64,000 nt of DNA. Origin: Clostridia bacterium (GTDB taxonomy: Bacteria; Bacillota; Clostridia; Christensenellales; QALW01). The notes under the pieces are model-generated. The model was not told the DNA's origin. It did not search any database and was given only the letters and a program-made list of their open reading frames with translations. The first letter of the stretch is position 1, and each line of letters begins with the position of its first letter. The position numbers were made by a program, and so were the translations under genes. The stretch lies in assembly GCA_045600705.1 (NCBI GenBank), contig JAZRYL010000042.1, positions 45,507-109,506 of the forward strand, written 5' to 3'. Below, piece after piece: positions 1-64,000 of this stretch.

Positions 1-33
1 ATTTGGGCATATTACGTTCAGTTAAGCACTCAC

Positions 34-969
34 ATGTGGGATGACGAAACCGCCGAAAAGAGATTTATCTATCTTCCGCAGGGGTCAACGGGGGAACTGT
101 TTTCGGACTACAAGAACAATCTTATAGAGGAGTCCGCTTGGGACAAACTTATGAAAGATTTAGCCGAAAAGCACTTTAATACCGTTGTTATCGACTTGGG
201 CGACGGCGTTAAGTGGGATTCTCATCCGGAAATCTGTGCCGACAATGCGTGGAGCAAGGAACTGTTAAAGAAAAAGTTGGACGAAATCCGTGCTTTGGGA
301 ATGACTCCTATTCCGAAAATAAACTTTTCCGCTTGCCATGACACGTGGATGAAAGAATACAGAAGAATGGTTGGCTCAAGCGTTTATCTTAAATTCTGCG
401 AGGACCTTATTTGCGAGGCGTGCGAACTCTTTGACAAGCCCGAACTTTTCCATTTGGGACTTGACGAGGAATGTTCCGAGGGCTGCCACTCACACAGCGA
501 AGCTATGGTTATCCGCGGAACAGAACTTCTTTGGCACGATTATCATTTCTTTATGGACGTTTGCCGCAGAAACGACGCAAGACCTTGGATGTGGGCTGAC
601 TATTTCTGGGACCGCAACGAACTTTTCGTTAAGAATGTTCCTACCGATGTGCTTGTTTCCAACTGGTACTACAATAATTTCAGACCGTACACGCAGGAAA
701 CATGGCTCACCCGTTCTATGGACGCTTACGAAAATCTTAACAAGTACGGCTACGACCAGGTGCCGACTTCAAGCCTTGTTGCAGGCGCTATTTCCAACCC
801 TTACGAAACTATGATAAATGCTAAACTGAAAATTGACTCAAACAGACTTAAAGGCTTTATGACCGCTCCTTGGTACTCCACCACCGAGGTCAACCTGCCT
901 ATGCTTAAAACCGAAGCACACTATTTTGAATACGGCAGAAAACTCACTTTCCCCGAAACGCTGAAATAA
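34..969 (+). CDS. Hypothetical protein, possibly a GH20-like (beta-hexosaminidase-like) TIM-barrel C-terminal portion. The reading frame stays open to window position 1, so the gene is probably 5'-truncated by the window edge.
   Basis: Long ORF with no in-frame stop back to nt 1. The 'FHLGLDEE' motif resembles the GH20 'HxGGDE' catalytic motif. No signal peptide is visible in the retained part. Confidence 0.3.
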   Translation: MWDDETAEKRFIYLPQGSTGELFSDYKNNLIEESAWDKLMKDLAEKHFNTVVIDLGDGVKWDSHPEICADNAWSKELLKKKLDEIRALGMTPIPKINFSACHDTWMKEYRRMVGSSVYLKFCEDLICEACELFDKPELFHLGLDEECSEGCHSHSEAMVIRGTELLWHDYHFFMDVCRRNDARPWMWADYFWDRNELFVKNVPTDVLVSNWYYNNFRPYTQETWLTRSMDAYENLNKYGYDQVPTSSLVAGAISNPYETMINAKLKIDSNRLKGFMTAPWYSTTEVNLPMLKTEAHYFEYGRKLTFPETLK

Positions 970-1045
970 TCTCTCTTACTTTTCTTGTAAGAAAAGTAAG
1001 CAAAATAACTTTTGTTTCGCTTTGCGGCAATAGTTCAAACTTTAT

Positions 1046-1080
1046 AAAAAACGCCTCGCTTTACACAAGCGAGGTGTTTT
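1046..1080. terminator. Bidirectional rho-independent terminator between convergent genes.
   Basis: The GC-rich inverted repeat cctcgct...agcgagg has an A-tract upstream and a T-tract downstream. Confidence 0.6.
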
Positions 1081-1082
1081 GA

Positions 1083-1751
1083 CTATTTCGTAACAGAGTC
1101 CCAAAACTTGTCCTGCAATTTTGAGAACGCGCCGATAAGCGGAGCATTGATAAATGTAACCGCTACCGTACCTATTCCGATAACATCGAAGCGGAATTTT
1201 CCGAAGAAAACGAACATTAGTATAATTCCCATACCAAGTGATGAAAAATCGTATATCCACTTGACTTTTGTAAGATTAAACTTAAAATTATCGGCAATTT
1301 CCTTTACAACGAGTTCCCAAACAACCACGGGAAGCCATGTCTTGAAGAACAGTGCAACGGCAAAAGCGATAAGAATACATCCGATTATTGCAAGAATTAT
1401 TCGCACAAGCAATGTGTCGGCGGCAATCCACGAAAAAACGATATTCCAACCGTCCAAAATCAGGCCGTCCAAAAAAGCCGCTCCAAAGGAAAGCAAATAT
1501 CTCCACTTGAATTTTCTGATTGTGATGCACATTATAAGCAAAACGACCGTTTGCAAAGTGTATTCGGCGGTACCGTAGGTGAACCAACTGAAATACTGTG
1601 AAATTTTAAGATGTAAAGCGAACACCGGCGCTTCTATCATAGACACTCCGAAACTGCTTTTTACCGCAAAGCAGACACCCAACGGGCATAACAGCATTGC
1701 AAGAATCCACGAAACGATGGGCTGAATTTTATTTCTTTTTTCTAAAGTCAT
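1083..1751 (-). CDS. YczE/DUF6198-like polytopic membrane protein.
   Basis: The 222-aa product has 6-7 hydrophobic helices. Its overall layout is similar to Bacillus YczE-family proteins. An RBS is present upstream. Confidence 0.45.
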   Translation of the reverse strand: MTLEKRNKIQPIVSWILAMLLCPLGVCFAVKSSFGVSMIEAPVFALHLKISQYFSWFTYGTAEYTLQTVVLLIMCITIRKFKWRYLLSFGAAFLDGLILDGWNIVFSWIAADTLLVRIILAIIGCILIAFAVALFFKTWLPVVVWELVVKEIADNFKFNLTKVKWIYDFSSLGMGIILMFVFFGKFRFDVIGIGTVAVTFINAPLIGAFSKLQDKFWDSVTK

Positions 1752-1857
1752 TTTATTTTTCTCCGAATTAGAATAAAAACGGGAACCGTTAATTGAACGG
1801 GTTCGAATTTGTGTTATTACGCTAAACGGCTCACAAAAATGTGAGCCGCTGAATTTA

Positions 1858-3534
1858 TCAGAACAGACCGATTATTTTGCCGTTTTCGTCCACGTCGATT
1901 TTTTCTGCGGCGGGAACTTTCGGCAGACCGGGCATAGTCATAATATCGCCGGTAAGAACAACAACGAAGCCTGCACCTGCGGACACCTTAACATTCTTGA
2001 CCGTAACGGTAAAGTCTTCGGGCGCACCTATTTTTGTTGGGTCATCGGAAAAACTGTACTGAGTTTTCGCAATGCAAACGGGGCAATTTGAGAAACCGAG
2101 TTTTTCAAGCTGTTCGATTTGCTTTTTGGCATTGGGTAAAACGTTTATACCGCTTCCGCCGTAAACTTTTTTAACAACTGCTTCGATTTTCTCGGTAATT
2201 GACATTTCGTCGGTGTAGGAGAATGTGAAATCTCCCTTTTCTTCTTCGCAAAGGCGAACGACTTCACGGGCAAGAGCCTCGCCGCCTTTTCCGCCGTCAG
2301 CCCAAACTGTCGAAAGAACGGTGTTTACACCAAGTTCACGGCACTTCTTGATAATGAAATCAATTTCGGCATCCGTATCGGTGGGGAAGCGGTTTACCGC
2401 AACTACGCAGGGAAGCTTATATACGTTTTTAATGTTCGAAACGTGGCGCAAAAGGTTGGGAATACCCTTTTCAAGGGCAGAAAGGTCTTCTGTTCCCAAC
2501 TGCTTTTTGTCAAGTCCGCCGTGCATTTTAAGCGCACGGACGGTGGCAACCATAACTACCGCATCGGGGACAAGTCCTGCCATACGGCACTTGATATCAA
2601 GGAATTTTTCGGCACCTAAATCTGCACCGAAGCCTGCTTCGGTAACGGTGTAATCGCCCATTTTAAGCGCCATCTGCGTCGCCATAACCGAGTTACAGCC
2701 GTGAGCAATGTTGGCAAAAGGTCCGCCGTGAACAAATGCAGGAGTTCCCTCTAAGGTCTGAACAAGGTTCGGCTTGAGCGCATCTTTAAGAAGTGCGGTC
2801 ATAGCACCCTGTGCGTGTAAATCGCCTGCGGTGACCGGCTTGTCGTCATAAGTGTACGCAACGATGATTCTTGCAAGGCGCTCTTTTAAGTCGGAAATCG
2901 ACGTGGCAAGGCAGAATACCGCCATTATTTCGCTTGCAACGGTAATATCGAAGCCGTCTTCACGGGGCGTTCCGTTTACTTTTCCGCCGAGACCGTCCAC
3001 AACAAAACGAAGTTGACGGTCGTTCATATCAACACAGCGCTTCCAGGTTATTTTTTTAACGTCTATTCCGAGAGCGTTGCCCTGCTGAATATGATTGTCA
3101 AGCATTGCGGCAAGCAGGTTGTTAGCGGCACCGATTGCGTGGAAATCTCCCGTGAAATGAAGATTTATGTCTTCCATGGGAACGACCTGGGCATATCCGC
3201 CACCTGCCGCACCGCCCTTTATTCCGAATACGGGACCAAGCGACGGCTCACGAAGCGCAACGGTAACATCCTTGCCGATTCTTGCAAGGCCGTCCGCAAG
3301 ACCGATGGTGGTGGTCGTTTTGCCTTCGCCTGCCGGTGTGGGCGTAATTGCGGTTACAAGAATAAGTTTGCCGTTTGCTTTATCTGTATCCGAAAGCAGA
3401 GCAGGGTCAATTTTCGCCTTGTAATTGCCATACTGCTCAAGATATTTTTCGTCAACGTGCGCTCTCTTTGCAATTTCCGTAATGTGCTTCGGTTTGCATT
3501 GCTGAGCTATTTCAATATCTGATAAATATGCCAT
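1858..3534 (-). CDS. fhs: Formate--tetrahydrofolate ligase (formyl-THF synthetase).
   Basis: The 558-aa product has the FTHFS N-terminus [11 protein letters not shown]...YGNYKAKID and the P-loop [11 protein letters not shown], and is collinear with FTHFS along its full length. Confidence 0.93.
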
Positions 3535-3773
3535 TTTGATTTCTCCTTTTAAGTGTAAAATTTGCTACACCGCTATAATTGTACCCGAAAAATTCGATTC
3601 GGTCAAGGCGCATTTTCTCAGTTGGCTACCGAATGCTTGAACTTGTTCTTTTTATATAAAAAAAGAAAACTTAAAAAAATATCACTTGTATGTTGTGTTT
3701 TGTTGATATGGGTGATATACTATAAGTGAGTGTAAGATTTTTACACAATATTTTATAATAAGGAGTCTTTATT

Positions 3774-4460
3774 ATGAACAACAATCTTTTCAAAAAGGCG
3801 CTTGCCGAATTCGTCGGCACGTTCGTACTTGTGTTCTTCGCTTGCGGAGTCGCAGCATTTACCGGCGGAAATCTTGTTCCCACCGCACTCACATTCGGAC
3901 TTGTTATCGTCGCAATGGCTTATTCTGTGGGAAAAGTTTCGGGATGCCACATTAACCCTGCGGTTTCCATTGCTTGTCTTTTTGACGGCAGAATGAATGT
4001 TACCGAATTCATTGTTTATGTAGTTTCACAAATCGTGGGCGCAGTAGTAGGCGGAATCGCTATTTTCGGAATTGCCAAAATGGGCGGTCTTACTTTGGCA
4101 GGCGACGCTTGTAACGCAGTTCTTGCACAAAATGCAGGCGGCTACGTTGGTGCAATTTTGACTGAAATCATTCTTACCTGTGTGTTCACATACGTTATTC
4201 TTAACGTTACGGATGACAGCGGAGTTGCAGGCAAAAAAGCAGGAATCATCATCGGTCTTACGCTTACGCTTGTTCACCTTTTGGGAATCAACCTTACCGG
4301 AACAAGTGTAAATCCCGCAAGAAGCATCGGAACAGCAGTTGCAGCACTTATTTTTAACGGCAACGGAACACCTCTTGGCCAGGTTTGGGTATTTATTGTT
4401 GCTCCTCTTGCAGGCGGAATTTTGTCCGTAATGCTTTATAAGGCACTTAATAAAAAGTAA
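3774..4460 (+). CDS. aqpZ: MIP-family aquaporin (aquaporin Z-like water channel).
   Basis: The 228-aa product has two NPA boxes (HINPAVS and VNPARS) in a 6-TM topology. A good RBS (aggagt) lies upstream of the ATG. Confidence 0.85.
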   Translation: MNNNLFKKALAEFVGTFVLVFFACGVAAFTGGNLVPTALTFGLVIVAMAYSVGKVSGCHINPAVSIACLFDGRMNVTEFIVYVVSQIVGAVVGGIAIFGIAKMGGLTLAGDACNAVLAQNAGGYVGAILTEIILTCVFTYVILNVTDDSGVAGKKAGIIIGLTLTLVHLLGINLTGTSVNPARSIGTAVAALIFNGNGTPLGQVWVFIVAPLAGGILSVMLYKALNKK

Positions 4461-4599
4461 TTTACGGTACTTAAAAGTCGTCATTGCAACAGAAAGCGGA
4501 ACAGATAAACGAAATAATCCAAAAATAAACAGTCCGGAAAAAATTTTTCGGACTGTTTTTATACATTTGTTTAGTGAATTTTCAGGGATAACGATTGAA

Positions 4600-4860
4600 C
4601 TGTTACCGCAAAGCGAAATAAAAGTTCTTTTGCTTACTTTTCTTACAAAATGAATTTATTGTCAAAGAGTTGTACCTGTTATTATAATCTGCCGAGGGGT
4701 TTTTGAGAAAAGATTGAACTGTTACCGCAAAGCGAGGTAAAAGTTCTTTTGCTTACTTTTCTTACAAGAAAAGTAAGGAAGCAGTTCTTTTTGTTTCCTT
4801 TTCTTTCAAGAAAAGGAAAGAAACCGTTTTCTTTCCCAAAAGAAAAGTATGGTAATCAAT
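4600..4860. repeat. Cluster of palindromic intergenic repeat units (REP/MITE-like family). Other copies lie at 970-1035, 42290-42430 and 42660-42830.
   Basis: Repeated modules of the form ccgcaaagcgRRnnaagttcttttgcttacttttcttacaagaaaagtaag, with the imperfect palindrome CTTTTCTT-N-AAGAAAAG. The copy at 970-1035 matches at more than 85% in reverse orientation. Confidence 0.7.
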
Positions 4861-6040
4861 GGTGGAACAGACGCATACCGGTAAATGCCATTGCCATACC
4901 GTACTTATCGGCACATTCGATAACAAGGTCGTCACGAATAGAGCCGCCCGGCTCGGCAATATATTTTACACCGCTTCGATTTGCACGTTCGATGTTGTCG
5001 CTGAAGGGGAAGAATGCGTCAGAACCGAGAGCAACACCGTCAAAGGAATCAAGATACAACCTTATTTCCTCACTTGTAAGCGGTTCGGGGCGACGGGTAA
5101 AGTATTTCTGCCATATTCCGTTGGCGCAAACGTCTTCCTCGTTTTTGTTAATGTAGCCGTCAATAACGTTGTCACGGTCGGGACGTCCGAGAGTAGGCAG
5201 GAAAGGAAGTTGAAGAACTTTTTCGTGCATACGCAGGAACCATGTATCAGCCTTGCTTCCCGCAAGACGGGTGCAGTGAATTCGTGACTGCTGACCTGCG
5301 CCGACGCCGATAGCCTGACCGTCGTAAGCGTAGCACACGGAATTCGACTGAGTATATTTAAGAACAATAAGCGAAATTATCAAGTCACGAACGGCACTTT
5401 CGGGCAAAGACCTGTTTTCCGTCACAATGTTGGAAAGCAGTTCACGACCGATTTTGAAATTGTTTCTGCCCTGCTCAAAGGTGATTCCGAAAACCTGCTT
5501 GCGTTCCACAGGTTCGGGAACGTAGTTTTCGTCAATTTTAACAATATTGTAGTTGCCCTTGCGCTTGGTTTTAAGAATTTCAAGTGCTTCGTCGGTGTAT
5601 CCGGGTGCAATTATTCCGTCGGAAACCTCTCGCTTGAGCATAAGCGCAGTAGTCTTGTCACAAACGTCCGAAAGTGCCACCCAGTCGCCGAACGAACACA
5701 TACGGTCGGTGCCTCTTGCACGGGCATAAGCGCAGGCAATGGGGGAGTCGTCAAGACCTTCCACATCGTCAACAAAGCACGCTTTTTTCAGTTTTTCGGG
5801 AAGTTTTATTCCCACCGCCGCAGAAGTAGGACTAACATGCTTGAATGATGCCGCCGCAGGCAAATTAAGTGCTTCTTTAAGTTCTTTTACAAGCTGCCAC
5901 GAGTTGAACGCATCTAAAAAATTGATATATCCCGGCTTTCCGCACAGAATTTCAATGGGAAGGTCACTTCCGTCCTGCATAAAGATTCTTGACGGCTTTT
6001 GATTGGGATTGCAGCCGTATTTAAGTTCAAATTCGTTCAT
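4856..6040 (-). CDS. purH: AICAR transformylase (PurH C-terminal AICARFT domain only). It lacks the MGS-like IMP cyclohydrolase domain.
   Basis: The 394-aa product has an LKYGCNPNQ motif (compare LRYGENPHQ) and a C-terminus ...AFTGMRLFHH typical of PurH (RHFRH tail). Confidence 0.8.
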   Translation of the reverse strand: MNEFELKYGCNPNQKPSRIFMQDGSDLPIEILCGKPGYINFLDAFNSWQLVKELKEALNLPAAASFKHVSPTSAAVGIKLPEKLKKACFVDDVEGLDDSPIACAYARARGTDRMCSFGDWVALSDVCDKTTALMLKREVSDGIIAPGYTDEALEILKTKRKGNYNIVKIDENYVPEPVERKQVFGITFEQGRNNFKIGRELLSNIVTENRSLPESAVRDLIISLIVLKYTQSNSVCYAYDGQAIGVGAGQQSRIHCTRLAGSKADTWFLRMHEKVLQLPFLPTLGRPDRDNVIDGYINKNEEDVCANGIWQKYFTRRPEPLTSEEIRLYLDSFDGVALGSDAFFPFSDNIERANRSGVKYIAEPGGSIRDDLVIECADKYGMAMAFTGMRLFHH

Positions 6041-6049
6041 ATTTTCACC

Positions 6050-6769
6050 TCATTTATTGGAATTTATCAGTCGGTTTTCTTCTTTTCCGCTTTCAAGGTC
6101 GGTGTAACGAACATAAAGCGAAATTCGGTTGTCGCGGTCAAGTGCATTCCATAACAAATCGGTAAAGTCGTCGATACTGTCGGGAATAGCCACACGTTCC
6201 GGCTCGCCCACAAAGGTGGGAAGGGGATTTCCGTCGCAAACGTAGGTATGAATAAAATGCCCGAGTCCGTTTATCGGCGCATAGGAAAAAGTAAATCTGT
6301 TGCACGCAGAACCGTTTTCGTCGGCACTTTTGAGAATACTCATTTCGTATGTGAAGTTATTTTCGGAAAAATCAAGTATTCCGCTTATTCTCGGAGTAAA
6401 ATTCGGGGCGTCGGGTTCAAATTCCCGTGAAACAAGTGAAGATGCAAAGGATTTTCCGCTTTTAATTCCCTCAAAAACCGTGTCGGTTTGATCACCGTTT
6501 GTCACTATCAGTTTGTTCCCGATTTTCTTTTGCGCAGGATAGATAATAAGGCTCGGATCTTCAACCTTGGATGCATCAAAAGGCTGAGTGTAAAGCACAC
6601 CGTCCTTTTCAACAAAAATGCGGTTGCGGCTGTTGGCACTTCTGCCCATAATAAAATACGCCGAAACGGCACTTTTTCCGTTCTGCGACTTGCCGATAAC
6701 GATGCCTCGCCCAACGTAACTGTTGTTGCGTATAAGTTCGCCGATGTTGTGAATTTCGTAAACGTTCAT
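6050..6769 (-). CDS. purO: PurO-type (archaeal-type) IMP cyclohydrolase.
   Basis: The listed ORF starts at 6943 but is better trimmed to the internal ATG at 6767-6769, which is preceded by aaaggaga and gives MNVYEIHNIGELI.... The start at 6943 would run through the riboswitch and its terminator. The family was assigned by recognition of PurO-like sequence. Confidence 0.6.
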   Translation of the reverse strand: MNVYEIHNIGELIRNNSYVGRGIVIGKSQNGKSAVSAYFIMGRSANSRNRIFVEKDGVLYTQPFDASKVEDPSLIIYPAQKKIGNKLIVTNGDQTDTVFEGIKSGKSFASSLVSREFEPDAPNFTPRISGILDFSENNFTYEMSILKSADENGSACNRFTFSYAPINGLGHFIHTYVCDGNPLPTFVGEPERVAIPDSIDDFTDLLWNALDRDNRISLYVRYTDLESGKEENRLINSNK

Positions 6770-6788
6770 ATTCTTTCTCCTTTTTTTT

Positions 6789-6952
6789 GAAAAATAAAAG
6801 GGCACAGATTTACATTGGCGTGACTTTAAGAATGTTACGCTAACGTAAAACTGTGCCCAGACGGTCGGCATATAAGGTTCCCGCTCCCATGCAGTTGCCT
6901 GCTTTGCGAATTTTTTTCGCATTTCCGTCAGTAACGGGGACACATAAAGAAT
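6789..6952 (-). ncRNA. ZTP (pfl-motif) riboswitch with a terminator expression platform, upstream of purO-purH.
   Basis: The minus-strand RNA reads GUCCCCGUUACUGACGGAAAU, then a P2 hairpin GCGAAaaaaaUUCGC, then CAUGGGAGCGGGAAC, a linker, and the conserved 3' pseudoknot strand CCGACCGUCUGGGCAC. The GGGCACAG...CUGUGCCC hairpin plus U-tract overlaps the pseudoknot strand. The genomic context (purH, fhs) is classic for ZTP. Confidence 0.6.
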
Positions 6953-7069
6953 AACACGGTAAATTGATTATGTCAATCAAATTAGTTCGTACCGCTTCGA
7001 ATAATACTCGAAATCGGCAGAACATACCTTATATTATATATAAGGCGAATTTGGACGGCTTTTGAAGAA

Positions 7070-9451
7070 TTATTTTTTCAAAAACGCATCAAGTTTTTCA
7101 AACTGTAATTCCGCTTTCTGCTTTTCAAAGGGCAGAACAAAGGGCGTCAAAGATTCAAGCACATCGCAAAATCCCGATGACTTGTAATTTTCCATTTGAG
7201 TAAATTCCACGGTGGACAGGTTGTAACCGAGGTCATCAAGAATGTGTCTTATTTTTGCGTTGTAAACCATCGGAAGCACTTTTTTGCCCATGTTAAGTCC
7301 GAGAATAACGGAATGAAGTCGTGTACCGATAATGTATTCCGACTGCGCAAGAACTTCAAGCACTTGGTCTTTCGTTTGGAACGAATAGCCCAACACATCG
7401 GTTTTTTCACGTTCGGAGTCGGACAATTCGGCTAAAATTCTGTCGATAAACGAGTTGTCACCCTCAAAAGAACAAAAACTGATAATGCTTGTTTTTCTGC
7501 CCGCCGCCACGGAAGTTTTAACGGTATTAACGAGGGCTTGCAGATATGCGGAAGCGTCGCTCTCGCTGATTTTTCTTGAAGGCAGGAAGGGGTCACACAC
7601 GGAAATGGCAAGACTGCCCGGAATTTCCGCTTTTTTCGGAATGTTGTAGGAGAACAAAAGGTCCGGAGCGCAGCGCACCTGCCTTAAATCCTTGAAAAGT
7701 TCCGCGGAATAGGTTTCACGGAAGCAGATGTCCTCGAATTTTTTGAACTGTTTTACCCACATCTGCTTGAATTCATCGGTTTCAAAGGTGCCGAAATTGC
7801 AGGAAACGGAGAAAAACGGCTTAAAAGGACGCTTTCTTCTTTTTCTGAGTTTGTAATCAAGCATATAGTCGCCGACCTGCTGATAAATCGAACCGCCCAA
7901 GTGCAGAGTTGCATCGCTTTTTGAGAGCAGGAAGTATTCAAACAGGTCACGGATACCGAACTTTTCGCCGAACTTGTTGAGTTTGGCAACAAAGCCGTCA
8001 CCGGCGTAGAAGAACTTTACGTTATCGAAACGGTTGGCAAAAGCGGAATAATCCCACCCGCAATAGAATATAAATAATGTGTCGGGGTAACGCTTAAGCA
8101 ATGTTTCAAAAAACAAATCATCACCTAAGTTCATGGCAAAGTAGCCGTAAAGCATAACGGTGCGCTTATATTTTCTGCCGTCCCTGCCACGGAGAAAAAG
8201 GAAGTGCTTTAAGTGCTTTATGGGCGAAAGAACCTTGCCGAACTTCGATTTAATACGAAAATCAAGAGTGCGGTGAAGCTGTGCGGTAACACTGTTCAGT
8301 TCGCCTAAGGTGCGGGACAGTTCGCCCGAAGTGCGTGAAAGTTCACCTTGAAGACGTGCAATTTCGTTATTTGCCGCATCTCGCTGAGTTTCGGCGATAG
8401 TGCGCAAATTTATTTGGTGAGTAAGGGTTGCGTTAAGTTCGTTTATTTCGGCAGCGTCGTACAGATATTTTGATGCCTCACGGTCGTAGAAGCCACGGAT
8501 ATCAAGACCGAATTTATCCCTTGCTATTTCAACATTGCGGTAATCTCTGAAAAGTTCGGAAAATTTCAAAATTCCGAGAATGCTGTTTTCCGGCATAAAA
8601 ATGAGTCCCTTTTCCAAAAGAAACGCTTTTTCAATTTCCGTTTCCGCATGGGTGTGTTCGCCCTTTAAGCGAAGTCTGTCGGAGAATGCTTCAAGAAACA
8701 GACCGTCGGGACAGTCGTTTATCATCGAATATATGATTTGCGCATATTCCACGTTGTGAACGTTCGTCTTTTTTTCGTTAAGTCCGCTGTTGTGAGTTTC
8801 AAGGGAACTTATACGGTATTTTGCCATAGGCTTTTCAAAAAGTTTTATGGGGTGCTTTATTACAAGCCGTGCCCAGTAATCGAAATCGTGAAGATAACAG
8901 TATGAGGGATAGTGAGGCCCTAATTCGTCAACGGCGGATTTGCGCATTACCGTTCCCGCATAGGAAAGATGGTTCGATGCATCGAAGAACAAACGGACAA
9001 AATCTGCTTGGGTTTCGGCGGAAACGTCAAAAACGTCCTCAAGCCACTTGTAACTTTCACCGGCAGGAGTTCCGTCTTCATTGACGATTACGGGCTTGAA
9101 AAAGCAGGCGGCACATTCGGGAACACCGTTAAGATAATTTACGGCGGTTTCGATAAGTTCCGGGTCCATAAGGTCGTCCGAATCTATGTGAGCGATAAAT
9201 TCTCCCCGTGCGTGGCTGAACGCCTCGTTGTTGGCATTTGAAATGTGACCGTTGCGGGGGAGTTCGTAAAGTTCTATGCGCCGGTCGGGGAAAGACTTTA
9301 CAATTTCGGCCGTGTTGTCGGCAGAACAGTCGTCCACCACGATGACCTGAAGATTAGTGTACGTCTGACCGCAAACCGATTTAAGGGTTTCACTGATAGT
9401 TTTTGATGCGTTGTACGCATTGATACATACGCTTACTAACTGTTCGTTCAT
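7070..9451 (-). CDS. Bifunctional polysaccharide-modifying enzyme with an N-terminal GT2 glycosyltransferase domain and a C-terminal polysaccharide pyruvyl transferase (CsaB/WcaK-like) domain.
   Basis: N-terminus VSVCINAYNASKTISETLKSV...VVDDCSADNT...DSDD (GT2 DxD), a central coiled coil with GELSRT repeats, and a C-terminus ...LHLGGSIYQ...RLHSVILGL typical of PS_pyruv_trans. Confidence 0.65.
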   Translation of the reverse strand: MNEQLVSVCINAYNASKTISETLKSVCGQTYTNLQVIVVDDCSADNTAEIVKSFPDRRIELYELPRNGHISNANNEAFSHARGEFIAHIDSDDLMDPELIETAVNYLNGVPECAACFFKPVIVNEDGTPAGESYKWLEDVFDVSAETQADFVRLFFDASNHLSYAGTVMRKSAVDELGPHYPSYCYLHDFDYWARLVIKHPIKLFEKPMAKYRISSLETHNSGLNEKKTNVHNVEYAQIIYSMINDCPDGLFLEAFSDRLRLKGEHTHAETEIEKAFLLEKGLIFMPENSILGILKFSELFRDYRNVEIARDKFGLDIRGFYDREASKYLYDAAEINELNATLTHQINLRTIAETQRDAANNEIARLQGELSRTSGELSRTLGELNSVTAQLHRTLDFRIKSKFGKVLSPIKHLKHFLFLRGRDGRKYKRTVMLYGYFAMNLGDDLFFETLLKRYPDTLFIFYCGWDYSAFANRFDNVKFFYAGDGFVAKLNKFGEKFGIRDLFEYFLLSKSDATLHLGGSIYQQVGDYMLDYKLRKRRKRPFKPFFSVSCNFGTFETDEFKQMWVKQFKKFEDICFRETYSAELFKDLRQVRCAPDLLFSYNIPKKAEIPGSLAISVCDPFLPSRKISESDASAYLQALVNTVKTSVAAGRKTSIISFCSFEGDNSFIDRILAELSDSEREKTDVLGYSFQTKDQVLEVLAQSEYIIGTRLHSVILGLNMGKKVLPMVYNAKIRHILDDLGYNLSTVEFTQMENYKSSGFCDVLESLTPFVLPFEKQKAELQFEKLDAFLKK

Positions 9452-9944
9452 AAATACCTCTCAATCATATACTGTTATGACAGTAAATATAATACCATAC
9501 ATTATATTATATGTAAACATCGTAGTGAAAAAAATATTTTTGTAACATTTTTTACTGCTTGGAACATATATATAGTATGGATGAACAGAAAAATGAATAT
9601 ATATTCACTATATACGCATTTTTTTGAAGACGTGCGGAACGAAAAACGAAAAAATTTTTAAAAAAAGTGTTTGACATAAAATGTACTATAGATATAATAT
9701 GTATATGTAGCTTGAATGCATCGTATTTGGTACGGAAAAGCATTTTTGTGATATAAGCGTATTCCGAAAAAAACGCTTCCACGATTTGCCAAAAACCCCG
9801 ATAAATAGGGCATTATGAACAAATTGTGAACAAAAAATATCTAAATTATTTACAAAAAAATAATTTGAATATTTTTTCAAAAAAATCGAAAAAAATGCTT
9901 GACAAGTATAAAAAACGATGATACAATTCAGGTACAAAATTTAA

Positions 9945-10072
9945 GAACATTGCCAAACCCGTGGAAACATGGGGACGGAAAGCTCAGGAGTCTAAAGCAT
10001 AATATGCAATGACAGTCCGGTTGCAAAATAAAGATTTTTTGCACGGGCTGCTTTTTTATTGCCCGTGGAGAG
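9945..10072 (+). ncRNA. Candidate c-di-GMP-I (GEMM) riboswitch in the 5' leader of the gene at 10082.
   Basis: UUGCCAAACC, then a CCCGUG-GAAA-CAUGGG GNRA hairpin, then GGGACGGAAAGCU, then a hairpin containing UCUAAAGC. This matches the GEMM-I signature (GGCAAACC...GNRA...GGGACGCAAAGCC...CCUAAA), followed by the stable hairpin cacgggc...gcccgtg just before the RBS. Confidence 0.55.
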
Positions 10073-10081
10073 GAGACCATT

Positions 10082-11275
10082 ATGAAAAAATTTGTATCTT
10101 TATTTCTTGCCTTAACGATGTTCGTAGCAGTATTCGCAACATTAGGTTTGACAGTAGGCGCTACTTCGGAAATTCAGTATTCCGATCACATGCAGGGCGC
10201 AACCCGTTATGAAATCACAGACAGCTCCATTGCTTGGGTTAAACAGGCAACCGGCGCTCTTATCTGGGTATACGGCGACGACACTCGCACAAAAGCAGAA
10301 ATCGTTGCTCAGGCTAAAAACGCAGACCCCTCACTTAAGAATGCTTGCAACGCATTTGAAGTTTTGAGAGGCGTTGGTATTAAGTACACACCCAATGCAA
10401 ACGGTTCAAAAACTAAGGTTACAGTTGCTGAAGAAGACGGAAAACTTTATATGATTCTCGGCGGAAACTACAGCCACTTCGTAAAAGGTGACGGCGGCAA
10501 AGCAGTTGCTCCCACACCTGTTCCTACAGCAGTTCCCACAGCAGCTCCTACAGCAGCTCCCACTGCTACACCTGCTCCCGGTACCACAGCAGAACCTACA
10601 GCAGTTCCCACTGCTACACCTGCTCCCACAGCAGCTCCCGTAGTTCCTGAAACTCCCGCTACCGGCGAAACAATCAACATCAGAATCGATACCGCTAAGA
10701 AAATGGCAGTTAGATTTGAAGACGGTAACGTTTATTACAACGGCGACCTTAAGGAAATCGAAATCGGTAAAGAATATCTTTTCCAGATCTGCTCAGTAAA
10801 CTGGGAAAACGGCATCTACGACGATGAAGGCAACGGCCTTTGCGGTACAGTTGTTTACAGAATGAAAGTCGTTCATGAAAAAGAATTCAAGACCATCAGA
10901 GAAATCGCTCTTCAGAACCCCGAAAGATACACCGTTAAGGGTATGGATATCATCGATAACCTTAACAAAGTAATCATCATTAACTGCGACGCTGAAAACT
11001 TCCATCTTGAAACAGACGTTAACAACTTCTTCATGGCTTATCGCTTCCACTTTGAAAAGGGCGACTACAACAAGCAGACCGGTATCAAGAACGTTGTTAA
11101 TCCTACCGAAAGCCTTTCGGTAAACCTTCCTCTTGGAACAACAGTTACTGCTGATGCTTATGCAAAGTTCTCAAAGATTGCTTCTGCTGCTATCCTTGTT
11201 GAAAACAACAACGGCACAGGCGTTTATGAAAACGTATATCTTACAAGCGTAAACGATTATACTTGGAACTACTAA
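10082..11275 (+). CDS. Secreted protein with a Pro/Thr/Ala-rich linker. Function unknown; possibly surface-associated or an adhesin.
   Basis: Signal peptide MKKFVSLFLALTMFVAVFATLG; a PT-rich low-complexity linker (APTPVPTAVPTAAPTAAPTATPAP...); RBS ggagag upstream. Confidence 0.6.
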   Translation: MKKFVSLFLALTMFVAVFATLGLTVGATSEIQYSDHMQGATRYEITDSSIAWVKQATGALIWVYGDDTRTKAEIVAQAKNADPSLKNACNAFEVLRGVGIKYTPNANGSKTKVTVAEEDGKLYMILGGNYSHFVKGDGGKAVAPTPVPTAVPTAAPTAAPTATPAPGTTAEPTAVPTATPAPTAAPVVPETPATGETINIRIDTAKKMAVRFEDGNVYYNGDLKEIEIGKEYLFQICSVNWENGIYDDEGNGLCGTVVYRMKVVHEKEFKTIREIALQNPERYTVKGMDIIDNLNKVIIINCDAENFHLETDVNNFFMAYRFHFEKGDYNKQTGIKNVVNPTESLSVNLPLGTTVTADAYAKFSKIASAAILVENNNGTGVYENVYLTSVNDYTWNY

Positions 11276-11348
11276 TATCTGTTTCTTATCGTAAAAAGAA
11301 CATCTAAACCCATGTGGATATCTTAGGATTTATCTTGTATGAATAATC

Positions 11349-11394
11349 GGCCACACAGGTACACAGTTCTTGTGTGCCTGTGGCTGATTTTTTT
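11349..11394 (+). terminator. Rho-independent terminator.
   Basis: Stem ggccacacaggtacac...gtgtgcctgtggc followed by tttttttt. Confidence 0.65.
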
Positions 11395-11482
11395 CACCGA
11401 ATAAAATCAGAATATTACAGTTGTGTTACACAACGTGAAAAAACATAAAAATTAACGTATTTTATTGAAATGTGGTGCTTTT

Positions 11483-13024
11483 ATGGACGGATTTAAGAAA
11501 TCACTTTTTGGCGGATATAAAAAGAAAGCCGTTGATAACGCTATGAACGAAATCAACGAAAAACTTAAAGATTGCCAGAACGACAACATATATCTTAAAA
11601 GAACTTCCGAGGAGTCTATTTCGAGAGCAACCGAACTTGAAAAGAAACTTCAGGAGTTAAGCGCAGAGAATATCAGACTTCAAAGCGAAACCGACAAGTT
11701 CAAAAATGAGCAGGAATGGTACAAAATCGAAACCGAAAGAGCCCGTAACGAACAGAATGCCATTAGGTCCGAAAAGGAAAGATTCGTTCAGGAACGTGAG
11801 AAATTTGCTCAGGAATTGGAACTTTGCAGACAGGAATTGCAGAACAACAAGCAAGAACTTGCCAAAGCAAAGCAGGACCTTGCACAGGCAAAGCAGGAAC
11901 AGTATTCACGTCCTGCTGAGCGTTCCGAAAACGTGGACGTATATAAGAATATTGAAAAGATTTACAGACGTGCTTACGGTACCGGCCACGAAATCGTTGC
12001 AGAGTCAAAAGAAGTTGCTCAGGAAATGCTCACAAAGGTTGATGAACGTTTCGATAAGACTATGGGCGACTCCACACAGATTGTAAACGATTACCAGGCA
12101 ATTTATGAGGACCTTGAAAAGCTTATTACCGCACTTTCGGCAGATATTTCCTGCGTGCAGAAAAATGCTGATGTGGTAATGAAAAAGGCACAGACGTTCT
12201 TGGGTGTTTATGACGAACTCGGAAGCGTTGTAAAAGCCGCTAAAACAAAGAACGAGGATATGCTTGCAATTTACGAATCGGATATCTCCGAATTTGTTGA
12301 CAGTTGTGCCGTTCAGGCAAAACTTCAGAGCCAGACAGAAACATCCGATTCAACACAGAACGAAGCTGAAAAGCCCGTTGAAACAGTTGAAGCATTTGCC
12401 GAGCAGACCTTGAACGTTGCCGAAAACAATGCTGAAACGGCTCCCGAATCATTTGAACAGAGCAATTTCAGAGTAATTCCGGCACATATTCCGTACGAAA
12501 GCGAACCCGTTCGCCGTGCGGATACCGAATTTAACAATACTCCCGCTTATGCGACAAACGTAAACAATGCACCCGTATATACCGCACATGCAACACCTGT
12601 TTACAGTGCGCCTGCATACACAACGCCGGTAAATAATGCGCCTGCATACGCAGTACCCGCAGCACCGGCAAATAATACACCTGCATACACTGCACCCGCA
12701 ACGCCGGTAAATAATGCGCCTGCTTATACCGAAAATGCTGATTCCACCGTTAATACGGCAGAAAATGTAGCGGCAAATGCGGCAGTAATCAATGCGGTAC
12801 GCATGGCAGTTGCCGATAACAACACACAGGAATCACCTGCACAGAGCGCGGCAGATACCGCTGCACAGAGCGCAGCACCTGCAAATCAGCCGGCTTCTCA
12901 GCCGAGCGCAAACAACAATGCCCGCAGTACTGACTTTACACAGTTCGGCAGAAAGAGCCGTGTTTCCTCAGAGGAACGCAGTGAACTGCTCAGAAAGGCA
13001 CTGCTTAAAAACGGCGGCAGGTAA
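11483..13024 (+). CDS. DivIVA-domain coiled-coil protein with a C-terminal Ala/Pro/Thr/Tyr-rich low-complexity tail.
   Basis: N-terminus MDGFKKSLFGGYKKKAVDNAMNEI matches the DivIVA N-terminal motif. A long heptad-rich coiled coil follows (ELEKKLQELSAENIRLQ...), then degenerate 'NAPAYT/ATPV' repeats. The ORF could also start at 11465. Confidence 0.55.
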   Translation: MDGFKKSLFGGYKKKAVDNAMNEINEKLKDCQNDNIYLKRTSEESISRATELEKKLQELSAENIRLQSETDKFKNEQEWYKIETERARNEQNAIRSEKERFVQEREKFAQELELCRQELQNNKQELAKAKQDLAQAKQEQYSRPAERSENVDVYKNIEKIYRRAYGTGHEIVAESKEVAQEMLTKVDERFDKTMGDSTQIVNDYQAIYEDLEKLITALSADISCVQKNADVVMKKAQTFLGVYDELGSVVKAAKTKNEDMLAIYESDISEFVDSCAVQAKLQSQTETSDSTQNEAEKPVETVEAFAEQTLNVAENNAETAPESFEQSNFRVIPAHIPYESEPVRRADTEFNNTPAYATNVNNAPVYTAHATPVYSAPAYTTPVNNAPAYAVPAAPANNTPAYTAPATPVNNAPAYTENADSTVNTAENVAANAAVINAVRMAVADNNTQESPAQSAADTAAQSAAPANQPASQPSANNNARSTDFTQFGRKSRVSSEERSELLRKALLKNGGR

Positions 13025-13047
13025 TAAAAAAGCCGTTTTTCAAAAAA

Positions 13048-13167
13048 AGTAAAAAGGCAAAACACGTGAAAGCGTGTGACGCAAAGTTGTGAATCTAAAA
13101 CCGAAAGGTCATGATAGTCAAACTGCACTAATAAAGGGTTACTATACTTTATTTGTGCAGTTTTTTC
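13048..13167 (+). ncRNA. Candidate c-di-GMP-I (GEMM) riboswitch with an intrinsic terminator, upstream of the operon that starts at 13203.
   Basis: GGCAAAAC, then an ACACGU-GAAA-GCGUGU GNRA hairpin, then GACGCAAAGUU, then a hairpin with AUCUAAAACC. This is followed by the terminator ctgcac...gtgcag plus tttttt at 13123-13167. Confidence 0.55.
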
Positions 13168-13202
13168 TATTTTTCTGAACTGAAAAGGAGTTTTTTTGCA
13201 TT

Positions 13203-13874
13203 ATGGAAAAAGCAAAACTGTTTTTTCAAAAGGCATTCAAAAGAACAAAAGCAATCGGATTGGTATTGGTGCTTGTGATGCTTACGGGAATGCTTTGTTC
13301 GTGTAACAATGTAAATCCCAATGTCGGCACCGATAAAGAAGAAACGAACAAAAACAATTACACTTCGTCCACATCAAAGGTTGATAAATCGGTTCCGGAA
13401 TATGTCAACGGCGACGACCTTGCCAACCGCAGTTACGAATTAAGTTTTTTGCTTGCGCAAAAGAAGTTCAATTCGCCCAATGAAATAGGTGTAAATGCAC
13501 TTGTACAGTATTCGTTCTGTCACCTTTACTACGATAATTTGATTGAAATTCCCACCAACGGAACTCAGTTGAGAACGGCTACCGTGGATGAAATGGCGGA
13601 TGAAATCAAAAAGGAATTCGGTGACGTTACCACGGATATAAAGACTTCCGATTTGTACAACGGAGCGAAAAACTGCTTCGAAATGTGGGAACCGCCCTAC
13701 GGCAGAGATATTTACTACGATGTTGAAGTATCGGGACAGGGAAACGACACATACAAAGCGAACACAACGTTCTATACGGATTCAACAAAAGAAGAAATTC
13801 TCGGAAGAACGATTTTAACGGTTAAAGACGTAAATCAAAAAATGGTAATACAAAGATTAACATCAAGTAATTAA
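13203..13874 (+). CDS. Putative secreted protein or lipoprotein of unknown function.
   Basis: N-terminus MEKAKLFFQKAFKRTKAIGLVLVLVMLTGMLCSC with Cys shortly after the hydrophobic segment. It is the first gene downstream of riboswitch candidate #2. Confidence 0.5.
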   Translation: MEKAKLFFQKAFKRTKAIGLVLVLVMLTGMLCSCNNVNPNVGTDKEETNKNNYTSSTSKVDKSVPEYVNGDDLANRSYELSFLLAQKKFNSPNEIGVNALVQYSFCHLYYDNLIEIPTNGTQLRTATVDEMADEIKKEFGDVTTDIKTSDLYNGAKNCFEMWEPPYGRDIYYDVEVSGQGNDTYKANTTFYTDSTKEEILGRTILTVKDVNQKMVIQRLTSSN

Positions 13875-13889
13875 ACGAGGTGCGAAACA

Positions 13890-14090
13890 ATGGATGAGTA
13901 TTTATCAATAGAAGAATTAAAGAAAGAAAACCAGGAATTAAAGAACCTGCTTGCAAAAATTCTTAAAGCATACGACCTTGTAAGTGACGAACTTGAAGAG
14001 TATAAAATAAAGATTATGACTCAGCAGAACGCAACCGTAAGCAGTACGGACGACGTTAAAAAACTTTTGGAAAAGTATTCTCGCTTGTAA
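13890..14090 (+). CDS. Small coiled-coil protein (66 aa), unknown function.
   Basis: RBS gaggtg; heptad-rich sequence EELKKENQELKNLLAKILKAY; tightly spaced within the operon. Confidence 0.4.
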   Translation: MDEYLSIEELKKENQELKNLLAKILKAYDLVSDELEEYKIKIMTQQNATVSSTDDVKKLLEKYSRL

Positions 14091-14102
14091 GGTGAAAAAC
14101 TA

Positions 14103-16334
14103 ATGAATAATGACGGACAGTTTTTGCAAAAATTAAAAGAATTCGGAAGCAAAATCAAAAAACAGGGCGACACTCTGATTTATTTTGAACTTGCGGTAGT
14201 TTTGACGGTAATAATCGTTGCCGTAAACTATATGTTCCAATATACCGAGAATAAGATTTCAAACGCCAAATCGATAAAAGCGTGGGAATACGTTTACACC
14301 GACAGTGAAGACGAAAAATTCAACGGCGATTTGAGAAATGCCAATAACCTTGTTCCTATGGAAAAGGAAAAGCTTGGCTCCTATCTTCACGTTAAAGCGA
14401 AAATCGATGCGTCAGACAATGACAGAACACTTATCGTTAATACGGACTATGCACCGATCAAAATAATTTTGAACGGCAAGGAAAGATACAATAACTACTA
14501 CGGAAAAGCAGATTACGTGGGAAATTCGTACAATGCGATAAAAATTCCCGCTTCCTCTTCACCTACGGAAATACGTATTTCGGCACGTCTTCCGTTCTCC
14601 ACTACGTTCACTATGCAGACGGTGGAGGGTGTGGCTCACCCCGACTTTTCGGTGGATGTACACATTATTTTTTCGGCGGTTGTAATCCTGCTTAGCATCG
14701 GATTTTTCGTATTTTCCGCAGTTATTAAGTCCGTTAAGCATAAAAAAATTAAATTTATCGCCGTGTTTGCGGCAATACTTGTTTACGGCATCGCTACGGC
14801 AGCTAAAGCGCTGACGCAGGATACCTATTACGTAAATATGCCGAATTTCTATAACATTTCAGTGGCACTTGAAAACGTAAGTTTGGCTATTATTATGTTC
14901 ATTTCGGCACGGCTTGTTTCAATGAAAAATAAGACTGTTTATGTGCTAATATTCGTCGATATTCTTGCAGCCGCGGCAACCTGCATCTTCACAAACCTGT
15001 GGATAGCAAGAATTTCGTTCATCGCTTCGGATATTCTTATACTGGGCACGCTTCTTTTGATGGTAAAAGAAAACTATCCTATGCTTGACAGACGTGTTCA
15101 GTACGCCAAAATCACATATCTTATGCTTCTTGCTTCGGTGATGATCCATGTTCTCTGCGGTATTATGATGAATACCGTGAGACTCAGAGTAACTTATTAT
15201 TACTGCCAGAATATTATGATGGTCGTATTCCTGTGCTATAACGTATTCGCTCAGATTGAAAAGACCATTGAATTCACCAATCCGGAAGAAATACAGCAAA
15301 AAATCAATCAGTACAATCTGTTTGTTGAAAAAGTTGCCGAACTGATTAAGAATATCATGGCGGTTAATACGGAAAACGAAATCTGCCGTGAGGCTTGCGA
15401 AGGTATTAGTTCTCTTTGCCATGAGATGGGCAAGTTCGATGATGAAAATGAACTGACCGTTACCGCTTTAATTAAGGAAAACGGCGAGTACAGTACCATG
15501 TACAGTATCGGTAATCCCGGAACAATAAACCCCTTTGTTGTGGAAAACCGCTGTCTTCTTGAAGAAAAGTTCTGCATTTATAACGAAACTTACTTCGATA
15601 TGGTTTTCGTTACAGAAAATGACTTCCATATTATTGTTCACGTTGAAAACGTCAAGGACGGACTTGATAATTTCTTCATCAGCATTATGGACACGATTTT
15701 CAGTTGCGTTCGTGCAAAATACATTCGTATGACAGAAGAAGACGTTGACTGCATTGATGCAGATATGCAAATATTCGTAGACCTTGCCGAAAACTGTGAA
15801 AGCGGTACGGCGGACAACAACGAACACCTCGGATCCGTTTGCTTCTATACCAAAACGATTATGGAACAAATGGGTTATCCCGAAGAAATTTGCGAAATCG
15901 TTTCAAAAGCCGCAATGCTTCACGATATCGGAAAAATCGCAATTCCTTTGGAAATCGGCTCAAAGGGCGCTCTGCTTAACGAGGAGGAGCGCACCATTAT
16001 GAAAAAACACACCGACTTCGGATATTCACTTTTGTCGGTGTTCGACAGTGACTTCCTTATGGTCGCTTCCATGATTGCAAAGCACCACCACGAAAAGTAT
16101 GACGGAACCGGCTATGCGGGCATCAAGGGCGAGGATATCAACGAATTCGCACGTATCGTATCCGTTTCCGACGTTATGGACGCACTTATGGCAAAGCGTT
16201 CGTATAAAGACCCGTGGCCCTTTGAAAAGGTTATGGATTATATTAAAGCAGGTTCGGGCAAAATGTTCGACCCCAAGGTAGTAGAAGCAACTCTTGCCTG
16301 CACGGAGATATTCAGAAGTAACACAGAAAAATAA
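14103..16334 (+). CDS. 7TM-receptor (7TMR-DISM-like) membrane sensor with a C-terminal HD-GYP domain; a c-di-GMP phosphodiesterase candidate.
   Basis: One N-terminal TM, an extracytoplasmic domain of about 150 aa, then about 7 TM helices, a cytoplasmic linker, and an HD-GYP domain (HDIGKIAIP ... KHHHEKYDGTGYAG, a GYA variant of GYP). Confidence 0.65.
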   Translation: MNNDGQFLQKLKEFGSKIKKQGDTLIYFELAVVLTVIIVAVNYMFQYTENKISNAKSIKAWEYVYTDSEDEKFNGDLRNANNLVPMEKEKLGSYLHVKAKIDASDNDRTLIVNTDYAPIKIILNGKERYNNYYGKADYVGNSYNAIKIPASSSPTEIRISARLPFSTTFTMQTVEGVAHPDFSVDVHIIFSAVVILLSIGFFVFSAVIKSVKHKKIKFIAVFAAILVYGIATAAKALTQDTYYVNMPNFYNISVALENVSLAIIMFISARLVSMKNKTVYVLIFVDILAAAATCIFTNLWIARISFIASDILILGTLLLMVKENYPMLDRRVQYAKITYLMLLASVMIHVLCGIMMNTVRLRVTYYYCQNIMMVVFLCYNVFAQIEKTIEFTNPEEIQQKINQYNLFVEKVAELIKNIMAVNTENEICREACEGISSLCHEMGKFDDENELTVTALIKENGEYSTMYSIGNPGTINPFVVENRCLLEEKFCIYNETYFDMVFVTENDFHIIVHVENVKDGLDNFFISIMDTIFSCVRAKYIRMTEEDVDCIDADMQIFVDLAENCESGTADNNEHLGSVCFYTKTIMEQMGYPEEICEIVSKAAMLHDIGKIAIPLEIGSKGALLNEEERTIMKKHTDFGYSLLSVFDSDFLMVASMIAKHHHEKYDGTGYAGIKGEDINEFARIVSVSDVMDALMAKRSYKDPWPFEKVMDYIKAGSGKMFDPKVVEATLACTEIFRSNTEK

Positions 16335-16353
16335 TAAGTAATGCTACGGAGAA

Positions 16354-19300
16354 TTGATAATGGATGAAAATTTGAATGGCAATCAGCCGGAATTCACCGC
16401 TTCGACGGACGAAAACGGCGTTGCACCGATAAATGAGCAGACCGCTGAAGGTTTTTCTGCTGAGAACGAGCAGACCGCAGAAGGTCTTTCCGCCGATGGC
16501 GAGCAGGTAGCCGAAAACGGTGTTCCTGCCGATGGCGAACAGGCAGCAAACGGCGTCAATCTTGCGGGAATGCAGGAAAACACCTCCGACCAGGTTGCGT
16601 TCAATCCGGAAGCGGAGCAGGAAAAGAAAACCGAAGATAAGGTGGCAAATGCCAAAAAGCATAAAAAGACCAAGTGGTTTTTTATAATTCCCTTGATATT
16701 TCTTATTCTTATTTCGTTACTGTTCATCATTTGGCAGATAAGTCCCAAAAAGGGTATGAACGTATGCGTTCTTGACAAAACAATACTGACCGTTGAGGAA
16801 AACAACGATATCAATATTGATTCTGTTTACAGAAAGCATCAAGGACTGTTCTGGCTGCTTGAACAGCAGAAGTACGTTTTCCAGAACGGTGACTTCTATG
16901 ATACAAAGCAGGACTATTTCGGACCTATTCTTGACGAAGAAGGTCAGATAAAAGAGGAAAGAGCCCTTAAAGACCTTGATTATGAGCCGGATTTGATGTA
17001 TGTTTCCGACGTGTACGGCGCAGTAAACGACACCTACGGCTATTACGACAAGAACGACGCCAAAAATGCGGGTGTAACTGTCGATGAAATGTCGGTTATT
17101 TCCTACGCATACGAGAGCAATGCCACAATCGTTGCGGAAATGGAACTTTTCAATTCCAACTTGAACAGTTCAATCCACTCTCAGCTTGCGAGTCTTTGCG
17201 GCGTTAAGCCCACCGGCTGGGTAGGAAGATACATTTACGATTTGCAGGATTTCACCGACGTTCCCGACTGGGCTCCTCCCATGTACGAACAGCAGGAAGG
17301 TGTTGAGTGGCAGTTCTCAGGCCCCGGAATTTTGCTTGTTTCCGATGAAAAAATCATCATTCTTGAGCAGAAAACCGACTTTGAATCACGAAATCTTTTG
17401 CAGATTTTCATAACAGACGAATACAAAAAAGAATTTAAGCACTGTGACCGTGTTAATTTCTATAACTGGTTCGAAATCGTAGAGCCGGTGGGAAATACTG
17501 AGGTTATTGCAAACTTTGAATTCGATGTAAACGCAACCGGTATGGAAAAACTTAAAGGCGTGCTCAGGTCGCCTGTATTCTGTGCCGCAACACGCAAGGT
17601 AAGTACGGGAAAGGCTCCCGTTTACTACTTTGCCGCCGACTTTAACGATTACGTTTCGCATCTTAACTACAACAGATTTATGTTTGCAAACACGGTTTAC
17701 AGATGGATAGCATTTGACCGTCAGGGCGATATTACCAACTTCTATTGGAACTTCTATGACCCGCTGATGACGAAAATTCTTTCCTATGTGAACACCCGTG
17801 AAATTATCAAAAATCCCGACGAAAACGCCGCTAATGTTGACAGAACAACGCATTTCAGCGTAAGCGACAACGGATTCAGAATAAAGGGCGAAGACGATTG
17901 GGAAAAAATATCGTTTAATGCGGTAAGCATAAACGCCCACGAACCGGGCAAGAGTACCTATTCACGAAATTACGGTTTTTACGAAAACCTTGTCCGTGAA
18001 ACGGTTACAATGGGTGCGAACTGTATTTACGCAAAGGATATTCTTCCGCCCGAGTTTTACCGTGCAATATACGCAAACAATTCTTCCGAAAAAGCAAAAA
18101 AGGTGTACTTGATACAAAACATCACTCCTCCGGACGAAATTTCTCAGGAGGAATGGCAGAAAAAAGCGGAAGCGGCAGTTAATGTTCTTAACGGAAAAGG
18201 CTCTTATTCCATCGGAAACACCGACGACGCAATAAGATACTTCATTGACACTTCCAACTTCGTTGCGGCGATAACCTTCGACGGCTTCGACCCGCAGCAG
18301 CAACTTTCATATAGCGGTGAGTTCGCTTCCGGCGAAGGTCAGACCGGCTATCCTGCGTTTATTTACGATACTATTCAAAAGTACGCCAAGGACGAATTCG
18401 ATATGCAGGTTCCCATCGGAATAAATCTTCCGGCAGGGCTTGTTAAGGGAACCGGACTTGAGGGCGAAAACGCAATAAGCATCAGCGATATTATCACTGA
18501 CAGCGAATGTAAAAACAATTATTCCTTTACGGTTATTTCATATAAGGACACTAACGGACTTGTTACCGAGCAGGGCGAAAAAATCACTACTGACGGTGAC
18601 AAAATGGGTGGCGCATTCGCACTTTTCCGTGAGGCCACAAACGGACGCTATATGGTAAATAACATCGTGTTCTCGGCAAATTGCGGAACGGGTAACGACG
18701 ATAAAGTAACCGAAAAGCAACAAGGTCAGCAGACGGTTGCCGCATTAAGAATGGCAAAGGGCTCCGGCGCACTGTGTGCGATTGCTTCCGACCTTAACGA
18801 CGACTGGTCGGAACTTTCCGATAGTATGTATGCGTTCACATCGCCTTTGGAAAACAACAGTATGTGGCAGAACGTGGCAGACCCTGCACAGACAACGGGC
18901 TTTATCGCACTCGACCCCGAAGAACCCGAAAAAGTCGGAATAAATATGACCGATGACGACCGTGTGCAGATGCTTTCACTGTCGTCCAACGAAGGATATT
19001 TCTATCTGACCGCACAGTTGCTTACGGATATTGACTACGAAAAAGAAAAACTGTTTATCGGTATCGACACATATCAGCGAAACGACGGTGAATACTACTA
19101 TTCAAAGGAATATACACCTACATCGCTTTCCGGAATGGAATTCGTGCTTGCCTTTGACAGTAAACAGCAGGCAGGGTTGTACGTTACTTCAACATACGAC
19201 AAAAAAGCGGGAAGATATGCTACAAAAGAAAGTTATACCGGTGATTACGGTCTTGTTTCGCAACTGACCTACGGCGGTTTCTCCTCGGTTGACAATCAGT

Positions 19301-19623
19301 TCTATCAGTCAGGTTCTACGATTTACATTCGTATTCCTTGGGCGTGGCTGAACGTTACCGACCCGTCACAGAAAATCGTTATCAACAACGACGGTGAAAT
19401 TTCCGGTCAGGCAAAAACGGTCACCACAAACGGTGCAGTCGTTTCCGTACTGATTGCAGATAAGCAAACAAAGGACCAGTTGTATCTGTTCCCCGAAACA
19501 AAACAGGAACCGTCCTACAAAACATACAAGTGGGCAACGTGGGAAAAGGTTTCCTATTCAATGAGAGAAAAAGAAAGTTTTACAATTCTTAAAAACTACT
19601 TCAGTAAAGAAAACGGTAATTAG
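16354..19623 (+). CDS. Large membrane-anchored extracytoplasmic protein (1089 aa). It is a paralog of the two downstream GH-like proteins and a putative polysaccharide-processing component.
   Basis: Acidic N-terminal tandem repeat (NEQTAEGFSAENEQTAEGLSADGEQVAENG...), one TM (WFFIIPLIFLILISLLFIIW), then a region homologous to genes 22178 and 24400 (e.g. ...GANCIYAKDILPPEFYRAIYAN...KVYLIQNI versus ...NANCVRIYTLMPPQFYQAL...NVYLFQGIW). It also shares the C-terminal motif IYIRIPWAWLNVTDPS. Confidence 0.55.
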   Translation: MIMDENLNGNQPEFTASTDENGVAPINEQTAEGFSAENEQTAEGLSADGEQVAENGVPADGEQAANGVNLAGMQENTSDQVAFNPEAEQEKKTEDKVANAKKHKKTKWFFIIPLIFLILISLLFIIWQISPKKGMNVCVLDKTILTVEENNDINIDSVYRKHQGLFWLLEQQKYVFQNGDFYDTKQDYFGPILDEEGQIKEERALKDLDYEPDLMYVSDVYGAVNDTYGYYDKNDAKNAGVTVDEMSVISYAYESNATIVAEMELFNSNLNSSIHSQLASLCGVKPTGWVGRYIYDLQDFTDVPDWAPPMYEQQEGVEWQFSGPGILLVSDEKIIILEQKTDFESRNLLQIFITDEYKKEFKHCDRVNFYNWFEIVEPVGNTEVIANFEFDVNATGMEKLKGVLRSPVFCAATRKVSTGKAPVYYFAADFNDYVSHLNYNRFMFANTVYRWIAFDRQGDITNFYWNFYDPLMTKILSYVNTREIIKNPDENAANVDRTTHFSVSDNGFRIKGEDDWEKISFNAVSINAHEPGKSTYSRNYGFYENLVRETVTMGANCIYAKDILPPEFYRAIYANNSSEKAKKVYLIQNITPPDEISQEEWQKKAEAAVNVLNGKGSYSIGNTDDAIRYFIDTSNFVAAITFDGFDPQQQLSYSGEFASGEGQTGYPAFIYDTIQKYAKDEFDMQVPIGINLPAGLVKGTGLEGENAISISDIITDSECKNNYSFTVISYKDTNGLVTEQGEKITTDGDKMGGAFALFREATNGRYMVNNIVFSANCGTGNDDKVTEKQQGQQTVAALRMAKGSGALCAIASDLNDDWSELSDSMYAFTSPLENNSMWQNVADPAQTTGFIALDPEEPEKVGINMTDDDRVQMLSLSSNEGYFYLTAQLLTDIDYEKEKLFIGIDTYQRNDGEYYYSKEYTPTSLSGMEFVLAFDSKQQAGLYVTSTYDKKAGRYATKESYTGDYGLVSQLTYGGFSSVDNQFYQSGSTIYIRIPWAWLNVTDPSQKIVINNDGEISGQAKTVTTNGAVVSVLIADKQTKDQLYLFPETKQEPSYKTYKWATWEKVSYSMREKESFTILKNYFSKENGN

Positions 19624-19640
19624 AAAACCGTCACAAAGGG

Positions 19641-20732
19641 GTGAATTTATTGCATTACGAGTTAATCGCAATTTTATGCGTTTTGTTCTGCCTGTTCATA
19701 CTTGCGCTGGAATATCTGTGGCTCGCCTCCCTTGCAAAAAGGCAGGAGGACGATGCGAAAAAGTACGATACCATTTCGCAAAAAGTGTACAGCATCGTTG
19801 AAGGAATTTTGTACAGTCCTTCCGAGGCAAGCAGAAAAAACGAAATAAAAGAACTTAAAAAAATAATGAAGGATGACGTTCGCACCTTTGAAATCATCAA
19901 TGCTCAGCTTTGCTTCTGGGACGAATACGGCGAAGATGATGCATTCGTGAACAAGCAGGAAGTCATTGATGCGGTTTACGAAGAACTTAAACCTATCGAA
20001 CTTTATGCAAAAATTCTTAAGAAAAAGGATAAGTATAAAATCGGTTACGCCTGCCGCCGACTTGCTGACTTCGATGCTTACGATTACCTTAACGACATTT
20101 ACGACCTTTCCAAATCAAAGAACCGTAACGTTTCGTACAGTGCGGCAATGGCACTTTCAAGACTCGGCTACACTGACGGCGTTGCCGAATACATTCTTGA
20201 CATTCAGGACGACAAAAAGTATTCCTGCCGTATCGTAAACGAAATTTTCGATACATTCAGTTCCGACCGTGCAGAACTTGCCGAAATTCTTTTGGAAAAA
20301 TGCAACAATTATATGAAAGCGGTTATTATCAAGGCCATTGCGGCATACAAGTTCGAACAGTTCGAAAAAATGTACATTGACGGAACGGTCAGCAAGGATA
20401 TGCAGATGCGTATTGCCTGCATTAAAGCCCTTGGCTATCTGGCAAAACGTGAAAACGAACACATTCTTGCAATTGCGGCAAAGGATAAGGACTGGGTAGT
20501 TCGCTGCGCCGCCATTGACGGACTGAAACGTCTTGATACCGTAACTGCAATCAACTGCGTTAAAGAAGGAGTCAAAGACAAGGAGTGGTGGGTTCGCCAG
20601 AATGCGGCACGTGCCCTTGCCGATATGAACGTAAACATTTCCGTAATCGAAGACATTTTGAGCGGATACGACAAATATGCTTCCGATGCGGCAAAATATG
20701 CACTTTACCGCCATGTAAACCTTAATCACTAA
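19641..20732 (+). CDS. Membrane-anchored HEAT-repeat (PBS-lyase-like) protein.
   Basis: N-terminal TM (LIAILCVLFCLFILALEYLWL), then HEAT-like repeats (DKDWVVRCAAIDGLKRL; EWWVRQNAARALADM). Confidence 0.55.
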   Translation: MNLLHYELIAILCVLFCLFILALEYLWLASLAKRQEDDAKKYDTISQKVYSIVEGILYSPSEASRKNEIKELKKIMKDDVRTFEIINAQLCFWDEYGEDDAFVNKQEVIDAVYEELKPIELYAKILKKKDKYKIGYACRRLADFDAYDYLNDIYDLSKSKNRNVSYSAAMALSRLGYTDGVAEYILDIQDDKKYSCRIVNEIFDTFSSDRAELAEILLEKCNNYMKAVIIKAIAAYKFEQFEKMYIDGTVSKDMQMRIACIKALGYLAKRENEHILAIAAKDKDWVVRCAAIDGLKRLDTVTAINCVKEGVKDKEWWVRQNAARALADMNVNISVIEDILSGYDKYASDAAKYALYRHVNLNH

Positions 20733-20768
20733 AGTATGATTCCACAATCATGGAAAGAATAGGTAACT

Positions 20769-22181
20769 ATGAGTTTTATTACTATTGTACGAGCATTTAT
20801 ATCATTCTTTAACTATTTCTGTATGGCATTTACATTGCTGCTCAGCGTGATATATATTGTTCAGTTGATAATTTCATTATTTTCCGTAACGAAAAACGAC
20901 AAATACCGTCAGTCCAACGACTTCGGACGGTACGTTGACAGTGAAAATATTCTTCCTATTTCGCTTCTTATACCTGCGTATAACGAACAGGAAAATATCG
21001 TGCAGAACATTAAATCGCTTATGACCATTGACTATCCCGAATTTGAAATATGCGTTGTAAACGACGGTTCTACGGACAGAACTCACGACCTTATCGTTGA
21101 GGCGTTCCACCTTTATAAAATTGAATCTTCCTTTAAGACCTCCATACCCACGCAGGAGGTTCGAGGCATTTATTACAATACCGAATATCCCAACCTTATC
21201 TACGTTGATAAGGAAAACGGCGGTAAATCCGATGCTCTTAATGCAGGAATAAACGTTTCATCGTATCCGCTGTTCGCCTGCCTTGATGCGGACTCCCGTA
21301 TCGAGCCGGACGCTCTGCTTAAACTTTCAACGGAATTCTTGAAAAACTCCGATACTATCGTTGCCGGCGGACTTGTTCGTATTGCCAACGGCTTCAAAAT
21401 CAAGGACGGCGTAGTCAGCGAATTTACAATGCCGCCCAAAATGGTTGAACGTTTCCAAATCGTTGAATATTACCGTTCTTTCCTTTCGGGAAGAGTAGGA
21501 TGGGGCGCCGCTAACGCAATGCTTATCGTTTCGGGCGCATTCGGTGTATTCAGAAAATCCTCCGTTATCGAGGTAGGCGGCTACAAGACGAATACCATCG
21601 GTGAGGATATGGAAATTGTCGTTCGTTTGCACAAATATTACAGAAGTCACCATAAAAAATACAAGGTTATTTTCTGTGAAGACTCGGTTTGCTGGACTCA
21701 GGGCCCCATGTCAATGAAGGATATCCGAAGCCAGCGCCGTCGTTGGCAGATAGGTCTGCTTGATACACTTTTAACACACAAAACAATGTTCTTTAACATC
21801 CGCTACGGCATTGTAGGTTTGCTTGCAATTCCGTACAACTGGATATTCGAGCTTCTCGGCGCCGTTATCGAGGTTTTGGGTTATGCGCTCATACCGTTCT
21901 CGCTGATAATGGGCGAATTGAATATGTTCTTCTTCATAATTTACTTCCTGCTTGCGGTGCTTTTGGGTATTATCCTTTCAATGGGAAGTCTTGTTCTTGA
22001 ACAGTTCACGAGAAAATCCATTATGACCGCAAAACAGTGCCTTATGCTTTCAATCTATACGATTCTTGAAAACTTCGGCTACCGTCAAGCGATTACAATT
22101 TTCCGTGTTGAGGGAATACTTAAATACCGTAAACTTCGCAGAACGTGGGGTAAGATTCAAAGAAAGGGTATTGAACAATGA
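20769..22181 (+). CDS. Family-2 processive beta-glycosyltransferase (synthase-type; PgaC/IcaA/BcsA/NodC-like).
   Basis: N-terminal TM, then LLIPAYNEQENI...VVNDGSTDRT, GGKSDALNAG, DADS (DxD), and the QxxRW motif SQRRRWQIG, followed by a C-terminal TM bundle. No PilZ domain is present. Confidence 0.8.
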   Translation: MSFITIVRAFISFFNYFCMAFTLLLSVIYIVQLIISLFSVTKNDKYRQSNDFGRYVDSENILPISLLIPAYNEQENIVQNIKSLMTIDYPEFEICVVNDGSTDRTHDLIVEAFHLYKIESSFKTSIPTQEVRGIYYNTEYPNLIYVDKENGGKSDALNAGINVSSYPLFACLDADSRIEPDALLKLSTEFLKNSDTIVAGGLVRIANGFKIKDGVVSEFTMPPKMVERFQIVEYYRSFLSGRVGWGAANAMLIVSGAFGVFRKSSVIEVGGYKTNTIGEDMEIVVRLHKYYRSHHKKYKVIFCEDSVCWTQGPMSMKDIRSQRRRWQIGLLDTLLTHKTMFFNIRYGIVGLLAIPYNWIFELLGAVIEVLGYALIPFSLIMGELNMFFFIIYFLLAVLLGIILSMGSLVLEQFTRKSIMTAKQCLMLSIYTILENFGYRQAITIFRVEGILKYRKLRRTWGKIQRKGIEQ

Positions 22182-24403
22182 AAAAAATTGCAATTTCAGT
22201 TATCGCAACTCTTTTGGTACTCGTATTTCTTGCCCAAATCGGCGTTCTTGAAAGATTCGGAATTCACGGAATTTCCGTTTTCACCAAGAAAAAAGAAGAC
22301 ACTTCTTCTTCGTCGTCGGAAAATACCGCAGAAACATATATTGATTCCACTACAAATGTAAGTTACCGCTTCAAAACAAAGGGTGACTACTTCTATCAGT
22401 ATGTGGACGGCGATTGGGAACAGCTTTTTATGCGCGGCGTAAACATCGGTGCTACCGAACCCGCTTTGTTCCCCGGTGACCTTACCATTTCCTACGACAG
22501 TTATCTTCGCTGGTTCGGCTATATCAGCGAAATGAACGCAAACTGCGTTCGAATTTACACGCTTATGCCTCCGCAGTTCTATCAGGCATTGGCGGATTTT
22601 AACAAAAGTACAAAAAAGAACGTTTACCTTTTCCAAGGAATTTGGGTAAACGAAGAAGATATTGAACGTCTTTCCGATGCGTATGCGGAAAACGAAAAAA
22701 TTCTTAACGATTTCACCGCCGACGCAATAAACCTGGTGGACGTTATTCACGGCAACGCAAAAGTGGCGGAAAGCCCCGGTGAAGCATCGGGTACCTACAC
22801 CGCCGACGTTTCAAAATGGCTCGCAGGGTGGATTATCGGTATCGAATGGGACCCGAACTTCGTTATGAACACGGACCAGCAGCACCCGGACAAGAAAGAT
22901 TTTGACGGTGAGTATCTGTACACACAGACCGCCTCACCTTTCGAAGCGTTCCTTTGTCGAGTGGGCAATTCAATGATAAAGTACGAAACGGATACCTATA
23001 ATTTCCAAACTCCGCTTGCTTTCACAAACTGGATTACTACCGACCCGCTTACACACCCCAACGAACCCCACTTCGATGAGGATAAGGCAACGGTAAATAC
23101 AGAAAACGTTAAGTACAGAGATTTTGGACCCGGTATGTTTGCTTCGTACCACATTTACCCGTACTATCCCGACAGTCTTAACTATCAGACAGACTATCTT
23201 CAGTACATTGACGAGGACGGCAACGTAAACACCTACCTTGCTTATCTTGAAGACCTTAAGCTTGCACACACTATGCCTATCATCGTTGCCGAATTCGGTA
23301 TTCCCACCTCACGAGGCTTGGGCCATAAGAGTGTTATGGGTTACGACCAGGGCGGCGTTGATGAGATGGACCAAGGCGAAATGATTATAAATATGCTCAG
23401 GTATATTGAAGATACTAAATATGCGGGAGCAATTATTTTCACATGGCAGGATGAATGGTTTAAGAGAACGTGGAACAACGTTATGTACGATATCGCTGAC
23501 CGCCGTCCTTTCTGGACGAACATTCAGACAACGGAACAGTGCTTCGGCGTAATGGCATTCGACCCCGGTCAGGAAAAGTGCGTTTGCTACGTTGACGGCG
23601 AAACAAACGATTGGAATTCATTTTCACCTGTGGTTTCAACGTCGCAGGGCGACCTTTATGTTACAAGCGACGAAAGATACGTGTATTTTATGGTGGATGC
23701 CAAGGACTACGACTTCGAAAACGATACGCTTGTCATTCCCGTAAACACCATTGCAGACCAGGGAAACAGTGCGGCAACCGCTTACGGTGCACAGTTCGAC
23801 AAGGATGCCGACTTCCTTATTTACATCAACGGCAAGGAAGATTCCCATATCTTCGTTGACAGATATTACGATGCTTTCAACTACTATTTCCTTAACTCCA
23901 AAAAGCTCAGCGATATTCCCGAGGAAGAAAATGCCAACGTTAAAAACAGCGGTAATTTCGACATTATGCGCCTCTGCTACGGCTATAACCTTACCGTAAA
24001 GGGAACGGGCGAGGTGGTTACCGATAAGGCTTACGAAACGGGCAAACTTCTTTTCGGAAACGGCAATCCCGATGCGGAAAATTACAGGTCGTTAAGTGAT
24101 TTCTGCTACAAAAACGGCAAACTTGAAATAAGAATTCCGTGGCAGCTTCTTAACATTATGGACCCGTCGGGCAAAAAGCAGATTTCCGATTTCTGGCAGA
24201 CGCAGGTTATTTCGCCCCAGGATTACACGGAATTCAATATGGGCTTTGGGTACAGAAGCAACACAAGCACCGATACGCTTCAGGTTTCCCTTTCCGGCTC
24301 CTACGACTACAAAGCGTGGAATATGCCCACGTGGCACGAGCGTCTTAAACCTGCATATTATCAGTTGCAGGAATATCTTTCAAAATTCGTGGAGGAACAA
24401 TGA
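22178..24403 (+). CDS. Secreted or membrane-anchored clan GH-A-like TIM-barrel protein (putative glycoside hydrolase of unknown family), 741 aa.
   Basis: Its start overlaps the stop of the upstream gene (ATGA), and it has an N-terminal TM or signal. MNANCVRIYT resembles the clan-A GFNAVRIP motif. IIVAEFGIPTSRG looks like a clan-A nucleophile motif (xxxxEFG). Conserved C-terminal motif LEIRIPWQLLNIMDPSG. Confidence 0.5.
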   Translation: MKKIAISVIATLLVLVFLAQIGVLERFGIHGISVFTKKKEDTSSSSSENTAETYIDSTTNVSYRFKTKGDYFYQYVDGDWEQLFMRGVNIGATEPALFPGDLTISYDSYLRWFGYISEMNANCVRIYTLMPPQFYQALADFNKSTKKNVYLFQGIWVNEEDIERLSDAYAENEKILNDFTADAINLVDVIHGNAKVAESPGEASGTYTADVSKWLAGWIIGIEWDPNFVMNTDQQHPDKKDFDGEYLYTQTASPFEAFLCRVGNSMIKYETDTYNFQTPLAFTNWITTDPLTHPNEPHFDEDKATVNTENVKYRDFGPGMFASYHIYPYYPDSLNYQTDYLQYIDEDGNVNTYLAYLEDLKLAHTMPIIVAEFGIPTSRGLGHKSVMGYDQGGVDEMDQGEMIINMLRYIEDTKYAGAIIFTWQDEWFKRTWNNVMYDIADRRPFWTNIQTTEQCFGVMAFDPGQEKCVCYVDGETNDWNSFSPVVSTSQGDLYVTSDERYVYFMVDAKDYDFENDTLVIPVNTIADQGNSAATAYGAQFDKDADFLIYINGKEDSHIFVDRYYDAFNYYFLNSKKLSDIPEEENANVKNSGNFDIMRLCYGYNLTVKGTGEVVTDKAYETGKLLFGNGNPDAENYRSLSDFCYKNGKLEIRIPWQLLNIMDPSGKKQISDFWQTQVISPQDYTEFNMGFGYRSNTSTDTLQVSLSGSYDYKAWNMPTWHERLKPAYYQLQEYLSKFVEEQ

Positions 24404-26559
24404 AAAAACTGATTTCGGCTTTGCTTGCGGCTCTTGTGATTTTATCGGCAACGGGCTGCAACAGTCCGCTTGTTAATCCGGATGAAAAAAAGAATAACAA
24501 CGGTAATTATCCCTCGCCGGAATCGTCGGTCGCAGCACCTAACGGCTACGGTGTCGATTTTGATTTTTTCACACATTCCAACGGATATTTCTACAAAAAC
24601 GGTGAGAATACGGAACTTACCTACATTCGAGGCGTGAATATGGGACTTTCCGAAGCCACCACGGATTTGGCAAATCCCGATATCACCTACGATACGTTCA
24701 GCGAATGGTTCTCGCAAATCAAGGAAATGAACGCCAATACGGTGCGTGTCTTTTCCGTTATGAACCCGGATTTCTATAATGCGCTTTACGATTTCAACAA
24801 GGAACATTCCGATTCTCCGCTTTACCTTATTCAGGGAATATGGTTTTCCGAGGACCTTATGTACGAACTGACCGATGCTCTGGAAAGCGATGAAATTCTT
24901 ATTTCCGCGTTCAAGCGCTCTGTTACTGAAACAATCGACATTGTTCACGGAAACAGCAACTATACCACCTACGGCAAAATTTCGCCGGCTATTTACAAAA
25001 AAGACGTTTCAAAGTATTGCATAGGCTATATTCTCGGCCTTGAATATCCTGCCGAATTCGTTATTGAAACGAATGCTTCGCACCCGGATAAAAAGGAATT
25101 TTCGGGAACATATCTTTATACCGACACCGGCGCATCGCCGTTTGAATATTTTCTGTGCGACGTTGGCGAAACGCTTATCGCATACGAAACAGACAATTAT
25201 TCCCACCAGACACCCATTGCGTTTCTTAACTGGCAGACGCTTGACACCATAAGACATTCCAACGAGCCCTTTGTGGACGAGGAAGATGCGGTCAGCGTAA
25301 ATACCGAAAATATTATGAAAACGTCAATGTACGTTCCAGGACTTTTTGCCGCAGTAGATATTTACCCCTATTACCCGGAATTTATGAATCACCAAGGCGA
25401 ATATCTTGAATACCGTGACGAAAACGGCAACAGTGACACTTACAGAGCGTATCTTAATGACCTTAAAAAGCAGTATTCCGTGCCGGTTCTTGTTGCCGAA
25501 TACGGACTTCCCACATCAAGAGCCGTTGCACATCTTTCGGTTAACGGCTACAATCAAGGCGGATTGACCGAGCAGGAGCAGGGCGAATACTGCGCACAAA
25601 TGACAAGAAGCATTGCGCTTGAAGGCTATTGCGGCGGACTTCTTTTCTCGTGGCAGGACGAATGGTTCAAAAGAACGTGGAATACCACAATGTACTATCC
25701 CGAAAATCCCTCGGAAAGAACGCACAATCTGTCCTCCGCCGAGCAGAGTTACGGAATTGTAAGTTATGACGTTTCAAAATACTATCCCGACGGTGATTTT
25801 TCTGAATGGACTGATTTGGATTTCATTCAAAACACCAACGTAAAGGTTCGCTACGATGCGGAATATATGCACGTCTACGTGGAACTTCCGTCGAATTTCA
25901 ATTTTGAAAAGGATAAATACTACGTTCCCATCTCGGTTTTGGGCGCAGGAAGCACCGAATGTAAAGATAAAAATCTTTCGTTTGATAAAAATTGCGATTT
26001 CCTGCTTGAAATAAACGGCGAACAAAATACCCGAATACTGTGCGACGAATACGTGGATTTGTTCAAATTCAAGTATTACGTGCAGAAAAACGTGTTCGGA
26101 AACGTGGCAAGCCTTGCGGATAATACCGGCAAATACAACAAAATTCAGATGATTGTTGCAAACGAAATGTACTTGCCCGACGATGACAAAACTATTCCTC
26201 CTCAGTCCTACGAAACGGGACTTCTCAGATACGGCATCGCCAATCCCGATTCGGAACAGTTTAATTCTCAGGCAGATTTCTATTATAAGGACGGCGAGGT
26301 GGAAATTCGCATTGCGTGGCACTTGCTTAACGTTGCGAATGCTCGGCTGAGTATGTGCATTGACAAGTTCACCGGCGATGAAGTCACTTTCACGGGCTTT
26401 AAGGACATTTATATCGGCAGCGGCACAAGCGGCGAAATATCGTTAAATCCCACATACTTCGAAGCGCCTAAGTTCGTTAAGGTGAAAAAACGTCTTAAAG
26501 CTTCATATAAATATATGAAAGACGCCTTTGCCGAACTGAAAGAAAATATCAGCAACTGA
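24400..26559 (+). CDS. Lipoprotein paralog of the previous GH-A-like protein, 719 aa.
   Basis: Start overlaps the stop of the upstream gene. Lipobox LSATGC. About 40-45% identity to the 22178 product over its length (IQGIWFSEDLMYELTDALESDEIL...; VLVAEYGLPTSRA; VEIRIAWHLLNVAN). Confidence 0.5.
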   Translation: MKKLISALLAALVILSATGCNSPLVNPDEKKNNNGNYPSPESSVAAPNGYGVDFDFFTHSNGYFYKNGENTELTYIRGVNMGLSEATTDLANPDITYDTFSEWFSQIKEMNANTVRVFSVMNPDFYNALYDFNKEHSDSPLYLIQGIWFSEDLMYELTDALESDEILISAFKRSVTETIDIVHGNSNYTTYGKISPAIYKKDVSKYCIGYILGLEYPAEFVIETNASHPDKKEFSGTYLYTDTGASPFEYFLCDVGETLIAYETDNYSHQTPIAFLNWQTLDTIRHSNEPFVDEEDAVSVNTENIMKTSMYVPGLFAAVDIYPYYPEFMNHQGEYLEYRDENGNSDTYRAYLNDLKKQYSVPVLVAEYGLPTSRAVAHLSVNGYNQGGLTEQEQGEYCAQMTRSIALEGYCGGLLFSWQDEWFKRTWNTTMYYPENPSERTHNLSSAEQSYGIVSYDVSKYYPDGDFSEWTDLDFIQNTNVKVRYDAEYMHVYVELPSNFNFEKDKYYVPISVLGAGSTECKDKNLSFDKNCDFLLEINGEQNTRILCDEYVDLFKFKYYVQKNVFGNVASLADNTGKYNKIQMIVANEMYLPDDDKTIPPQSYETGLLRYGIANPDSEQFNSQADFYYKDGEVEIRIAWHLLNVANARLSMCIDKFTGDEVTFTGFKDIYIGSGTSGEISLNPTYFEAPKFVKVKKRLKASYKYMKDAFAELKENISN

Positions 26560-26590
26560 AAAATTTCACGATAACAGTAAAATAATAAAT

Positions 26591-26630
26591 CAGCCCCCTG
26601 CGGATTGAACGCAGGGGGCTTTGCTGTTTT
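26591..26630. terminator. Bidirectional rho-independent terminator between convergent genes.
   Basis: An 11-bp GC-rich stem agccccctgcg / cgcagggggct flanked by an A-rich 5' side and ttgctgtttt on the 3' side. Confidence 0.7.
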
Positions 26631-26648
26631 AGATTACTGTTAATTTGA

Positions 26649-29600
26649 TTAGTCTGCTGTGTATTCAACAGTGGAAGCGGTTTTATATGCACATCCTGCA
26701 AGGTTGGCGGTAACTGTTTCGTCGTTCAAACAAGATACTGACATTGTTCCGCTGAACGTTGTGCCGGCGAACATATATCTTATTCCCATTGTATCATACG
26801 ATACTTTTTCGCCTAAACTGTCGTATGCACCTGCGGTGAGCGATCCTACAAGATTTGAGAAATAGCATTCACGGGGAACTGTAAGTGTTATGACCGTTTC
26901 TTCACCGGGGGCAAGGTTTACGTTACATCTTGCAGAAGTGATGGGGGTAAGATTTTCATCGGCATAAGCCACGTGACCCCAGTTGTAATTCAGTGATACC
27001 CATGTAACAGTTGCCGTAGTGTTGTTCTTGATAAGAAGTTGAACTTCTTTTTCAGTTTCGCCGTCTTCAAAAACAAGATCGGAGAAAGGCAGACTTGATG
27101 CGTTAGCACCCGACGTGCTGACAATGTAAAGATTTTGTCCAGCAAGCGTGTAACGGGCACAAGCCGTGTTTTCACAGAAAAGGCACTGTGCATCGTTATA
27201 ATCAATGATGCTTTGGAGATTTTCGGGCAACAGAGTAGCACGGGTAACATTTTCGAATGTATCTTGTGCGCTCATTGAACCTGTTGCGGATAAGCCAACT
27301 GTTACGGCAGGGTCGTTAAGACAGGTAACGTACAGACTTCCGTCAGCGGTATTGCTAAATCCGAATTTAATTCCGAAATCTTTATAAGAAATCTGCTCGC
27401 CTAAACTGTCGTACGCACCTTGAGTGAGCTGCCCCGGCTGATTTGAGAAATAACACATTTTGGGAACGGTCAATTCGATAACCGCATATTCACCGGGGAG
27501 AATACGTTCTGATGAGTACGTGCCGGATATACGGACAAGTTGGTCAGCAGAGGGATATGCCAAATATCCCCAGTTATAGCAAAGGGTGGCTCCCGTAAGA
27601 GTTGCATTTGTGTCGTTGTAAACAAGGAAGCGGTAAAGTTTACTGTCTTCGTTACCCATATCTGAGAATTTGAATGGTGTAACTCTGCTTGAACCGGATT
27701 TTGATACAACGTAATTTCTTGTTCCTGCAAGAGTAATCTTGGCAACATCCACGTTGTGGTGACCCGTGGCGGGAAGTGAAACAATGTTTTCTGTTACTCC
27801 TTCGCAATGGACACATTTGTCACCGTATCTAAAACCGTCAATGCAATCGGCAATGCTTCTTGTTCCGATATAGCCAATCCGTTCAAGTTCTTGAACAAGG
27901 TCTTCGGGTACTGAGAGTTTATTCGATATCAGGCTTGCATTAACATGTCTGCCGCCGTTGGCACCGGCCTGCGATAATGCATAATTGAGTGTGGCTTCGT
28001 TAAGTCCGGAAACGTAAAGAGTGCCGTCGTTTACTGCACCGTCAAACATAAACCTTAATCCTACGGAATGATAGTCAATAAGTTGACCTAAACTGTCAGA
28101 ACTTCCGTCTGTTGCGTTGTTGCGCAAATTGGAGTAAATTGCTTGGCGGGGCAAGGTAAGAGTGATTTCAATTCCCTGGCCGGGCATAAGCTCAAGTGAT
28201 TTGGCCGTATTGGGAATACGTGTAAGATTGTCAGCATCGGGATAAGCATAGAAGCCCCAATTATAGTTAAGCGTAACGCTTGTAAGTTTTTTGTTTGTGC
28301 CGTTGTACAGATACAAGTGAATTTCTTTTTCGTTTTCATCACCCATATCCACGAACTTAAAGGGTGAATATTCAACTCCGGGACGGGTAACTAAGTATGA
28401 ACCGTTAATGTCGTTAAAACCAACGGTTTCAAATGACTTGTGACTGAGTGCCGGAACAATAGTATCACTTGTGATGCGGCCGCATCGTGTGCAGGCGGAA
28501 ATTTCAAATCCATCAGCGTCGCAGGTGGGTGCAATGTAGGAAGTAACCTTATCGTTATGACCGAGGGAAGCAATCCTCTCCGTTTTAGTAGCGTTACAAC
28601 GGGTGCAGGCAAAATATTTTGTTCCTTCTGCTTCGCAGGTAGCGGGAGCGGTGGAGGTAAGAACAAAATCATGACCTAATGCGCTATGCATCGTCTGACC
28701 GCAGATTTCGCATACCTGAGCGGTAAGGCAAGTTGCTTCAGCACCGGGCGTATGCGCACCGTAGTCTTCAAGGGCAGTTTGAGTCATTTCAGCGGAGCAG
28801 TGTACGCAAAGATTGGAAGAATGACCTTTGTGCATACAGTCGTGTTCAAAAAGTCCGATCTTTGAAAAACCGCAGGCGGTAAGTCCGTCATTGACATAGT
28901 TGGGAACTGCCGTGTTCTGCAACAGCGCAACGGGTTCGTCGTTGAAGCAAGCCGTTTTTGAAAGGCAGGCATTGATGTTTCCTGCTTCCACACCGTCGGA
29001 ATTTATGCAGGTAATGTAAACGTTTCCGGTGGCATTGCCGCCGCCGAACATAATACGAAGTCCCAAATCCTCATAGGAAACTATCTCGCCGTTGCTGTCG
29101 GTAGAACCGTCGGTAAGGTAGCCCGATTTATTGGACATTATGCAATTCTTGGGAACGGTCAGTGTAACTTGGATGCCGTTGTGAGGTGCAAGAGAGCCGT
29201 TCCAACAGGTGTTTGGAATACGTGTAAGTGTTCCGTTGGCAGGATAAGCGTAGTATCCCCAACGGTAGCCGAGTGAGAATGTTGTAATAGTCTTATCCGT
29301 ATCATTGAAGAGATAAAAACTTACTTGTTTGGAATCTCCGCTCATACTCATTGTCTTAAAGGGAGTGAGTTTATCTGCACCGGCATTTGTAACGACGTAA
29401 TAGTAAGCACCGTTTACGGAAATGCGAACAGTTTCTGTTTCGGCGTGATTCAAAGCACTGATGTTGTCGGTTTCAACGATTCGGCAGCGAGTACAGATGT
29501 GATCTACTTTTCCTGCTTCGGTGCAGGTAGCGGGAACAGAACTGTTTTCAAAATCGTGACCTAAAGCGTCATTGATGATAGCATGACAATTTCTGCAAAC

Positions 29601-32600
29601 TTGCGGTGCCGTGCAGGTTGCGTTAGCTCCGCCTTGATGCGGAAGCAGGGGTGAAGCGGTAAGTGAACCGGATATTATACTGTTGCAGTCCGCACAGTAG
29701 GTGTATGCGCCGTGACCGCGACGTGCGCAGGTGGAATTCATTGAACCAAATATAACGGTATTTGAATGTGCGCAGGAAGCATTGGCACGACAAACGTAAA
29801 GCGCCATATCGCAGGTTTCTTTTTCAGTAACATTCCACGTTCCGGAGGACGAGGCGGTGAAACTGCCGGCCGAATCAATTTGACCTGTAACGGGATTAAA
29901 CCATATATAATTATATGAAGCATTAGCTGTTAAGTGACCTAAAACACCGGTTTTTACAGCATTTTCGGGTGTTGCGTTAGGTGTTCTTGCAATAGTAGTA
30001 TCACTGAAATTGTAGAAGTAAACTACTGCCTTGCTTGAGTCATTCGCAGAAGCGCAAATGGGGAATACTCCGTTGTTTTCGGGCGTAAAGTATTCCGTAT
30101 AGTCAAAGCGAGGAACAAGGTCGTACCAATTTCCAACCAAGTTGGACATAAATTCGTGCAGATAGCCTAACTGATAAGTGCTTGGATATTCAAGTGAACT
30201 TTCCCACGTTGCGGCAACTTTATCTGCGGCGGTAATAATATCTACACCGTCGGTACTGTCTTCGTCTTCACCGTAGGAACTTAAATAGCACCATGTGTCC
30301 TGACCGCCCCATGCGGCACCGTACATTCCGCTGAGGTATGCCATCCAGCCCTGAACTCTTGCACCGAAATTTTTTGTCCAAAGGTAACAGTATTTTCCCT
30401 CGTAAAGAACTACCGGTTTACCTTGACCGTTCTGCCAATAATCCATAGGTGCAGTTTGATTTATTTTTACATTGTAACTTTGTGACCACTGTGAAGCATA
30501 CCAAGTATGCGCTGAACAGTCACGGAAAGCAGAATCTGAAGCGGCGGTACTGCCGGAATATTCCTGATGAGCGGTCAACGGATGCGAGTAGGCATCGTGA
30601 TGAGCGATACGTTCAGCAACATAAACGTAGGGGTTGTTTACGTATGACCATTCCATGTGACTGTTATATTCACTTCTATCCCAATAGAAGTCGTTGTCAA
30701 CCTCTTGACCGAGAGTCCAGAAAACGGGATAAGCACCGTAACGGGCAACCCAGTATCTTGAAATAAGGTCAAGTGCTTCTTTTGCCGAATCGGATAAATC
30801 GTACACGGTAACGTTTGAATGATTTTCGTTTGCTGTGCCTACGGGGGTATTTGACCATCCGCCGTTATTATTGATAAATGATTTCATATCCGACGGGAAG
30901 AAGAATTCCGCATTTGAATGGCACAATCCGTAGGAGGCGATTATGTCGAATTTTTCGTCATTAACGTGGAAACCGTCAATATCTTCTTGGGTGATGCCGT
31001 TTTTTGCATTGAAGCCTGCACCAATCGGTTCGGACTGAATAACGGTGAAGTTCTGCTGAACACGTTTTTTTACTACTGTTTTAATGTTTGAAACGGGTTC
31101 GGAGCCCATTCCCCAATGGGTATCGCCGAGATAGAAGAACGGTGTTCCGTCTGCATAGGTGAAATATTTTGTTGATCCGGTTTTTACGAATCCGTGACGG
31201 TAAATATCAAGAGTTCCTGCGTAAGGTGTGCAGATAACTGTTCCGGTCTGATTGTGAAGCCCCCCATCAAGGGTGTTTGAACAATCGGTGTAATAAGTCC
31301 ATGTTCCGGGTTCGGTGCAAACAAAACGGGCACGCCAAATATTGCTTCCGTCCCAGAATGCGGGAACGGTGTAGGTGACTGTTCCGTTTGTAAGGACAAG
31401 GTCGAGAGTTACGTCCTTATAGGGGTTCGAGTAAGTGTTTTTTGCAACAAAGACTGCCTCGTTGAGTGTCCATGTGGAAGCACGGCCTACTTCGTGAGCA
31501 TAGTCGCTGCCGTCGTCAATAAGAATAATGCGGAAATTGTCTATTTTTATATTTGTTACGTCGGCAGCAATCATGTGAAAACCGAATTTCCACCAACCCG
31601 AAGCGTTAACGTCGGCATCGGAAACGGTAAAAGTGTCTTCGTAAGAATACCACTGATTACCTGCCTTTGTGCCTGCACCCTTTAAGCCTCTGTAGTTTGT
31701 AAAATTACAGAAAGAATACTGTTTATCAGTACGGATAACGCAGGAGAAAGGCTGTTCGGCGGTAGTATTGTTCGCTTTGTAGTCAAATGAAATCTTATAT
31801 GTACCTGCACGGTCAATTCTTGTTTTAATATTTATTGCAGCGGTGTGGAATGAATAACTGCTTCCTGAATTTTTTGTAAATTTAAAACAGTTGCCGTCCT
31901 TGCCGTCAGCAGAAATGGCCGTTGTGACTGAACCGAATGATTCCGTCCACATAGTGTCGTTTACGTTTGAAACATTATCAAAGGAAGAAGAACTTTCGGG
32001 AATTATATTTGCCGATTCGGAAGCGATAACCTTTACATTGTCAATGTAAATTTCCGAAACGGAGTTGTGAATTTGATGTAAGCAAAGATCCCACTTATTT
32101 TTGGATGCAAAATCTGCTTCGGTGAAAGTGAGAGTAGCGGTGTATGTGTACCATACGCCCGATGAACCGAATTTTGCCTGAGACAGTTCACCGTAATAAT
32201 TATCACCGTAAAGTCTTGCAAATGAATACTGCTTGTCGGTACGAATAAGTACTGTGAACGGCTGACATTCGGATGAAGAGGTTACCGAGTAGTCGAACAG
32301 AAGTGTGTATGTACCGGGGTGATCTATATAAGGAGCAAGATTTAATGCGGCTGAAGCATACGATCCGCCGGAAGCGGGTTTTACCACTTTGAGGCATTTT
32401 CCGGGGTTGCCTAAATCAACTACCGACATGTTAGGCGAACCGTAGTGGTTACCCCAACCTGCATCGATAGGAGAAACTGCACTGTCAAAATTACTTGCTT
32501 TGTCCGGAATAATATTTCCGGCACGGCAGATAAGGCTGTTTTCTGTTGCCGATACATTAAGCGCAAGCATTGGAAATACAGACAGAATCATTGTAAGGCT

Positions 32601-32639
32601 AATCAGAATACTCAAAAATTTAGTATGTGTTTTTTTCAT
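26649..32639 (-). CDS. Giant secreted multidomain carbohydrate-active protein (1996 aa): two N-terminal CBM-like domains, a DUF4038/GH140-like TIM-barrel domain, Cys-rich modules, and four tandem C-terminal domains of about 170 aa.
   Basis: Signal peptide MKKTHTKFLSILISLTMILSVFPMLALNVSA. Central domain with FFYLGDTHW, WTLGQEVDN (clan-A acid/base-like) and VLYEGKY motifs. Repeated Cys modules (ALGHDF..PATC..G.....CTRC). Four repeats of the ...NYNWG(F/Y)(L/Y)AYP...TRIPNT... domain. Confidence 0.6.
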   Translation of the reverse strand: MKKTHTKFLSILISLTMILSVFPMLALNVSATENSLICRAGNIIPDKASNFDSAVSPIDAGWGNHYGSPNMSVVDLGNPGKCLKVVKPASGGSYASAALNLAPYIDHPGTYTLLFDYSVTSSSECQPFTVLIRTDKQYSFARLYGDNYYGELSQAKFGSSGVWYTYTATLTFTEADFASKNKWDLCLHQIHNSVSEIYIDNVKVIASESANIIPESSSSFDNVSNVNDTMWTESFGSVTTAISADGKDGNCFKFTKNSGSSYSFHTAAINIKTRIDRAGTYKISFDYKANNTTAEQPFSCVIRTDKQYSFCNFTNYRGLKGAGTKAGNQWYSYEDTFTVSDADVNASGWWKFGFHMIAADVTNIKIDNFRIILIDDGSDYAHEVGRASTWTLNEAVFVAKNTYSNPYKDVTLDLVLTNGTVTYTVPAFWDGSNIWRARFVCTEPGTWTYYTDCSNTLDGGLHNQTGTVICTPYAGTLDIYRHGFVKTGSTKYFTYADGTPFFYLGDTHWGMGSEPVSNIKTVVKKRVQQNFTVIQSEPIGAGFNAKNGITQEDIDGFHVNDEKFDIIASYGLCHSNAEFFFPSDMKSFINNNGGWSNTPVGTANENHSNVTVYDLSDSAKEALDLISRYWVARYGAYPVFWTLGQEVDNDFYWDRSEYNSHMEWSYVNNPYVYVAERIAHHDAYSHPLTAHQEYSGSTAASDSAFRDCSAHTWYASQWSQSYNVKINQTAPMDYWQNGQGKPVVLYEGKYCYLWTKNFGARVQGWMAYLSGMYGAAWGGQDTWCYLSSYGEDEDSTDGVDIITAADKVAATWESSLEYPSTYQLGYLHEFMSNLVGNWYDLVPRFDYTEYFTPENNGVFPICASANDSSKAVVYFYNFSDTTIARTPNATPENAVKTGVLGHLTANASYNYIWFNPVTGQIDSAGSFTASSSGTWNVTEKETCDMALYVCRANASCAHSNTVIFGSMNSTCARRGHGAYTYCADCNSIISGSLTASPLLPHQGGANATCTAPQVCRNCHAIINDALGHDFENSSVPATCTEAGKVDHICTRCRIVETDNISALNHAETETVRISVNGAYYYVVTNAGADKLTPFKTMSMSGDSKQVSFYLFNDTDKTITTFSLGYRWGYYAYPANGTLTRIPNTCWNGSLAPHNGIQVTLTVPKNCIMSNKSGYLTDGSTDSNGEIVSYEDLGLRIMFGGGNATGNVYITCINSDGVEAGNINACLSKTACFNDEPVALLQNTAVPNYVNDGLTACGFSKIGLFEHDCMHKGHSSNLCVHCSAEMTQTALEDYGAHTPGAEATCLTAQVCEICGQTMHSALGHDFVLTSTAPATCEAEGTKYFACTRCNATKTERIASLGHNDKVTSYIAPTCDADGFEISACTRCGRITSDTIVPALSHKSFETVGFNDINGSYLVTRPGVEYSPFKFVDMGDENEKEIHLYLYNGTNKKLTSVTLNYNWGFYAYPDADNLTRIPNTAKSLELMPGQGIEITLTLPRQAIYSNLRNNATDGSSDSLGQLIDYHSVGLRFMFDGAVNDGTLYVSGLNEATLNYALSQAGANGGRHVNASLISNKLSVPEDLVQELERIGYIGTRSIADCIDGFRYGDKCVHCEGVTENIVSLPATGHHNVDVAKITLAGTRNYVVSKSGSSRVTPFKFSDMGNEDSKLYRFLVYNDTNATLTGATLCYNWGYLAYPSADQLVRISGTYSSERILPGEYAVIELTVPKMCYFSNQPGQLTQGAYDSLGEQISYKDFGIKFGFSNTADGSLYVTCLNDPAVTVGLSATGSMSAQDTFENVTRATLLPENLQSIIDYNDAQCLFCENTACARYTLAGQNLYIVSTSGANASSLPFSDLVFEDGETEKEVQLLIKNNTTATVTWVSLNYNWGHVAYADENLTPITSARCNVNLAPGEETVITLTVPRECYFSNLVGSLTAGAYDSLGEKVSYDTMGIRYMFAGTTFSGTMSVSCLNDETVTANLAGCAYKTASTVEYTAD

Positions 32640-32682
32640 AACGATACATCTCTTTCCTTATTTTTCTTTTGGCTTCGAAAAC

Positions 32683-32711
32683 ATTATAGCATACCGCTTT
32701 TTCAATTTCAA
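32683..32711 (-). promoter_or_regulatory. Sigma-A-type promoter for the giant gene at 26649..32639.
   Basis: Read on the minus strand: TTGAAA, a 17-nt spacer, then TGcTATAAT (extended -10), about 40 nt upstream of the ATG. RBS aaggaaagag. Confidence 0.45.
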
Positions 32712-33030
32712 GAGGAAATTTAATTATTTGTTAAATATTTGTACATAATTTCAAAACACCGAAAAGTGCGGTGATTACTGCGTTTTCGTGAATTCGGGAC
32801 AAAAAATATTCTTATTATAATATAGTAATGAAGCGATTATTCGGTGAGAAAATGAAAATTTGGTATTGACAAACGGTTCATTTTATGCAATCATAAAAAT
32901 GCAGGGGAAAGTGGCTCTTATGACATTTTCCGTACGCATAACGGTATGAATCAGAAACTAATCAAATTTGCAAAAAAAGTTGTGTCTTTATTACTTTATT
33001 CGTATTTTCATCATTTGCGGGGAATAGACT

Positions 33031-34707
33031 ATGAACGATTACAAAAGAACTGTTCTCATAGTGGACGATAACGAGTTTAACCGTGATTTTTTAACAGAAT
33101 TACTTTCAGATGAGTATTTTGTTCTTAAAGCGGAAAACGGTCAAGTCGCTTTTGATTTGCTGAAAAGCGACGACGGAATGATTTCTGCGGTTTTGCTCGA
33201 TATGCACATGCCGGTTATGGACGGAGCGACGTTTCTCGACGCCGCCGGCAAGGATGCCAAAATTTCCAAGATACCCGTAATAATAATGACCACATCAGAC
33301 GATATTAAAACTGAAGTAAGTTGGCTTAACAAAGGCGCAGTGGACTTTATTCCCAAGCCGTTTCATCCCGATGCGGTAAAAGCACGACTTAAAAATGCCA
33401 TCAATCTCCGTGAATCGGTGGCAATGCTTTCCGCCACGGAATTTGACGAACTCACGGGTTTTTACACCCGAGGCGCATTCTTGAAGCACGCAGAAATTCT
33501 GCTGCAAAAGCGGCCGGACGTTCGTTTTGACCTTGTGACCGCAACTATATTCGACTTTGACCAGATCAGTTACAAATACGGCTCGGACATGGCGACTGAG
33601 GTGGTTCGCTGCATCGGTCAGAACGTGCTTGAAGGAGACACTGAGTATTGCATTACGGGAAGATTCGATAACGAACAGTTTGCTGCACTGATTCAGGTGG
33701 ATGCCGACGGAGCAGACGGCATGGAACAAATCAAAAAGACACAAATTGCGATAGAAACTAACTCGCCGGTGAAGGACGTTAAACTTAAATATGCGATATA
33801 CGAAAACGTTGAGCATAACATTCCCGTCTACGTTTTGTGCAGCCGTGCGTTCAATGCGCTTCAGCAAATCAGACACAGTTACGGCGTGACCTGTGCCAAG
33901 TATTCGCCGGAAGTCCAAAAAGAAATAGACATTCTTAACGAATTGGAAGACGGCATGGTCAAAGCACTTGAAGAAAAGCAGTTTGAAGTGTATTATCAGC
34001 CGAAATTCTACGTTGCGGACGGAAAAGACCGCATTGCGGGTGCGGAAGCGCTTGTCAGATGGGTGCATCCTGACAAGGGATTTATCAAGCCGGACGTGTT
34101 TATCGGTATGTTCGAAAAAAACGGATTTATCAGCAAACTTGACAGATATATGCTTGAAAACGTTTGCCGTGACATTAAGGAATGGCGTGAACAGGGTATT
34201 CCCGTGTTTCCCGTTTCGGTTAATTTGTCCCGTGTTGACTTTTCAATAGCCGACCTTGCTCAGCGTGCCGAGGAAATAGTGGATTCTTATGGAATTCCTC
34301 ACGAACTTATCCATTTTGAAGTTACCGAATCTGCATTTACCAAGCATGACGGTTTGCTGAAAACGATAATTCATCAGTTACATTCGGCAGGCTTTTCCAT
34401 TGAACTTGACGATTTCGGAACGGGATATTCTTCGCTTTCGTCGTTGCAGAGCCTTGACCTTGACATGGTAAAACTCGATATGAGCCTTATTCGTGAGGAC
34501 GACCCGAATTCCGGCAAAAGCGTGCTTGAATTGGCACATAACATTGTGAATATGATGAAAATGAAAACAGTTCAGGAGGGCGTGGAAACACAAAGCGAAC
34601 TTGAACGTGTTCGAGATTTGGGGTGTGCGTTCGTGCAGGGATTTTATTTTTCCAAGCCCCTTTGCAAAAAAGATTTTGTTACATTTATTAAAAATATGAA
34701 AGTATAA
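33031..34707 (+). CDS. Response-regulator c-di-GMP phosphodiesterase: REC, degenerate GGDEF, and EAL domains.
   Basis: REC (VLIVDDNEF...LLDMHMPVMDG); a GGDEF-like region with RFDNEQF in place of GGDEF; an EAL domain with YYQPKF, EALVRW, DDFGTGYSS and KLDMSLI motifs. Confidence 0.8.
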   Translation: MNDYKRTVLIVDDNEFNRDFLTELLSDEYFVLKAENGQVAFDLLKSDDGMISAVLLDMHMPVMDGATFLDAAGKDAKISKIPVIIMTTSDDIKTEVSWLNKGAVDFIPKPFHPDAVKARLKNAINLRESVAMLSATEFDELTGFYTRGAFLKHAEILLQKRPDVRFDLVTATIFDFDQISYKYGSDMATEVVRCIGQNVLEGDTEYCITGRFDNEQFAALIQVDADGADGMEQIKKTQIAIETNSPVKDVKLKYAIYENVEHNIPVYVLCSRAFNALQQIRHSYGVTCAKYSPEVQKEIDILNELEDGMVKALEEKQFEVYYQPKFYVADGKDRIAGAEALVRWVHPDKGFIKPDVFIGMFEKNGFISKLDRYMLENVCRDIKEWREQGIPVFPVSVNLSRVDFSIADLAQRAEEIVDSYGIPHELIHFEVTESAFTKHDGLLKTIIHQLHSAGFSIELDDFGTGYSSLSSLQSLDLDMVKLDMSLIREDDPNSGKSVLELAHNIVNMMKMKTVQEGVETQSELERVRDLGCAFVQGFYFSKPLCKKDFVTFIKNMKV

Positions 34708-34779
34708 CGAAAATCATTCGATTTTCAAACTTGACCGCCAAAGGCATTTTGTTCTGTATAATATGGGGGAAATATATAT

Positions 34780-35127
34780 ATGGACGTTAAAAAGTTTTAC
34801 GATAGTATAGGCGGAGATTACGACAATGCAAAATCACGTCTGACCAGCGATGAACAACTCGAAAAATTCCTTAAAAGGTTTCCTGCTTACGTTGATATTG
34901 AGGGACTTACAACAGCGGTGAACAATAAGGATTACCGCACCGTATTCGACATAACGCATACGGTTAGGGGAATGTGTCTTAATTTGGAACTGACTCCGCT
35001 GACGAAAAGCAGTTCGGCGCTTTGCGAATCCGTTCGCAACGGTGCGCCTGCGGAAGACATTCAGCCGCTGCTTGAAAAATTCAGAAAAAATTTCGACAAG
35101 GTAAAACAGTGCCTGCAAAACGGTTAG
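34780..35127 (+). CDS. Putative Hpt (histidine phosphotransfer) domain protein.
   Basis: The 115-aa helical protein has HTVRGMCLNLEL, which resembles the Hpt motif HxxKGxxxNLG. It sits immediately downstream of the REC-EAL gene. Confidence 0.4.
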   Translation: MDVKKFYDSIGGDYDNAKSRLTSDEQLEKFLKRFPAYVDIEGLTTAVNNKDYRTVFDITHTVRGMCLNLELTPLTKSSSALCESVRNGAPAEDIQPLLEKFRKNFDKVKQCLQNG

Positions 35128-35164
35128 GAACTGTAAAAAGTTACTTGTTATAATTGAACAGCCA

Positions 35165-35209
35165 TAAAAAAGCCTCGAAAGTGTATTAACTTTCGAGGCT
35201 TTTTTTTAT
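35165..35209. terminator. Bidirectional rho-independent terminator.
   Basis: aaaaaagcctcgaaag...ctttcgaggcttttttttt. Confidence 0.75.
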
Positions 35210-35243
35210 AAGTTGTATTTTTGTTACTTAAATATGCAGTTGC

Positions 35244-35789
35244 TTAATTTTCAAGACCTGCTTCTTTGTGTTCTTCAAAGCGGGCGGTGTATGAAAAAGC
35301 AAGGGCGGTGAAAATAATCAGAGGCATAATAATTTTGATTGCGATAAGCAAATTATGACTGCTTGCGCAAATGAATTCAACGGTCTGTCCGGCAATAAGA
35401 AGCGCACCTGAAATTATCAAAAGAATTATGTTCTTTTCGATTTTGTTCAGTCTGCCTGCAATATATGAAGCGTTAATTGCCGCAACCATGCTGAGAAAAC
35501 CGTTGACGTCGTTATATGTAGTGAGTGCAACAGTGCCCAAAAATCCGGCAAAAATGAAAAATATCGCTCTTAACATATTTCCGTGAGGCTTTTTATAACC
35601 CATCAGCGTATAGAAAAATGTAGCAATAATAATAACAATTCTGAGAGAAATCAATGTAATTGCCAAGGGATTGGGATTATTCAAACTAACCAAACTCATA
35701 ATTTCGCCGATCAGTGCGATAACACAAAGCACCGCAGAAGCAATCAGTCCGATTTTTGTTCCCTTTTTCAAATTTTTGTAACTATCCAT
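35244..35789 (-). CDS. Small polytopic membrane protein, unknown function.
   Basis: The 181-aa product has about 5 hydrophobic helices; terminator downstream. Confidence 0.45.
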   Translation of the reverse strand: MDSYKNLKKGTKIGLIASAVLCVIALIGEIMSLVSLNNPNPLAITLISLRIVIIIATFFYTLMGYKKPHGNMLRAIFFIFAGFLGTVALTTYNDVNGFLSMVAAINASYIAGRLNKIEKNIILLIISGALLIAGQTVEFICASSHNLLIAIKIIMPLIIFTALAFSYTARFEEHKEAGLEN

Positions 35790-35824
35790 AAAGTATAATC
35801 CTTTTATTGATTTGTTTTTTTCGA

Positions 35825-37471
35825 TTATTGAATAATAATGCGTTCACCCGCTGTGCGATATGCGGAAAAATCATTATTCAATGAAATAATATAATTTGCA
35901 ATAACCTGATAATCGGGAGCGATTTCGTCCAATAACGCAGGATGATCTTTCAGCAAAATTGTCATACCGCTGCCGCCATTTTTTAAGATGTAATTGGTGC
36001 ACGCCATTGTGTAGTTCTCTTGCGGATCAAGCGGAACGTATTCTCCGTTCTTGAGTATTTGCACGTCGGAAACTCGACGTGTTTCGCCAATACCGATGAG
36101 CGCATCACTGTCATCCTTTTTAACTGAAGAAGCAATATCGGTGTGCACGGTACATTTCAAACCCGAAAATTGTCCGAAACTTCCGTTTTCACCTATGGCA
36201 AGTCCGTTCTTAGAATAATCCGCTTTGACTTTTTCGTAAAAATATTCAAGCATATCCAAAACTTCCTGCCCGCTGACCTCGGTCATACAAATCATATTTC
36301 CGTAGGGGGAGATGTTAATTATGTCGCCGTACGTAATGTCGCCTGCAAGAAGATCGGCACGAATTCCGCCGCCGTTGATATAAGCAAAATCTGCGTCGGT
36401 TACGGCACGGTACGAGTCGGAAATTAAATCGCCCAAAGCGATTTCGCGTGAACGCACTAAACGAATTCCGTTTTCGTCAGTGGTTTTTATATCAAAATCC
36501 AATTTTGCTATGCTCTCACTCATCATGTTATCTACTGCTGCGGTGATTTCGGCAAGGCGGGCATCGGTATCGGGATCTTTTTTCTCATAATCGGAAATGT
36601 AACCCACCGAAATATATCCGTCGGTGGAAATTACAAGTTGACCTATATGCGTGAGTTTTGTTCCCGTCTGTGCAATAATAACGTCTTCTCCGAGTTCGTT
36701 CTGCTCAATACGGCTCGGAATTTCGGAATGAGAATGTCCGTCAAGAATTACATCTACGCCTTGAGTGTTCTGCGCAATGGCGTAGGAAGTGAAAGGCATG
36801 GAATTTTCATCTACGCCCATGTGCATCATCAAAATGACGTAATCGGCGCCCTGAGCACGGCAGGCATCTACGTTTTCCTGCACCGTGGAATATAACGCTT
36901 CGCCGTCGGTTCCGCAGAAATCGTAAACGTTGTTTCCGTTTTCCTGAAAATAAGCCGGCGCTGATGAAGACTTGCTTTCGGGTGTGGATATGCCCACAAA
37001 ACCGACTTTCACATAGCCGAAATCACGGATATCGTACGGCTTTGTGTATTCCAACGGAGTTTTGCCGCTGCCGGTGTACGTCACGTTGCAACACAGATAT
37101 GTTGCATTTGCTTTCTGTACAAGCTTGGTAAGTTGCTCCATTCCGTAATCGAATTCATGATTGCCGAATACGGCGTAGTCATAGCCGATGATATTCATTG
37201 CGTCGATCGCTGATTCTCCGGCGGAAATAGCCGTTTGATACGTGCCTTGCAACGCATCACCGCAGTCAACGGTCACAACGTTGGGCGTACGTGTTAAAAC
37301 GGATTTCTTGTAAGCGGCAAGGCCGGAATAACCGATATTGTCGTTTATAGCACCGTGAACGTCATTGGTGAAAAGAACGACCACATCCTGCTTTGCGGTT
37401 TTTGTACCTGTGCAGGCGGTAAATGACAGTAAAACTGACAGAATCAGAATAAATGAAAATATTTTTTTCAT
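35825..37471 (-). CDS. Bifunctional metallophosphatase / 5'-nucleotidase (UshA-like) lipoprotein.
   Basis: Start moved to the ATG at 37469-37471 (RBS aaggaag), giving MKKIFSFILILSVLLSFTAC (lipobox). Motifs LFTNDVHG, DCGDALQG, GNHEFDYG and GHSH are typical of the calcineurin-like 5'-nucleotidase N-terminus, with a 5'-nucleotidase C-terminal domain. Confidence 0.8.
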   Translation of the reverse strand: MKKIFSFILILSVLLSFTACTGTKTAKQDVVVLFTNDVHGAINDNIGYSGLAAYKKSVLTRTPNVVTVDCGDALQGTYQTAISAGESAIDAMNIIGYDYAVFGNHEFDYGMEQLTKLVQKANATYLCCNVTYTGSGKTPLEYTKPYDIRDFGYVKVGFVGISTPESKSSSAPAYFQENGNNVYDFCGTDGEALYSTVQENVDACRAQGADYVILMMHMGVDENSMPFTSYAIAQNTQGVDVILDGHSHSEIPSRIEQNELGEDVIIAQTGTKLTHIGQLVISTDGYISVGYISDYEKKDPDTDARLAEITAAVDNMMSESIAKLDFDIKTTDENGIRLVRSREIALGDLISDSYRAVTDADFAYINGGGIRADLLAGDITYGDIINISPYGNMICMTEVSGQEVLDMLEYFYEKVKADYSKNGLAIGENGSFGQFSGLKCTVHTDIASSVKKDDSDALIGIGETRRVSDVQILKNGEYVPLDPQENYTMACTNYILKNGGSGMTILLKDHPALLDEIAPDYQVIANYIISLNNDFSAYRTAGERIIIQ

Positions 37472-37664
37472 AAAACTTCCTTTTGCAGACGAATATTGGT
37501 TTTGTCGGTACGGCATTCGCTGCAAACATTACTTTGACTTGAAAAGTGGAAGCACCACTCGGAAAATATAAACCGACATCGCAAAATATTATATCATATC
37601 CGCACCGAAAATGCAAAATCTTTTAGTGTAGAAGATGTGATGATGAAGCAAAGTTGCCCAGCGG

Positions 37665-38486
37665 TTATATGGGCTTTTTGCTTTTGCGGTATTCACTCGG
37701 AGTTTTGCCGGTAATGCTCTTAAAAAGTCTTCGGAAATATATTGCCGATTCAAAGCCGTAAGTATATGCTATATCCTCTATTTTTTCATTCGGCTCGCTG
37801 ACAAGAGTGTTCATTGCGTGACGGATACGAATTTTGTTTTTATAATCAATCGGCGTCATTCCCGTTTCATTCTTGAAAGCCGTGAAGAAGCGAACCTCAC
37901 TCATATAGCAAAGCGACGCAAGATATTTTACGGAAACTTTTTTATCAAAATTCATTTCCAAATAGTCGAGCGCAGGCTGAATTGTGGTGCTTTCCGAAAT
38001 TTCGGTATATTTAAGTTGTGAAAAGGTGTCCGCACAAAGCGAATAAAACGTACTCACGAAAGAAAACGATTCCGAGTTTGTGTCATTCTGATGCTCGTAA
38101 ATGTACTTCATTTTCGCTTCCGAGTCCGCATTTCCCTTTAATATTTGGATATGTATTAACTTGTTTTTCAAAGGGTCGTAGCGCCAATCAAAGTCAAAAT
38201 GTGCCGTGATTGACTCTATTATTCCTTTTCCGTGCCACCGATACCGGTATGTGCACCCTTTCGGGATAAACGCAAAATTTCCCGCATACGCCGTAACAAA
38301 ATTTCCGTTTTCTTCAAAATCGACTTGACCGCTTATTACGTAAGACAGATTGTGGCTCGGTCGTGGAGTTGTTGAAAAATCATCGCTGACTTCATCTTTA
38401 TATTCATACGAATCTGTAACAAAATACTTCAGCCCCTGCTTCGGACAGTACATAATCAGTTTCCTTTCTTTAGTGCAACAATACAA
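37665..38486 (-). CDS. AraC-family transcriptional regulator (cupin sensor plus HTH_AraC).
   Basis: The C-terminus has two HTH motifs of the AraC type (...LASLCYMSEVRFFTAFKNETGMTPIDYKNKIRIRHA...). The N-terminal half is cupin-like. The start may be the internal ATG at 38453. Confidence 0.75.
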   Translation of the reverse strand: MYCCTKERKLIMYCPKQGLKYFVTDSYEYKDEVSDDFSTTPRPSHNLSYVISGQVDFEENGNFVTAYAGNFAFIPKGCTYRYRWHGKGIIESITAHFDFDWRYDPLKNKLIHIQILKGNADSEAKMKYIYEHQNDTNSESFSFVSTFYSLCADTFSQLKYTEISESTTIQPALDYLEMNFDKKVSVKYLASLCYMSEVRFFTAFKNETGMTPIDYKNKIRIRHAMNTLVSEPNEKIEDIAYTYGFESAIYFRRLFKSITGKTPSEYRKSKKPI

Positions 38487-38638
38487 ATCCTACGGACTTT
38501 AATATATTGTTACGTTAGAATAAGTTTCATTTATTGTATTATAAGTTATTGTATATGTTACGTCAATATGATATTATAAGCTTGTGAAAATTTGTAATTC
38601 ATAAATTGATGCAAAAGCAATAAAAAAGGAGAAGAGAT

Positions 38639-41600
38639 ATGAAAAAAACACGTTTTTTAATTGCATTGATGCTGATTTTAGCATTAGTCGTATCATGCTT
38701 GCAGGTCGTTTCGGTGCCTGCCCTTGCAAAGAGCGATTACGTTGCATTTTCAATTACAAACGGAAATCAGTATTATCATCTAATAAAGAATATTTTTTCG
38801 TTTGAAAATCGAAAAAGCGAAACGTTTGAAAGAAAATATAATGTTTATAATCCCACCGACCACGATGTTTGGGTACAGTTTGAGGTAATAGACCTCGCAA
38901 CGTGGGGACCCACCGCAAAAAGCGGTGAAATACTTGTTGCGGCAGGAGGATCAACAGAAATTTCCACCGGCAACATTACGGTTGACGGAAGCGGAAAAAT
39001 CACCTGCTCAACACAAGCGGGCAACGTAACACAAATAGCCGTTACTGCGGCAACGCTTCGTGTTAACATTCTCGGCAGTGCCGGACCTACAAAGTTCGAC
39101 AATCAGTTAGCTGAGGGCGAAAAAATATATTTTGAACCCTTGGACCAGGCAGAGCTTTCGTGGTACAACAACGGCACAACGACGGATGCCACCTTGTATT
39201 CAAGCTCGTCTAATGCGGCTTTTGAAACACGTCTTCCCGAAGTTGGAAAATACATCGGTTGGAAAATTTCCGGCGCTACTAAGTGCTATCACATAATGAA
39301 CGAAACGTTCTCATTTGAAACGGACAGAGCAGGCACAACCTTTGTACGTTCGTACGACATATATAACTTATCCGACAGCGAAATTCACGTTATGGTTGAA
39401 TTGGACGGCAGTTGGAAAGAATATGCAATGGGTACTCAAGTAACTATTCCTGCCGGCGGTCACGAAGAGGTTTCCACAAAGAATATTGTTGTTGATGCAG
39501 ACGGAAAAATTCTTGATTATAACGGAGCAAACCCCATTCCGCTGACAAATGCAAGAATAAGATTTAATATAGGACACACAAGTGCGTACGACGGTTATGA
39601 AAATACCGACTGCTATATTGTTGCCAAAGATGAAAGAGAAATCGCATGGCTGCAGGATAACGAACCTTCGGGCAGTCTTATGGGTGCAACCATAGAAAGG
39701 GTTAAAAAGGCAGATTTGGAAAATGATTTCCCCGAACTTGCAGAGTTTATCGGTTGGAAGCTTTCCGGCGCTACTCAGTATTATCACATGATAAACGGAA
39801 CGTTCTCCTTTGAAACGGACAGAGCCGATTCAACCTTTGTACGTACTTACGATGTGTACAATTTGTCAGACAGAGAAATCTATGTTCAAGCCGAATTGGA
39901 CGGCAGTTGGAAAGAGTATGCAATAGGAACTCGAGTAACTATTCCTGCCGGCGGTCACGACGCAGTTTCCACAAAGAATATTGTTGTTGACGCAGACGGA
40001 AAAATTCTTGATAATAACGGAGCAAATCCCATTCCGCTGACAAGTGCAAGAATAAGATTTAATATAGGACACACAAGTTCGTTCGGCGATTTTGCCGATG
40101 CTGACTGCTATATTCTTCCGAGAGATGAAGAAGAACTTGCATGGCTGCAGGATAACGAACCTGCGGGCAACCTCGGCGCAACCGTAAAGAAAATAAAGAT
40201 GTCAGATATCGGCGGAAACGGCGGACTTCTTATGAAGCAAACGATTGATTTTTCCGACCCCAACCTTATGATATCGGGACGTTACACGGAAAATGCAGAC
40301 GGTTCAAGAACAATTGGCTTTGAGCCGTACACGGAATTGAACTTTACGGGAACTTCCGTTTCGGTAAACGGTTCGGGAAGCTGCTATCTTGAAATAGACG
40401 GCGTTCCCTATAAGGTAAACGGACAGTACAAATGTATTGCACTTTCTTCCAATAAAGGCCTTGCGGAAAATCTTCCCGAGGGCAACCACTGTGTAAGACT
40501 TTACGCATTCTCACAGCGCTGCAACTATACGATAAAAGAATTCTATATTGACCTTAATGCACAGACTCTGCCCCCGGAATACAATAAGACTATCGAATTT
40601 ATCGGTTCGTCCTCGCTTGTTGCGTACACCGATGCACGTGATCCTCACGAAGAATACGATACAAACACAAGTTATATGATTTCTTTTGCATACCAGACGG
40701 GCAAGATGCTTCAGAATGACGGTTTCCGCTTTAATACCGTCGCATACGGCGGAAGCGGTGTTGTATATCATTCATCTGCAAACGGCGCTTCAGCAGACGG
40801 AGATAAGGACTATCTCACCATGCAGGACCGTTACAAATTAGTGCATGAATATTTGGGCGGAAAGGGCAATCCCGAACCGACACCTGTAGCCGCTTGGGAT
40901 CACTCAAAATACGTTCCCGATTATATTGCTCTCTATCTTGGCGCAAATGATTTGGGACAGGGCTTGGACGTATTCAAAACAAATTACAAGGGCTTTATTG
41001 ATCAGCTTTTGGGATATTATCCCGATGCGGTTATAATTGCAATGGCTCCGTATAATTCCAACGAAAGCTATGCAAAGGCATTGGAAAGCGTTGTAAATGA
41101 ATATCACAGTATGCAGGTAAGATATGTAAATACCTTGAATTGGGGCGTAAGTGCAAGTCCCACCGACGGCATGCATGCCGTTGCGGCAGACCATGTAGTG
41201 CTTGCACAAAAGCTTTACCCCGAATTGCAGAAAATATGCCTCACGGATACTTTTGAATTTGATTCCAAAAATCTTGCTCTTGAAAATAGTCTTACGTTCC
41301 GTTTCAAAGGATTCCTGCACGATAAAACTCCGGCAGATGATGCTTATATGGAATTCAAAATCGGCGATGTTCGCACGGAAAACATTCCTCTTTCAAAGGC
41401 AACTACCGATGAAAAGGGCAGATACGTATTTAATTGTCACGTAAACGTTCTTGAGCTTGACGAAAAGATAGAACCGATCTTCCACGACGGCGAAAAGACC
41501 GTTGAAAGACAAAATCCGGTTTCGGTAACAGATTATCTTGAGCAGGTTCTTGCAAACCATAAAGGCGGAACGGCAGAAGATATAAAGAACGTCAACATTG

Positions 41601-42148
41601 TCAATGCAATATCAAACTACGCACACTATGCGCAGATAGCACTTGACGAAACCCATGAGGCGTACACCGTCGGCGCTGACGGAAAATATCACGGCACAGC
41701 GGCAAGAACTGCAATTACTCAGAAAACTGTTGACCAACTTTTGGACTATAAGGCAGTAAAGAATGTTGCAGGCGAATTTACCGATGTAACGGCTACTTCA
41801 CGAAGCCTTGCACTTTATGACAAAACGGCAATAATCGTTTACATTACACCTGCAAACAGCAGTTATATTCCTGATGTTAAGGTAACCGACAAGTTCGGCG
41901 AAAATGCAGATTTCACCTGCGAAAAGCAAGCAGACGGCAGATATATGGTTGTTATCTCCGGCATTGCGGCGCACATGCTGGGCAGCGGATATACAGTAGA
42001 CATTGACAACGGCAAACTGACTTACACTAACCTTTCTGCACTTTCGTATGCTTATTCAATTCTTTTAAGCAGCAACAGTGAAGCATCTAAAAATGCAGTG
42101 TCTGCATTATATGACTATTTTGTAGCCGCAGATAATTTTAAGAAGTGA
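38639..42148 (+). CDS. Large secreted protein (1169 aa) with three copies of an uncharacterised domain of about 160 aa and a C-terminal SGNH/GDSL hydrolase (carbohydrate esterase-like) domain.
   Basis: Signal peptide MKKTRFLIALMLILALVVSCLQVVSVPALA. Repeated domains contain YHxxNxTFSFETDRA...IPAGGHExVSTKNIVVDADGKILD. SGNH blocks: FIGSSSL, LGANDLG, DGMHAV. Confidence 0.6.
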   Translation: MKKTRFLIALMLILALVVSCLQVVSVPALAKSDYVAFSITNGNQYYHLIKNIFSFENRKSETFERKYNVYNPTDHDVWVQFEVIDLATWGPTAKSGEILVAAGGSTEISTGNITVDGSGKITCSTQAGNVTQIAVTAATLRVNILGSAGPTKFDNQLAEGEKIYFEPLDQAELSWYNNGTTTDATLYSSSSNAAFETRLPEVGKYIGWKISGATKCYHIMNETFSFETDRAGTTFVRSYDIYNLSDSEIHVMVELDGSWKEYAMGTQVTIPAGGHEEVSTKNIVVDADGKILDYNGANPIPLTNARIRFNIGHTSAYDGYENTDCYIVAKDEREIAWLQDNEPSGSLMGATIERVKKADLENDFPELAEFIGWKLSGATQYYHMINGTFSFETDRADSTFVRTYDVYNLSDREIYVQAELDGSWKEYAIGTRVTIPAGGHDAVSTKNIVVDADGKILDNNGANPIPLTSARIRFNIGHTSSFGDFADADCYILPRDEEELAWLQDNEPAGNLGATVKKIKMSDIGGNGGLLMKQTIDFSDPNLMISGRYTENADGSRTIGFEPYTELNFTGTSVSVNGSGSCYLEIDGVPYKVNGQYKCIALSSNKGLAENLPEGNHCVRLYAFSQRCNYTIKEFYIDLNAQTLPPEYNKTIEFIGSSSLVAYTDARDPHEEYDTNTSYMISFAYQTGKMLQNDGFRFNTVAYGGSGVVYHSSANGASADGDKDYLTMQDRYKLVHEYLGGKGNPEPTPVAAWDHSKYVPDYIALYLGANDLGQGLDVFKTNYKGFIDQLLGYYPDAVIIAMAPYNSNESYAKALESVVNEYHSMQVRYVNTLNWGVSASPTDGMHAVAADHVVLAQKLYPELQKICLTDTFEFDSKNLALENSLTFRFKGFLHDKTPADDAYMEFKIGDVRTENIPLSKATTDEKGRYVFNCHVNVLELDEKIEPIFHDGEKTVERQNPVSVTDYLEQVLANHKGGTAEDIKNVNIVNAISNYAHYAQIALDETHEAYTVGADGKYHGTAARTAITQKTVDQLLDYKAVKNVAGEFTDVTATSRSLALYDKTAIIVYITPANSSYIPDVKVTDKFGENADFTCEKQADGRYMVVISGIAAHMLGSGYTVDIDNGKLTYTNLSALSYAYSILLSSNSEASKNAVSALYDYFVAADNFKK
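39240..40180 (+). repeat. Intragenic tandem DNA repeat: two units of about 440 bp at roughly 85-90% identity inside the 1169-aa gene.
   Basis: 39240-39700 and 39730-40180 are nearly collinear (e.g. ggcagttggaaagaatatgcaatgggtactcaagtaactattcctgccggcggtcacga in both). A third, more diverged copy lies at 38750-39230. Confidence 0.7.
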
Positions 42149-42158
42149 GGGTAATAAT

Positions 42159-42290
42159 ATGAAAGCCGAAAAGAAAATGTATGAAAACCCCGAATTAGAG
42201 ATTATCGGCCTTACAAAAGAAGACGTTTTCACCAACGACAGCAGCACGAGTTGGAAAGACCCTGCAGAGCTTGAGGAAATTCCCGACTAA
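42159..42290 (+). CDS. Small ORF (43 aa) missed by the ORF track, giving an acidic peptide: MKAEKKMYENPELEIIGLTKEDVFTNDSSTSWKDPAELEEIPD.
   Basis: ATG 10 nt after the stop of the 1169-aa gene, with the RBS-like gagggtaataat upstream. It is followed by repeat elements and terminators. No Cys residues; coding status uncertain. Confidence 0.3.
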   Translation: MKAEKKMYENPELEIIGLTKEDVFTNDSSTSWKDPAELEEIPD

Positions 42291-42430
42291 ACTTACTTTT
42301 TTCTGCTTACTTTTTCTTGAAAGAAAAGGAAGCGAAAAGAACTTTTATCTCACTTCGTGACAACTTACTTTTCTTATAAGAAAAGTAAGCAAAAGAATTT
42401 TTATCTCACTTCGTGGCAATAGAATAAATT
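42290..42430. repeat. Two tandem copies of the palindromic intergenic repeat family (variant with a ...tctcacttcgtgRcaa tail).
   Basis: cttactttttcttgaaagaaaaggaagcgaaaagaacttttatctcacttcgtgacaac, then cttacttttcttataagaaaagtaagcaaaagaatttttatctcacttcgtggcaatag, which is about 80% identical to the 970-1035 copy. Confidence 0.65.
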
Positions 42431-42435
42431 TTATA

Positions 42436-42467
42436 CAAAAAGGACGGTATTAAACCGTCCTTTTTCG
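42436..42467 (+). terminator. Rho-independent terminator.
   Basis: aaaaaggacggtattaaaccgtcctttttcg. Confidence 0.65.
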
Positions 42468-42659
42468 TTGCTTTTATTTATGCCAATAGCTCATTTAACC
42501 AAAAAAAGCCTCCCTTGTGCAAAGGGAGGTGTTGAGCGTAGCGAAACGGAGGGATTGTATATAAAGTATAAACAAAAGACGGTTGTTTTCATATTACCCT
42601 CAACACAATCCCTCAGTCACTTCGTGCCAGCTCCCTTTACACAAGGGAGCCTTATTATA

Positions 42660-42830
42660 TACAAAAGATTATTGTATTGCCGCAAAGCGAAATCAGCTTT
42701 CTTTTGCCTACTTTTCTTTCCCGAAAGAAAAGTACGGTGCCGCAAAGCGGAAGCAGCTTTCTTTTGCCTACTTTCCTTTCCCGAAAGAAAAGTACGGTAC
42801 CGCAAAGCGAGGCAATAAAATCTGTGATTT
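42660..42830. repeat. About 2.5 direct tandem copies (around 67 bp each) of the palindromic intergenic repeat, in inverted orientation.
   Basis: ccgcaaagcgaaatcagctttcttttgcctacttttctttcccgaaagaaaagtacggtg is repeated, with variants ccgcaaagcggaagc and ccgcaaagcgaggc. Each unit contains the palindrome cttttctttcccgaaagaaaag. Confidence 0.7.
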
Positions 42831-43011
42831 TGACGGAGAAATTGCATATAATGCAGTAATTTTTAGCAAATAAATACATATTTTTACTTGCAATATTATT
42901 TAATGTTGAGAATGAGGGCTGCAAACGAAAAATTATTACGTACTATTGACATTTTCAAATAACTGTGATATTCTTATTTCATACAATATTATTGTATATT
43001 AGGAGAGTTTT

Positions 43012-43644
43012 ATGGGACTTTTCGACACATTGAAAAAAGCGGCAACAGATGCCTTGAAAAGTAACGTTTCAAGCGCCACGAGAAAGGCGATGAATAATGT
43101 TACGACTGCCACGTCAAATGCAATCAACAAAGCGTTTACGCCTAAGGAGTCAAAAACATTTACATTTGAAGCTTTGCCGAATACTTTGGACGAAATGAAG
43201 GCACTTCCGGAAGCAACACTTGATACCCCGTTCAAGACGGCGGCTCTTTCGGTTTGCGCACTCTGCACTTTCGGCGAAAACAGAGCGGTAGCAAAGGAAA
43301 TGCTCAATTTCCTTAAGGGACCAAGTCCACTTACGCCCTCGGAGGAACAGTTTATTGCAAACAGATTTATGGACGGCAAAAAGTATATTCCCGTTTCATA
43401 TTTTGAGGGTGCAGTTCCGACCAACGATTACAAACCCAATGTTCCGTACAAAATAACGGTTATGGCAGGCCCGTATTCGTTCAAGGACCCCAACTATGCA
43501 ACACTTTTCATTAAATCCGGCGGTGCGGATTCCGAACGCCAGATAACGCTCAGAAAAAAAGGCGAAACAGGACAGTGGTTCATGTGGGAACAGTTCCTGC
43601 TTCCCGATATTCGCCAGCCTAAGTCGGCTGACCCCTGGGCATAA
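43012..43644 (+). CDS. Hypothetical protein (210 aa), first gene of the SPFH/zinc-ribbon/TPM module.
   Basis: Good RBS (aggagag). The N-terminus MGLFDTLKKAA resembles the amphipathic N-terminal helix of PspA- and SPFH-associated proteins. No recognisable catalytic motifs. Confidence 0.4.
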   Translation: MGLFDTLKKAATDALKSNVSSATRKAMNNVTTATSNAINKAFTPKESKTFTFEALPNTLDEMKALPEATLDTPFKTAALSVCALCTFGENRAVAKEMLNFLKGPSPLTPSEEQFIANRFMDGKKYIPVSYFEGAVPTNDYKPNVPYKITVMAGPYSFKDPNYATLFIKSGGADSERQITLRKKGETGQWFMWEQFLLPDIRQPKSADPWA

Positions 43645-43724
43645 CTTTTCTGCCGAAATCATCGGCTGATAAATTCATTTTATTTGAATTAAGCACTACA
43701 AATAATTTTTTATGAGGTGATATT

Positions 43725-45047
43725 ATGGGACTTATTAAAGCAGCAATCGGCGCAGTTGGCGGCAACCTTGCAGATCAGTGGAAAGAGTTCTTTTCCTGCG
43801 ATGCATTACCCGCAGACGTGCTTGTAAGACAGGGAAATAAACAAATCGGAAAACGTTCGTCAAACACAAAGGGAAGCGACAACGTTATCAGCGACGGTTC
43901 GGGAATTGCAGTTGCCGACGGTCAGTGTATGATTATCGTTGAGCAGGGCAAGGTAGTAGAAGTCTGCGCTGAACCCGGTGTGTTCACGTACAGAACAAAT
44001 CTTGCACCCAGTCTGTTTACCGGAAGCCTCGGCGAAAGCATTAAGGCAACATTTAAGGATATCGGCGCTCGTTTCACCATGGGCGGCGCTACCGGTAAGG
44101 ATCAGCGAGTTTACTATTTCAACACAAAGGAAATCGTTGACAATAAATTCGGCACGGCAAACCCCATTCCGTTCCGTGTAGTTGACAACAAAATCGGTCT
44201 TGACATCGACGTTTCTCTGAGAATGAACGGTGTATATTCATACAAGATTGCCGATCCTATTCTTTTCTACACCAACGTTTGCGGAAACGTAGGCGAAGAA
44301 TATACCCGTGAAGAAATCGACAGTCAGCTTAAAACCGAATTCGTAAGTGCTTTGCAGCCTGCATTTGCACGTCTTTCGGATATGGAAATCCGTCCCAATC
44401 AGATAATTGCTCACAACACAGAACTTGAGCAGGCTATGAACGTTTCACTTTCGGATAAGTGGGGCAATCTCCGTGGTTTGAAGGTCGTTTCGGTGGCACT
44501 TGGTTCCGTAACACTTCCCGAAGAAGATCAGCAGCTTATCAAGGACGCTCAGAGAGCCGCTATGTACAAGGATCCCACAATGGCTGCGGCGAACCTTGCA
44601 GGCGCTCAGGCAGATGCTATGCGTACTGCGGCAGGAAACACGGCAGGCGCAATGACCGGCTTTATGGGCATGGGAATGGCTATGAACGCAGGCGGCGGTA
44701 TGGCGAATATTCAAAACCTTTACGCAATGGGCCAGCAGAATCAGGCACAGCAAGCACAGCAAAATCAGTCTGCTCCGGCAGAAAACGGTTGGAAATGTTC
44801 CTGCGGTGCAACGGCTACCGGCAAGTTCTGCACAGAATGCGGAAAAGCAAAACCGGCAGACGGATGGACCTGCACCTGCGGTGCGGTAAACCAAGGCAAA
44901 TTCTGCCCCAACTGCGGCGCAAAGAAGCCTGAGGGCGCACCCTTATACCGTTGCGACAAGTGCGGATGGACTCCGGAAGATCCTCACAATCCCCCGAAAT
45001 TCTGCCCCGAATGCGGCGACGTTTTCGACGATAACGACAAACAGTAA
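43725..45047 (+). CDS. SPFH/band-7 (YdjI-like) domain protein with three C-terminal zinc-ribbon repeats.
   Basis: N-terminus MGLIKAAIGAVGGNLADQWKEF, then an SPFH-like core. The C-terminus has three CxxC...CxxC ribbons: GWKCSCGATATGKFCTECG, GWTCTCGAVNQGKFCPNCG and YRCDKCGW...KFCPECG. Confidence 0.6.
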   Translation: MGLIKAAIGAVGGNLADQWKEFFSCDALPADVLVRQGNKQIGKRSSNTKGSDNVISDGSGIAVADGQCMIIVEQGKVVEVCAEPGVFTYRTNLAPSLFTGSLGESIKATFKDIGARFTMGGATGKDQRVYYFNTKEIVDNKFGTANPIPFRVVDNKIGLDIDVSLRMNGVYSYKIADPILFYTNVCGNVGEEYTREEIDSQLKTEFVSALQPAFARLSDMEIRPNQIIAHNTELEQAMNVSLSDKWGNLRGLKVVSVALGSVTLPEEDQQLIKDAQRAAMYKDPTMAAANLAGAQADAMRTAAGNTAGAMTGFMGMGMAMNAGGGMANIQNLYAMGQQNQAQQAQQNQSAPAENGWKCSCGATATGKFCTECGKAKPADGWTCTCGAVNQGKFCPNCGAKKPEGAPLYRCDKCGWTPEDPHNPPKFCPECGDVFDDNDKQ

Positions 45048-45158
45048 TAAATAAAGAGTTATGGGCTGTTTTGTGAAATGCAAGACAGCCCTTATAATAA
45101 ATGTAGCAATCCGGTTTGAATTTTATAGGGTTGCGACAGATTATAAGGAAGTGATTAT

Positions 45159-46259
45159 ATGCCCGATATGGAACAGTACAAGTGTCCCTCCTGCGGCGGC
45201 GCTCTTGAATTTGACAGTAAGTCGCAAAAACTGAAATGTCCCTATTGCGACGGCGAATTTGATATTGAAGTATTAAATGAAATTTCCGAAGCGGAACAGA
45301 AAATCGGAACGGAAGATAAAATGGACGGCTGGCAGAACAACCAAAGCCAAAATATGTCCAATGAAGAAAATTCTTCCGTAGCCACGTATATTTGTAAGTC
45401 CTGCGGCGGCGAGGTAATAGCAAATGTGAACACGGGTGCGACTACTTGCCCGTTCTGCGGAAACAACGTTGTAATCAACGAAAAGTTTGCGGAAACACTG
45501 CGCCCCGACCTTGTTATTCCGTTCAAACTTGACAAAAAAGCCGCAAAGGAAGCATTTATCAAGCACTTGTCCGGCAAGAAACTTTTGCCGAAGTTTTTCA
45601 GGTCGGAAAACCACGTTGACGAAATCAAAGGCGTGTATGTTCCGTTCTGGCTTTACAATGCGGACGTTGACGGCGCAGTAAAATATAACGCCACGAAAGT
45701 CAGAATGTGGTCAAGCGGCAAGTATGATTACACGGAAACAAAGTATTACGAAATATACCGTGAGGGTGGAGTGGGATTTCAGAATATTCCCGTTGACGCT
45801 TCCACAAAAATGGCGGACGATTTGATGGATTCGCTTGAACCCTTCGACTTGCACGAGGCGGTGGACTTTAATACCGCTTATCTTGCAGGATATCTTGCGG
45901 ATAAATACGATGTTACCGTTGAGGAAAACATTCCACGTATAAACACGAGGGTAAAGTCAAGTACCGAGGACGTTTTCAGAGGCACGGTAACTGAATTGTA
46001 CAATACTCTTTCAGTTAAGGATTCGTATATCGACCTTAAAAACGGAAACGCAAGATATGCACTTCTGCCCGTTTGGATACTTAACACCACGTGGAAAGAT
46101 AAAAAATACGTTTTCGCAATGAACGGTCAAACGGGAAAATTCGTGGGCAATCTGCCTATGGATAAAAAACTTTATTGGAAGTATTGGCTCATATCGTTTT
46201 TGTGCGCCATTCCCATCGGCTTGATTATATCGCTGATTGTTCAGTGGATTTGCAAGTAA
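45159..46259 (+). CDS. YdjG-like zinc-ribbon protein with a C-terminal transmembrane anchor.
   Basis: N-terminal double zinc ribbons (YKCPSCGGALEF...LKCPYCDGEF; YICKSCGGEVI...TTCPFCGNNVV), a central domain of unknown function, and a C-terminal TM (YWLISFLCAIPIGLIISLIVQWI). Confidence 0.55.
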   Translation: MPDMEQYKCPSCGGALEFDSKSQKLKCPYCDGEFDIEVLNEISEAEQKIGTEDKMDGWQNNQSQNMSNEENSSVATYICKSCGGEVIANVNTGATTCPFCGNNVVINEKFAETLRPDLVIPFKLDKKAAKEAFIKHLSGKKLLPKFFRSENHVDEIKGVYVPFWLYNADVDGAVKYNATKVRMWSSGKYDYTETKYYEIYREGGVGFQNIPVDASTKMADDLMDSLEPFDLHEAVDFNTAYLAGYLADKYDVTVEENIPRINTRVKSSTEDVFRGTVTELYNTLSVKDSYIDLKNGNARYALLPVWILNTTWKDKKYVFAMNGQTGKFVGNLPMDKKLYWKYWLISFLCAIPIGLIISLIVQWICK

Positions 46260-46272
46260 GGAGGGCGAAAAA

Positions 46273-47406
46273 ATGAAAAAACTGATTTCTGTATTAGTTG
46301 CATTTGTTATCGCCGTTTCCTGCATAAGCATTTCAGCATTTGCTCTTGACGATTTGGCGCCCGGCACGTTCTTTACTGCCGAGCAGGCGGAAAAAGCCCA
46401 AAAAATAAAAGAAAAGTTCGGGTTTGACGCAATTTTCTTTTGCACCGAAGAAACCGGAAGTTTAAGCGAACTGACGCAAGACTATCTTGCAACCAACGGC
46501 ATTACCGAAAAATATCTTATTCTTTCGACTAATGATGAGTATTATTACTGCAACTGGTCAAAAGACCTTGACGGAATATTCCACAGTGCCGACAGCAGTT
46601 TTCTGTTTGAATCCGTTTGGTATGACGGAAATGGCATCGAACTTTCGCCTCAGGAAGCAGAGGACAATTTCTTTGAACTTGTTCCGAAAACCGTGGAAAA
46701 CAGAATAAACTGTCCGTATAAGTACATAAAGGACCAGGCAGATGTTCTGACAGATGAACAGGAAAAGGAACTTGAAGGAATTCTTGCTTCGTTTAGCGAA
46801 AGCAACAACGCCGATTTTGCGGTAGTGTTTGCCAACGGAATAGATAACGGCGATTATAAAAATGACGACCGTATGGCATTCGCAGACGACTATTATGATT
46901 ACAACGGTTACGCCAAGGACGGCACGTTGCTTCTTGTAAATATCGGCGCACACGGTATTTATTCACGGGGTAACAGTTGGATTTCCACTTCGGGAAAATG
47001 TATTTATTCCGTTGACGACAGCGATATTTCAAGCATAGGCTCGAAACTTACGCCGATGCTTATCAGCGGTGAATATTTTGAGGCGGTAAAAAGTTATTCG
47101 TCTATGACGGAAAAATACCTTAAACAAGATAAAAATGAGGGAATTTCTTTGGTTGCTATTATAACTATTGTTTTAAGCATTATTGTTGCATTTATTTACA
47201 CGGGAAAACTTAAAAAACAACTTAAATCCGTAAAGGATGCTACCGACGCAAACGATTATATCGTTGACGGCTCGCTGAATATTTCCCGTGCTTACGACCA
47301 TTTCCTTTATGCACACGTTACGAAAACGGCAAGGGAAAGCAGTAGCAGCAGCGGCGGTTCGCATACGTCGTCTTCCGGCTCGTCCCATGGCGGCGGCGGA
47401 TTTTAG
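46273..47406 (+). CDS. TPM-domain (YgcG/YdjH-like) membrane protein with a Gly/Ser-rich tail.
   Basis: Signal/TM MKKLISVLVAFVIAVSCISISAFA. TPM-like core (IKDQADVLTDEQEKELEGIL...ADFAVVFANG...DGTLLLVNIGAHGIYSRGNS), a TM helix, and a C-terminal SSSSSGGSHTSSSGSSHGGGGF typical of the family. The start is taken at 46273 rather than at the listed 46237. Confidence 0.6.
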   Translation: MKKLISVLVAFVIAVSCISISAFALDDLAPGTFFTAEQAEKAQKIKEKFGFDAIFFCTEETGSLSELTQDYLATNGITEKYLILSTNDEYYYCNWSKDLDGIFHSADSSFLFESVWYDGNGIELSPQEAEDNFFELVPKTVENRINCPYKYIKDQADVLTDEQEKELEGILASFSESNNADFAVVFANGIDNGDYKNDDRMAFADDYYDYNGYAKDGTLLLVNIGAHGIYSRGNSWISTSGKCIYSVDDSDISSIGSKLTPMLISGEYFEAVKSYSSMTEKYLKQDKNEGISLVAIITIVLSIIVAFIYTGKLKKQLKSVKDATDANDYIVDGSLNISRAYDHFLYAHVTKTARESSSSSGGSHTSSSGSSHGGGGF

Positions 47407-47551
47407 CATAACAATATAAGTCAAACGGCTGATGCACAAAGGCTGAACGGCAGAACAAAGCAAACCGAAACGGCTGATGCACCAATATTAAATGACAACG
47501 GCACAAAACCGAATGGCGGCTTAATAAATAACTACAAGACATTTTCTAAAG

Positions 47552-47590
47552 AAAAAATCAACAAAGCAAGTTTGTTGATTTTTTTGTTTT
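47552..47590 (+). terminator. Rho-independent terminator closing the SPFH/ZnR/TPM operon.
   Basis: atcaacaaagcaagtttgttgat followed by tttttttgtttt. Confidence 0.6.
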
Positions 47591-47791
47591 ATAAAAAGAA
47601 GAAAAAACTGTGAAATATACATATTTTGCCTGAAAAATATGGCTTGATTGACTTGACAAAAAATAAAGTGTGTTATAGAACGAATTATGATTACATAATA
47701 GCATACCTATATGCCGAAGAATAGGTTTTGGGATTTAAGTAAGTAAAAAATACTTCCCGAAAACTGTTTTTTATTTGAAAGGAGAAAGGCG

Positions 47792-48682
47792 ATGGCCGCA
47801 AAAACAAAAGGCGTAAAGATTTTAACGTCTGTTATTGGCATTATACTGTGCATTGTTTTTAGCGTTTCCCTGATCGTAAATATTGTAATAATAGTAAAGG
47901 GCTTTTCTGATCCGAATAACCCGCCGTCTGTTTTCGGCGTTGTTCCGATGGTCGTACAATCGGGTTCTATGAGTATATGGAATGATGCGGATGACCATTC
48001 GGCAGGCTATGTAGTGCATAAGGTTTTTCCGGATGAAATAGCCGATATGGACCGAGATAGCGTTACTTCGCTTAAAAAGGGCGACGTTATTTGGTCGTAT
48101 GAGGAGAAGTATAAAGTCAGAAATGAAGTTGTTGCCGTAATTGACAGCGGTGATGACGGCGTTTGGGTAAATACTGTTCGCCCTGCCGACGATCATATAG
48201 AAGTCGGTGATATGATTTTCTCCAAGAAAATTGATGCAAAGGACTTAAAAGTCGGGGATGTCATATCATATCTTGAAGACAGTGTTGTGGTAACGCACCG
48301 TATTATAAGAATTGATACTGCGGAAGACGGCACAATTGAATTCGTTACCAAGGGCGATGCAAACTTGTCTAAGGACGAAAAACCGGTTCCTCAGTCCAAG
48401 GTAATAGGAATTTACACGCTGAGAATAGCAAAAATAGGCGATCTTGCAATGTTTATGCAAAAACCGTTGGGAATGCTCTTGTTTGTGGGTGTTCCTCTGT
48501 TGGCATTCATTGTCTATGATATAATAAGAAGACAGTCTGCCGTTAGCAAAGCAGGAAGCAAGGATGCTGAAAAAGAAGAACTGGAGAGAAAGGCAGCGGA
48601 AATGCAGGCGGAGATTGAACGCTTACGCAAACTTTCCGAGAAAAAAGAAGAGAACGAAGAAAAACCTTCGGATACTCAATAA
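47792..48682 (+). CDS. sipW: SipW-type (archaeal/ER-type, S26B) signal peptidase I with a long C-terminal extension, copy 1.
   Basis: N-terminal TM, then VVQSGSMS, which corresponds to the SipW catalytic motif SGSMEP. C-terminal TM, then a charged coiled-coil tail. Confidence 0.55.
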   Translation: MAAKTKGVKILTSVIGIILCIVFSVSLIVNIVIIVKGFSDPNNPPSVFGVVPMVVQSGSMSIWNDADDHSAGYVVHKVFPDEIADMDRDSVTSLKKGDVIWSYEEKYKVRNEVVAVIDSGDDGVWVNTVRPADDHIEVGDMIFSKKIDAKDLKVGDVISYLEDSVVVTHRIIRIDTAEDGTIEFVTKGDANLSKDEKPVPQSKVIGIYTLRIAKIGDLAMFMQKPLGMLLFVGVPLLAFIVYDIIRRQSAVSKAGSKDAEKEELERKAAEMQAEIERLRKLSEKKEENEEKPSDTQ

Positions 48683-48861
48683 AATTATTATCAGTTTTTG
48701 ATGTTTTGCCGTGCCAATGCCACTGGCACGTTGTAAATACATACGGGAGTAATGTTTGCTCCCGGAAATCGGAGATTATAAGAGAGATAACATACTGCCA
48801 CGATGAATAAATATCTCAATTGTAAACTCATAGCTCTACTTTATATAGGAGGAAATCAAAA

Positions 48862-49560
48862 ATGAAAAAGAATTGGACAATGAGAGTTGCCGCTTTGATG
48901 GCTATTCTCACTCTTGCTACCAGTTGCTTTGTTGGCGGTACTTTCGCTAAATACGTAAGAACAGGCGCTGGCGATGATAATGCACGTGTTGCTAAATTCG
49001 GTGTTGGTATTACAGGAACCGGCGATTTGTTCAACACCACTTATGCAAAACATGACACCAGCTTCGGTATTGCAGCAGATTCAGTTGTTACATCACCCAC
49101 AGGAGATGGCAAAAAACTTGTTGCTCCCGGTACTGATGGCAATCTTGCCGCATTTGAACTTACCGGTATTCCCGAAGTTGCAGTTCGTGTAAGCTACACA
49201 GTAAACGATTTTACACTTACCAACTGGGCTGTCGGAACTGAATTCTATTGCCCGCTTATCATCAAGGTTGGCACCACAGAATTCTGCGGTCTTGACTATA
49301 CTGATGCTGATGATTTCATAGCAGATGTTAAAGTTGCAATCGAAGACACAACCTATGATTACGAAGCAAACACCGATTTGAGCGCACAGACTGCTGACGA
49401 TCTTGCTATTGCATGGAAATGGGTATTTGATGATTCTAAGGCTGATTATCCTGCAGGTCAGACCGACGTAAAGGATACTTACCTCGGAGACCGTGCTGCT
49501 GCAGGCGCTGCAGCTACAATCGCTCTTGAAGTTACCTGCGCAGTAACTCAGATCGACTAA
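48862..49560 (+). CDS. TasA/CalY (camelysin-like) family secreted protein with a SipW-cognate signal peptide.
   Basis: The signal peptide ends in FVGGTFAKYVRTG (compare TasA GGGTWAAFND; TIGR04088-type). Core motif LVAPGTDGNLAAFELTG matches the TasA box PG-x5-(F/V)-x-(F/L)-x-N-x-G. Confidence 0.5.
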   Translation: MKKNWTMRVAALMAILTLATSCFVGGTFAKYVRTGAGDDNARVAKFGVGITGTGDLFNTTYAKHDTSFGIAADSVVTSPTGDGKKLVAPGTDGNLAAFELTGIPEVAVRVSYTVNDFTLTNWAVGTEFYCPLIIKVGTTEFCGLDYTDADDFIADVKVAIEDTTYDYEANTDLSAQTADDLAIAWKWVFDDSKADYPAGQTDVKDTYLGDRAAAGAAATIALEVTCAVTQID

Positions 49561-49708
49561 TTGCAAAAATAATTACTTAATGTTTTTTTGCCTGCCATTG
49601 TGGCAGTGGCAGGCAAAAAATATTTCGTTTTTTGAGAAAAGTTATGTATTCTCAAAGGCAAATATATAGCTTTTCTGAAAAAATATTGCGAAAGGAAAAA
49701 ACAGCATA

Positions 49709-50497
49709 ATGAGCTTTTTAAGGAAGCAAAAAGTCTGGATTCTTCCTACGATTATCGTTCTTTTCATACTTGAAATACTTACATTTCCATTAGTTGTTTC
49801 GCTGACCTATGCAGGAAAAAGCGAAAGTCCCGAACATATTATTACTTATAATACCGGGAAACTGATATGGGATGACAATACTAAAGTGCGTGCAGACGGA
49901 ACAGGAGAATTAACATTATTTGATACCTTGTATCAGAATGTAAACAGTGACAACGGCGAGAAGGTTTTGGCTCCCGGTACGGAAGGGGACAACATCGTTC
50001 GACTTCATAACAAGTGCGGAAACGAAGTAACCTATACCGCTATTATGTACACTATACGTTCTGTGGGTAATTTGCCGGTTGTTGCAGTTATGGATGGCGA
50101 CGGCAATGATACTGAGGACTTTTCTTTACCAAACGGCATCGAAAAGGACAGTGTTGTCAAGGCTTTGAGCGGTAAACTTTCGGACGGACAGATTGCGGAT
50201 TTTAATATAGATTGGCATTGGACCTTCGAACAGGGAACCGAGCAGGATATCATTGATACGGCATTCGGAGATAAGGCCGCACAAGATGAAGCCGACAATG
50301 TTGTTATGGGCATATATATCGTGGTGGAAGATCAGGGATCGAAAGTGCGTCCTAATCCGCCTAAAACCGGTGATGACACCGTTATTTTCGGCTACATTAC
50401 TTTGTGTGCTATCAGTTTTATTGCAATAATTCTGCTTCTTATAACGGATAGGAAAAAGCGCAAGGAAGATGAAAGTTGCATTGAGCAAGATACTTAA
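49709..50497 (+). CDS. TasA-like protein carrying a C-terminal sortase-type sorting signal.
   Basis: TasA box VLAPGTEGDNIVRLHNKCGNEV. The C-terminus has PPKTGDD, then a hydrophobic helix (TVIFGYITLCAISFIAIILLLI), then RKKRKEDE, which is the architecture of an LPXTG-like cell-wall sorting signal. Confidence 0.5.
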   Translation: MSFLRKQKVWILPTIIVLFILEILTFPLVVSLTYAGKSESPEHIITYNTGKLIWDDNTKVRADGTGELTLFDTLYQNVNSDNGEKVLAPGTEGDNIVRLHNKCGNEVTYTAIMYTIRSVGNLPVVAVMDGDGNDTEDFSLPNGIEKDSVVKALSGKLSDGQIADFNIDWHWTFEQGTEQDIIDTAFGDKAAQDEADNVVMGIYIVVEDQGSKVRPNPPKTGDDTVIFGYITLCAISFIAIILLLITDRKKRKEDESCIEQDT

Positions 50498-50999
50498 ATG
50501 GATCGGTAGGATATTTACATTTCTTCTCATTTTAATTTTAGGCTTTAACGTTTACATTATTGTTATGCGTAGCTGTTTTAATGTTAAGATGCCTACGGTT
50601 TTCGGGTTTTCAAATGCCATAGTTTTGACGGGCAGTATGGAACCGACGATTCATGTAAATGATATGATAATTGTGAAATCACAGGACGTTTACAACGAAG
50701 GCGATATAGTAACTTATATTCCCGAAAACAACGGCACGCCTGTGACACACAGAATAATAGAAAAAAGAGATAATATTTTTATAACGCAAGGCGATGCAAA
50801 TAATACTGCAGATCCGGGAATTAAAGCGGAACAGGTTGTCGGACGTGTGGTGTTGACAATACCGTTTGTCGGAAGCATTGTTGCATTGCTTACTACACCG
50901 TTGGGACTGATGATTTTTATAATAATCGGTATTGCGGTGTTCGGCTTGGTACGGTTGATTGAAACCGTAAAAAATAAAAAGCAAACTCCGGATGAATAA
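50469..50999 (+). CDS. sipW: SipW-type signal peptidase I, copy 2.
   Basis: N-terminal TM, the exact SipW motif LTGSMEPTI, a C-terminal TM, and a size of about 176 aa typical of SipW. It overlaps the upstream gene by 29 nt. Confidence 0.65.
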   Translation: MKVALSKILKWIGRIFTFLLILILGFNVYIIVMRSCFNVKMPTVFGFSNAIVLTGSMEPTIHVNDMIIVKSQDVYNEGDIVTYIPENNGTPVTHRIIEKRDNIFITQGDANNTADPGIKAEQVVGRVVLTIPFVGSIVALLTTPLGLMIFIIIGIAVFGLVRLIETVKNKKQTPDE

Positions 51000-51019
51000 T
51001 AAGGAAAGAGAGGGACATC

Positions 51020-51670
51020 ATGTCGGAAAAGAGCGAAAAAAGTTTTTCTAAAATTCCGTTTAGGGTATACATTGTATACCTGTTAGTTGCGTCCTTCCTT
51101 TTTACAGGCGTTGCTTTTTCTAAATACGTTACATCCGGCTTCATAAACGACAGAGCACGTGTTGCAAGCATCGGAGAGGTAATTATTACCGAAACGGGCG
51201 ACTTTTCATCGTCATCCGTGGACGGTGATACCACCGAGAATTCTTATATTGTGATACCCGGAGTCGATTTAACAAAAGACGTTCGGCTTCGCTTTGACGG
51301 GTCGGAAATGGCATGCTACGTTTTCTTGCAGGTTGACCCGAACGGCTTTACCACAACGGATAATTATCACTTTGCACAGGGAAAAATTTCGTGGGCGATT
51401 GATGACTCATGGACGTTCCTTAAAGAAGACGGCGGCGTTTACGTTTATTATCATATAGTTGCCGCAAACGCTGCAATCGAAAATAAAGCTATACTTGAAG
51501 ATTCAAAAGTTACTGTAAATGAACAACTGATAAGGTCGGAACTTAACAGTCTTCCGGGTCTTCTTAACATAACCTTCAAAGCTACAGCCGCCCAGTATGA
51601 CGGTTTTGGAAATTTTGATACCGAAGAAGAACATGCTCTTGCTGCATGGAATTCGGTTAGTGCACATTGA
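51020..51670 (+). CDS. TasA/CalY-family secreted protein with a SipW-cognate signal peptide.
   Basis: Signal ...FTGVAFSKYVTSG. Core IVIPGVDLTKDVRLRFDG closely matches TasA KPGDKLTKDFQFENNG. Confidence 0.55.
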   Translation: MSEKSEKSFSKIPFRVYIVYLLVASFLFTGVAFSKYVTSGFINDRARVASIGEVIITETGDFSSSSVDGDTTENSYIVIPGVDLTKDVRLRFDGSEMACYVFLQVDPNGFTTTDNYHFAQGKISWAIDDSWTFLKEDGGVYVYYHIVAANAAIENKAILEDSKVTVNEQLIRSELNSLPGLLNITFKATAAQYDGFGNFDTEEEHALAAWNSVSAH

Positions 51671-51703
51671 TCTGTTATTAAGCATAAAGGAGGATAGAGA
51701 GCT

Positions 51704-54700
51704 GTGCATATATTCAATAAAATTAAAAAATCAAAAATAAGTATCAGAGTAATCTCAGCGGTTCTCTGCCTTTCTTATATGATATCTGTTTTTCAGCTGT
51801 TGCCAATGCTGACTAAAGCATTTGACGATGTTGACATTTATGTTGTCCGTGACGGCGAGAAGATAGATGAACTTATCATAAACTCCAACGAACATGTAAA
51901 TATCTCGGCAAAAACATCGGGATTTGTTACAACACGCTATCAGTGGCAGATTTTGGCTGACCGCCAAAATGAACTGTGGGTAGACGTTTACGATATGAGA
52001 AGCGAAGAAGCAGAAGTATCGTATGCACTTATTTCGCCTGTTATGGACGAATCAAACAGCGCATATATTCGATGTGTAGCCATACTTCCGGATAAGACGG
52101 TTTGCAGCAGCCCCGTATGCGTTACAGTACACGAACAGGCAAAATCAAACGTTCAGGGTAGCCTCGGCGCTCCTGTTTTAAGCGCTGCCCGTGCAAAAGC
52201 ACCGGTTTTATTAGGCGAACCGGCACCGGAATATGCGTATATTACCATAAATTATCTTAGTGCTGAATCCCCCGACAAAAAAGTTTTTACACCTTATGTT
52301 GCAAAAATTGCATACGATTCTACGTATTCTCAGGTCGTACCCAGCCCCACACAAATCGGATTTGCACCGTATTATTCCGGCGTGTCAGGAGATTCCGATC
52401 CCGAAAATGCCGAATACAGCGCACAGGCTATCAGTGTAAACTATAATCCGGGCGACGGTGACATCGTTTACAACGTTTATTACAAAGCCATTGACGTTCC
52501 CTATGCCGTAAAATATTTCTTCCAGAATATCAACGATGACGGATATACGCCAAATGCTTCCATATCCTTCAACGGAATGGCTAAAACCGGAACTATTGTT
52601 TCGGATGAAACTCTTAACCAACCCGTATTTGATTATTTCGGCGTTGACGAGAACGAAGATTTCGGATTTTCACCTCTTTACCATTATCCCGAATCGGTTG
52701 CTGCCGACGGTTCGACAGTATTCGAATGTTACTACGACAGAAACTATTATTTGATAAAATTTGACCTTGACGGCGGCTACGGCGTTGAACCTATTTATGC
52801 CCGTTTTGGCTCGTCATTCGTAATTACTCCCCCAAACAAGGCAGGATTTGTCTTCAAAGGATGGGATATCATCGACTCATACACGTATGACGTGTATATT
52901 GACGTTGACGGCACAGAAGTTAAAGTTGACACGGTTGTTCTTAATGCGGAACAGTACGTGGAAAAGGGAAGTCCGTCTGCGTTTGTAGGTTATTATACGT
53001 CGGGCGGAACTGAATACCCGGATGCAGTTTATAAGTTCGTTAAGGCAAGCGGCGACGGCATACCCGATAAACCCGAAGATACTTCAAAAATTCCGCTTGT
53101 ATATAACGGAACTGTTGAAGCTAAGGCCGCAAACTACAAGGCAATTTGGGAAACAACAACTACTACGTATACAATCGTTTATTGGGCTGAAAATGCCGAC
53201 GATAGCGGTTACAGTTATTGGGGCAATAAATTGGTTTCGACACAGTCAGCCACTGTTCTGACAGATTTCGATGCAATCGTTGCCGCAAACTCGGCCGCAA
53301 GCGCTTCGCTTACTGACGCAAAGTACTTTACCTATAATAGTGATAAGACAAAATTTGTGAACGGCGACGGCGTTTTGGTAGAAGGTGACGGTTCTACTAT
53401 CATAAACGTTTATTACAGCAGAAATACCTACGACCTTCTGTTCTATGATAGCGTGACCAAGTGTTACGTTCCGGAACATGTACATTCCGATTCGTGTTAT
53501 GCGTATGACTGCACATCTACACACGTTCACACCGCAGATTGCTGTAAATACGGCTTGAATGAAAATCCGCATACAGAGCTCTGTTGCGGACTTGAAAATC
53601 ACGCACACGGTGAAGAATGTCTTGTGAATTGCACTATTCCGGAGCATACTCACACTGTTGCGTGCTGTACGCTTTCGGAGCATACTCATACTGCTGCGTG
53701 CTGTAATAAAGAAGTGCACACTCATACCGCTGCGTGCATAACCTGTTCGCACGTACATACGGCGGCTTGCTATGGCGTCACCATTGCCGGATCTGCAACA
53801 GTGCCGAACGGTAACGGTTGGGATAATAGGAACGATAATAAAGACTTTATGAATCAGTTGGGTCTTACGTCCGGATATGTCTATTATTATGATGACCGTA
53901 AGGTGAATAACGCAAAGGATCACTACATTCTGTATCTCGACGGAATGTACTATAATCTGACCCAGGCAGAGTTTAATAATATAAAAGACGGAGATGAGGT
54001 TGCGAGCGGTGATTTTACCGGTACCGGTACTCTCCCTATGAAGGATTACTTTTACAAGTATAAAGCTAAGATTGTTACCGCCAAGTGCACCCATCCCACT
54101 CACGATGATTCCTGCTATAGTTGCGGCAAAACGGAGCATACGCACAGCGACGGAACCTGTACGTATAATTGCGGACAAATCGTTCATACTCACGGCGACG
54201 GAAATTGTAATCACGGCTGCGGAATGGTGGAGCATACTCATTCTGCGGCATGCAGATACAGATGTGCAAAGATAGAACATACTCATTCAAATTCGTGTTG
54301 TACCGTGCCCGCACATACGCATCAGCGTTCGTGCTATACGCTGTCCGGTACATTCAGGTCAAATAACCGAGATAGAGAAATTTCACTCGGAAATGCAACG
54401 ACGCCTACATGGACAGACAAAAGATCGGTGACAGTAAAAGGTGTCACTCTTTGGTATGATAACCAAGCGAACACTAACCAAAAGTATTTATACCTTAAGA
54501 TAGGTGAGTCCTATTACAGACTTAATTATAGCGGTACAACGGGAATCACTTACAGTAATATAAACAATATTACCGCTCTTAACTTAAACAGAACCTGTGC
54601 CTATGATGTAGAGCACACACACGGTGACGGAAACTGCACATATAATTGCATTGGCTATGAACACACACATACCGACAGCTGTTATGGATGCGGTAAAAAA

Positions 54701-57700
54701 GAACATATACACGGCGACGGAAACTGCAATTTTGCTGCATGTACAGATCCTACGCATCATGTTCACACCAGCGATTGTTTGGTATGCGGTTTTTTATCCG
54801 AGCACGTTCATGATGAAAGTTGCCCACGTGTTCTTGAATGCACGCAGACAGAACATTCGCACACTGACGGTACCTGCCGTACAACGGCATCCGGAAGCCA
54901 GGTAGACAGCGCTACACGTTATCTTGTATACAAAATAACTGCCAAATATAATGCGGATATTCACGCTCATTGGCCGATAAACGGATATAACGGAACAACG
55001 TATTCTTCCGCAAACCTTTACCGTTGGGACCCGGACAGAAGCAACAAGTTAGGATTAGATTCAGTTCTTGTTTATATGGACCGTATGCCGGGTATGGAAA
55101 GCGAAACCAATAAATCGCTTACGTTGCTCGCACAAAAGTCAAGCGGTAAATCAAATATCACCATGCACTATTGCGTACAGACAATTCCCGGTGATTCAAC
55201 GGCACAATACGTGAACTATTTAGGCGAACCGGCTGCAATAAACGCAGGTAAAGGCGGTGCAAGCGGTTATCAGTTTGTAACCGATTACCGTCGTGCCGGC
55301 GCATATTATACCGGTATCACCATGGACGTTGACTTCATCGACCTTGAAGGCTTTGAAAAATACCGTCTTTATACAAACAGCGGTGTAGATATTGCATACG
55401 CAAATAACACGACTACACGTAACGGTACGGACGACTATTTCTACTATCTCAGAAAACAGTACAATCTTTCGTTCTATAACTACAACGCCGATTGGGGTAC
55501 AACCAACAAGATATATTACGAACAGAATATGAATCCGTTCAATCCCGGTGAACCGCCGTATCCTTCAAGCCTTGAAGCCGGTGCATACGAGTTCGAAGCG
55601 TGGTACACTACGCCCGAATGTTATCCGGGAACCGAGTTCGATTGGAATGCGGTAAACAAGATGCCGGCGAAAGACGTTAAGTTATACGCAAAATGGGTTC
55701 CCGTTAAACACACGGTTAGATTCTTTGAAACCTACGACAAGATGAAAGAGTATGAACGCAGTGTTGCAAACGGTACTCCCGACGAAAGTCTTGTTTACGT
55801 CAAAGAATCCATGCCTACTGTTCCGTATAGCATGAAAGTCGATCACGGATCGTTTGTCGGTTCATTGCCTAACCCGGACAAATTGCTTGTTCAAAATTCC
55901 GGCGGATCAACCAGTGAGTATGACTTTGCAGGATGGTTTGCCGTTGAAAACGAGCAGAAAAAAGCGTTCACTCCTCTTGATATGCCTATTACGAAGGATA
56001 TGAACGTTTACGCCGATTGGGGTACGCATACAGCACAGCCCTATGCGGTTTACTACATCGTCAATGATTACGAAACAAATTCCATGTGGCTTAACATGCT
56101 CGGTGAACCTACGGAAGGCCAGAAGTGGAAGTCAAAATCGGTTACCATCGGAGGCCAACATCGCAATTATCTGTGTGTTGAGGAAAACGGTGTGTACCGT
56201 TGGTACCGTGAAGTTGCCGATAAAACAAGAGGATATGCTTACCAGGGTACTACACGAACCTTCCCTGCAAAAGCGGGCGAGTCGTTACATCAGTTATACA
56301 CAGATTACGATATAGACTTTAACCAAGGATATTATCCGACACCTGCTTCACACTCAATAACCATGGTGTATGAAGAAAACAGCTTGGAACCGATTAACAA
56401 CGTATTCGCTTTCAAGTATGTTCACGTCGATAATGTAAACTATACGGTTCGTTATCTTGATGCTGCAAACCCGGATCCCGGTAATCCTCTCCACGAGGAA
56501 AAGGTTGTTAGCACAGGAAATGCTATTGTAACGGAAAGATTCGTTCCTATACCGAACTACGTTCCGGATGCTTTCTACAAACAGTGCATTCTTGCGGTTA
56601 CTGAAGACCCGGATCATCCCGGCGTGTTCGTTTCTTCGCAGGATAACGTAATTACATTCTATTATTCAAAGAATACCACATCAGCTCGATATACTGTTCA
56701 CTTCCTTCTGCAAAAAGCAGACAGCGAACCGCTGAATGATAGTGATTTCAATGTATCCTTTGATACGAATTTGTATAGCGAATCCTACGGTACATACTCA
56801 TTCTCAAGTAAATTTGAGGAGTCCGGTTCTCGTATTGACGGTGTTGCCGATAAGGATACTCAGATACAAATAAGTCCTATCGACTTCGCAGGATTTAATC
56901 TTGTAGAGAATAAAGCAAAATATTCAAACGGTATGGGCGCCGCACAAAATGCTGCTTATTCCGGCGGCTCGTATAGCATTACGCCTGTACTTGACGGAAC
57001 CGATCTTTTCATTTTCTATGAAAGAGAATCGTATCCGTACAAGGTCTACTACTTAAAGTATGAAACACCTGTTTCAACAAGTGACCTTGCAACCTATATT
57101 ACCAAGGATGAAGCAAGAGGCGTTTTGGCCGACACAAAAGGAATGAGCGGAGATTTAATTGCACTTTACGGCAATACCTATTCCGAAAATGCGATTGATA
57201 TTGACGGATACGTTTGCGTATCGGCTCATACTATTGAAAAAGCAATTACACCGGTAGTTGAAAGCAACTATATTGTATTCTTCTACGTTCCCGAACAGTT
57301 TACTGTTCAGTACGTTGTCGCCGGCGGAAAAGGCGGAGAATTGTCCGCAACTAACGAAACCGGTTCTGCAACGTCCATAATGGGATCTGTTGCAATGGCA
57401 CTTCCCGGATACAAATTTGCGGGTTGGTTTATCGACCCGGAATGTACAATTCCGGCAATGTATGACCCGTCCACAAATCCGGACGGAAAAGGTACTACAT
57501 ATACAAGCACCTTAAAGGAAACAGAAGCCGTGGGCGAAAACGGTATTTACGTTATGCCCGACGTTGCAAAGATGATTCCTAACGGACAAGAGGGCGCAAA
57601 CAACAACATCTTCTATGCTAAATTTGATCCGCTTGTGGGCGAATTGACCGTTATTCGAAATAATTCGGATAATGAGGGCAACGGTGATCAGGTATTCGTT

Positions 57701-57958
57701 TACGAAATCAGAAATAAGACGACCGGTGCGGTATATTATGTTACTATTACAGGCAACGGATCGGCTACCGTTAAGGGTATTCCTCTCGGCGAATATACTG
57801 TGACACAGCAAAATGATTGGTCACATAGATTTGCTGACGCTTCAAAAGACGTTACAGTATCTCACTTGACAGGTGACAGCGTTACTTTTGAGGATGCCGC
57901 TGTAAAAAATAAGTGGCTGAACGGTAACGGCCACGTGGCTGTTAACAAAAAGGGGTGA
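51704..57958 (+). CDS. Giant secreted protein (2084 aa) with about 20 tandem His/Cys-rich 'EHTH...C' repeats and a C-terminal Cna-B/SpaA-like (prealbumin-fold) domain; a putative fibre-associated or metal-binding surface protein.
   Basis: Signal peptide ending LPMLTKAFDD (SipW-cognate-like). Residues around 590-1065 carry repeats CTIPEHTHTVACC, LSEHTHTAACC, KTEHTHSDGTC, MVEHTHSAAC, GYEHTHTDSC and so on. C-terminus GELTVIRNN...VKGIPLGEYTVTQ typical of the Cna B / SpaA isopeptide domain. Confidence 0.6.
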   Translation: MHIFNKIKKSKISIRVISAVLCLSYMISVFQLLPMLTKAFDDVDIYVVRDGEKIDELIINSNEHVNISAKTSGFVTTRYQWQILADRQNELWVDVYDMRSEEAEVSYALISPVMDESNSAYIRCVAILPDKTVCSSPVCVTVHEQAKSNVQGSLGAPVLSAARAKAPVLLGEPAPEYAYITINYLSAESPDKKVFTPYVAKIAYDSTYSQVVPSPTQIGFAPYYSGVSGDSDPENAEYSAQAISVNYNPGDGDIVYNVYYKAIDVPYAVKYFFQNINDDGYTPNASISFNGMAKTGTIVSDETLNQPVFDYFGVDENEDFGFSPLYHYPESVAADGSTVFECYYDRNYYLIKFDLDGGYGVEPIYARFGSSFVITPPNKAGFVFKGWDIIDSYTYDVYIDVDGTEVKVDTVVLNAEQYVEKGSPSAFVGYYTSGGTEYPDAVYKFVKASGDGIPDKPEDTSKIPLVYNGTVEAKAANYKAIWETTTTTYTIVYWAENADDSGYSYWGNKLVSTQSATVLTDFDAIVAANSAASASLTDAKYFTYNSDKTKFVNGDGVLVEGDGSTIINVYYSRNTYDLLFYDSVTKCYVPEHVHSDSCYAYDCTSTHVHTADCCKYGLNENPHTELCCGLENHAHGEECLVNCTIPEHTHTVACCTLSEHTHTAACCNKEVHTHTAACITCSHVHTAACYGVTIAGSATVPNGNGWDNRNDNKDFMNQLGLTSGYVYYYDDRKVNNAKDHYILYLDGMYYNLTQAEFNNIKDGDEVASGDFTGTGTLPMKDYFYKYKAKIVTAKCTHPTHDDSCYSCGKTEHTHSDGTCTYNCGQIVHTHGDGNCNHGCGMVEHTHSAACRYRCAKIEHTHSNSCCTVPAHTHQRSCYTLSGTFRSNNRDREISLGNATTPTWTDKRSVTVKGVTLWYDNQANTNQKYLYLKIGESYYRLNYSGTTGITYSNINNITALNLNRTCAYDVEHTHGDGNCTYNCIGYEHTHTDSCYGCGKKEHIHGDGNCNFAACTDPTHHVHTSDCLVCGFLSEHVHDESCPRVLECTQTEHSHTDGTCRTTASGSQVDSATRYLVYKITAKYNADIHAHWPINGYNGTTYSSANLYRWDPDRSNKLGLDSVLVYMDRMPGMESETNKSLTLLAQKSSGKSNITMHYCVQTIPGDSTAQYVNYLGEPAAINAGKGGASGYQFVTDYRRAGAYYTGITMDVDFIDLEGFEKYRLYTNSGVDIAYANNTTTRNGTDDYFYYLRKQYNLSFYNYNADWGTTNKIYYEQNMNPFNPGEPPYPSSLEAGAYEFEAWYTTPECYPGTEFDWNAVNKMPAKDVKLYAKWVPVKHTVRFFETYDKMKEYERSVANGTPDESLVYVKESMPTVPYSMKVDHGSFVGSLPNPDKLLVQNSGGSTSEYDFAGWFAVENEQKKAFTPLDMPITKDMNVYADWGTHTAQPYAVYYIVNDYETNSMWLNMLGEPTEGQKWKSKSVTIGGQHRNYLCVEENGVYRWYREVADKTRGYAYQGTTRTFPAKAGESLHQLYTDYDIDFNQGYYPTPASHSITMVYEENSLEPINNVFAFKYVHVDNVNYTVRYLDAANPDPGNPLHEEKVVSTGNAIVTERFVPIPNYVPDAFYKQCILAVTEDPDHPGVFVSSQDNVITFYYSKNTTSARYTVHFLLQKADSEPLNDSDFNVSFDTNLYSESYGTYSFSSKFEESGSRIDGVADKDTQIQISPIDFAGFNLVENKAKYSNGMGAAQNAAYSGGSYSITPVLDGTDLFIFYERESYPYKVYYLKYETPVSTSDLATYITKDEARGVLADTKGMSGDLIALYGNTYSENAIDIDGYVCVSAHTIEKAITPVVESNYIVFFYVPEQFTVQYVVAGGKGGELSATNETGSATSIMGSVAMALPGYKFAGWFIDPECTIPAMYDPSTNPDGKGTTYTSTLKETEAVGENGIYVMPDVAKMIPNGQEGANNNIFYAKFDPLVGELTVIRNNSDNEGNGDQVFVYEIRNKTTGAVYYVTITGNGSATVKGIPLGEYTVTQQNDWSHRFADASKDVTVSHLTGDSVTFEDAAVKNKWLNGNGHVAVNKKG

Positions 57959-58509
57959 TGAGCGTGAAGAAGAAAAAAAAGCTTGTTCTTGCATTGCTGT
58001 TGATTTTGATTCTTGCGCTTATTGCTGCCGGTGTAACAATAGCCTATATGCTGCGTAGCTCCGGCAAAATAAACAACATTTTTGAAAAAGCAGTTGTTTC
58101 ATGTGCTGTTGTAGAGGATTTTGACTCTGAAACCGGTGTTAAGAGCAGTGTTAAAGTAAGAAACACCGGAAATATCAACGGTTTTATAAGAGTTCGTCTT
58201 GTATCTTATTGGGTAGACGGTGAAGGCAATATTGTCGGAAAACCGTCTGAAATGCCAAGCGTTTCGTATGATTCCGAAAAATGGATCAAAGGAGCAAACG
58301 ACACGTATTATTGTAAAGAACCGGTAATGGTCGGGGAAGAAACTCCGGAATTTTTAGATGCGAATATTCAATTGAAATATCCGCCTGATGAAGAATATTA
58401 CCAGGTGCTTGAAGTAATTCCCGAGGCGATACAGTCCGCACCTGCAAAGGCAGTTAAAGAGGCGTGGGGAATGTATGTCAAAGACGGCAAGATATCTAAC
58501 GAGCCTTGA
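57955..58509 (+). CDS. Small TasA/camelysin-like secreted protein with a SipW-cognate signal.
   Basis: Its start overlaps the stop of the giant gene (ATGA). Signal ...AAGVTIAYMLRSSG. Core VKVRNTGNINGFIRVRL resembles the TasA FQFENNGSLAIKEV box. Confidence 0.5.
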   Translation: MMSVKKKKKLVLALLLILILALIAAGVTIAYMLRSSGKINNIFEKAVVSCAVVEDFDSETGVKSSVKVRNTGNINGFIRVRLVSYWVDGEGNIVGKPSEMPSVSYDSEKWIKGANDTYYCKEPVMVGEETPEFLDANIQLKYPPDEEYYQVLEVIPEAIQSAPAKAVKEAWGMYVKDGKISNEP

Positions 58510-58529
58510 TAAAAGAATGCATTAAATGA

Positions 58530-58563
58530 AAAACGGCAGAGAATTTTCTCTGTCGTTTTTTTG
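58530..58563 (+). terminator. Rho-independent terminator ending the SipW/TasA-like operon.
   Basis: acggcagagaattttctctgtcg followed by tttttttg. Confidence 0.7.
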
Positions 58564-58603
58564 ATAAATCCCTGCATTAAAAATAACACCGAAATAATTT
58601 TTA

Positions 58604-58632
58604 TTGAAAATATAACGGTTATCGTGTATAAT
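58604..58632 (+). promoter_or_regulatory. Sigma-A-type promoter for the LuxR-family gene.
   Basis: TTGAAA (58604-58609), a 17-nt spacer, and TATAAT (58627-58632), about 90 nt upstream of the ATG at 58726. Confidence 0.5.
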
Positions 58633-58725
58633 ATATGTCGTAATGCTAACCGCTTGGCGGTGCGTTTCAGCGGCAAAACGGAATACGGCATTGTTCGTAT
58701 TTGCGTAAAAAAAACGGAGCGAAAA

Positions 58726-60600
58726 ATGAAAAAACGGTTATATAATAAAGCCATACAGATATTTGTGCTTGTTTTGGGCTTTTCACTGATTTTAATGAAT
58801 ATTCCTGCTTTTGCAGTGTCGGATGTGCCTATGGCTACAACGGTAAAAGAATTCACCGATGCACTTGTGAACGCAAAAGACGGTGACACGGTGCTTGTGG
58901 GGGATATCACGTTCAAGCCGATGCCTATGGGCATGATATCCGTGCAGAAGAATGTTAAAATCAAAAGCGGCAAGGACACAAATGCGATTTTTACCAATGC
59001 GACATTTGCGTTTAACGGTTCGGTTGCGGATTCGGCGCCGCTCAGTGTTCAGTTTGAAAATATTGATTTCCGAGGCGATTGCTTCGGCAAGGAAATAAAC
59101 CCTGCCTCTCCACCCGAAATCAGTTCTAAAATTCCGAGCATTATGAAAACCATGTGTGCGGGAATTTTCAAAATGAACGTGAACGCTTCGTACAGTAACT
59201 GTACCTTTGAGGGCTACCATTACGGCTACGGCGGAGTTTTCAGCGCAATTTATTCTTCCGATGACAACAAAAATATGCTTAATTTGTCCCTTGACGGATG
59301 CACTTTCAAAAACAATGCGGCAAAATACGGCGGAAGCATATATTTGTCCGGCTACGGGCATAACATCAATTTTGATGCTCGCCATTGCATTTTTGAAGAT
59401 AACTGTGCCACCACCGGCGGAGCAATTTGGGCGGAGGATGCAAATGTGCATTTGCTTGATTGCTCGCTTACGGGAAACCGTTACATAGAGGAAGACGTTA
59501 CCGAACCTAACGGCGGAGCGCTGGCACTTTATAATTGCGGAGTGGACCTTGACGGATGCCTGATTGCCAATAACACGTCCGGCGGCGACGGGGCGGGAGT
59601 GTACTGTTCCATTTCGCCGTTCAAAACGCTGATTATGGAAAACTGTACCGTAATCGGCAATGAAGCGTCTGCGGATAAAGGTATTTCGGTGGCTCTTGAA
59701 AAAACGAAACTTGACACTTCTGCGGCGGCACACATTTACTTCTCGTCGCTTTTCGGAGAACAGAATTTTTCCGACAATGTGGAACTTTTCGGATGCCTTA
59801 TCGTCGAAAAAAATATTGATGAAAAGGAACCGACCGAAGAAAATAACTACTGTCTTGAACTGACCGAGGAAACCGCACGGGAAAAAGGACTTGTTCCCGA
59901 TTTAGCGGAAAATGCCGAGCATATAAGCGTTCCGCAGGGAGAATACACGGTTCCGCAGGAAGCGATAGACAAGGTTGCCGGCGGAAAGTTCTCCCAAAGT
60001 ATGGGCATATTGCAGGTGGGCGATAATTACCGCAAGGAAGAAACGGTTCAAGTCAAAATTACTCCCGAACGCACGGAAAATGTGACAGTTGCATACGGCG
60101 AAGAACTGACCTTGCCCGAACCGGAAAGAAAAGGCTTTTCGTTTGAAAAGTGGGAAAGTCCGCTTGATGCCGATAAAACGGTGTTTATGGGTGGCGAACT
60201 TCCCGAAACACCTATTAAGGCACAGTGGCACTTTGATTTTTTCGACAAACTGTATGTTGTTTGGATACTGATATTTGCATTTGCTCTTGCAATCGCCTTT
60301 TTGATTTATCAGCGCAGAAGAAAATCGACGGAGGCTGTTCCTCTTGCCGAAAACGGCGACAATCTGCCTCTTTCGGACGATTGGATAAATAAGGTCTGCG
60401 AAAGTCCGGAAATCACCGCACTTATTTCAAAGCGCGAACTTGAAGTGTTACATAAACTTCTTGAGGGAAAAAGCCGAAAACAAATAGCAGAGGAACTTTT
60501 TATTACGGAAGCGACTATTCGCAAACATTCCACAAATATTTATTCAAAACTTGAAGTGCATAACCGAACCGAACTCGTTTATAAATTAACAAAGCACTGA
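58726..60600 (+). CDS. Membrane-anchored LuxR/GerE-family transcriptional regulator with an extracytoplasmic parallel beta-helix (pectin-lyase-fold) domain.
   Basis: The start is taken at MKKRLYNK (RBS ggag), not at the listed 58561. Signal/TM, then PbH1-like repeats (NNAAKYGGSIYL; CATTGGAIWAED; NNTSGGDGAGVYC), a TM (LYVVWILIFAFALAIAFLIY), and a C-terminal HTH_LuxR (SKRELEVLHKLLEGKSRKQIAEELFITEATIRKHSTNIYSKL). Confidence 0.65.
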   Translation: MKKRLYNKAIQIFVLVLGFSLILMNIPAFAVSDVPMATTVKEFTDALVNAKDGDTVLVGDITFKPMPMGMISVQKNVKIKSGKDTNAIFTNATFAFNGSVADSAPLSVQFENIDFRGDCFGKEINPASPPEISSKIPSIMKTMCAGIFKMNVNASYSNCTFEGYHYGYGGVFSAIYSSDDNKNMLNLSLDGCTFKNNAAKYGGSIYLSGYGHNINFDARHCIFEDNCATTGGAIWAEDANVHLLDCSLTGNRYIEEDVTEPNGGALALYNCGVDLDGCLIANNTSGGDGAGVYCSISPFKTLIMENCTVIGNEASADKGISVALEKTKLDTSAAAHIYFSSLFGEQNFSDNVELFGCLIVEKNIDEKEPTEENNYCLELTEETAREKGLVPDLAENAEHISVPQGEYTVPQEAIDKVAGGKFSQSMGILQVGDNYRKEETVQVKITPERTENVTVAYGEELTLPEPERKGFSFEKWESPLDADKTVFMGGELPETPIKAQWHFDFFDKLYVVWILIFAFALAIAFLIYQRRRKSTEAVPLAENGDNLPLSDDWINKVCESPEITALISKRELEVLHKLLEGKSRKQIAEELFITEATIRKHSTNIYSKLEVHNRTELVYKLTKH

Positions 60601-60818
60601 TTGCCATTCTGCGGAAAAGGTAAAACAGTGAAAAATGCGCTCTTGAGGGTGTTTTTTAGGCATATTACTAAAAAAGTAAACCCATTTACTCACAAAGGTA
60701 GACTTTTTTCTAATACCGTTTTACCGCAGATATAAGTATAATATATAATAGAATATGGGGGATTGACATACATCCAACCCGTTCAAAATTTCTTAAACAA
60801 GTTAGGAGAAAAAAGAAA

Positions 60819-61343
60819 ATGAAAAAAATTGTTGCAATTATTCTTTCCGCAATGCTTGTTCTTTCGCTTGCTGCCTGCGGCGCAAAAAAAGACAATGACA
60901 CCAACGAAGTTTCCGATTATCAGGGCGAGGTAACGGAGCAGAAGCAGGACACAGAGGACAAACAGGATAAAAAAGACGACAAAAAAGATGACAAAAAAGA
61001 CGAGGATAAAAAAGATGCGGACGACGATTATCAACTTGACATAAAAGAGGATGATCATACGGTAATTCTCACCGTCGGAAACGTTAAAATGGTATTTACC
61101 CACGACGGCAAGAACGTAACCGGATGCACGTCATACGTTGAAGCCGAAAATGCTGAAGCAGCAAAAGAGGCGGCAGATGCAATGAACAAAAATCTTGAAC
61201 TTTTCAAGACTGAGGGAATGAAGTCCGTAAAAGCAAAAGGCAAGTATGTTATTACCGAGTACACGGAAGACGGATTTGCATATACCACCTATGAAGAACT
61301 TCACGAAGCGGCAGAAACATACAAGAATTTAACGAATCAATAA
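60819..61343 (+). CDS. Lipoprotein with a Lys/Asp-rich low-complexity region.
   Basis: Lipobox LSLAAC; KDDKKDDKKDEDKKD repeats; RBS aggag. Confidence 0.6.
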   Translation: MKKIVAIILSAMLVLSLAACGAKKDNDTNEVSDYQGEVTEQKQDTEDKQDKKDDKKDDKKDEDKKDADDDYQLDIKEDDHTVILTVGNVKMVFTHDGKNVTGCTSYVEAENAEAAKEAADAMNKNLELFKTEGMKSVKAKGKYVITEYTEDGFAYTTYEELHEAAETYKNLTNQ

Positions 61344-61346
61344 AGG

Positions 61347-62093
61347 TTGATGAAAATGAAAAAAGTTTTAGCGATTATTCTTACGTTGATTTTGGCAATC
61401 GGAATGCTTACGGTTACTGCTTTTGCTAAGGATTATACGGAATTTAATATTACATTCGACGAAAAAGACGGCGAAAAGGTAAACGAAACAAAAATCACCG
61501 TTTTGGCATCGGTTGGCGATGGCGCAATGGTTGACCGCACCTCCGAATTCACAATGGAAGGCGTGGAATGGACCAAGTACGTTTCCGCACCCGAAGAGGG
61601 CAAAACTGCCGATGATTACGACTATGTTGACGAAGAACTGAAAATTTACGGTATGCTTTGCACTGACGAGGACGTTTTCGAAAGCGAAAATTATTCGTAT
61701 TTTCTGCGTATCTCAAGACTTTATGCTCAGGAAGATGATTCTTTCGACAGAAATATAAAAATAAACGGAAAAGGTATAGACGAACTAAACGGAATTTGCT
61801 ATAATACAGGTAATGAGTTTTTTATTAAAACCGTAACGAACGGATTTAAGGGAACACCCACCGAGGAAACCGAGCCGACTCCGATAAACATTGAGCCCGA
61901 TACGGAGCCTATTATCGAGTCCGAAGACGTTTTGGAAGAAGCGGCTGAAGAAAAATGCAAGGTGTGCGGAATTTGCCCGATTCAACCTCTCGGAATATGC
62001 CTGTTTATTTGGATCGCAATTATTCTTCTTGCAATCATCTTCATCGTTATCGTTGTTTCCGTTGCAAAAAAGAAAAACGGTAAAAATAAATAA
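61347..62093 (+). CDS. Secreted protein with a C-terminal Cys-rich segment and membrane anchor, unknown function.
   Basis: Signal MKKVLAIILTLILAIGMLTVTAFA. C-terminal CKVCGICPIQPLGIC, then a TM helix and a KKKNGKNK tail. Confidence 0.5.
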   Translation: MMKMKKVLAIILTLILAIGMLTVTAFAKDYTEFNITFDEKDGEKVNETKITVLASVGDGAMVDRTSEFTMEGVEWTKYVSAPEEGKTADDYDYVDEELKIYGMLCTDEDVFESENYSYFLRISRLYAQEDDSFDRNIKINGKGIDELNGICYNTGNEFFIKTVTNGFKGTPTEETEPTPINIEPDTEPIIESEDVLEEAAEEKCKVCGICPIQPLGICLFIWIAIILLAIIFIVIVVSVAKKKNGKNK

Positions 62094-62140
62094 ATTCAAA
62101 TTAGCAGACGGCATTCCGTCTTAAAAAAGGAGTAATTAAA

Positions 62141-62530
62141 ATGGCTGATCTTAACGAAAAATTCAATGAATTCAACAACACCAACGATTCCACAAACGAA
62201 TTTGATCCTGCCGACATTCAGCAGAACAAGGTAATGGGCATTTTGGCTTACATTTCATGGCTTGTACTTGTTCCGATTTTCGGCGCAAAGAATTCAAAAT
62301 TTGCTCGCTTCCATGCTAATCAGGGACTCGTTCTTGCTATTGCAGAAATCATCTGCTGGGTAGTTCTTGGCATCCTTATAAGAATTCCCTATATCGGTTG
62401 GATTTTTGCAATCATTGAATCTCTTTTCAGTCTTGTTTGCATTGGCTTTGCAGTTATCGGTATCGTAAATGCCGCTAACGGAAAAGCAAAGGAACTTCCT
62501 ATCGTAGGCAAATTCAAGATTTTGAAATAA
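62141..62530 (+). CDS. DUF4870-like small membrane protein.
   Basis: ILAYISWLVLVPIFGAKNSKFARFHANQGLVLAIAEII matches the DUF4870 signature (...fvrFHAnQgL...). Two TM helices. Confidence 0.55.
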   Translation: MADLNEKFNEFNNTNDSTNEFDPADIQQNKVMGILAYISWLVLVPIFGAKNSKFARFHANQGLVLAIAEIICWVVLGILIRIPYIGWIFAIIESLFSLVCIGFAVIGIVNAANGKAKELPIVGKFKILK

Positions 62531-62599
62531 TAATTGATACAAGTAAAACAAAAAAGGGCATTGAAAAAATCAATGTCCTTTTTGCATTTTTGATGATTT

Positions 62600-62875
62600 T
62601 TATTGCAGATTAGCGGCAATTGAAGCAAGCAATGCTGCACCGCCGATGGCGTAAATAATAACAATAACAACCAGCGCAATAACAAGTGAGCAGAAGAAAC
62701 TTCTTGCAAAACTGCGTCTGTTAATGTTGCTGTCGCTAAATGAAAAAATAATCAAAAAAATTAAGCCGACTATCGGAACGGCAAACAGTATTGACAGTCC
62801 CCAATAACTCCAAGCGGAAAGAGGTCTGTATTTTTCGGGAAGGTTTTCAATTTCAACTTTTTCGGCACTATTCAT
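62600..62875 (-). CDS. Small membrane protein, unknown function.
   Basis: The 91-aa product has two hydrophobic helices; terminator-free tight spacing. Confidence 0.35.
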   Translation of the reverse strand: MNSAEKVEIENLPEKYRPLSAWSYWGLSILFAVPIVGLIFLIIFSFSDSNINRRSFARSFFCSLVIALVVIVIIYAIGGAALLASIAANLQ

Positions 62876-62955
62876 AATAAATTCTCCTTAACAATGATTT
62901 TGGTATTTTTCTTGATTTAATTATAATATATGAGTTATAAAATATCAAGAATTTT

Positions 62956-63171
62956 TTATTTGTTTATCGCAGGGTTATCTGTTCGGCATAAAATATAGTC
63001 AATACTGACATTATAGAAATCTGCTAAACAAATTAGCGTTTCCGTCGGCGGAACTCTTTCCCCGTTTTCAAATTTCGATAAAAGTGCTTGTTCGATTCCT
63101 GTTTTTGTCTGCAAACATATCTGTGTCAAATTCGCTTTTTTTCTTAACTCTTTTAACCGATTTTTCATCAT
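62956..63171 (-). CDS. XRE-family HTH transcriptional regulator.
   Basis: The HTH_XRE signature LKELRKKANLTQICLQTKTGIEQALLSKFENGERVP is present. Confidence 0.7.
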   Translation of the reverse strand: MMKNRLKELRKKANLTQICLQTKTGIEQALLSKFENGERVPPTETLICLADFYNVSIDYILCRTDNPAINK

Positions 63172-63230
63172 ACCACCTCAATGACATTATTTGTAACGGT
63201 GCAATTTAATTGCTCCGCTGTTTTTTACGG

Positions 63231-63437
63231 TTAAAAATAAAACAGTTCTTCAAATTTCTTGTCGAGCGCAACACACAGAATAAGGGCAAGTTTTGCGGTT
63301 GGGTTAAACTGTCCCGTTTCTATTGAACTGATAGTATTTCTTGATACGCCTACCGTTTTAGCCAATTCGTTTTGCGATAAACCGAGTTCCGTCCGTGCTT
63401 GTTTAATATTGTTTTTTAACACTAATTCTTCATTCAT
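63231..63437 (-). CDS. XRE-family HTH transcriptional regulator.
   Basis: IKQARTELGLSQNELAKTVGVSRNTISSIETGQFNPT is a canonical HTH_XRE. Confidence 0.8.
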   Translation of the reverse strand: MNEELVLKNNIKQARTELGLSQNELAKTVGVSRNTISSIETGQFNPTAKLALILCVALDKKFEELFYF

Positions 63438-63763
63438 TATATAACACCTACTGTTGACAATACAAATAAAGTCCCCATAAGAATTGCCGCCGCCGTATAA
63501 ATAATTGATACGACTAATTCGTGCTTTTTCTTGAGTTTAACGTATTTGGTTATGAAAATTCCGCTTTCCACCACGAAAAATATAAAGAATGCACCGTAAT
63601 TTGTTTTGTGTTCAATAAATCCGGTAACCGCAAGAACAACGGCTATGGCTATCCAACCGGCAACAGTTCCTGCAAAAGCGGCGGTTTTGTACGTATCTTG
63701 TTCCACTAAATCATTATTTTTGTTTTCTTTTCTGCTCATTTCGAGTATTTCTTCTTTACGCAT
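63437..63763 (-). CDS. Small membrane protein co-transcribed upstream of the XRE regulator.
   Basis: The 108-aa product has 3 TM helices, and its stop overlaps the start of the XRE gene. Confidence 0.45.
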   Translation of the reverse strand: MRKEEILEMSRKENKNNDLVEQDTYKTAAFAGTVAGWIAIAVVLAVTGFIEHKTNYGAFFIFFVVESGIFITKYVKLKKKHELVVSIIYTAAAILMGTLFVLSTVGVI

Positions 63764-63870
63764 AATAATTCTCCTTCTGTGCCAAGTTTACTTGGCACGG
63801 TTAGATTATATCATTGCCAAGTAAACTTGTCAATATTTTTTTGAACATTTTATAAATTTCCTCTTTTGAC

Positions 63871-63901
63871 AAAAAAAGTCCCCATTCTTGCGAATGGGGA
63901 C
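63871..63901 (-). terminator. Rho-independent terminator of tuf.
   Basis: On the minus strand: agtccccattcgcaagaatggggac followed by ttttttt. Confidence 0.7.
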
Positions 63902-63936
63902 TTTGCGTTTATAAAGTTTTCAAGCGTTAAGCAAAA

Positions 63937-64000
63937 TTACTTAATGATTGATGAAACGATACCTGCGCCAACGGTTCTTCCGCCTTCACGGATAGCGAAG
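63937..64000 (-). CDS. tuf: Elongation factor Tu, 3' end only (the gene continues beyond the window).
   Basis: The minus-strand translation ...FAIREGGRTVGAGIVSSIIK* matches the conserved EF-Tu C-terminus (RFAIREGGRTVGAGVV...). Confidence 0.8.
   Translation of the reverse strand, partial: FAIREGGRTVGAGIVSSIIK

Follow-up and report, generated by a model that had tools for sequence, protein, structure and literature searches.

The chief output of c-di-GMP signalling consists of synthase-dependent exopolysaccharide (EPS) systems. To our knowledge, few of them have been described in Gram-positive bacteria (Pss/Yda, Gram-positive Pel and Ccs). In a Clostridia bacterium, we analysed a window of 64,000 nucleotides, the whole stretch of DNA under study, in which a c-di-GMP riboswitch heads an operon encoding a glycosyltransferase and three large glycoside hydrolase (GH)-like proteins. 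Which system does this operon encode, and how does c-di-GMP act on it? Our findings favour a c-di-GMP-controlled, synthase-dependent EPS system of uncharacterised type, coupled to a riboswitch-controlled adhesin-like protein, a reading that we consider probable rather than secure.

Extent of the unit and its riboswitches

The operon consists of eight + strand open reading frames, P1–P8 (Table 1), with gaps of 12–36 nt and two 4-nt overlaps (P6/P7 and P7/P8), and a terminator at its end. The tight packing agrees with the original prediction, and the operon that it placed from position 13048 is real. Its limits were drawn too narrowly, however: the functional unit reaches upstream to about 9899, and riboswitch 1 and the adhesin-like U1 belong to it. 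Transporter or sugar-catabolic genes were found in the operon neither in the ORF list nor by Pfam. A 1996-aa GH140-like protein adjoins the operon.

Table 1. Positions of the features in the window.
Feature	Position	Strand	Evidence
Sigma-70-like promoter, TTGACA-17-TACAAT with TG extension, preceding riboswitch 1	9899–9927	+	11/12 consensus matches
c-di-GMP-I riboswitch 1, aptamer	9942–10028	+	RF01051, 69.9 bits, E=1.2e-11
Riboswitch 1, terminator hairpin and U-run	10013–10051	+	5' arm is the aptamer's P2 3' strand
U1, 397 aa, secreted, adhesin-like partner	10082–11275	+	Homologs beside the cluster at nearly every Oscillospirales locus
U2, 519 aa, coiled-coil, low-complexity, between the two riboswitch units	11465–13024	+	No Pfam match
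c-di-GMP-I riboswitch 2, aptamer, at the head of the EPS operon	13046–13130	+	RF01051, 73.2 bits, E=1.8e-12
Riboswitch 2, intrinsic terminator	13120–13166	+	Sequence and fold
P1, 223 aa, membrane-anchored or lipoprotein-like	13203–13874	+	N-terminal hydrophobic segment with Cys
P2, 66 aa, predicted coiled coil	13890–14090	+	ORF and sequence
P3, membrane sensor with C-terminal HD-GYP c-di-GMP phosphodiesterase domain (predicted)	14103–16334	+	HD_5/HD PF13487, 8.6e-25
P4, 1089 aa	16354–19623	+	AF2 model, pLDDT 83, pTM 0.85
P5, 363 aa, N-terminal TM anchor and cytoplasmic HEAT repeats	19641–20732	+	HEAT_2, 4.4e-23
P6, 470 aa, membrane-embedded processive GT2 synthase (predicted)	20769–22181	+	GT2 Pfam, 2.4e-24
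P7, 741 aa, N-terminally anchored, extracytoplasmic GH-A (beta/alpha)8 barrel and C-terminal beta domain	22178–24403	+	
P8, 719 aa, lipoprotein-like P7 paralog	24400–26559	+	36% identity to P7
Bidirectional intrinsic terminator at the operon end, before a convergent gene	26592–26620	both	11-bp stem, 9 GC pairs, T-rich tails

U1 combines a signal peptide with a Pro/Thr/Ala linker and ends in a conserved module of about 200 aa. The protein has no Pfam match and the module belongs to no Pfam family; in other members, it is joined to a head of the pAdhesive_15, Beta_helix_3 or Flg_new type. A GEMM-I aptamer lies about 55 nt 5' of the U1 homologs in every context fetched. U2 is not conserved with the cluster, and near clusters its homologs are weak or rare. 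At locus L081, a 204-aa coiled-coil gene takes its place, and a pAdhesive_15 gene carries a GEMM-I aptamer directly upstream. P1 has no Pfam or NCBIfam match and has orthologs in 35 of the 40 full clusters described below, and 66-aa orthologs of P2 occur in loci L001–L008 and L081–L089. Lipobox-like N-termini make it plausible that P1 and P8 are lipoproteins.

Both aptamers cover model positions 1–87 of 87 and score above the RF01051 gathering score of 35, which bears out the predicted GEMM-I aptamer, with its own terminator, at the operon head. Of the cells in 43 related aptamers, 96.2% are paired, compared with 24–40% in slid controls, and 19 of the 22 base pairs show compensatory changes on both sides. 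The promoter preceding riboswitch 1 is the sole promoter-like site on the + strand within 9700–13300. The same scan revealed no convincing promoter immediately 5' of riboswitch 2, which leaves read-through from upstream as a possible source of its transcripts.

In both leaders, the 5' arm of the terminator is, or overlaps, the 3' strand of the aptamer, and on this basis both riboswitches should be ON switches. The terminator stem of riboswitch 2 (13123–13160, extendable by A-U pairs to 13120–13163, followed by T6 at 13161–13166) overlaps the P2 3' strand (13118–13124) and the conserved GC after it. The same overlap occurs in at least 10 orthologous leaders (L007/8, L031, L032, L034, L037, L039, L043, L044, L052). 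Antitermination by c-di-GMP, as originally proposed, fits these overlaps, while its ON direction is suggested by the geometry of the hairpins.

If both were OFF switches, the operon would be made at low c-di-GMP and its main role would be matrix remodelling or dispersal, with two predicted active hydrolases and a phosphodiesterase that holds c-di-GMP low. The overlap in riboswitch 2 amounts to only 2 to 5 nt, so the upper 12 bp of its terminator stem, which lie outside the aptamer, could still form with ligand bound. The Paenibacillus leaders use a different platform with the terminator 35–63 nt 3' of the aptamer, which could switch in either direction, and GEMM-I OFF switches are known elsewhere (Cd1 of Clostridioides difficile, upstream of flgB). 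In riboswitch 1, however, the entire P2 3' strand serves as the terminator 5' arm, so that aptamer and terminator exclude each other in the manner of an ON switch; the orthologous terminators before P1 consistently begin inside the conserved GGCUGC of the aptamer, at the foot of the stem beside the U-tract. In addition, the central enzyme of the operon is a synthase, co-regulated with adhesin-like proteins, and synthases and adhesins are normally high-c-di-GMP functions. We therefore regard OFF switching as very unlikely and keep to the ON reading.

Synthase, HEAT protein and GH-A paralogs

P6 carries the motifs DGSTD, DAD, GED and QRRRW, with TM segments at its N- and C-terminal sides, and matches PF00535, PF13641, PF13632 and PF03142. 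Its Pfam matches include no PilZ domain, in line with the predicted processive GT2 synthase. The best NCBIfam match is PgaC_IcaA (TIGR03937), which scores 125 bits where the cut-off is 422.3, and P6 aligns with BcsA (4hg6) over residues 48–365 (E=4e-6). P5 is, as expected, a membrane HEAT-repeat protein. A P5-type HEAT gene adjoins the GT2 gene in every cluster; the two are fused in L047 and L058, and L061 encodes a HEAT-GT2-P4N fusion. P5 is thus a probable subunit of the synthase.

The three large proteins are mutual paralogs: P7 and P8 share 36% identity (E=2e-159), and the C-terminal half of P4 aligns with P7 at 21% identity (E=1e-12). Their structural models show GH-A folds, with GH157 laminarinase, GH5 mannanases and GH2 as the closest matches. 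The homology and the folds were predicted correctly, but a description as three GH-like giants conceals the make-up of P4, which consists of a disordered N-terminus, one TM segment, a domain that we call P4N (about 130–490), and a degenerate GH-A barrel with a beta domain (about 490–1089). The AF2 model of P4 finds GH157 as its top Foldseek match (2e-9), yet both catalytic Glu residues are missing, and at least one is lost in 46 of 49 P4 orthologs. P4 is a pseudo-hydrolase fused to the unrelated conserved domain P4N. In Acetobacterium and Clostridium, P4N is encoded by a gene of its own, and in Heliophilum it forms part of a fusion with the GT2. Profile searches of the PDB with P4N gave only noise, and the fold search with full-length P4 was dominated by matches to the barrel.

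In P7, E223 follows the strand 215–220 at the end of beta4, and E372, which aligns with E224 of LaGH157, stands at the end of the beta7 strand (368–373). Both residues are kept in 82 of 82 P7 orthologs, as are their counterparts in 41 of 41 P8 orthologs, whereas the barrel of P4 lacks this pair. From these residues, P7 (E223 and E372) and P8, which is present in 33 of the 40 full clusters, are predicted to be active enzymes. We prefer E223, within ‘GIEW’, as the acid/base because it lies at the end of beta4. The ‘NEP’ at 295–297 was rejected for this role, since it is located after beta5 and its E occurs in only 40 of 83 sequences. Of the motifs reported as shared by all three proteins, NANCVRIY and VAEFG are common to P7 and P8, and P4 reads GANCIYAK and VFSAN instead.

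These degradative fold relatives raise the question of whether the locus mainly makes biofilm EPS at all. The product could instead be a wall glycopolymer or capsule, or the GH-A proteins could act on dietary or host glycans while the GT2 has an unrelated role in the envelope. Carriers include fibre-degrading rumen and gut Oscillospirales, and the GH140-like neighbour here and a GH16 neighbour in Acetobacterium would suit such a role. Several observations speak for EPS: the GH-like gene is tied to HEAT and GT2 genes across distant Firmicutes, the pseudo-GH is fused to P4N and P4N in turn to a GT2, and P4, P7 and P8 are all membrane-tethered at the N-terminus rather than freely secreted or cellulosomal. 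The operon also lacks transporter and sugar-catabolic genes, and every synthase-dependent EPS system that we know of has a dedicated hydrolase or lyase (BcsZ, PelA, PgaB, AlgL, PslG). A main function outside EPS is accordingly improbable in our view.

Conservation, c-di-GMP signalling and a proposed mechanism

A check of conservation across related genomes found 40 full clusters with the same gene order, and the relatives are Oscillospirales MAGs. The core (P7, P4 or P4N, HEAT and GT2) extends to more distant Firmicutes, namely Paenibacillus, Cohnella, Peribacillus, Clostridium and Acetobacterium; in Acetobacterium, a GH16 gene lies beside the cluster. Cultured carriers include Paenibacillus cellulosilyticus, Peribacillus loiseleuriae and Acetobacterium paludosum. 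At least 568 species-level genomes matched, with carriers among gut, rumen and soil Firmicutes, and at 50% identity the GH-like family falls into about 1,850 clusters.

GEMM-I precedes P1 or U1 in Oscillospirales and heads six core operons of Paenibacillus and Peribacillus as well as that of L077. In the Paenibacillus and L077 operons, the first genes group into a single separate family; their homology to P1 or U1 was rejected (hhalign probabilities of at most 9%). In 23 of the 40 full clusters, the fetched flank contains no riboswitch, and one upstream of U1 was confirmed in a few of those lineages. This suggests that the sole riboswitch precedes U1 in most relatives.

The C-terminal domain of P3 is the HD-GYP output domain that was predicted. 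Compared with PmGH (4mcw; E=1.2e-36), it keeps HDIGK and HHEKYDGTGY and differs only in GYP, which reads GYA. Hydropathy indicates one TM segment, an extracytoplasmic domain of about 130 aa and then about seven TM segments. The label of a 7TM-DISM receptor has no Pfam support, as residues 1–560 match neither 7TMR-DISM_7TM nor 7TMR-DISMED2 in Pfam even at E<=5, and P3 resembles 7TMR-DISM receptors in general layout only (an extracytoplasmic domain, then about seven TM segments). Because the catalytic motifs are kept, the proposed negative feedback by P3 is plausible.

The original prediction further held that c-di-GMP acts at the RNA level rather than through PilZ. This cannot be concluded, since the HEAT protein, the GT2 or the HD-GYP protein could be a receptor at the protein level, and since Clostridium-type clusters carry REC or GGDEF-REC genes inside the cluster. 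The riboswitch might be one layer only, with a non-PilZ receptor (P5, the GT2 in the manner of PgaC/PgaD, or P3 as a trigger enzyme) activating the synthase and P3 tuning the local pool. The signalling gene in the cluster varies, from HD-GYP in Oscillospirales to GGDEF-REC or REC in Clostridium types, as is typical of local signalling modules, and P5, a cytoplasmic protein always next to or fused to the GT2, has no role assigned to it. The PilZ-less synthases BgsA and PgaCD set a precedent by binding c-di-GMP in other ways (PMC10374906). However, Pfam and NCBIfam detected no c-di-GMP-binding motif or domain in P5 or P6, and the core operons of Paenibacillus carry a riboswitch and no signalling protein. 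A second layer of this kind is possible, and we think it rather unlikely.

For the EPS system with ON riboswitches, we propose the following mechanism. Transcription would start at the promoter at 9899–9927, and in both leaders the ligand-stabilised aptamer fold would prevent termination. Riboswitch 1 would admit RNA polymerase into the gene of the secreted U1, whose C-terminal module bears adhesin heads in relatives, and riboswitch 2 would gate P1–P8. The PilZ-less P6 would polymerise a beta-linked hexose or HexNAc polymer and translocate it across the membrane, presumably in a complex with the cytoplasmic P5 and the extracytoplasmic P4N domain. The dead barrel of P4 probably binds or guides the nascent chain, and outside the cell the membrane-tethered P7 and P8 may trim the polymer, release it or transglycosylate it. 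P3 would lower c-di-GMP, possibly locally and under the control of an external signal, and thereby provide negative feedback. Clues to the polymer diverge: the similarity of the GT2 leans weakly towards PNAG-type synthases, and the GH folds match beta-1,3-glucanases and mannanases.

We tentatively go one step further, at somewhat less than even confidence: GH-A-like proteins, P4N, HEAT and a PilZ-less GT2 may constitute an undescribed, Firmicutes-wide polysaccharide secretion system, whose GH-like proteins would found a new GH family including a pseudo-enzyme ‘co-polymerase’, with serial riboswitches in Oscillospirales. Rising c-di-GMP would then free the adhesin after one checkpoint, and the matrix polymer together with its HD-GYP brake after two. 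The locus thus points to another, widespread Gram-positive synthase-dependent EPS system. Its accessory proteins fall into no Pfam or NCBIfam family, and it offers a candidate new GH family and a testable partnership of pseudo-enzyme and synthase. It also appears to be a natural case of a polysaccharide synthase operon gated by c-di-GMP at the RNA level, sometimes by two riboswitches in series. Among the carriers are Oscillospirales that abound in the rumen and gut, and also Paenibacillus, Clostridium and Acetobacterium; the cultivable ones of these three genera open a route to the identity of the polymer and its role in aggregation, fibre attachment or attachment to host surfaces.

Comparison with known systems

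As predicted, the gene set is not that of Pel, Psl, PNAG, Bcs, Pss/Yda or alginate, and searches of open-access literature text found nothing matching this gene architecture. A close likeness is to Pss/Yda (PssA-E/PssZ of Listeria monocytogenes and YdaJKLMN of Bacillus subtilis), a Firmicute operon around a PilZ-less IcaA/BcsA-like GT2. Pss/Yda also depends on c-di-GMP and has large extracytoplasmic partners and a hydrolase of its own (PMC4125290, PMC5422440), features that the system here shares. However, Pss/Yda owns a BcsB-type PssD/YdaN (PssD being a BcsB ortholog; PMC4125290), a degenerate-GGDEF I-site receptor (PssE/YdaK) and a GH8 (PssZ/YdaJ), all absent here. Strict ydaJKLMN/Pss orthology was rejected, as Pfam and NCBIfam gave no BcsB, GH8 or GGDEF matches in the operon. 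The partners in this operon are instead P4N, a HEAT protein and GH-A proteins of an unclassified family. YdaJKLMN is driven by SigB (PMC13274460); unlike in Pss/Yda, c-di-GMP acts here at least via riboswitches.

Among NCBIfam models, P6 is closest to PgaC/IcaA of the PNAG synthases (PgaCD/PgaB, IcaADBC), which likewise lack PilZ and need small or accessory membrane partners, as P6 does. PgaB carries a (beta/alpha)-barrel hydrolase domain. In contrast to the PNAG systems, the P6 score lies far below the equivalog cut-off, the locus has no IcaD, PgaD, deacetylase or porin homologs, and its GH-like proteins belong to clan GH-A, not to GH153 or GH20. The cellulose and mixed-linkage glucan synthases of bacteria (BcsAB/BcsZ, clostridial Ccs, Romboutsia RiGT2 and Sinorhizobium BgsBA) resemble the locus in their processive membrane GT2 with QxxRW, their control by c-di-GMP and their cognate endoglycanase. 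Unlike the Bcs type, the operon (P1–P8) has no PilZ, BcsB, GH8 or GH5 Pfam matches. Identity with the mixed-linkage glucan system of Romboutsia was rejected, as RiGT2, an enzyme of 637 aa, resembles BcsA and includes a PilZ domain (PMC10374906).

The GH-A proteins share 13–15% identity with the GH157 endo-beta-1,3-glucanase of Labilibaculum antarcticum (PDB 9fz9/9g4n) and with other clan GH-A enzymes including PslG. By sequence, phmmer found no GH157 match at E<=1, and an 83-sequence profile reached 9fz9 at E=0.0012 over about 110 residues. They are best described as a distant relative of GH157, not a member. Unlike GH157 and PslG, they have an extra C-terminal beta domain with EIRIPW.LLN, a membrane tether, a synthase-operon setting and one pseudo-enzyme paralog.

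Finally, GEMM riboswitches stand directly upstream of surface adhesins or pili in C. difficile and Bacillus thuringiensis. The locus is alike in placing GEMM directly 5' of a surface gene (U1, and pAdhesive_15 in L081); here, however, the riboswitch-adhesin unit is physically linked to an operon for a polysaccharide synthase, and a second riboswitch often follows in series.

Operon head and probable c-di-GMP control

The predicted GEMM-I aptamer (c-di-GMP-I riboswitch, Rfam RF01051) at the operon head was recovered at full length; it scores 73.2 bits, where the gathering score is 35 (E=1.8e-12), and is followed by a terminator hairpin and a T-tract. Behind this aptamer, referred to as riboswitch 2, the eight ORFs P1–P8 are separated by gaps of 12–36 nt and show two stop/start overlaps of 4 nt, in agreement with the predicted tightly packed, same-strand operon. 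Pfam and NCBIfam identify an HD-GYP-type HD domain in P3, HEAT repeats in P5 and a GT2 domain in P6, and match nothing in P1, P2, P4, P7 and P8; neither detects a PilZ domain in P6. P6 has membrane segments towards both termini, with the motifs DGSTD, DAD, GED and QRRRW between them, and aligns with BcsA over ~320 residues, as expected for the predicted PilZ-free processive synthase. Based on the aptamer, the terminators, the ORF spacing, the domain matches and these features of P6, the riboswitch-led operon is real, well beyond chance.

Features of the window around the riboswitch-led operon
Feature	Position	Strand	Remarks
Formate-tetrahydrofolate ligase gene	1858-3534		near the ZMP/ZTP riboswitch, whose usual setting is purine and folate genes
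IMP cyclohydrolase-like and AICARFT/IMPCHase genes	4856-6847	-	
ZMP/ZTP riboswitch	6848-6945	-	47.4 bits; upstream of the preceding genes
GT2-polysaccharide pyruvyl transferase fusion, 793 aa	7070-9451	-	just upstream of riboswitch 1; separate glycan chemistry, with no link to the cluster seen among relatives
Promoter	9899-9927	+	near-consensus, strong; before riboswitch 1
Riboswitch 1 (GEMM-I)	9942-10028	+	69.9 bits (Rfam)
U1, secreted protein, 397 aa	10082-11275	+	headed by riboswitch 1
Terminator-like hairpin	11354-11382	+	after U1
U2, coiled-coil low-complexity ORF, 519 aa	11465-13024	+	non-conserved; between U1 and riboswitch 2
Riboswitch 2 (GEMM-I)	13046-13130	+	
Terminator hairpin of riboswitch 2	13123-13160	+	extendable to 13120-13163; directly 3' of the aptamer; six T at 13161-13166
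P1–P8	13203-26559	+	
Bidirectional terminator	26592-26620	both	GC-rich; between P8 and the convergent gene
DUF5060 and apiosidase-like (GH140-type) protein, 1996 aa	26649-32639	-	convergent to the operon; apparently not conserved with the cluster
REC-GGDEF-EAL protein	33031-34707	+	~6.5 kb downstream
ORF with Listeria-Bacteroides repeat (Flg_new), 2084 aa	51704-57958	+	probably a large surface protein

The original prediction drew the unit from 13048. We find that it actually starts near 9899, with a promoter, a second GEMM-I aptamer (riboswitch 1) and U1 upstream.

The terminator 5' arm of riboswitch 1 (CAGUCCGGUUGCAAAA, from 10013) is the 3' strand of aptamer P2, so that aptamer and terminator are mutually exclusive. 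At riboswitch 2 the overlap is smaller: within the core stem it comprises C13123 and U13124, together with three A-U pairs and the subsequent conserved GC. In orthologous P1 leaders of relatives (loci L007/8, L031, L032, L034, L037, L039, L043, L044 and L052), the terminator starts inside the conserved aptamer GGCUGC, and this overlap lies at the stem base beside the U-tract. The overlap geometry in the window and in these leaders favours an ON switch, in which c-di-GMP would antiterminate; the predicted direction is thus favoured on geometric grounds, tempered by the smaller overlap at riboswitch 2. In Paenibacillus-type leaders (L050, L051, L053, L056, L057 and L060; ~8560-8950), a distance of 35–63 nt separates the aptamer from the terminator, CACAGUUCGG...CCGGACUGUG, whose arms are similar to the aptamer P2 strand; this platform is built unlike the Oscillospirales one. 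Since no good promoter was found directly before riboswitch 2, and the riboswitch before P1 abuts the U1 stop codon in L007 and L008, we infer that riboswitches 1 and 2 may act in series on one transcript.

P3 consists of an N-terminal membrane helix, an extracytoplasmic segment of ~130 residues, about seven helices, a cytoplasmic linker and the HD-GYP domain. This output domain, correctly predicted, aligns with that of the active HD-GYP enzyme PmGH (4mcw) at E=1.2e-36, keeping HDIGK and HHE..DGTGY, with GYP, which reads GYA, as the only altered motif. P3 is therefore likely an active phosphodiesterase. No 7TMR-DISM family matches P3 even at E<=5, so the 7TM-DISM label should be dropped. Co-transcribed behind an ON switch, the phosphodiesterase would exert negative feedback, and its sensor domain suggests that this feedback is conditional.

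Barrel proteins and a probable synthase complex

P4, P7 and P8 were predicted to be mutually paralogous, clan GH-A-like proteins. P7 and P8 share 36% identity over their full length (E=2e-159), and the C-terminal ~600 residues of P4 form a distant paralog (21% identity, E=1e-12). The AlphaFold model of P7, built from an 83-sequence alignment, is of very high confidence (pLDDT 94.2, pTM 0.90); its fold matches put GH157 first, followed by GH5 mannanases, GH2, GH72, GH17, GH158 and PslG, and Foldseek agrees with this GH-A assignment (E=2e-13). For the P4 model (pLDDT 83), the top match is likewise GH157 (2e-9). The GH-A call is therefore right at the level of the modeled fold.

In the P7 model, E223 ('GIEW') and E372 (the Glu of 'AEFG') are located at the ends of β4 and β7, respectively, the canonical positions of the catalytic Glu in clan GH-A. 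Both residues are conserved in all 82 P7 orthologs and all 41 P8 orthologs. An 'NEP' motif was also considered as the acid/base and ruled out, being poorly conserved and wrongly placed. Among 49 P4 orthologs, both Glu are lost in 35, one is lost in 11, and only 3 keep both; the P4 of the window has neither. We thus regard the P4 barrel as a putative pseudo-hydrolase domain, a point that the first reading missed and that qualifies its picture of three GH-like paralogs.

Judged by sequence, the family stands apart. A single-sequence search against the PDB gave no match, and the P7-family profile reaches GH157 at E=0.0012 only. In that profile alignment, E372 is aligned with E224 of LaGH157, which is the mutated position of the 9g4n substrate complex.

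The part of P4 that precedes the barrel comprises a disordered tail, a single membrane helix and an α/β domain of ~360 residues that is well folded (referred to as P4N). Acetobacterium and some Clostridium loci encode P4N in a gene of its own (373 aa), and in Heliophilum fasciatum P4N is fused to the GT2 C-terminus; this behaviour across genomes ties the domain to the synthase. HEAT repeats, found in P5 as predicted, form the N-terminal ~480 residues of the Heliophilum GT2-P4N protein and of long GT2 proteins in two further loci (L047, L058). Given these HEAT-GT2 and HEAT-GT2-P4N polypeptides, P5, P6 and P4N are probably subunits of one membrane complex. We also notice that in Clostridium paraputrificum an EpsH-like exosortase gene (L075, 12406-12969) separates the P7-like gene from the GT2 gene, echoing the second-best NCBIfam match of P6, 'XrtG-associated glycosyltransferase'.

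Conservation, signalling and an adhesin-like partner

A pattern scan with one genome per species confirmed at least 568 P7 relatives, and 80 loci were kept for gene content. An exhaustive P7-family profile search returned 1,847 clusters at 50% identity (693 with E<=1e-30); public records list these proteins as 'hypothetical protein' or under the wrong label 'family 2 glycosyl transferase'. Conservation in related genomes is evident: half of the loci kept (40 of 80, Oscillospirales/Ruminococcaceae-type) carry P3-P4-P5-P6-P7 in window order, 35 of them with P1 and 33 with P8. The order is P7-P4-P5-P6 in Paenibacillus, Cohnella and Peribacillus; in Clostridium, Acetobacterium and relatives, a P4N gene or a signalling gene comes between P7 and the P5-P6 pair. 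Gene content across the 80 loci thus defines a conserved core of the GH-A-like protein, P4N, the HEAT protein and the GT2, to which P1, P2, P3 and P8 are lineage-specific additions.

In 14 of the 40 full clusters, GEMM-I is present in the 1 kb preceding P1 or P3. Another 23 have no GEMM-I in the fetched flank, with U1 immediately upstream on the same strand. Extended sequence revealed riboswitch-U1-(small gene)-P1 in L081, the closest relative, and riboswitch-U1-riboswitch-U1 paralog-P1-P2-P3-P4 in L083, L084, L088 and L089. Outside Oscillospirales, GEMM-I also heads the core operons of six Paenibacillus/Peribacillus loci and of L077 (Clostridiaceae), where the first gene (L050, 8880-9839; L051, L053, L056, L057, L060; L077, 8780-9658) encodes a common ~298-aa protein (hhalign E=7e-80). 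This protein has no Pfam family and is unrelated to P1 or U1; its motifs HLDVEPY and IMAYRD suggest another barrel-type enzyme. In Clostridium-type clusters, the GH-like gene and the HEAT gene flank a GGDEF-REC or REC gene. Because GEMM-I or signalling genes recur across lineages, and 43 GEMM-I aptamers show strong covariation, the c-di-GMP association is a conserved property of the system and not an accident of the window. Homologs of the REC-GGDEF-EAL protein are found near the cluster in L011, L014, L015, L018, L020 and L049, so it may be a cognate c-di-GMP turnover enzyme.

U1 itself has no Pfam family. In almost every Oscillospirales locus, a U1 homolog immediately precedes P1 or immediately follows P8, and GEMM-I is located ~55 nt upstream of U1 in every U1 context fetched. 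The conserved C-terminal ~200 residues of the U1 family are elsewhere joined to pAdhesive_15 ('collagen-binding'), Beta_helix_3 or Flg_new heads, which suggests a surface-attachment module carrying swappable adhesins. The Flg_new repeat type recurs in the 2084-aa ORF of the window. In L081, a further GEMM-I (9500-9598, minus strand) heads a divergent 553-aa pAdhesive_15 gene (7780-9441, minus strand), so that two riboswitches stand back to back, flanked by adhesin-type genes; a 204-aa coiled-coil gene occupies the position equivalent to U2.

Comparison with known exopolysaccharide systems

The original finding is confirmed, and most of its first reading was right; the system to which it belongs is widespread and unannotated, with subunit links supported by gene fusions and with an adhesin-like partner. 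We found no published description of this gene set in open-access full text. PssD of Listeria, which corresponds to YdaN, is orthologous to BcsB; the receptors PssE and YdaK have degenerate GGDEF domains, and the associated hydrolase belongs to GH8 (PMC4125290, PMC5422440). Pss/Yda differs from the present system, as the BcsB, degenerate GGDEF and GH8 families have no match in P1–P8 (Pfam, NCBIfam). On the PgaC/IcaA equivalog model of PNAG synthases, P6 scores 125 bits, where the cut-off is 422. RiGT2 of Romboutsia resembles BcsA and carries a PilZ domain (PMC10374906), whereas P6 does not. The polymer hints conflict: the GT2 resembles PNAG-type synthases, and the modeled barrel resembles β-1,3-glucanases and mannanases. 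A GH16 gene is located just downstream of the GT2 in Acetobacterium (L064, 16149-17165). As originally proposed from the gene combination, the system would work like a synthase-dependent exopolysaccharide system and falls outside Bcs, PNAG, Pss/Yda and Pel.

Follow-up and report, generated by a model that had tools for sequence, protein, structure and literature searches.

Which glycan is acted on by a 1996-residue protein of a gut bacterium, and what do the Cys-rich modules and the four repeats in its C-terminal part contribute? These questions are raised by a single gene on the minus strand of the window (the whole stretch of DNA analysed, 64,000 nucleotides). The product is a secreted multi-domain glycosidase, in which a core of a known family is followed by a tail of predicted zinc mini-domains and four copies of a rare domain, denoted R. 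The explanation that best accounts for the evidence as a whole, to which we assign a probability of about 0.6, is a GH140-related hydrolase with a Glu/Glu catalytic pair, in which CBM22-like modules and four supramodules of zinc units and R domains (z-R) target a plant glycan.

Gene and domain organization

The preliminary description of this locus claimed an open reading frame of 1996 codons and quoted several protein motifs. Translation from the ATG start reproduced the frame, with FFYLGDTHW at residue 501 and WTLGQE at residue 641, and the strings YNWG(F/Y/H)..AY, TRIPNT and GHDF/PATC/CTRC of the repeats and Cys-rich modules are all readable in it. The features of the gene and its product are the following.

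32683..32711, minus strand: promoter-like site, TTGAAA-17 nt-(TGc)TATAAT, with an extended -10 TG (consensus match only)
26649..32639, minus strand: open reading frame, 1996 aa
32547..32639, minus strand: putative signal peptide, residues 1-31, MKKTHTKF...LALNVSA/TEN (read from the translation alone)
32019..32534, minus strand: N1, divergent CBM22/CBM_4_9-like beta-sandwich, residues 36-207 (self-BLAST, family profile)
31518..32018, minus strand: N2, second CBM22/CBM_4_9-like module, residues 208-374 (PF02018 below cut-off, self-BLAST, family profile)
31281..31478, minus strand: DUF5060 Ig-like domain before the barrel, residues 388-453 (Pfam, E 1.4e-16)
30138..31172, minus strand: PF13204 (DUF4038, 'apiosidase-like', GH140-related) (beta/alpha)8 domain, residues 490-834 (Pfam, E 1.6e-26)
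30702-30704, minus strand: putative acid/base E646 (homologue and structure alignment)
30399-30401, minus strand: putative nucleophile E747 (homologue and structure alignment)
29805..30137, minus strand: C-terminal beta-sandwich of the core, residues 835-945 (8t9w profile alignment; PF12904 in relatives)
29445..29741, minus strand: predicted zinc-unit array A, three units, residues 967-1065 (motif, unit profile)
28956..29444, minus strand: R1, first jelly-roll copy of about 160 aa, residues 1066-1228 (self-BLAST)
28440..28850, minus strand: predicted zinc-unit array B, four units, residues 1264-1400 (motif, unit profile, AF2 model)
27957..28439, minus strand: R2, residues 1401-1561 (self-BLAST)
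27759..27857, minus strand: single predicted zinc unit, residues 1595-1627 (motif)
27273..27758, minus strand: R3, the modelled copy, residues 1628-1789 (self-BLAST, AF2 pLDDT 90.9)
26682..27173, minus strand: R4, residues 1823-1986 (self-BLAST)
26592..26620, both strands: GC-rich hairpin, terminator-like in both directions (sequence)

The predicted signal peptide combines an MKK start, a hydrophobic core and a VSA/TEN cleavage site. The promoter-like site is situated some 44 nt before the ATG, with an AGGA-type ribosome-binding site following it. The gene had been credited with a strong promoter of its own; a near-consensus site is indeed present, but it is a consensus match only, and such sites show no excess across the region (9 found versus 12.6 expected from shuffles). 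At the other end, the GC-rich hairpin separates the glycosidase gene from the convergent upstream operon. Judged from their sequences, the promoter-like site and the hairpin are compatible with transcription of the gene as a unit of its own. The product would be a monocistronic, Sec-secreted, multi-modular glycoside hydrolase, presumably of the retaining type, and the host is an uncultured member of the gut Oscillospirales-type Clostridia, with Candidatus Fimenecus as the nearest named relative.

CBM-like domains, previously thought to flank the barrel, are confined to the N-terminal side of the core. N1 and N2 are paralogous (38% identical, E 1e-32 in self-BLAST) and resemble CBM22/CBM_4_9 modules, such as those of Xyn10C of Paenibacillus barcinonensis (4xun/4xup), in being beta-sandwiches of about 170 aa. 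The profile of the N1/N2 family matches the CBM22 structures 4xup and 4xun with E values of 2e-4 to 5e-4 over about 147 aligned residues, and PF02018 is matched by five of the 16 family members (best E 1e-5), whereas the copies in the window protein score under the Pfam gathering threshold (N2, E 0.0013, 19.5 versus 25.9 bits). N1 and N2 would supply one targeting layer.

Catalytic core and probable substrate

The DUF4038-type barrel of a secreted glycosidase, proposed in the preliminary description, was recovered by comparisons with Pfam and with solved structures. The PF13204 match scores 94.1 bits (cut-off 26.5) and spans model positions 4-316 of 320; DUF5060 is above its cut-off as well. 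A core profile built from 13 homologues matched 8t9w (E 7.4e-28) and 3kzs/5msy (BT_1012; E 2.9e-19), both over about 410 residues, as well as 4n0r (E 1.8e-19, chain residues 3-367) and 4qfu, with E values ranging from 7e-28 to 4.5e-19. The alignment extends to residue 409 of 8t9w (chain length 434 aa), and the beta-sandwich of the core is the counterpart of the PF12904-type domain in relatives; the DUF5060 region aligns with residues 17-119 of 4n0r.

E646 and E747 are invariant in the 13 homologues, down to 30% identity. In the structure alignment, the partner of E646 is the Glu of the ANE motif in 4n0r, and that of E747 is the Glu of YEE/YED in 3kzs and 8t9w; by this alignment, the two residues would come after strands 4 and 7, respectively, of a clan GH-A barrel. 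Both catalytic positions are occupied, which counters the objection, raised in the preliminary description, of a barrel lacking catalytic residues, and the core appears to combine a Glu acid/base and a Glu nucleophile on a (beta/alpha)8 barrel, as is characteristic of clan GH-A. Catalysis would reside in the unit formed by DUF5060, the PF13204 barrel and the beta-sandwich, a GH140-related subfamily of this clan, with E646 acting as the acid/base and E747 as the nucleophile.

The GH140 enzyme BT_1012 of Bacteroides thetaiotaomicron (3kzs, 5msy) and 8t9w share with the window protein the succession of a (beta/alpha)8 domain and a beta-sandwich, as well as the nucleophile Glu (YEG here, YEE/YED in the solved enzymes). 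In contrast, the acid/base is Glu here (WTLGQE) and Asp there (GGD), such that the BT_1012 catalytic pair, Asp187 and Glu284, is only half kept: E747 is the equivalent of Glu284, and E646 replaces that of Asp187. Only 17% of PF13204 proteins carry Glu at the acid/base site (PMC4032388, where the catalytic residues of BT_1012 are named). The window protein further differs from these enzymes in its additional N-terminal DUF5060 domain, longer insertions, Gram-positive Clostridia origin and approximately 1400 residues of accessory modules. The uncharacterised structural-genomics 'putative glycoside hydrolase' 4n0r shares the DUF5060 N-domain, the barrel architecture and the canonical acid/base Glu (ANE there, GQE here), but its sequence similarity is low, and it has no CBM, zinc-unit or R modules. 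On the alignments, E646 and E747 thus form a Glu/Glu variant in which both positions are catalytically competent, yet this is not the GH140-apiosidase signature.

At least 546 relatives of the core were detected among GTDB species representatives. The 79 closest share 47% identity or more over the core; nearly all of them come from Acutalibacteraceae, Oscillospiraceae or Ruminococcaceae MAGs of rumen, caecum, faeces or human gut, and the MAGs often contain several paralogues. Fusion partners of relatives include GH9, GH3, GH43, GH92, rhamnosidase-like or dockerin domains. Given this great expansion of the subfamily in Clostridia of the herbivore and human gut, we consider a complex glycan of dietary plants the most likely substrate.

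A narrower reading, close to the apiosidase-like action on RG-II suggested in the preliminary description, is that the protein acts as an apiosidase of family GH140, or as its close functional analogue, and trims apiose-linked side chains of rhamnogalacturonan-II, with accessory domains targeting pectin. The sole characterised activity of PF13204 is that of an apiosidase, the core profile matches both solved apiosidases (8t9w, E 7e-28; BT_1012, E 3e-19), rhamnosidase-like domains are fused to some relatives, and BT_1012 itself is tied to rhamnosidases through its genome neighbourhood (PMC4032388). However, a single-sequence search against the solved apiosidases yielded only E 0.008 over 52 residues, that is, kinship at the superfamily level, and Glu stands at the acid/base position where both apiosidases have Asp. 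Furthermore, DUF5060 is shared with the uncharacterised 4n0r but not with BT_1012, the fusions of relatives to GH9, GH3, GH43, GH92 and CE-type domains do not point to RG-II, and no further pectin-degrading gene was recognised within the 64-kb window. Given the distance of the core from apiosidases of known activity, and its Glu in place of their Asp, apiosidase activity finds no specific support, and we consider it improbable.

Genomic neighbourhood

The gene is divergent from a REC-GGDEF-EAL gene (33031-34707) and an Hpt gene (34780-35127), the same pair as named in the preliminary description, and convergent with an operon encoding GT2, HEAT and unknown proteins, the first gene of which encodes an HD_5 protein. 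This setting could suggest that the hydrolase processes the exopolysaccharide of the bacterium itself, like BcsZ, PslG and PelA-type enzymes, and is co-regulated with the c-di-GMP genes (REC-GGDEF-EAL, Hpt, HD-GYP-type) and the GT2 operon. Both adjacencies fit such a role, but the gene has promoter-like and terminator-like sites of its own and lies on the opposite strand, and its GH subfamily is present in multiple copies per genome, often fused to plant-cell-wall enzymes and dockerins. Neither GGDEF, EAL or Hpt genes nor the GT2 operon were found in the orthologue contexts examined (seven places, representing three arrangements), where the neighbours are instead genes for ribosomal proteins or for BMC shell proteins, or a mobile element. 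The adjacency is not conserved in these contexts, and the regulatory coupling proposed earlier finds no support there; we consider a role in processing the bacterium's own exopolysaccharide highly improbable. We favour a dietary plant glycan as the substrate.

Cys-rich units and R domains

The short Cys-rich modules noticed in the preliminary description are real, but they are not single elements. Arrays of three, four and one units precede R1, R2 and R3, respectively, and a vestigial C-x2-C-x4-C of about half a unit (residues 1819-1827) precedes R4 and overlaps its start. Each unit comprises about 30-40 aa with the pattern C-x(5-10)-C-x2-C-x(10-18)-H, and the three Cys and the His are all invariant across 40 aligned units. 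An AF2 model of two array B units (residues 1325-1403; pLDDT 94.6) contains three beta strands per unit. The units are widespread in surface proteins of Clostridia, many of them giant, where they form long arrays of up to about 25 in tandem, and no Pfam model covers them.

The modules were initially taken to be of a kind not known, but the unit profile matches the IgA protease of Thomasclavelia ramosa (9qa6_A, E 3.6e-5) in the stretches 860-881, 948-978 and 1111-1134, which map to the Obeta/ZBD1 junction and the interior of ZBD1 and ZBD2 (boundaries as in PMC12237041). The two proteins have in common a repeat unit of about 35 aa, ...(A/P)TCT..G.....C..C.........GH, predicted three-stranded beta subdomains, Cys/His ligand sets without disulfides, and the alternation of the units with a beta domain, which is BB8 in the IgA protease and R in the window protein; both are secreted proteins of the Clostridia type. 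The ZBDs of the IgA protease have been described as putative structural zinc sites with 2His+2Cys or 3Cys+1His ligands and without disulfides, based on AI prediction only (PMC12237041); the sole description of such units is this prediction from 2025. The ligand sets differ, 3Cys+1His in all eight units here and mostly 2His+2Cys in the IgA protease; the enzymes are of different classes, the units have another partner domain here (R), and zinc is a prediction in both proteins.

From this homology and the confident models, we infer that the Cys units probably bind zinc. Each of these three-stranded units, about 35 aa long, is probably held together by a single structural Zn2+ with three Cys and one His as ligands, and runs of units would form a rigid, disulfide-free stalk that presents the R domain. 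The extracellular location and the odd number of Cys could also allow disulfides between units, even though the bacterium is an anaerobe. The staphylococcal E-G5 repeats of SasG and Aap are analogous in form only, with no sequence relation and without Cys/His sites.

The four tandem C-terminal repeats claimed for the protein were detected by self-BLAST (pairwise identity 37-45%, E 1e-28 to 1e-37), but with a length of about 160 rather than 170 aa; the protein ends 10 residues past R4, without an anchor motif. No sequence similarity was found between R and Pfam families or PDB chains. The AF2 model of R3 is a beta-sandwich with a C-terminal helix, and a Foldseek search with it retrieved no close solved relative, only weak beta-sandwich neighbours (TM <= 0.37) including CBM6, 11, 22, 35 and 36, lectins and collagen-binding domains. 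The domain is uncharacterised, as originally proposed, and no described CBM or Pfam family was matched. R falls into the same general fold class as the jelly-roll CBMs (CBM6/11/35/36), the ColG collagen-binding domain and PirA but belongs to none of the solved families.

R is carried by only 21 representatives in 1.84e9 proteins. Eight of these contain a DUF4038-type core (seven by direct scan and P0005 via a precomputed Pfam list), two contain CE2 esterases, and three contain a divergent CBM22-like module, one of these without a catalytic domain; in ten representatives, nothing besides R was recognised. P0001 and P0004 belong to listed clusters. The z-R order is kept in most carriers, and the placement of R within carbohydrate-active enzymes resembles that of a jelly-roll CBM. 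R, a very rare domain modelled as a jelly-roll beta-sandwich, most likely binds carbohydrate. The four z-R supramodules would add a second targeting layer, with avidity arising from the four copies.

Tandem C-terminal repeats are a common anchoring solution in Gram-positive bacteria, and neither an LPXTG motif nor an SLH domain, dockerin or transmembrane anchor is present in the protein; therefore, R could serve attachment instead. In that case, the R domains and zinc stalks would hold the enzyme on the cell as non-covalent surface anchors that bind a wall or capsular polymer made by the producer itself, perhaps the one synthesised by the adjacent GT2 operon, and R would not be a substrate-targeting CBM. 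The direct adjacency of a putative exopolysaccharide operon is compatible with such a function, but R-bearing orthologues do not adjoin a comparable operon in the contexts examined. Moreover, R also occurs in proteins that have their own means of attachment, a dockerin in P0077 and P0078 and a C-terminal hydrophobic anchor in P0086 and P0088, and so is not needed for anchoring there. It precedes the catalytic domain in P0075, P0076 and P0080, and just two enzyme types accompany it, whereas generic anchors accompany many. Anchoring therefore appears unlikely, and we favour substrate targeting by R.

More tentatively, at somewhat less than even odds, R may represent a new CBM family restricted to a few gut and rumen Clostridia, always associated with DUF4038-type hydrolases or CE2 esterases, that recognises the glycan cut by the large and uncharacterised Glu/Glu branch of PF13204. 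With the Cys3His units it would form a 'zinc-stalk lectin' supramodule, zinc replacing disulfides in the rigid spacers of an anaerobe. If true, zinc-clamped rods would account for the rigid extracellular stalks that strict anaerobes assemble in the absence of disulfides. These observations overturn no paradigm, but they offer leads for domain annotation and the discovery of CAZymes. For the subfamily with DUF5060 and a Glu/Glu PF13204 barrel, the R fusions may provide a handle, because the ligand of R could reveal the glycan that these enzymes cut.

Domain organization and catalytic core

The protein encoded in the window is a secreted glycoside hydrolase of the PF13204/GH140-related superfamily, an assignment to which we give a probability of roughly 0.9. 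The open reading frame reported in the preliminary description was recovered along with the motifs quoted there, FFYLGDTHW (residue 501) and WTLGQE (residue 641), and the N-terminus, MKKTHTKFLSILISLTMILSVFPMLALNVSA followed by TEN, looks like a Sec signal peptide. Pfam places DUF5060 and PF13204 in the catalytic part (hereafter, the core), both far over the curated cut-offs; an NCBIfam scan of the protein yielded only noise. The internal repeats emerged when segments of the protein were compared with its full length by BLAST.

26649..32639, minus strand: hydrolase ORF, 1996 codons, ATG start
Residues 36-207 and 208-374: N-terminal pair of paralogous domains (N1 and N2), 38% identical (BLAST)
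Residues 388-453: DUF5060, Pfam E 1.4e-16
Residues 490-834: PF13204 'Apiosidase-like catalytic domain' (formerly DUF4038), Pfam E 1.6e-26
Residues approximately 1066-1228, 1401-1561, 1628-1789 and 1823-1986: four C-terminal repeats (R1 to R4), 37-45% identical, E 1e-28 to 1e-37

Taken as a single sequence, the protein is barely related to any solved structure: a match to 4n0r at E 5e-8 comes from the DUF5060 part, and one to the apiosidase 8t9w (E 0.008) spans just 52 residues. A profile of 13 homologous cores used against solved structures matched 8t9w at E 7.4e-28, 4n0r at E 1.8e-19, BT_1012, the founding GH140 enzyme (3kzs/5msy), at E 2.9e-19, and 4qfu at E 4.5e-19. Two glutamates, E646 (in WTLGQE) and E747 (in VVLYEG), are invariant across the 13 cores. 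In HMMER alignments with BT_1012 and 8t9w, E747 pairs with the glutamate of their YEE/YED motif, and the partner of E646 is the 'GGD' aspartate; against 4n0r, E646 pairs with the glutamate of 'ANE'. The catalytic pair of BT_1012 consists of Asp187 and Glu284, and the site of Asp187 is occupied by Asp in 82% of PF13204 members and by Glu in 17% (structural-genomics paper, PMC4032388). Given the Glu at position 646 and this 17% share, the window enzyme falls into the minority branch, the one in which the classical clan GH-A Glu/Glu pair is retained. According to the preliminary description, a barrel without catalytic residues would have spoken against the assignment; in the HMMER alignments with solved enzymes, E646 and E747 are both in place, and by sequence the enzyme is predicted to be catalytically competent. 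The apiosidase reading proposed at the same time fared worse: nothing specific ties the enzyme to apiosidase activity, and this specificity is improbable. None of the titles and abstracts listed by literature searches on DUF5060 and on GH140 plus apiosidase treats the subfamily that combines DUF5060 with a Glu/Glu PF13204 domain.

A profile built from 16 domains of the N1/N2 type could be aligned with Xyn10C's CBM22 modules (4xup/4xun; E 2e-4 to 5e-4) along a stretch of ~147 residues. Five of these 16 domains match PF02018 (CBM_4_9), at E 1e-5 in the best case, and N2 of the window protein scores under the Pfam cut-off. N1 and N2 are described here as putative, divergent CBM22/CBM_4_9-like modules. 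The CBM-like modules said to flank the barrel are present, but on the N-terminal side of the core only.

The R domain and the Cys-rich units

The tail departs in detail from the initial account. There are indeed four tandem C-terminal repeats, but their length is ~160 aa and not ~170 aa, and the Cys-rich modules do alternate with them, but they are arrays of a ~35-aa unit and not single modules. These Cys-rich stretches sit between the core and R1 and then between consecutive R repeats. A regular-expression scan found eight complete units of the pattern C-x(5-10)-C-x2-C-x(10-18)-H, arranged along the tail as 3 + 4 + 1, plus a vestigial C-x2-C-x4-C ahead of R4. HMM scans of all ORFs of the window detected the R domain, the Cys-rich units and the CBM22-like modules in no other ORF.

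The characterization of the repeat as uncharacterised holds. A Pfam scan of 12 R copies gave zero matches, and a PDB sequence search found nothing better than E 0.084. In its confident AF2 model (pLDDT 90.9), R3 folds as a beta-sandwich and has a short helix at the C-terminus; Foldseek returned nothing for it at E <= 1e-3, with viral jelly-rolls and CBM11/22 at TM ~0.3. An exhaustive HMMER search of 1.84 billion cluster representatives with the 12-copy profile (E <= 1e-3) identified only 21 proteins with R. Our conclusion is that this jelly-roll domain is rare and previously undescribed. The window protein (identical to the NCBI protein P0001) and its orthologue P0004 belong to clusters of listed carriers.

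A DUF4038-type core is present in eight of the 21 carriers (seven by direct scan; P0005 via a precomputed Pfam list). These eight cover three branches and include cellulosomal enzymes that bear dockerins and whose cores share only ~27% identity. Two further carriers are CE2 acetyl-esterases, a divergent CBM22-like module is also found in three of the 21 (one of them without a catalytic domain), and ten, mostly short or fragmentary, have no other recognisable domain. R is C-terminal in the window protein, but in P0075, P0076 and P0080 it precedes the catalytic domain; a separate dockerin or C-terminal hydrophobic anchor is present in some carriers. With partners restricted to two carbohydrate-active enzyme types, and with its independence from anchors, R is best hypothesized to be a carbohydrate-binding module, a function we favor by a modest measure; the main rival to it is a role of R in cell-surface attachment. 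Among the positions conserved in the profile (N48, Y61, W63, G64, A67, Y68, S105, N106, D117, G120, Y125, F134), aromatic and polar residues abound, which would fit a sugar-binding surface, perhaps one that also binds Ca2+.

Two further observations concern the relatives of R. In the giant P0084 (7339 aa), the R profile matches 37 stretches, and fourteen repeats of ~120 aa pass E 1e-3 in a local scan; Cys-rich units are absent from this protein, which may be a distant adhesin-type relative. Separately, a C-terminal domain of ~260-300 aa, ending in ...YSVxxYV...LARALGCYGxSA..., recurs in several R carriers (P0004, residues 1230-1528; P0005; P0080; P0087; P0090; P0082). It is 50% identical between the glycoside hydrolase P0004 and the CE2 esterase P0080, and is missing from the window protein.

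In most carriers, one to four Cys-rich units immediately precede R, and the His of the last unit lies a few residues ahead of the first strand of R, so that units and R together act as a conserved supramodule (z-R). Across 40 aligned units from this and other proteins, exactly four columns, C, C, C and H, are invariant. Compared with PDB sequences, the unit profile matched a single bacterial chain, the Thomasclavelia ramosa IgA protease (9qa6_A, E 3.6e-5), at residues 860-881, 948-978 and 1111-1134; the sole stronger match was the designed poly-zinc-finger Aart (2i13), through the CxxC knuckle alone. In the IgA protease, ZBD1 (879-1008) and ZBD2 (1101-1171) are made up of ~35-aa subdomains with putative structural zinc sites of 2His+2Cys and, in one case, 3Cys+1His; disulfides were not seen, catalysis does not require these domains, and they are modelled outside the cryo-EM map, which spans S32-N876 (PMC12237041). 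The simplest reading takes the units for rigid spacers clamped by zinc, zinc binding and rigidity both being features that we infer, and such a zinc-stalk role is likely.

In other proteins, arrays reach ~25 copies (P0059), and LRR_5, pectate-lyase, dockerin and Flg_new domains are found alongside the units. A two-unit profile search gave 417 more matches at E <= 1e-5, short fragments all named 'hypothetical', from Oscillospiraceae, Ruminococcus, Faecalibacterium and other Clostridia; no Pfam model covers the unit in any of them. The Cys modules are thus a widespread but uncurated repeat. Giant Clostridia surface proteins (P0059, residues ~1415-2432; P0050; P0051; P0053) contain tandem Cys3His arrays with a ~41-aa period and three length classes before the CxxC (C-x5-C, C-x9-C and C-x10-C), likewise without a Pfam model.

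Genomic neighborhood

The following features surround the hydrolase gene or lie farther away in the window.

32711-32683, minus strand: promoter-like site, TTGAAA, 17 nt, TATAAT, with extended -10 TG; consensus match only
26592-26620: terminator-like hairpin, common to the hydrolase gene and the convergent upstream operon
14103-26559, plus strand: convergent operon encoding HD_5, HEAT, GT2 and three proteins without a Pfam hit
37665-38486, minus strand: AraC-type regulator, divergent from the esterase gene
38639-42148, plus strand: secreted CE2/GDSL-like esterase, 1169 aa

The strong promoter attributed to the gene corresponds to a near-consensus promoter-like site, a match to the consensus only, accompanied by an AGGA-type RBS. 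The convergent operon encodes an HD-GYP-type HD_5 protein, a HEAT-repeat protein, a GT2 chitin/cellulose-synthase-like enzyme and, without Pfam hits, products of 1089, 741 and 719 aa; possibly, it is a c-di-GMP-linked exopolysaccharide operon. The REC-GGDEF-EAL/Hpt genes are divergent neighbors, as first described, and a regulatory coupling had been suggested. Orthologue contexts were compared at seven places, with three distinct arrangements: ribosomal L10/L12 genes adjoin the P0004 orthologue and likewise the GTDB locus L012, the Fimenecus orthologues adjoin a relaxase/resolvase element and a collagen-like gene, and BMC shell genes adjoin P0075. Neither the GGDEF-EAL/Hpt pair nor the GT2 operon, nor any other of these neighbors, occurs at the seven places; hence, the juxtaposition with c-di-GMP genes is real but not conserved, and coupling to them carries little weight.

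Farther neighbors include a 5'-nucleotidase-type gene besides the AraC regulator and the esterase. The CE2-like part of the latter is 31-37% identical to the R-bearing CE2 esterases P0080 and P0088, and the protein has no R domain. Elsewhere in the window are a GT2 and polysaccharide pyruvyl-transferase fusion (7070-9451, minus strand), a three-gene cluster encoding an SPFH/Band-7 protein, a multiple-zinc-ribbon protein and a TPM-domain protein (43725-47406, plus), a 2084-aa protein with the Listeria-Bacteroides repeat (Flg_new; 51704-57958, plus), and a 679-aa LuxR-type regulator with a PMP-repeat hit (58561-60600, plus).

Distribution of the core subfamily and overall reading

Besides P0001, which is encoded on a 109.5-kb contig, the whole-protein search identified orthologues of 1801-1802 aa (46-48% identical, 90% coverage) and of 1527-1528 aa; one fragment within an orthologue cluster bears the name 'Candidatus Fimenecus sp.' Many other matches have only a CBM-like module and the core in common with the window protein. 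The core is also fused to GH9, GH3, GH43+CBM6, GH92, rhamnosidase-like, GDSL, F5/8-C, cohesin or dockerin modules. GTDB species representatives contain at least 546 relatives of the core, among which we sampled the closest 79 loci (at least 47% identical across the 566-aa core). Nearly all their hosts are uncultured Acutalibacteraceae, Oscillospiraceae, Ruminococcaceae or 'Clostridia' MAGs, from the guts of yak, goat, sheep, cattle, buffalo, horse and human. Among loci L013-L088, a single CBM22-like module together with the core is the arrangement met most often, and the subfamily is multi-copy, with up to five loci per MAG (for example, JAZNSH01). The z-R tail is not a general trait of the subfamily, being carried by only three of the 79 loci, the three nearest. 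From the gut distribution and the fusion partners, we infer that the subfamily degrades complex dietary, probably plant, glycans.

The window protein would most likely be a retaining enzyme of the GH140-related Glu/Glu branch, secreted and free or loosely attached, with a complex dietary glycan as its substrate. Two layers of binding modules, two CBM22-like and four R, would target it, and zinc-stabilised three-stranded spacer units would keep the R modules apart. In overall kind, it is an ordinary multi-modular Gram-positive CAZyme; its novelty lies in R, in the conserved z-R supramodule and in the uncharacterised Glu/Glu catalytic branch.

Follow-up and report, generated by a model that had tools for sequence, protein, structure and literature searches.

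In the 64,000-nucleotide stretch of DNA analysed here (the window), seven same-strand ORFs, designated g1 to g7, span positions 47792–58509 (+) and close at a terminator. We propose, with a probability of roughly 0.6, that this operon encodes a wall-anchored, heteropolymeric, SipW-dependent surface fibre of the TasA/BsaA type, not a sortase-polymerised pilus. The same gene order recurred in most of 80 related, independent loci from gut Clostridia, and the arrangement is far beyond chance. At least 318 species representatives carried the cassette. The SipW genes adjoined the small-protein genes in nearly all loci, and variant cassettes were observed in which g2, g3 and g5 were retained and the giant protein was swapped.

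On its 5' side, the fibre unit is delimited by a terminator-like hairpin (47552–47584, +) whose two 14-nt arms are perfectly complementary and precede a T-run, and which closes the upstream TPM-domain gene. At the other end, an intrinsic terminator (approximately 58530–58563, +) consists of a GC-containing hairpin followed by T7. The initial annotation described a single operon running from 47792 to this terminator; its coordinates and terminator were confirmed, but the unit is not uniform. The g2 gene is separated from its neighbours by 179 and 148 nt, and behind it lies a hairpin with a 17-bp stem (49584–49620, +; –25.6 kcal/mol), whereas g3 and g4 overlap by 29 nt and g6 and g7 by 4 nt. Of 69 related loci, 63 had a hairpin of –15 kcal/mol or lower between g2 and g3, with a median of –26 kcal/mol. 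This element probably sets the stoichiometry of the subunits, either as a partial terminator or by stabilising the mRNA. The operon leader contained no riboswitch or other known RNA. The gene downstream of the operon, g8, which encodes a LuxR-type membrane regulator, was considered as a component and dropped, since none of the related loci contains a counterpart of it.

The genes g1 (47792–48682, +; 296 aa) and g4 (50469–50999, +; 176 aa) encode SipW-like (archaeal/ER-type) signal peptidases I. Both exceeded the cut-off of 51.85 bits for the NCBIfam model of this enzyme type, TIGR02228, with scores of 70.1 bits for g1 and 88.6 bits for g4, and g4 also matched the Pfam models Peptidase_S26 and S24. 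Given that they reached only 76–81 versus 190 bits for the Bacillus SipW equivalog, NF046067, the two proteins are of the same type as Bacillus SipW but not its orthologs. SipW-type peptidases have Ser and His as catalytic residues and lack a Lys general base. The catalytic Ser, in the context (S/T)(G/D)SM, and the catalytic His, in the context (T)HR(I/V), were invariant in all 102 g1-type orthologs; among the 49 g4-type orthologs, Ser was found in 49 and His in 46. The Asn of the GDAN motif was also invariant in the g1 orthologs (102/102), and its Asp was present in 95 of the 102. We regard both archaeal-type signal peptidases as catalytically intact. The earlier assignment of both to the SipW type was upheld, but the SGSMEP motif attributed to each was not: g1 contains SGSMS, followed by an insert of approximately 70 aa after the catalytic Ser, as well as a charged C-terminal tail, and g4 contains TGSMEP. 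The g1 insert was shared by only about six orthologs.

The four small proteins, g2, g3, g5 and g7, constitute one family of secreted beta-sandwich proteins. Pairwise profile alignment with hhalign gave probabilities of 99.3% for g2 and g3, 99.2% for g2 and g5, and 88% for g5 and g7, and at this level of similarity g2, g3 and g5 are judged to be clear paralogs. The putative major fibre subunit, g2 (48862–49560, +; 232 aa), has a signal peptide that ends in GGTFA|KY, a near-invariant N-terminal segment, D-x-ARVAKFGV, and the C-terminus TQID, and it bears no sorting signal. Its paralog g3 (49709–50497, +; 262 aa), a putative basal anchor, lacks the ARVAKF segment, and the minor subunit paralog g5 (51020–51670, +; 216 aa) retains an N-terminal D-x-ARVA-x-F together with a TasA-like PGVDLTKDV stretch. 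The g2 family, with 5739 clusters at 50% identity, was by far the largest and is covered by no Pfam or NCBIfam model. In some genomes g2 occurs in tandem, in up to four copies. A tblastn comparison of g2 and g7 with plasmids gave no match.

All four small proteins had been said to share the TasA/CalY box PG-x5-V-x-L-x-N-x-G, but within the operon the full box is present only in g3, and among orthologs the strict form was found in 35 of 75 for g3, 3 of 73 for g5, 0 of 89 for g2 and 0 of 35 for g7. A motif pair in fixed order, a PG box and then [QD][NT]x[FYL]Q?G[DN], was present in all five TasA/CalY sequences, in 77 of 89 g2 and 66 of 75 g3 sequences, and in none of 957 unrelated ORFs, in a test that was post hoc, having been designed once the sequences had been seen. 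Searches of g2, g3 and g5 against Pfam and NCBIfam, including the TasA/CalY model (Peptidase_M73/IPR022121), gave no match at E ≤ 0.1, and none of 47 g2 homologs scanned with NCBIfam matched a TasA, BsaA or SipW-cognate model. Alignment with hhalign of the four families to TasA alone and to a five-member TasA/CalY profile, a small one built from Bacillus plasmid genes, yielded non-significant probabilities of at most 30%, confined to the signal peptide. With Foldseek, the best match of g2 was the Tafi pilus; the structural matches of the small proteins were generic Ig-like sandwiches.

The fourth small protein, g7 (57955–58509, +; 184 aa), was modelled with AF2 as an Ig-like sandwich with a pLDDT of 92.8. 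Its N-terminal 84 residues matched TIGR04090, the BsaA family model, with 38.3 bits (E = 1.2e-9) relative to a cut-off of 60 bits. The model was also matched by 23 of 27 g7 orthologs, the best with E = 1.3e-12, with only the N-terminal half covered, and g2, g3 and g5 gave no match to it. We therefore place g7 near the BsaA family as an apparent sub-threshold relative. Residues N41, E54 and K63 of g7 were invariant in 61–65 sequences. A g7 profile search retrieved only unannotated proteins and no bridge to named families, and the g3- and g7-family profiles found nothing meaningful among PDB sequences.

The giant protein g6 (51704–57958, +; 2084 aa) is secreted and is a putative distal adhesin. 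A Sec signal is followed by an N-terminal domain that is conserved. The protein also contains Listeria-Bacteroides (Flg_new) repeats (Pfam, E = 4e-10), three clusters of C..C....EH.H....C units with 18 HxH motifs (aa 592–690, 812–880 and 971–1060), and, at the C-terminus, a conserved, putatively prealbumin/Cna-B-like domain of approximately 110 aa with a WLNGN...N.KG tail. The initial annotation was right about a giant protein of this length; its Cna-B/SpaA-like end relies on matches below the cut-off, to DUF5979 (E = 4e-4), DUF7601 (E = 3e-3) and SpaA (E = 0.04–0.12), and on a match of the C-terminal profile to a Cna-B-type domain in the PDB (8bdw, E = 0.035). Among 31 g6 orthologs, matches at E ≤ 0.01 were obtained for DUF7601 in six, SpaA in four and DUF5979 in three. 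Single g6 segments found nothing meaningful among PDB sequences, and no tandem repeats were detected in g6 at the DNA level. The His/Cys repeats noted in the initial annotation proved, on comparison with orthologs, to be a lineage-specific insert and not a defining feature. The g7 gene was present in 26 of 26 loci with a g6-type giant protein and absent from 10 of 11 loci with other giant proteins, and the 4-nt overlap predicts that its translation is coupled to that of g6.

This strict coupling would also suit an arrangement in which nothing polymerises and the operon is a secretion or display module for the giant protein, with the small proteins as stoichiometric accessory, scaffold or chaperone-like partners and g3 as a wall-anchored dock that holds g6. 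The generic nature of the Ig-like fold matches is compatible with such a module. We nevertheless consider it unlikely: the g2 family is huge and highly conserved, with a near-invariant N-terminal segment; the isolation of the g2 gene by a strong hairpin and its tandem copies would be more readily expected of a structural protein made in quantity than of a chaperone; and g2, g3 and g5 persist where the giant protein differs.

Evidence for attachment to the cell wall comes from g3, whose C-terminus consists of PPKTGD, 20 hydrophobic residues and RKKRK, in agreement with the PKTGD, transmembrane helix and KRK tail noted in the initial annotation. Loss of this tail in orthologs had been named there as grounds for abandoning the proposal; it was kept in 10 of 10 close homologs and, as [SAP]P[KQ]TGD with a transmembrane segment and a basic tail, in 60 of 69 orthologs. 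Matches of g3 to the sorting-signal HMMs TIGR01167 and TIGR03063 were below threshold (E = 0.06–0.07). The [SAP]PxTGD tail fits (S/P)PxTG, the motif of class B sortases in clostridia and that of C. difficile SrtB (PMC4155245, PMC5118464). Only g3 bears a sorting signal, and none was present on g2, g5, g6 or g7. As the initial annotation had stated, the window encodes no sortase: none was found in a six-frame translation of the 64 kb with an HMM built from nine class B sortases (E ≤ 10) or by Pfam on all long ORFs. Class B sortase genes were located within 10 kb in only 5 of the 80 related loci, with three counted at the operon end; in the assignment by locus (TIGR03064, 138–196 bits; L003, L049, L053, L056 and L076), the position was the operon end except in L049. 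In L003/L004, a more distant homologous operon, the class B sortase gene is at the operon end. Given the conservation of the g3 tail in orthologs and the class B sortases in related loci, wall anchoring of one subunit can soundly be inferred.

The absence of a sortase from the window would also be expected if the product were a released biofilm-matrix fibre like that of Bacillus TasA, with g3 as a wall protein in its own right or a nucleator similar to TapA, in place of a covalent anchor. Besides the Bacillus precedent, BsaA oligomers of C. perfringens strain 13 are membrane-associated and not linked to peptidoglycan (PMC11580942). A fibre of this kind appears slightly less probable still than a display module, as g3 is paralogous to the shaft subunit over its full length, directly follows g2 in 72 of the 80 loci and keeps its sorting signal, and as several related loci contain sortase B genes. 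A classical sortase-polymerised (SpaA-type) pilus, with subunits covalently joined by sortase, was rejected as very improbable: although the putative Cna-B/SpaA-like domain of g6, the one sorting signal and the sortases in related loci point towards it, no sorting signal exists outside g3, a backbone pilin with its own signal is absent, the associated sortases are of class B with no class C pilus polymerase among them, and dedicated SipW peptidases do not, to our knowledge, belong to sortase pili.

Of the systems described so far, the C. perfringens bsa operon comes nearest, with the order sipW-bsaA-bsaB(LPXTG)-bsaB'-bsaC and srtB adjacent (Obana 2020, PMC7395162; Kivimaki 2024/25, PMC11580942). 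Both begin with a SipW-type peptidase, followed in turn by a polymerising subunit (putative here), a paralog with a sortase signal, another paralog and a large 'cargo' protein, and in some genomes of either system a class B sortase is encoded close by. In addition, g7 matches the BsaA model below the cut-off, and its invariant N41, E54 and K63 might correspond to N35, E56 and K74, the triad of the intermolecular isopeptide lock in BsaA. The present operon differs in having two peptidases, a g2 family that is not recognised by TIGR04090, a giant repeat protein of 1400–2300 aa with a Cna-B-like end in place of the 70-kDa vWA protein BsaC, and an extra BsaA-like gene coupled to that of the giant protein. 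BsaA undergoes strand exchange with an isopeptide lock, an LPXTG-bearing BsaB is found in most C. perfringens strains, and TasA/BsaA paralogs have been reported from operons that also encode LPXTG proteins, SpaA domains, signal peptidases and sortases (PMC11580942).

Similarities extend to other systems. As in the B. subtilis tapA-sipW-tasA and B. cereus sipW-tasA-calY operons (PDB 5of1, 8aur), a dedicated SipW-type peptidase is associated with small secreted beta-sandwich subunits, and the signal peptides end similarly (GGT-x-A); shared with Bacillus TasA/CalY are a PG box with a C-terminal [QD][NT]x[FL](Q)GD, and a last strand that ends in Q. The description of an amyloid-fibre (TasA) system in the initial annotation follows an outdated view, TasA fibres being built of globular subunits joined by donor-strand complementation (PDB 8aur, cited in PMC11580942). 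The archaeal TasA-like strand-donation pili and AbpX loci (AbpA, 7ueg; Tafi, 9p0a; bioRxiv 10.64898/2026.01.04.697558) also combine a fibre subunit, minor subunits, a predicted tip protein and a dedicated signal peptidase, to which bacteria add LPXTG anchors and sortases; such anchors are predicted to strand-complement TasA-like fibres (10.64898/2026.01.04.697558). In architecture only, chaperone-usher and sortase pili resemble the proposed fibre in their tip adhesin, adaptors, shaft and terminator or anchor subunit, in a hairpin after the major subunit gene, and in a wall-linked base as in SpaB/basal pilins, whereas no chaperone, usher or sortase-mediated polymerisation is involved here. To call the system undescribed was too strong for the concept, for which precedents exist (PMC11580942, 10.64898/2026.01.04.697558): the family is widespread yet has never been studied, and the general idea has already been sketched in recent preprints.

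In the anchored fibre that we favour, Sec would export all subunits, which would be held by their signal anchors until the SipW paralogs cleaved after the G-x-T-x-A site and freed the N-terminal segment. The shaft would be formed by g2, because it belongs to the largest family, is set off by gaps and a strong hairpin, and is present in tandem copies in some genomes; its D-x-ARVAKFGV segment would be donated to the beta-sandwich of its neighbour, in a manner similar to strand exchange in TasA and BsaA. With an acceptor body and a sorting signal but no ARVAKF segment, g3 would end the fibre at its base, where it would be joined to peptidoglycan at PPKT|G by a class B sortase whose gene would lie elsewhere in the genome. 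The distal part would comprise g5, g6 and g7. Retaining its ARVA segment, g5 could connect the tip to the shaft, and g7, made 1:1 with g6, may dock the conserved C-terminal domain or the tail of g6, perhaps with a BsaA-type Asn-Lys isopeptide lock through its invariant N, E and K residues. The giant protein would serve as the adhesin, with its Cys/His repeat inserts as an optional, possibly metal-binding spacer. The model is least certain in the order of its subunits and in any covalent lock.

A broader reading, to which we give somewhat less than even odds, is that the operon represents a third kind of wall-anchored Gram-positive pilus in gut Clostridia (Oscillospiraceae, Ruminococcaceae, Acutalibacteraceae and Lachnospiraceae), with a strand-exchange shaft from a large, SipW-processed family that has no database model, anchoring by a class B sortase through a dedicated terminator subunit, and a giant adhesin cap attached by a BsaA-like adaptor, maybe locked by an isopeptide. 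Gut Clostridia are dominant and mostly uncultured, and adhesive appendages are almost unknown among them. If the model is correct, the cassette would provide a widespread and testable fibre of the TasA/BsaA type that is covalently anchored to the wall and carries a tip adhesin, and it would join the concepts of 'matrix fibre' and 'pilus' in Gram-positive bacteria. Its components would be candidates for adhesion to host or substrate and for phage receptors, and would offer parts for protein engineering, for instance strand exchange, perhaps combined with an isopeptide lock.

Seven open reading frames (ORFs), g1 to g7, occupy the same strand (+) from 47792 onward, are followed by a hairpin and T-run (~58530–58563) that closes the unit, and recur together in related loci from other genomes; the feature that the initial annotation proposed as a TasA-like fibre operon is real. 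SipW-like signal peptidases are encoded by g1 (47792–48682, 296 amino acids) and g4 (50469–50999, 176 amino acids), small secreted proteins by g2 (48862–49560, 232 amino acids), g3 (49709–50497, 262 amino acids), g5 (51020–51670, 216 amino acids) and g7 (57955–58509, 184 amino acids), and a giant protein of 2084 amino acids by g6 (51704–57958). Spacing is non-uniform: gaps of 179 and 148 nt set g2 apart from its neighbours, with a 17-bp hairpin (49584–49620, +) directly 3' of it, and g3/g4 and g6/g7 overlap by 29 and 4 nt, respectively. The g2–g3 gap contained a hairpin of −15 kcal/mol or lower in 63 of 69 loci (median, −26), the other junctions in related loci being tight or overlapping.

A separate hairpin (47552–47584, +) closes the upstream TPM-domain gene, and an 18-nt direct repeat, AAACGGCTGATGCAC(A/C)AA, is present just past that gene in two copies 45 nt apart (47423–47485). 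The region directly upstream of the operon (43012–47406, +) encodes a DUF6935 protein, an SPFH/Band-7 protein with COOH-terminal zinc ribbons, a multi-zinc-ribbon membrane protein and the TPM-domain membrane protein. Downstream, a membrane LuxR-type regulator gene (58726–60600, +; true start at 58726) has its own strong, near-consensus promoter (58604–58632) and was without a counterpart in all of the related loci examined and is not kept beside related operons. Its product spans the membrane once and has an extracellular PMP/pectate-lyase-like beta-helix, an Flg_new repeat and a cytoplasmic LuxR/GerE helix-turn-helix.

Elsewhere in the window, two c-di-GMP-I riboswitch aptamers (9942–10028 and 13046–13130, +; 73 and 70 bits) precede genes for a 397-amino acid secreted protein with a Pro/Thr/Ala linker (10082–11275) and a 223-amino acid lipoprotein-like protein (13203–13874), in neither of which was a Pfam domain found. 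Genes at 14103–26559 and 33031–34707 (+) encode an HD-GYP-type HD domain protein, a 1089-amino acid unknown protein, a HEAT-repeat protein, a GT2 processive-synthase-like glycosyltransferase and two unknown proteins of ~730 amino acids, with a response-regulator GGDEF-EAL protein encoded close by; this cluster may be a c-di-GMP-controlled exopolysaccharide unit beside the fibre operon. The 1996-amino acid product of 26649–32639 (−) combines DUF5060 with an apiosidase-like catalytic domain and is probably a large secreted glycoside hydrolase. A ZMP/ZTP riboswitch (6848–6945, −; 47 bits) overlaps the 5' end of the 6050–6943 ORF, as called from GTG, and heads IMP cyclohydrolase-like and AICARFT/IMPCHase genes.

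Both g1 and g4 scored above the cut-off of TIGR02228 (archaeal/ER-type signal peptidase I) and below that of the Bacillus SipW equivalog model. They are SipW-type peptidases as annotated, but the SGSMEP motif ascribed to both reads SGSMS in g1 and TGSMEP in g4. Given that the Ser nucleophile and the (T)HR(I/V) His were invariant in 102 of 102 g1-labelled orthologs, and were kept in 49 and 46, respectively, of 49 g4-labelled orthologs, both proteins are likely active Ser-His enzymes. An insert of ~70 amino acids between these residues of g1 (47965–48195, residues ~61–135) is common to only ~6 of the 102 orthologs, and the COOH-terminal tail of g1 (48530–48682) is Lys/Glu-rich and coiled-coil-like.

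With profiles built from related loci, hhalign gave probabilities of 99.3% for g2 and g3, 99.2% for g2 and g5, and 88% for g5 and g7, the g2–g7 alignment being restricted to the signal peptide; by this comparison the small proteins are one divergent family with g7 as its outlier. In all four, an NH2-terminal hydrophobic segment runs up to a T-x-A-like site (g2, GGTFA|KY; g3, SLTYA|GK; g5, GVAFS|KY; g7, GVTIA|YM). This site is followed in g2 and g5 by a near-invariant D-x-ARVA(K)F(GV) segment, which g3 lacks and in place of which g7 has N-x-F-x-P-A-x-V. The box PG-x5-V-x-L-x-N-x-G, thought to be shared by all four proteins, is complete in the window only in g3, and its strict form was found in 35 of 75 g3, 0 of 89 g2, 3 of 73 g5 and 0 of 35 g7 orthologs.

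Sequence models in Pfam and NCBIfam placed g2, g3 and g5 in no family. The model for SipW-dependent biofilm matrix proteins of the BsaA family, TIGR04090, was matched by 23 of 27 g7 orthologs (best E, 1.3e-12) and by g7 of the window (E = 1.2e-9, below the 60-bit cut-off), the latter over its NH2-terminal half only. Comparison by hhalign of the four families with TasA (a query sequence that agreed with PDB 8aur and 5of1), or with TasA plus four plasmid-borne TasA/CalY proteins, was not significant. The signal was clearer in a motif test, devised after the sequences had been seen: a PG box followed 50–200 residues on by [QD][NT]x[FYL]Q?G[DN] was found in that order in 5 of 5 TasA/CalY proteins, 77 of 89 g2, 66 of 75 g3 and 0 of 957 other ORFs. 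We conclude that the small proteins work like members of the TasA/BsaA superfamily and are probably related to it, very distantly; assignment to TasA/CalY proper is not demonstrated.

The proposed sortase signal of g3, a PKTGD tail and the only sorting-type tail in the window, withstood comparison with orthologs, being retained in 10 of 10 close homologs and 60 of 69 complete orthologs (consensus, [SAP]-P-[KQ]-T-G-D); most of the remainder have a degenerate motif followed by the same transmembrane helix and basic tail. A search confirmed that no sortase is encoded within the 64-kb window. Sortase genes were present at the end of the homologous operon in L003/L004 (a more distant homolog), L053, L056 and L076 and adjoined it in L049 and L055, and all six sortases tested were assigned to class B (TIGR03064, 138–196 bits). 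The recognition motif of Clostridioides difficile SrtB is (S/P)PxTG, including PPKTG and SPKTG (PMC4155245, PMC5118464, PMC4591827). Together, these observations make it a sound inference from sequence that anchoring of g3 relies on a class B sortase whose gene lies elsewhere.

The giant g6 combines an ordinary Sec signal and conserved NH2-terminal domain with Listeria-Bacteroides (Flg_new) repeats. Its COOH-terminal ~110 amino acids, annotated as a Cna-B/SpaA-like domain, are indeed conserved (a ...YTV.Q.N.WSWRY... pattern and a WLNGNS....N.KG tail), but matches to DUF7601, SpaA and DUF5979 were all sub-threshold, and those to PDB pilus or adhesin domains of the Cna-B type reached only E = 0.035. 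Residues 592–1060 (53474–54900) contain 18 units of C-x2-3-C-x3-5-(E)H-x-H-x3-4-C, with 18 HxH motifs, in three clusters split by ~110-residue Tyr/Asn-rich modules. The Cys/His repeats noted in the initial annotation are abundant (22–24 HxH motifs) only in the three largest orthologs, a few more having intermediate numbers and the others 0–4; judged by this distribution, the units are an optional insert. They may bind metal; comparison with PDB and Pfam turned up no relative, and no tandem repeat was found at the DNA level. After correction for extended ORFs, g7 and a g6-type giant went together in 26 of 26 loci, and 10 of the 11 loci with another giant lacked g7. Residues N41, E54 and K63 of g7 were invariant across 61–65 sequences.

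A word index returned >3400 matches to g2, none with a Pfam domain or informative name, and an exhaustive profile search returned 5739 clusters (50% identity) at E ≤ 1e-3, 1242 of them at E ≤ 1e-30. Scanning one genome per species yielded 318 relatives, from which 80 loci were kept; 79 bore Clostridia titles (Ruminococcaceae, Acutalibacteraceae, Oscillospiraceae, Lachnospiraceae and unclassified Eubacteriales), and one (L042) came from a bin labelled Bacteroidales. With ORFs classified by jackhmmer, the order sipW, g2, g3, sipW, g5, giant, g7 was kept almost throughout. The set g2, g3, g5, g6 and g7 was present together in 31 of the 80 loci, the remainder being truncated contigs or containing a different giant; a variant cassette (L010, L016, L021, L025, L063, L071 and L083) consists of sipW-g2-g3-sipW-g5 and a non-g6-like giant of ~1430–2100 amino acids, without g7. 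Tandem g2 paralogs, four in L078 (1655–4807) and two in L038, suggest several shaft variants in some species.

The closest known system is the Clostridium perfringens bsa operon, arranged in most strains as sipW-bsaA-bsaB(LPXTG)-bsaB'-bsaC with srtB adjoining, whose BsaA polymerises via strand exchange with an N35–K74 lock and E56 (PMC11580942). Operons that join TasA/BsaA paralogs to genes for LPXTG proteins, signal peptidases, sortases and SpaA domains have already been noted (PMC11580942), and a 2026 preprint describes TasA-like loci of bacteria (AbpX) that have sortases and LPXTG anchors besides tip and minor subunits (10.64898/2026.01.04.697558). Because such loci have been reported, the concept is not new, and for the concept the suggestion of an undescribed surface-fibre system is too strong; the initial annotation was right in part, the feature itself being real and conserved.

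The best-supported reading is that the operon product is a heteropolymeric strand-exchange fibre. The loci compared make plain which genes the operon contains, that its small proteins are paralogs, and that it is conserved, carries a sorting signal and is associated with sortase genes. SipW cleavage would release the NH2-terminal segment of the subunits, and g2 would form the shaft, built through its ARVAKFGV segment. The g3 protein, which combines an acceptor body with a sorting signal and lacks the ARVAKF segment, would be the fibre terminator, linked to peptidoglycan by sortase B, and g5, g6 and g7 would make up a distal adhesin complex in which g7 serves as a BsaA-like adaptor, maybe locked by an Asn-Lys isopeptide. 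The polymer itself, the order of its subunits and any covalent lock within it are proposed by analogy with BsaA, TasA and archaeal precedents. Compared with the known systems, the present cassette, so far known from sequence alone, is distinguished by a very large g2 family with a model in no database, by its two peptidases, by a giant Flg_new/Cna-B-like putative adhesin with a coupled BsaA-like adaptor, and by its wide distribution among gut Clostridia.
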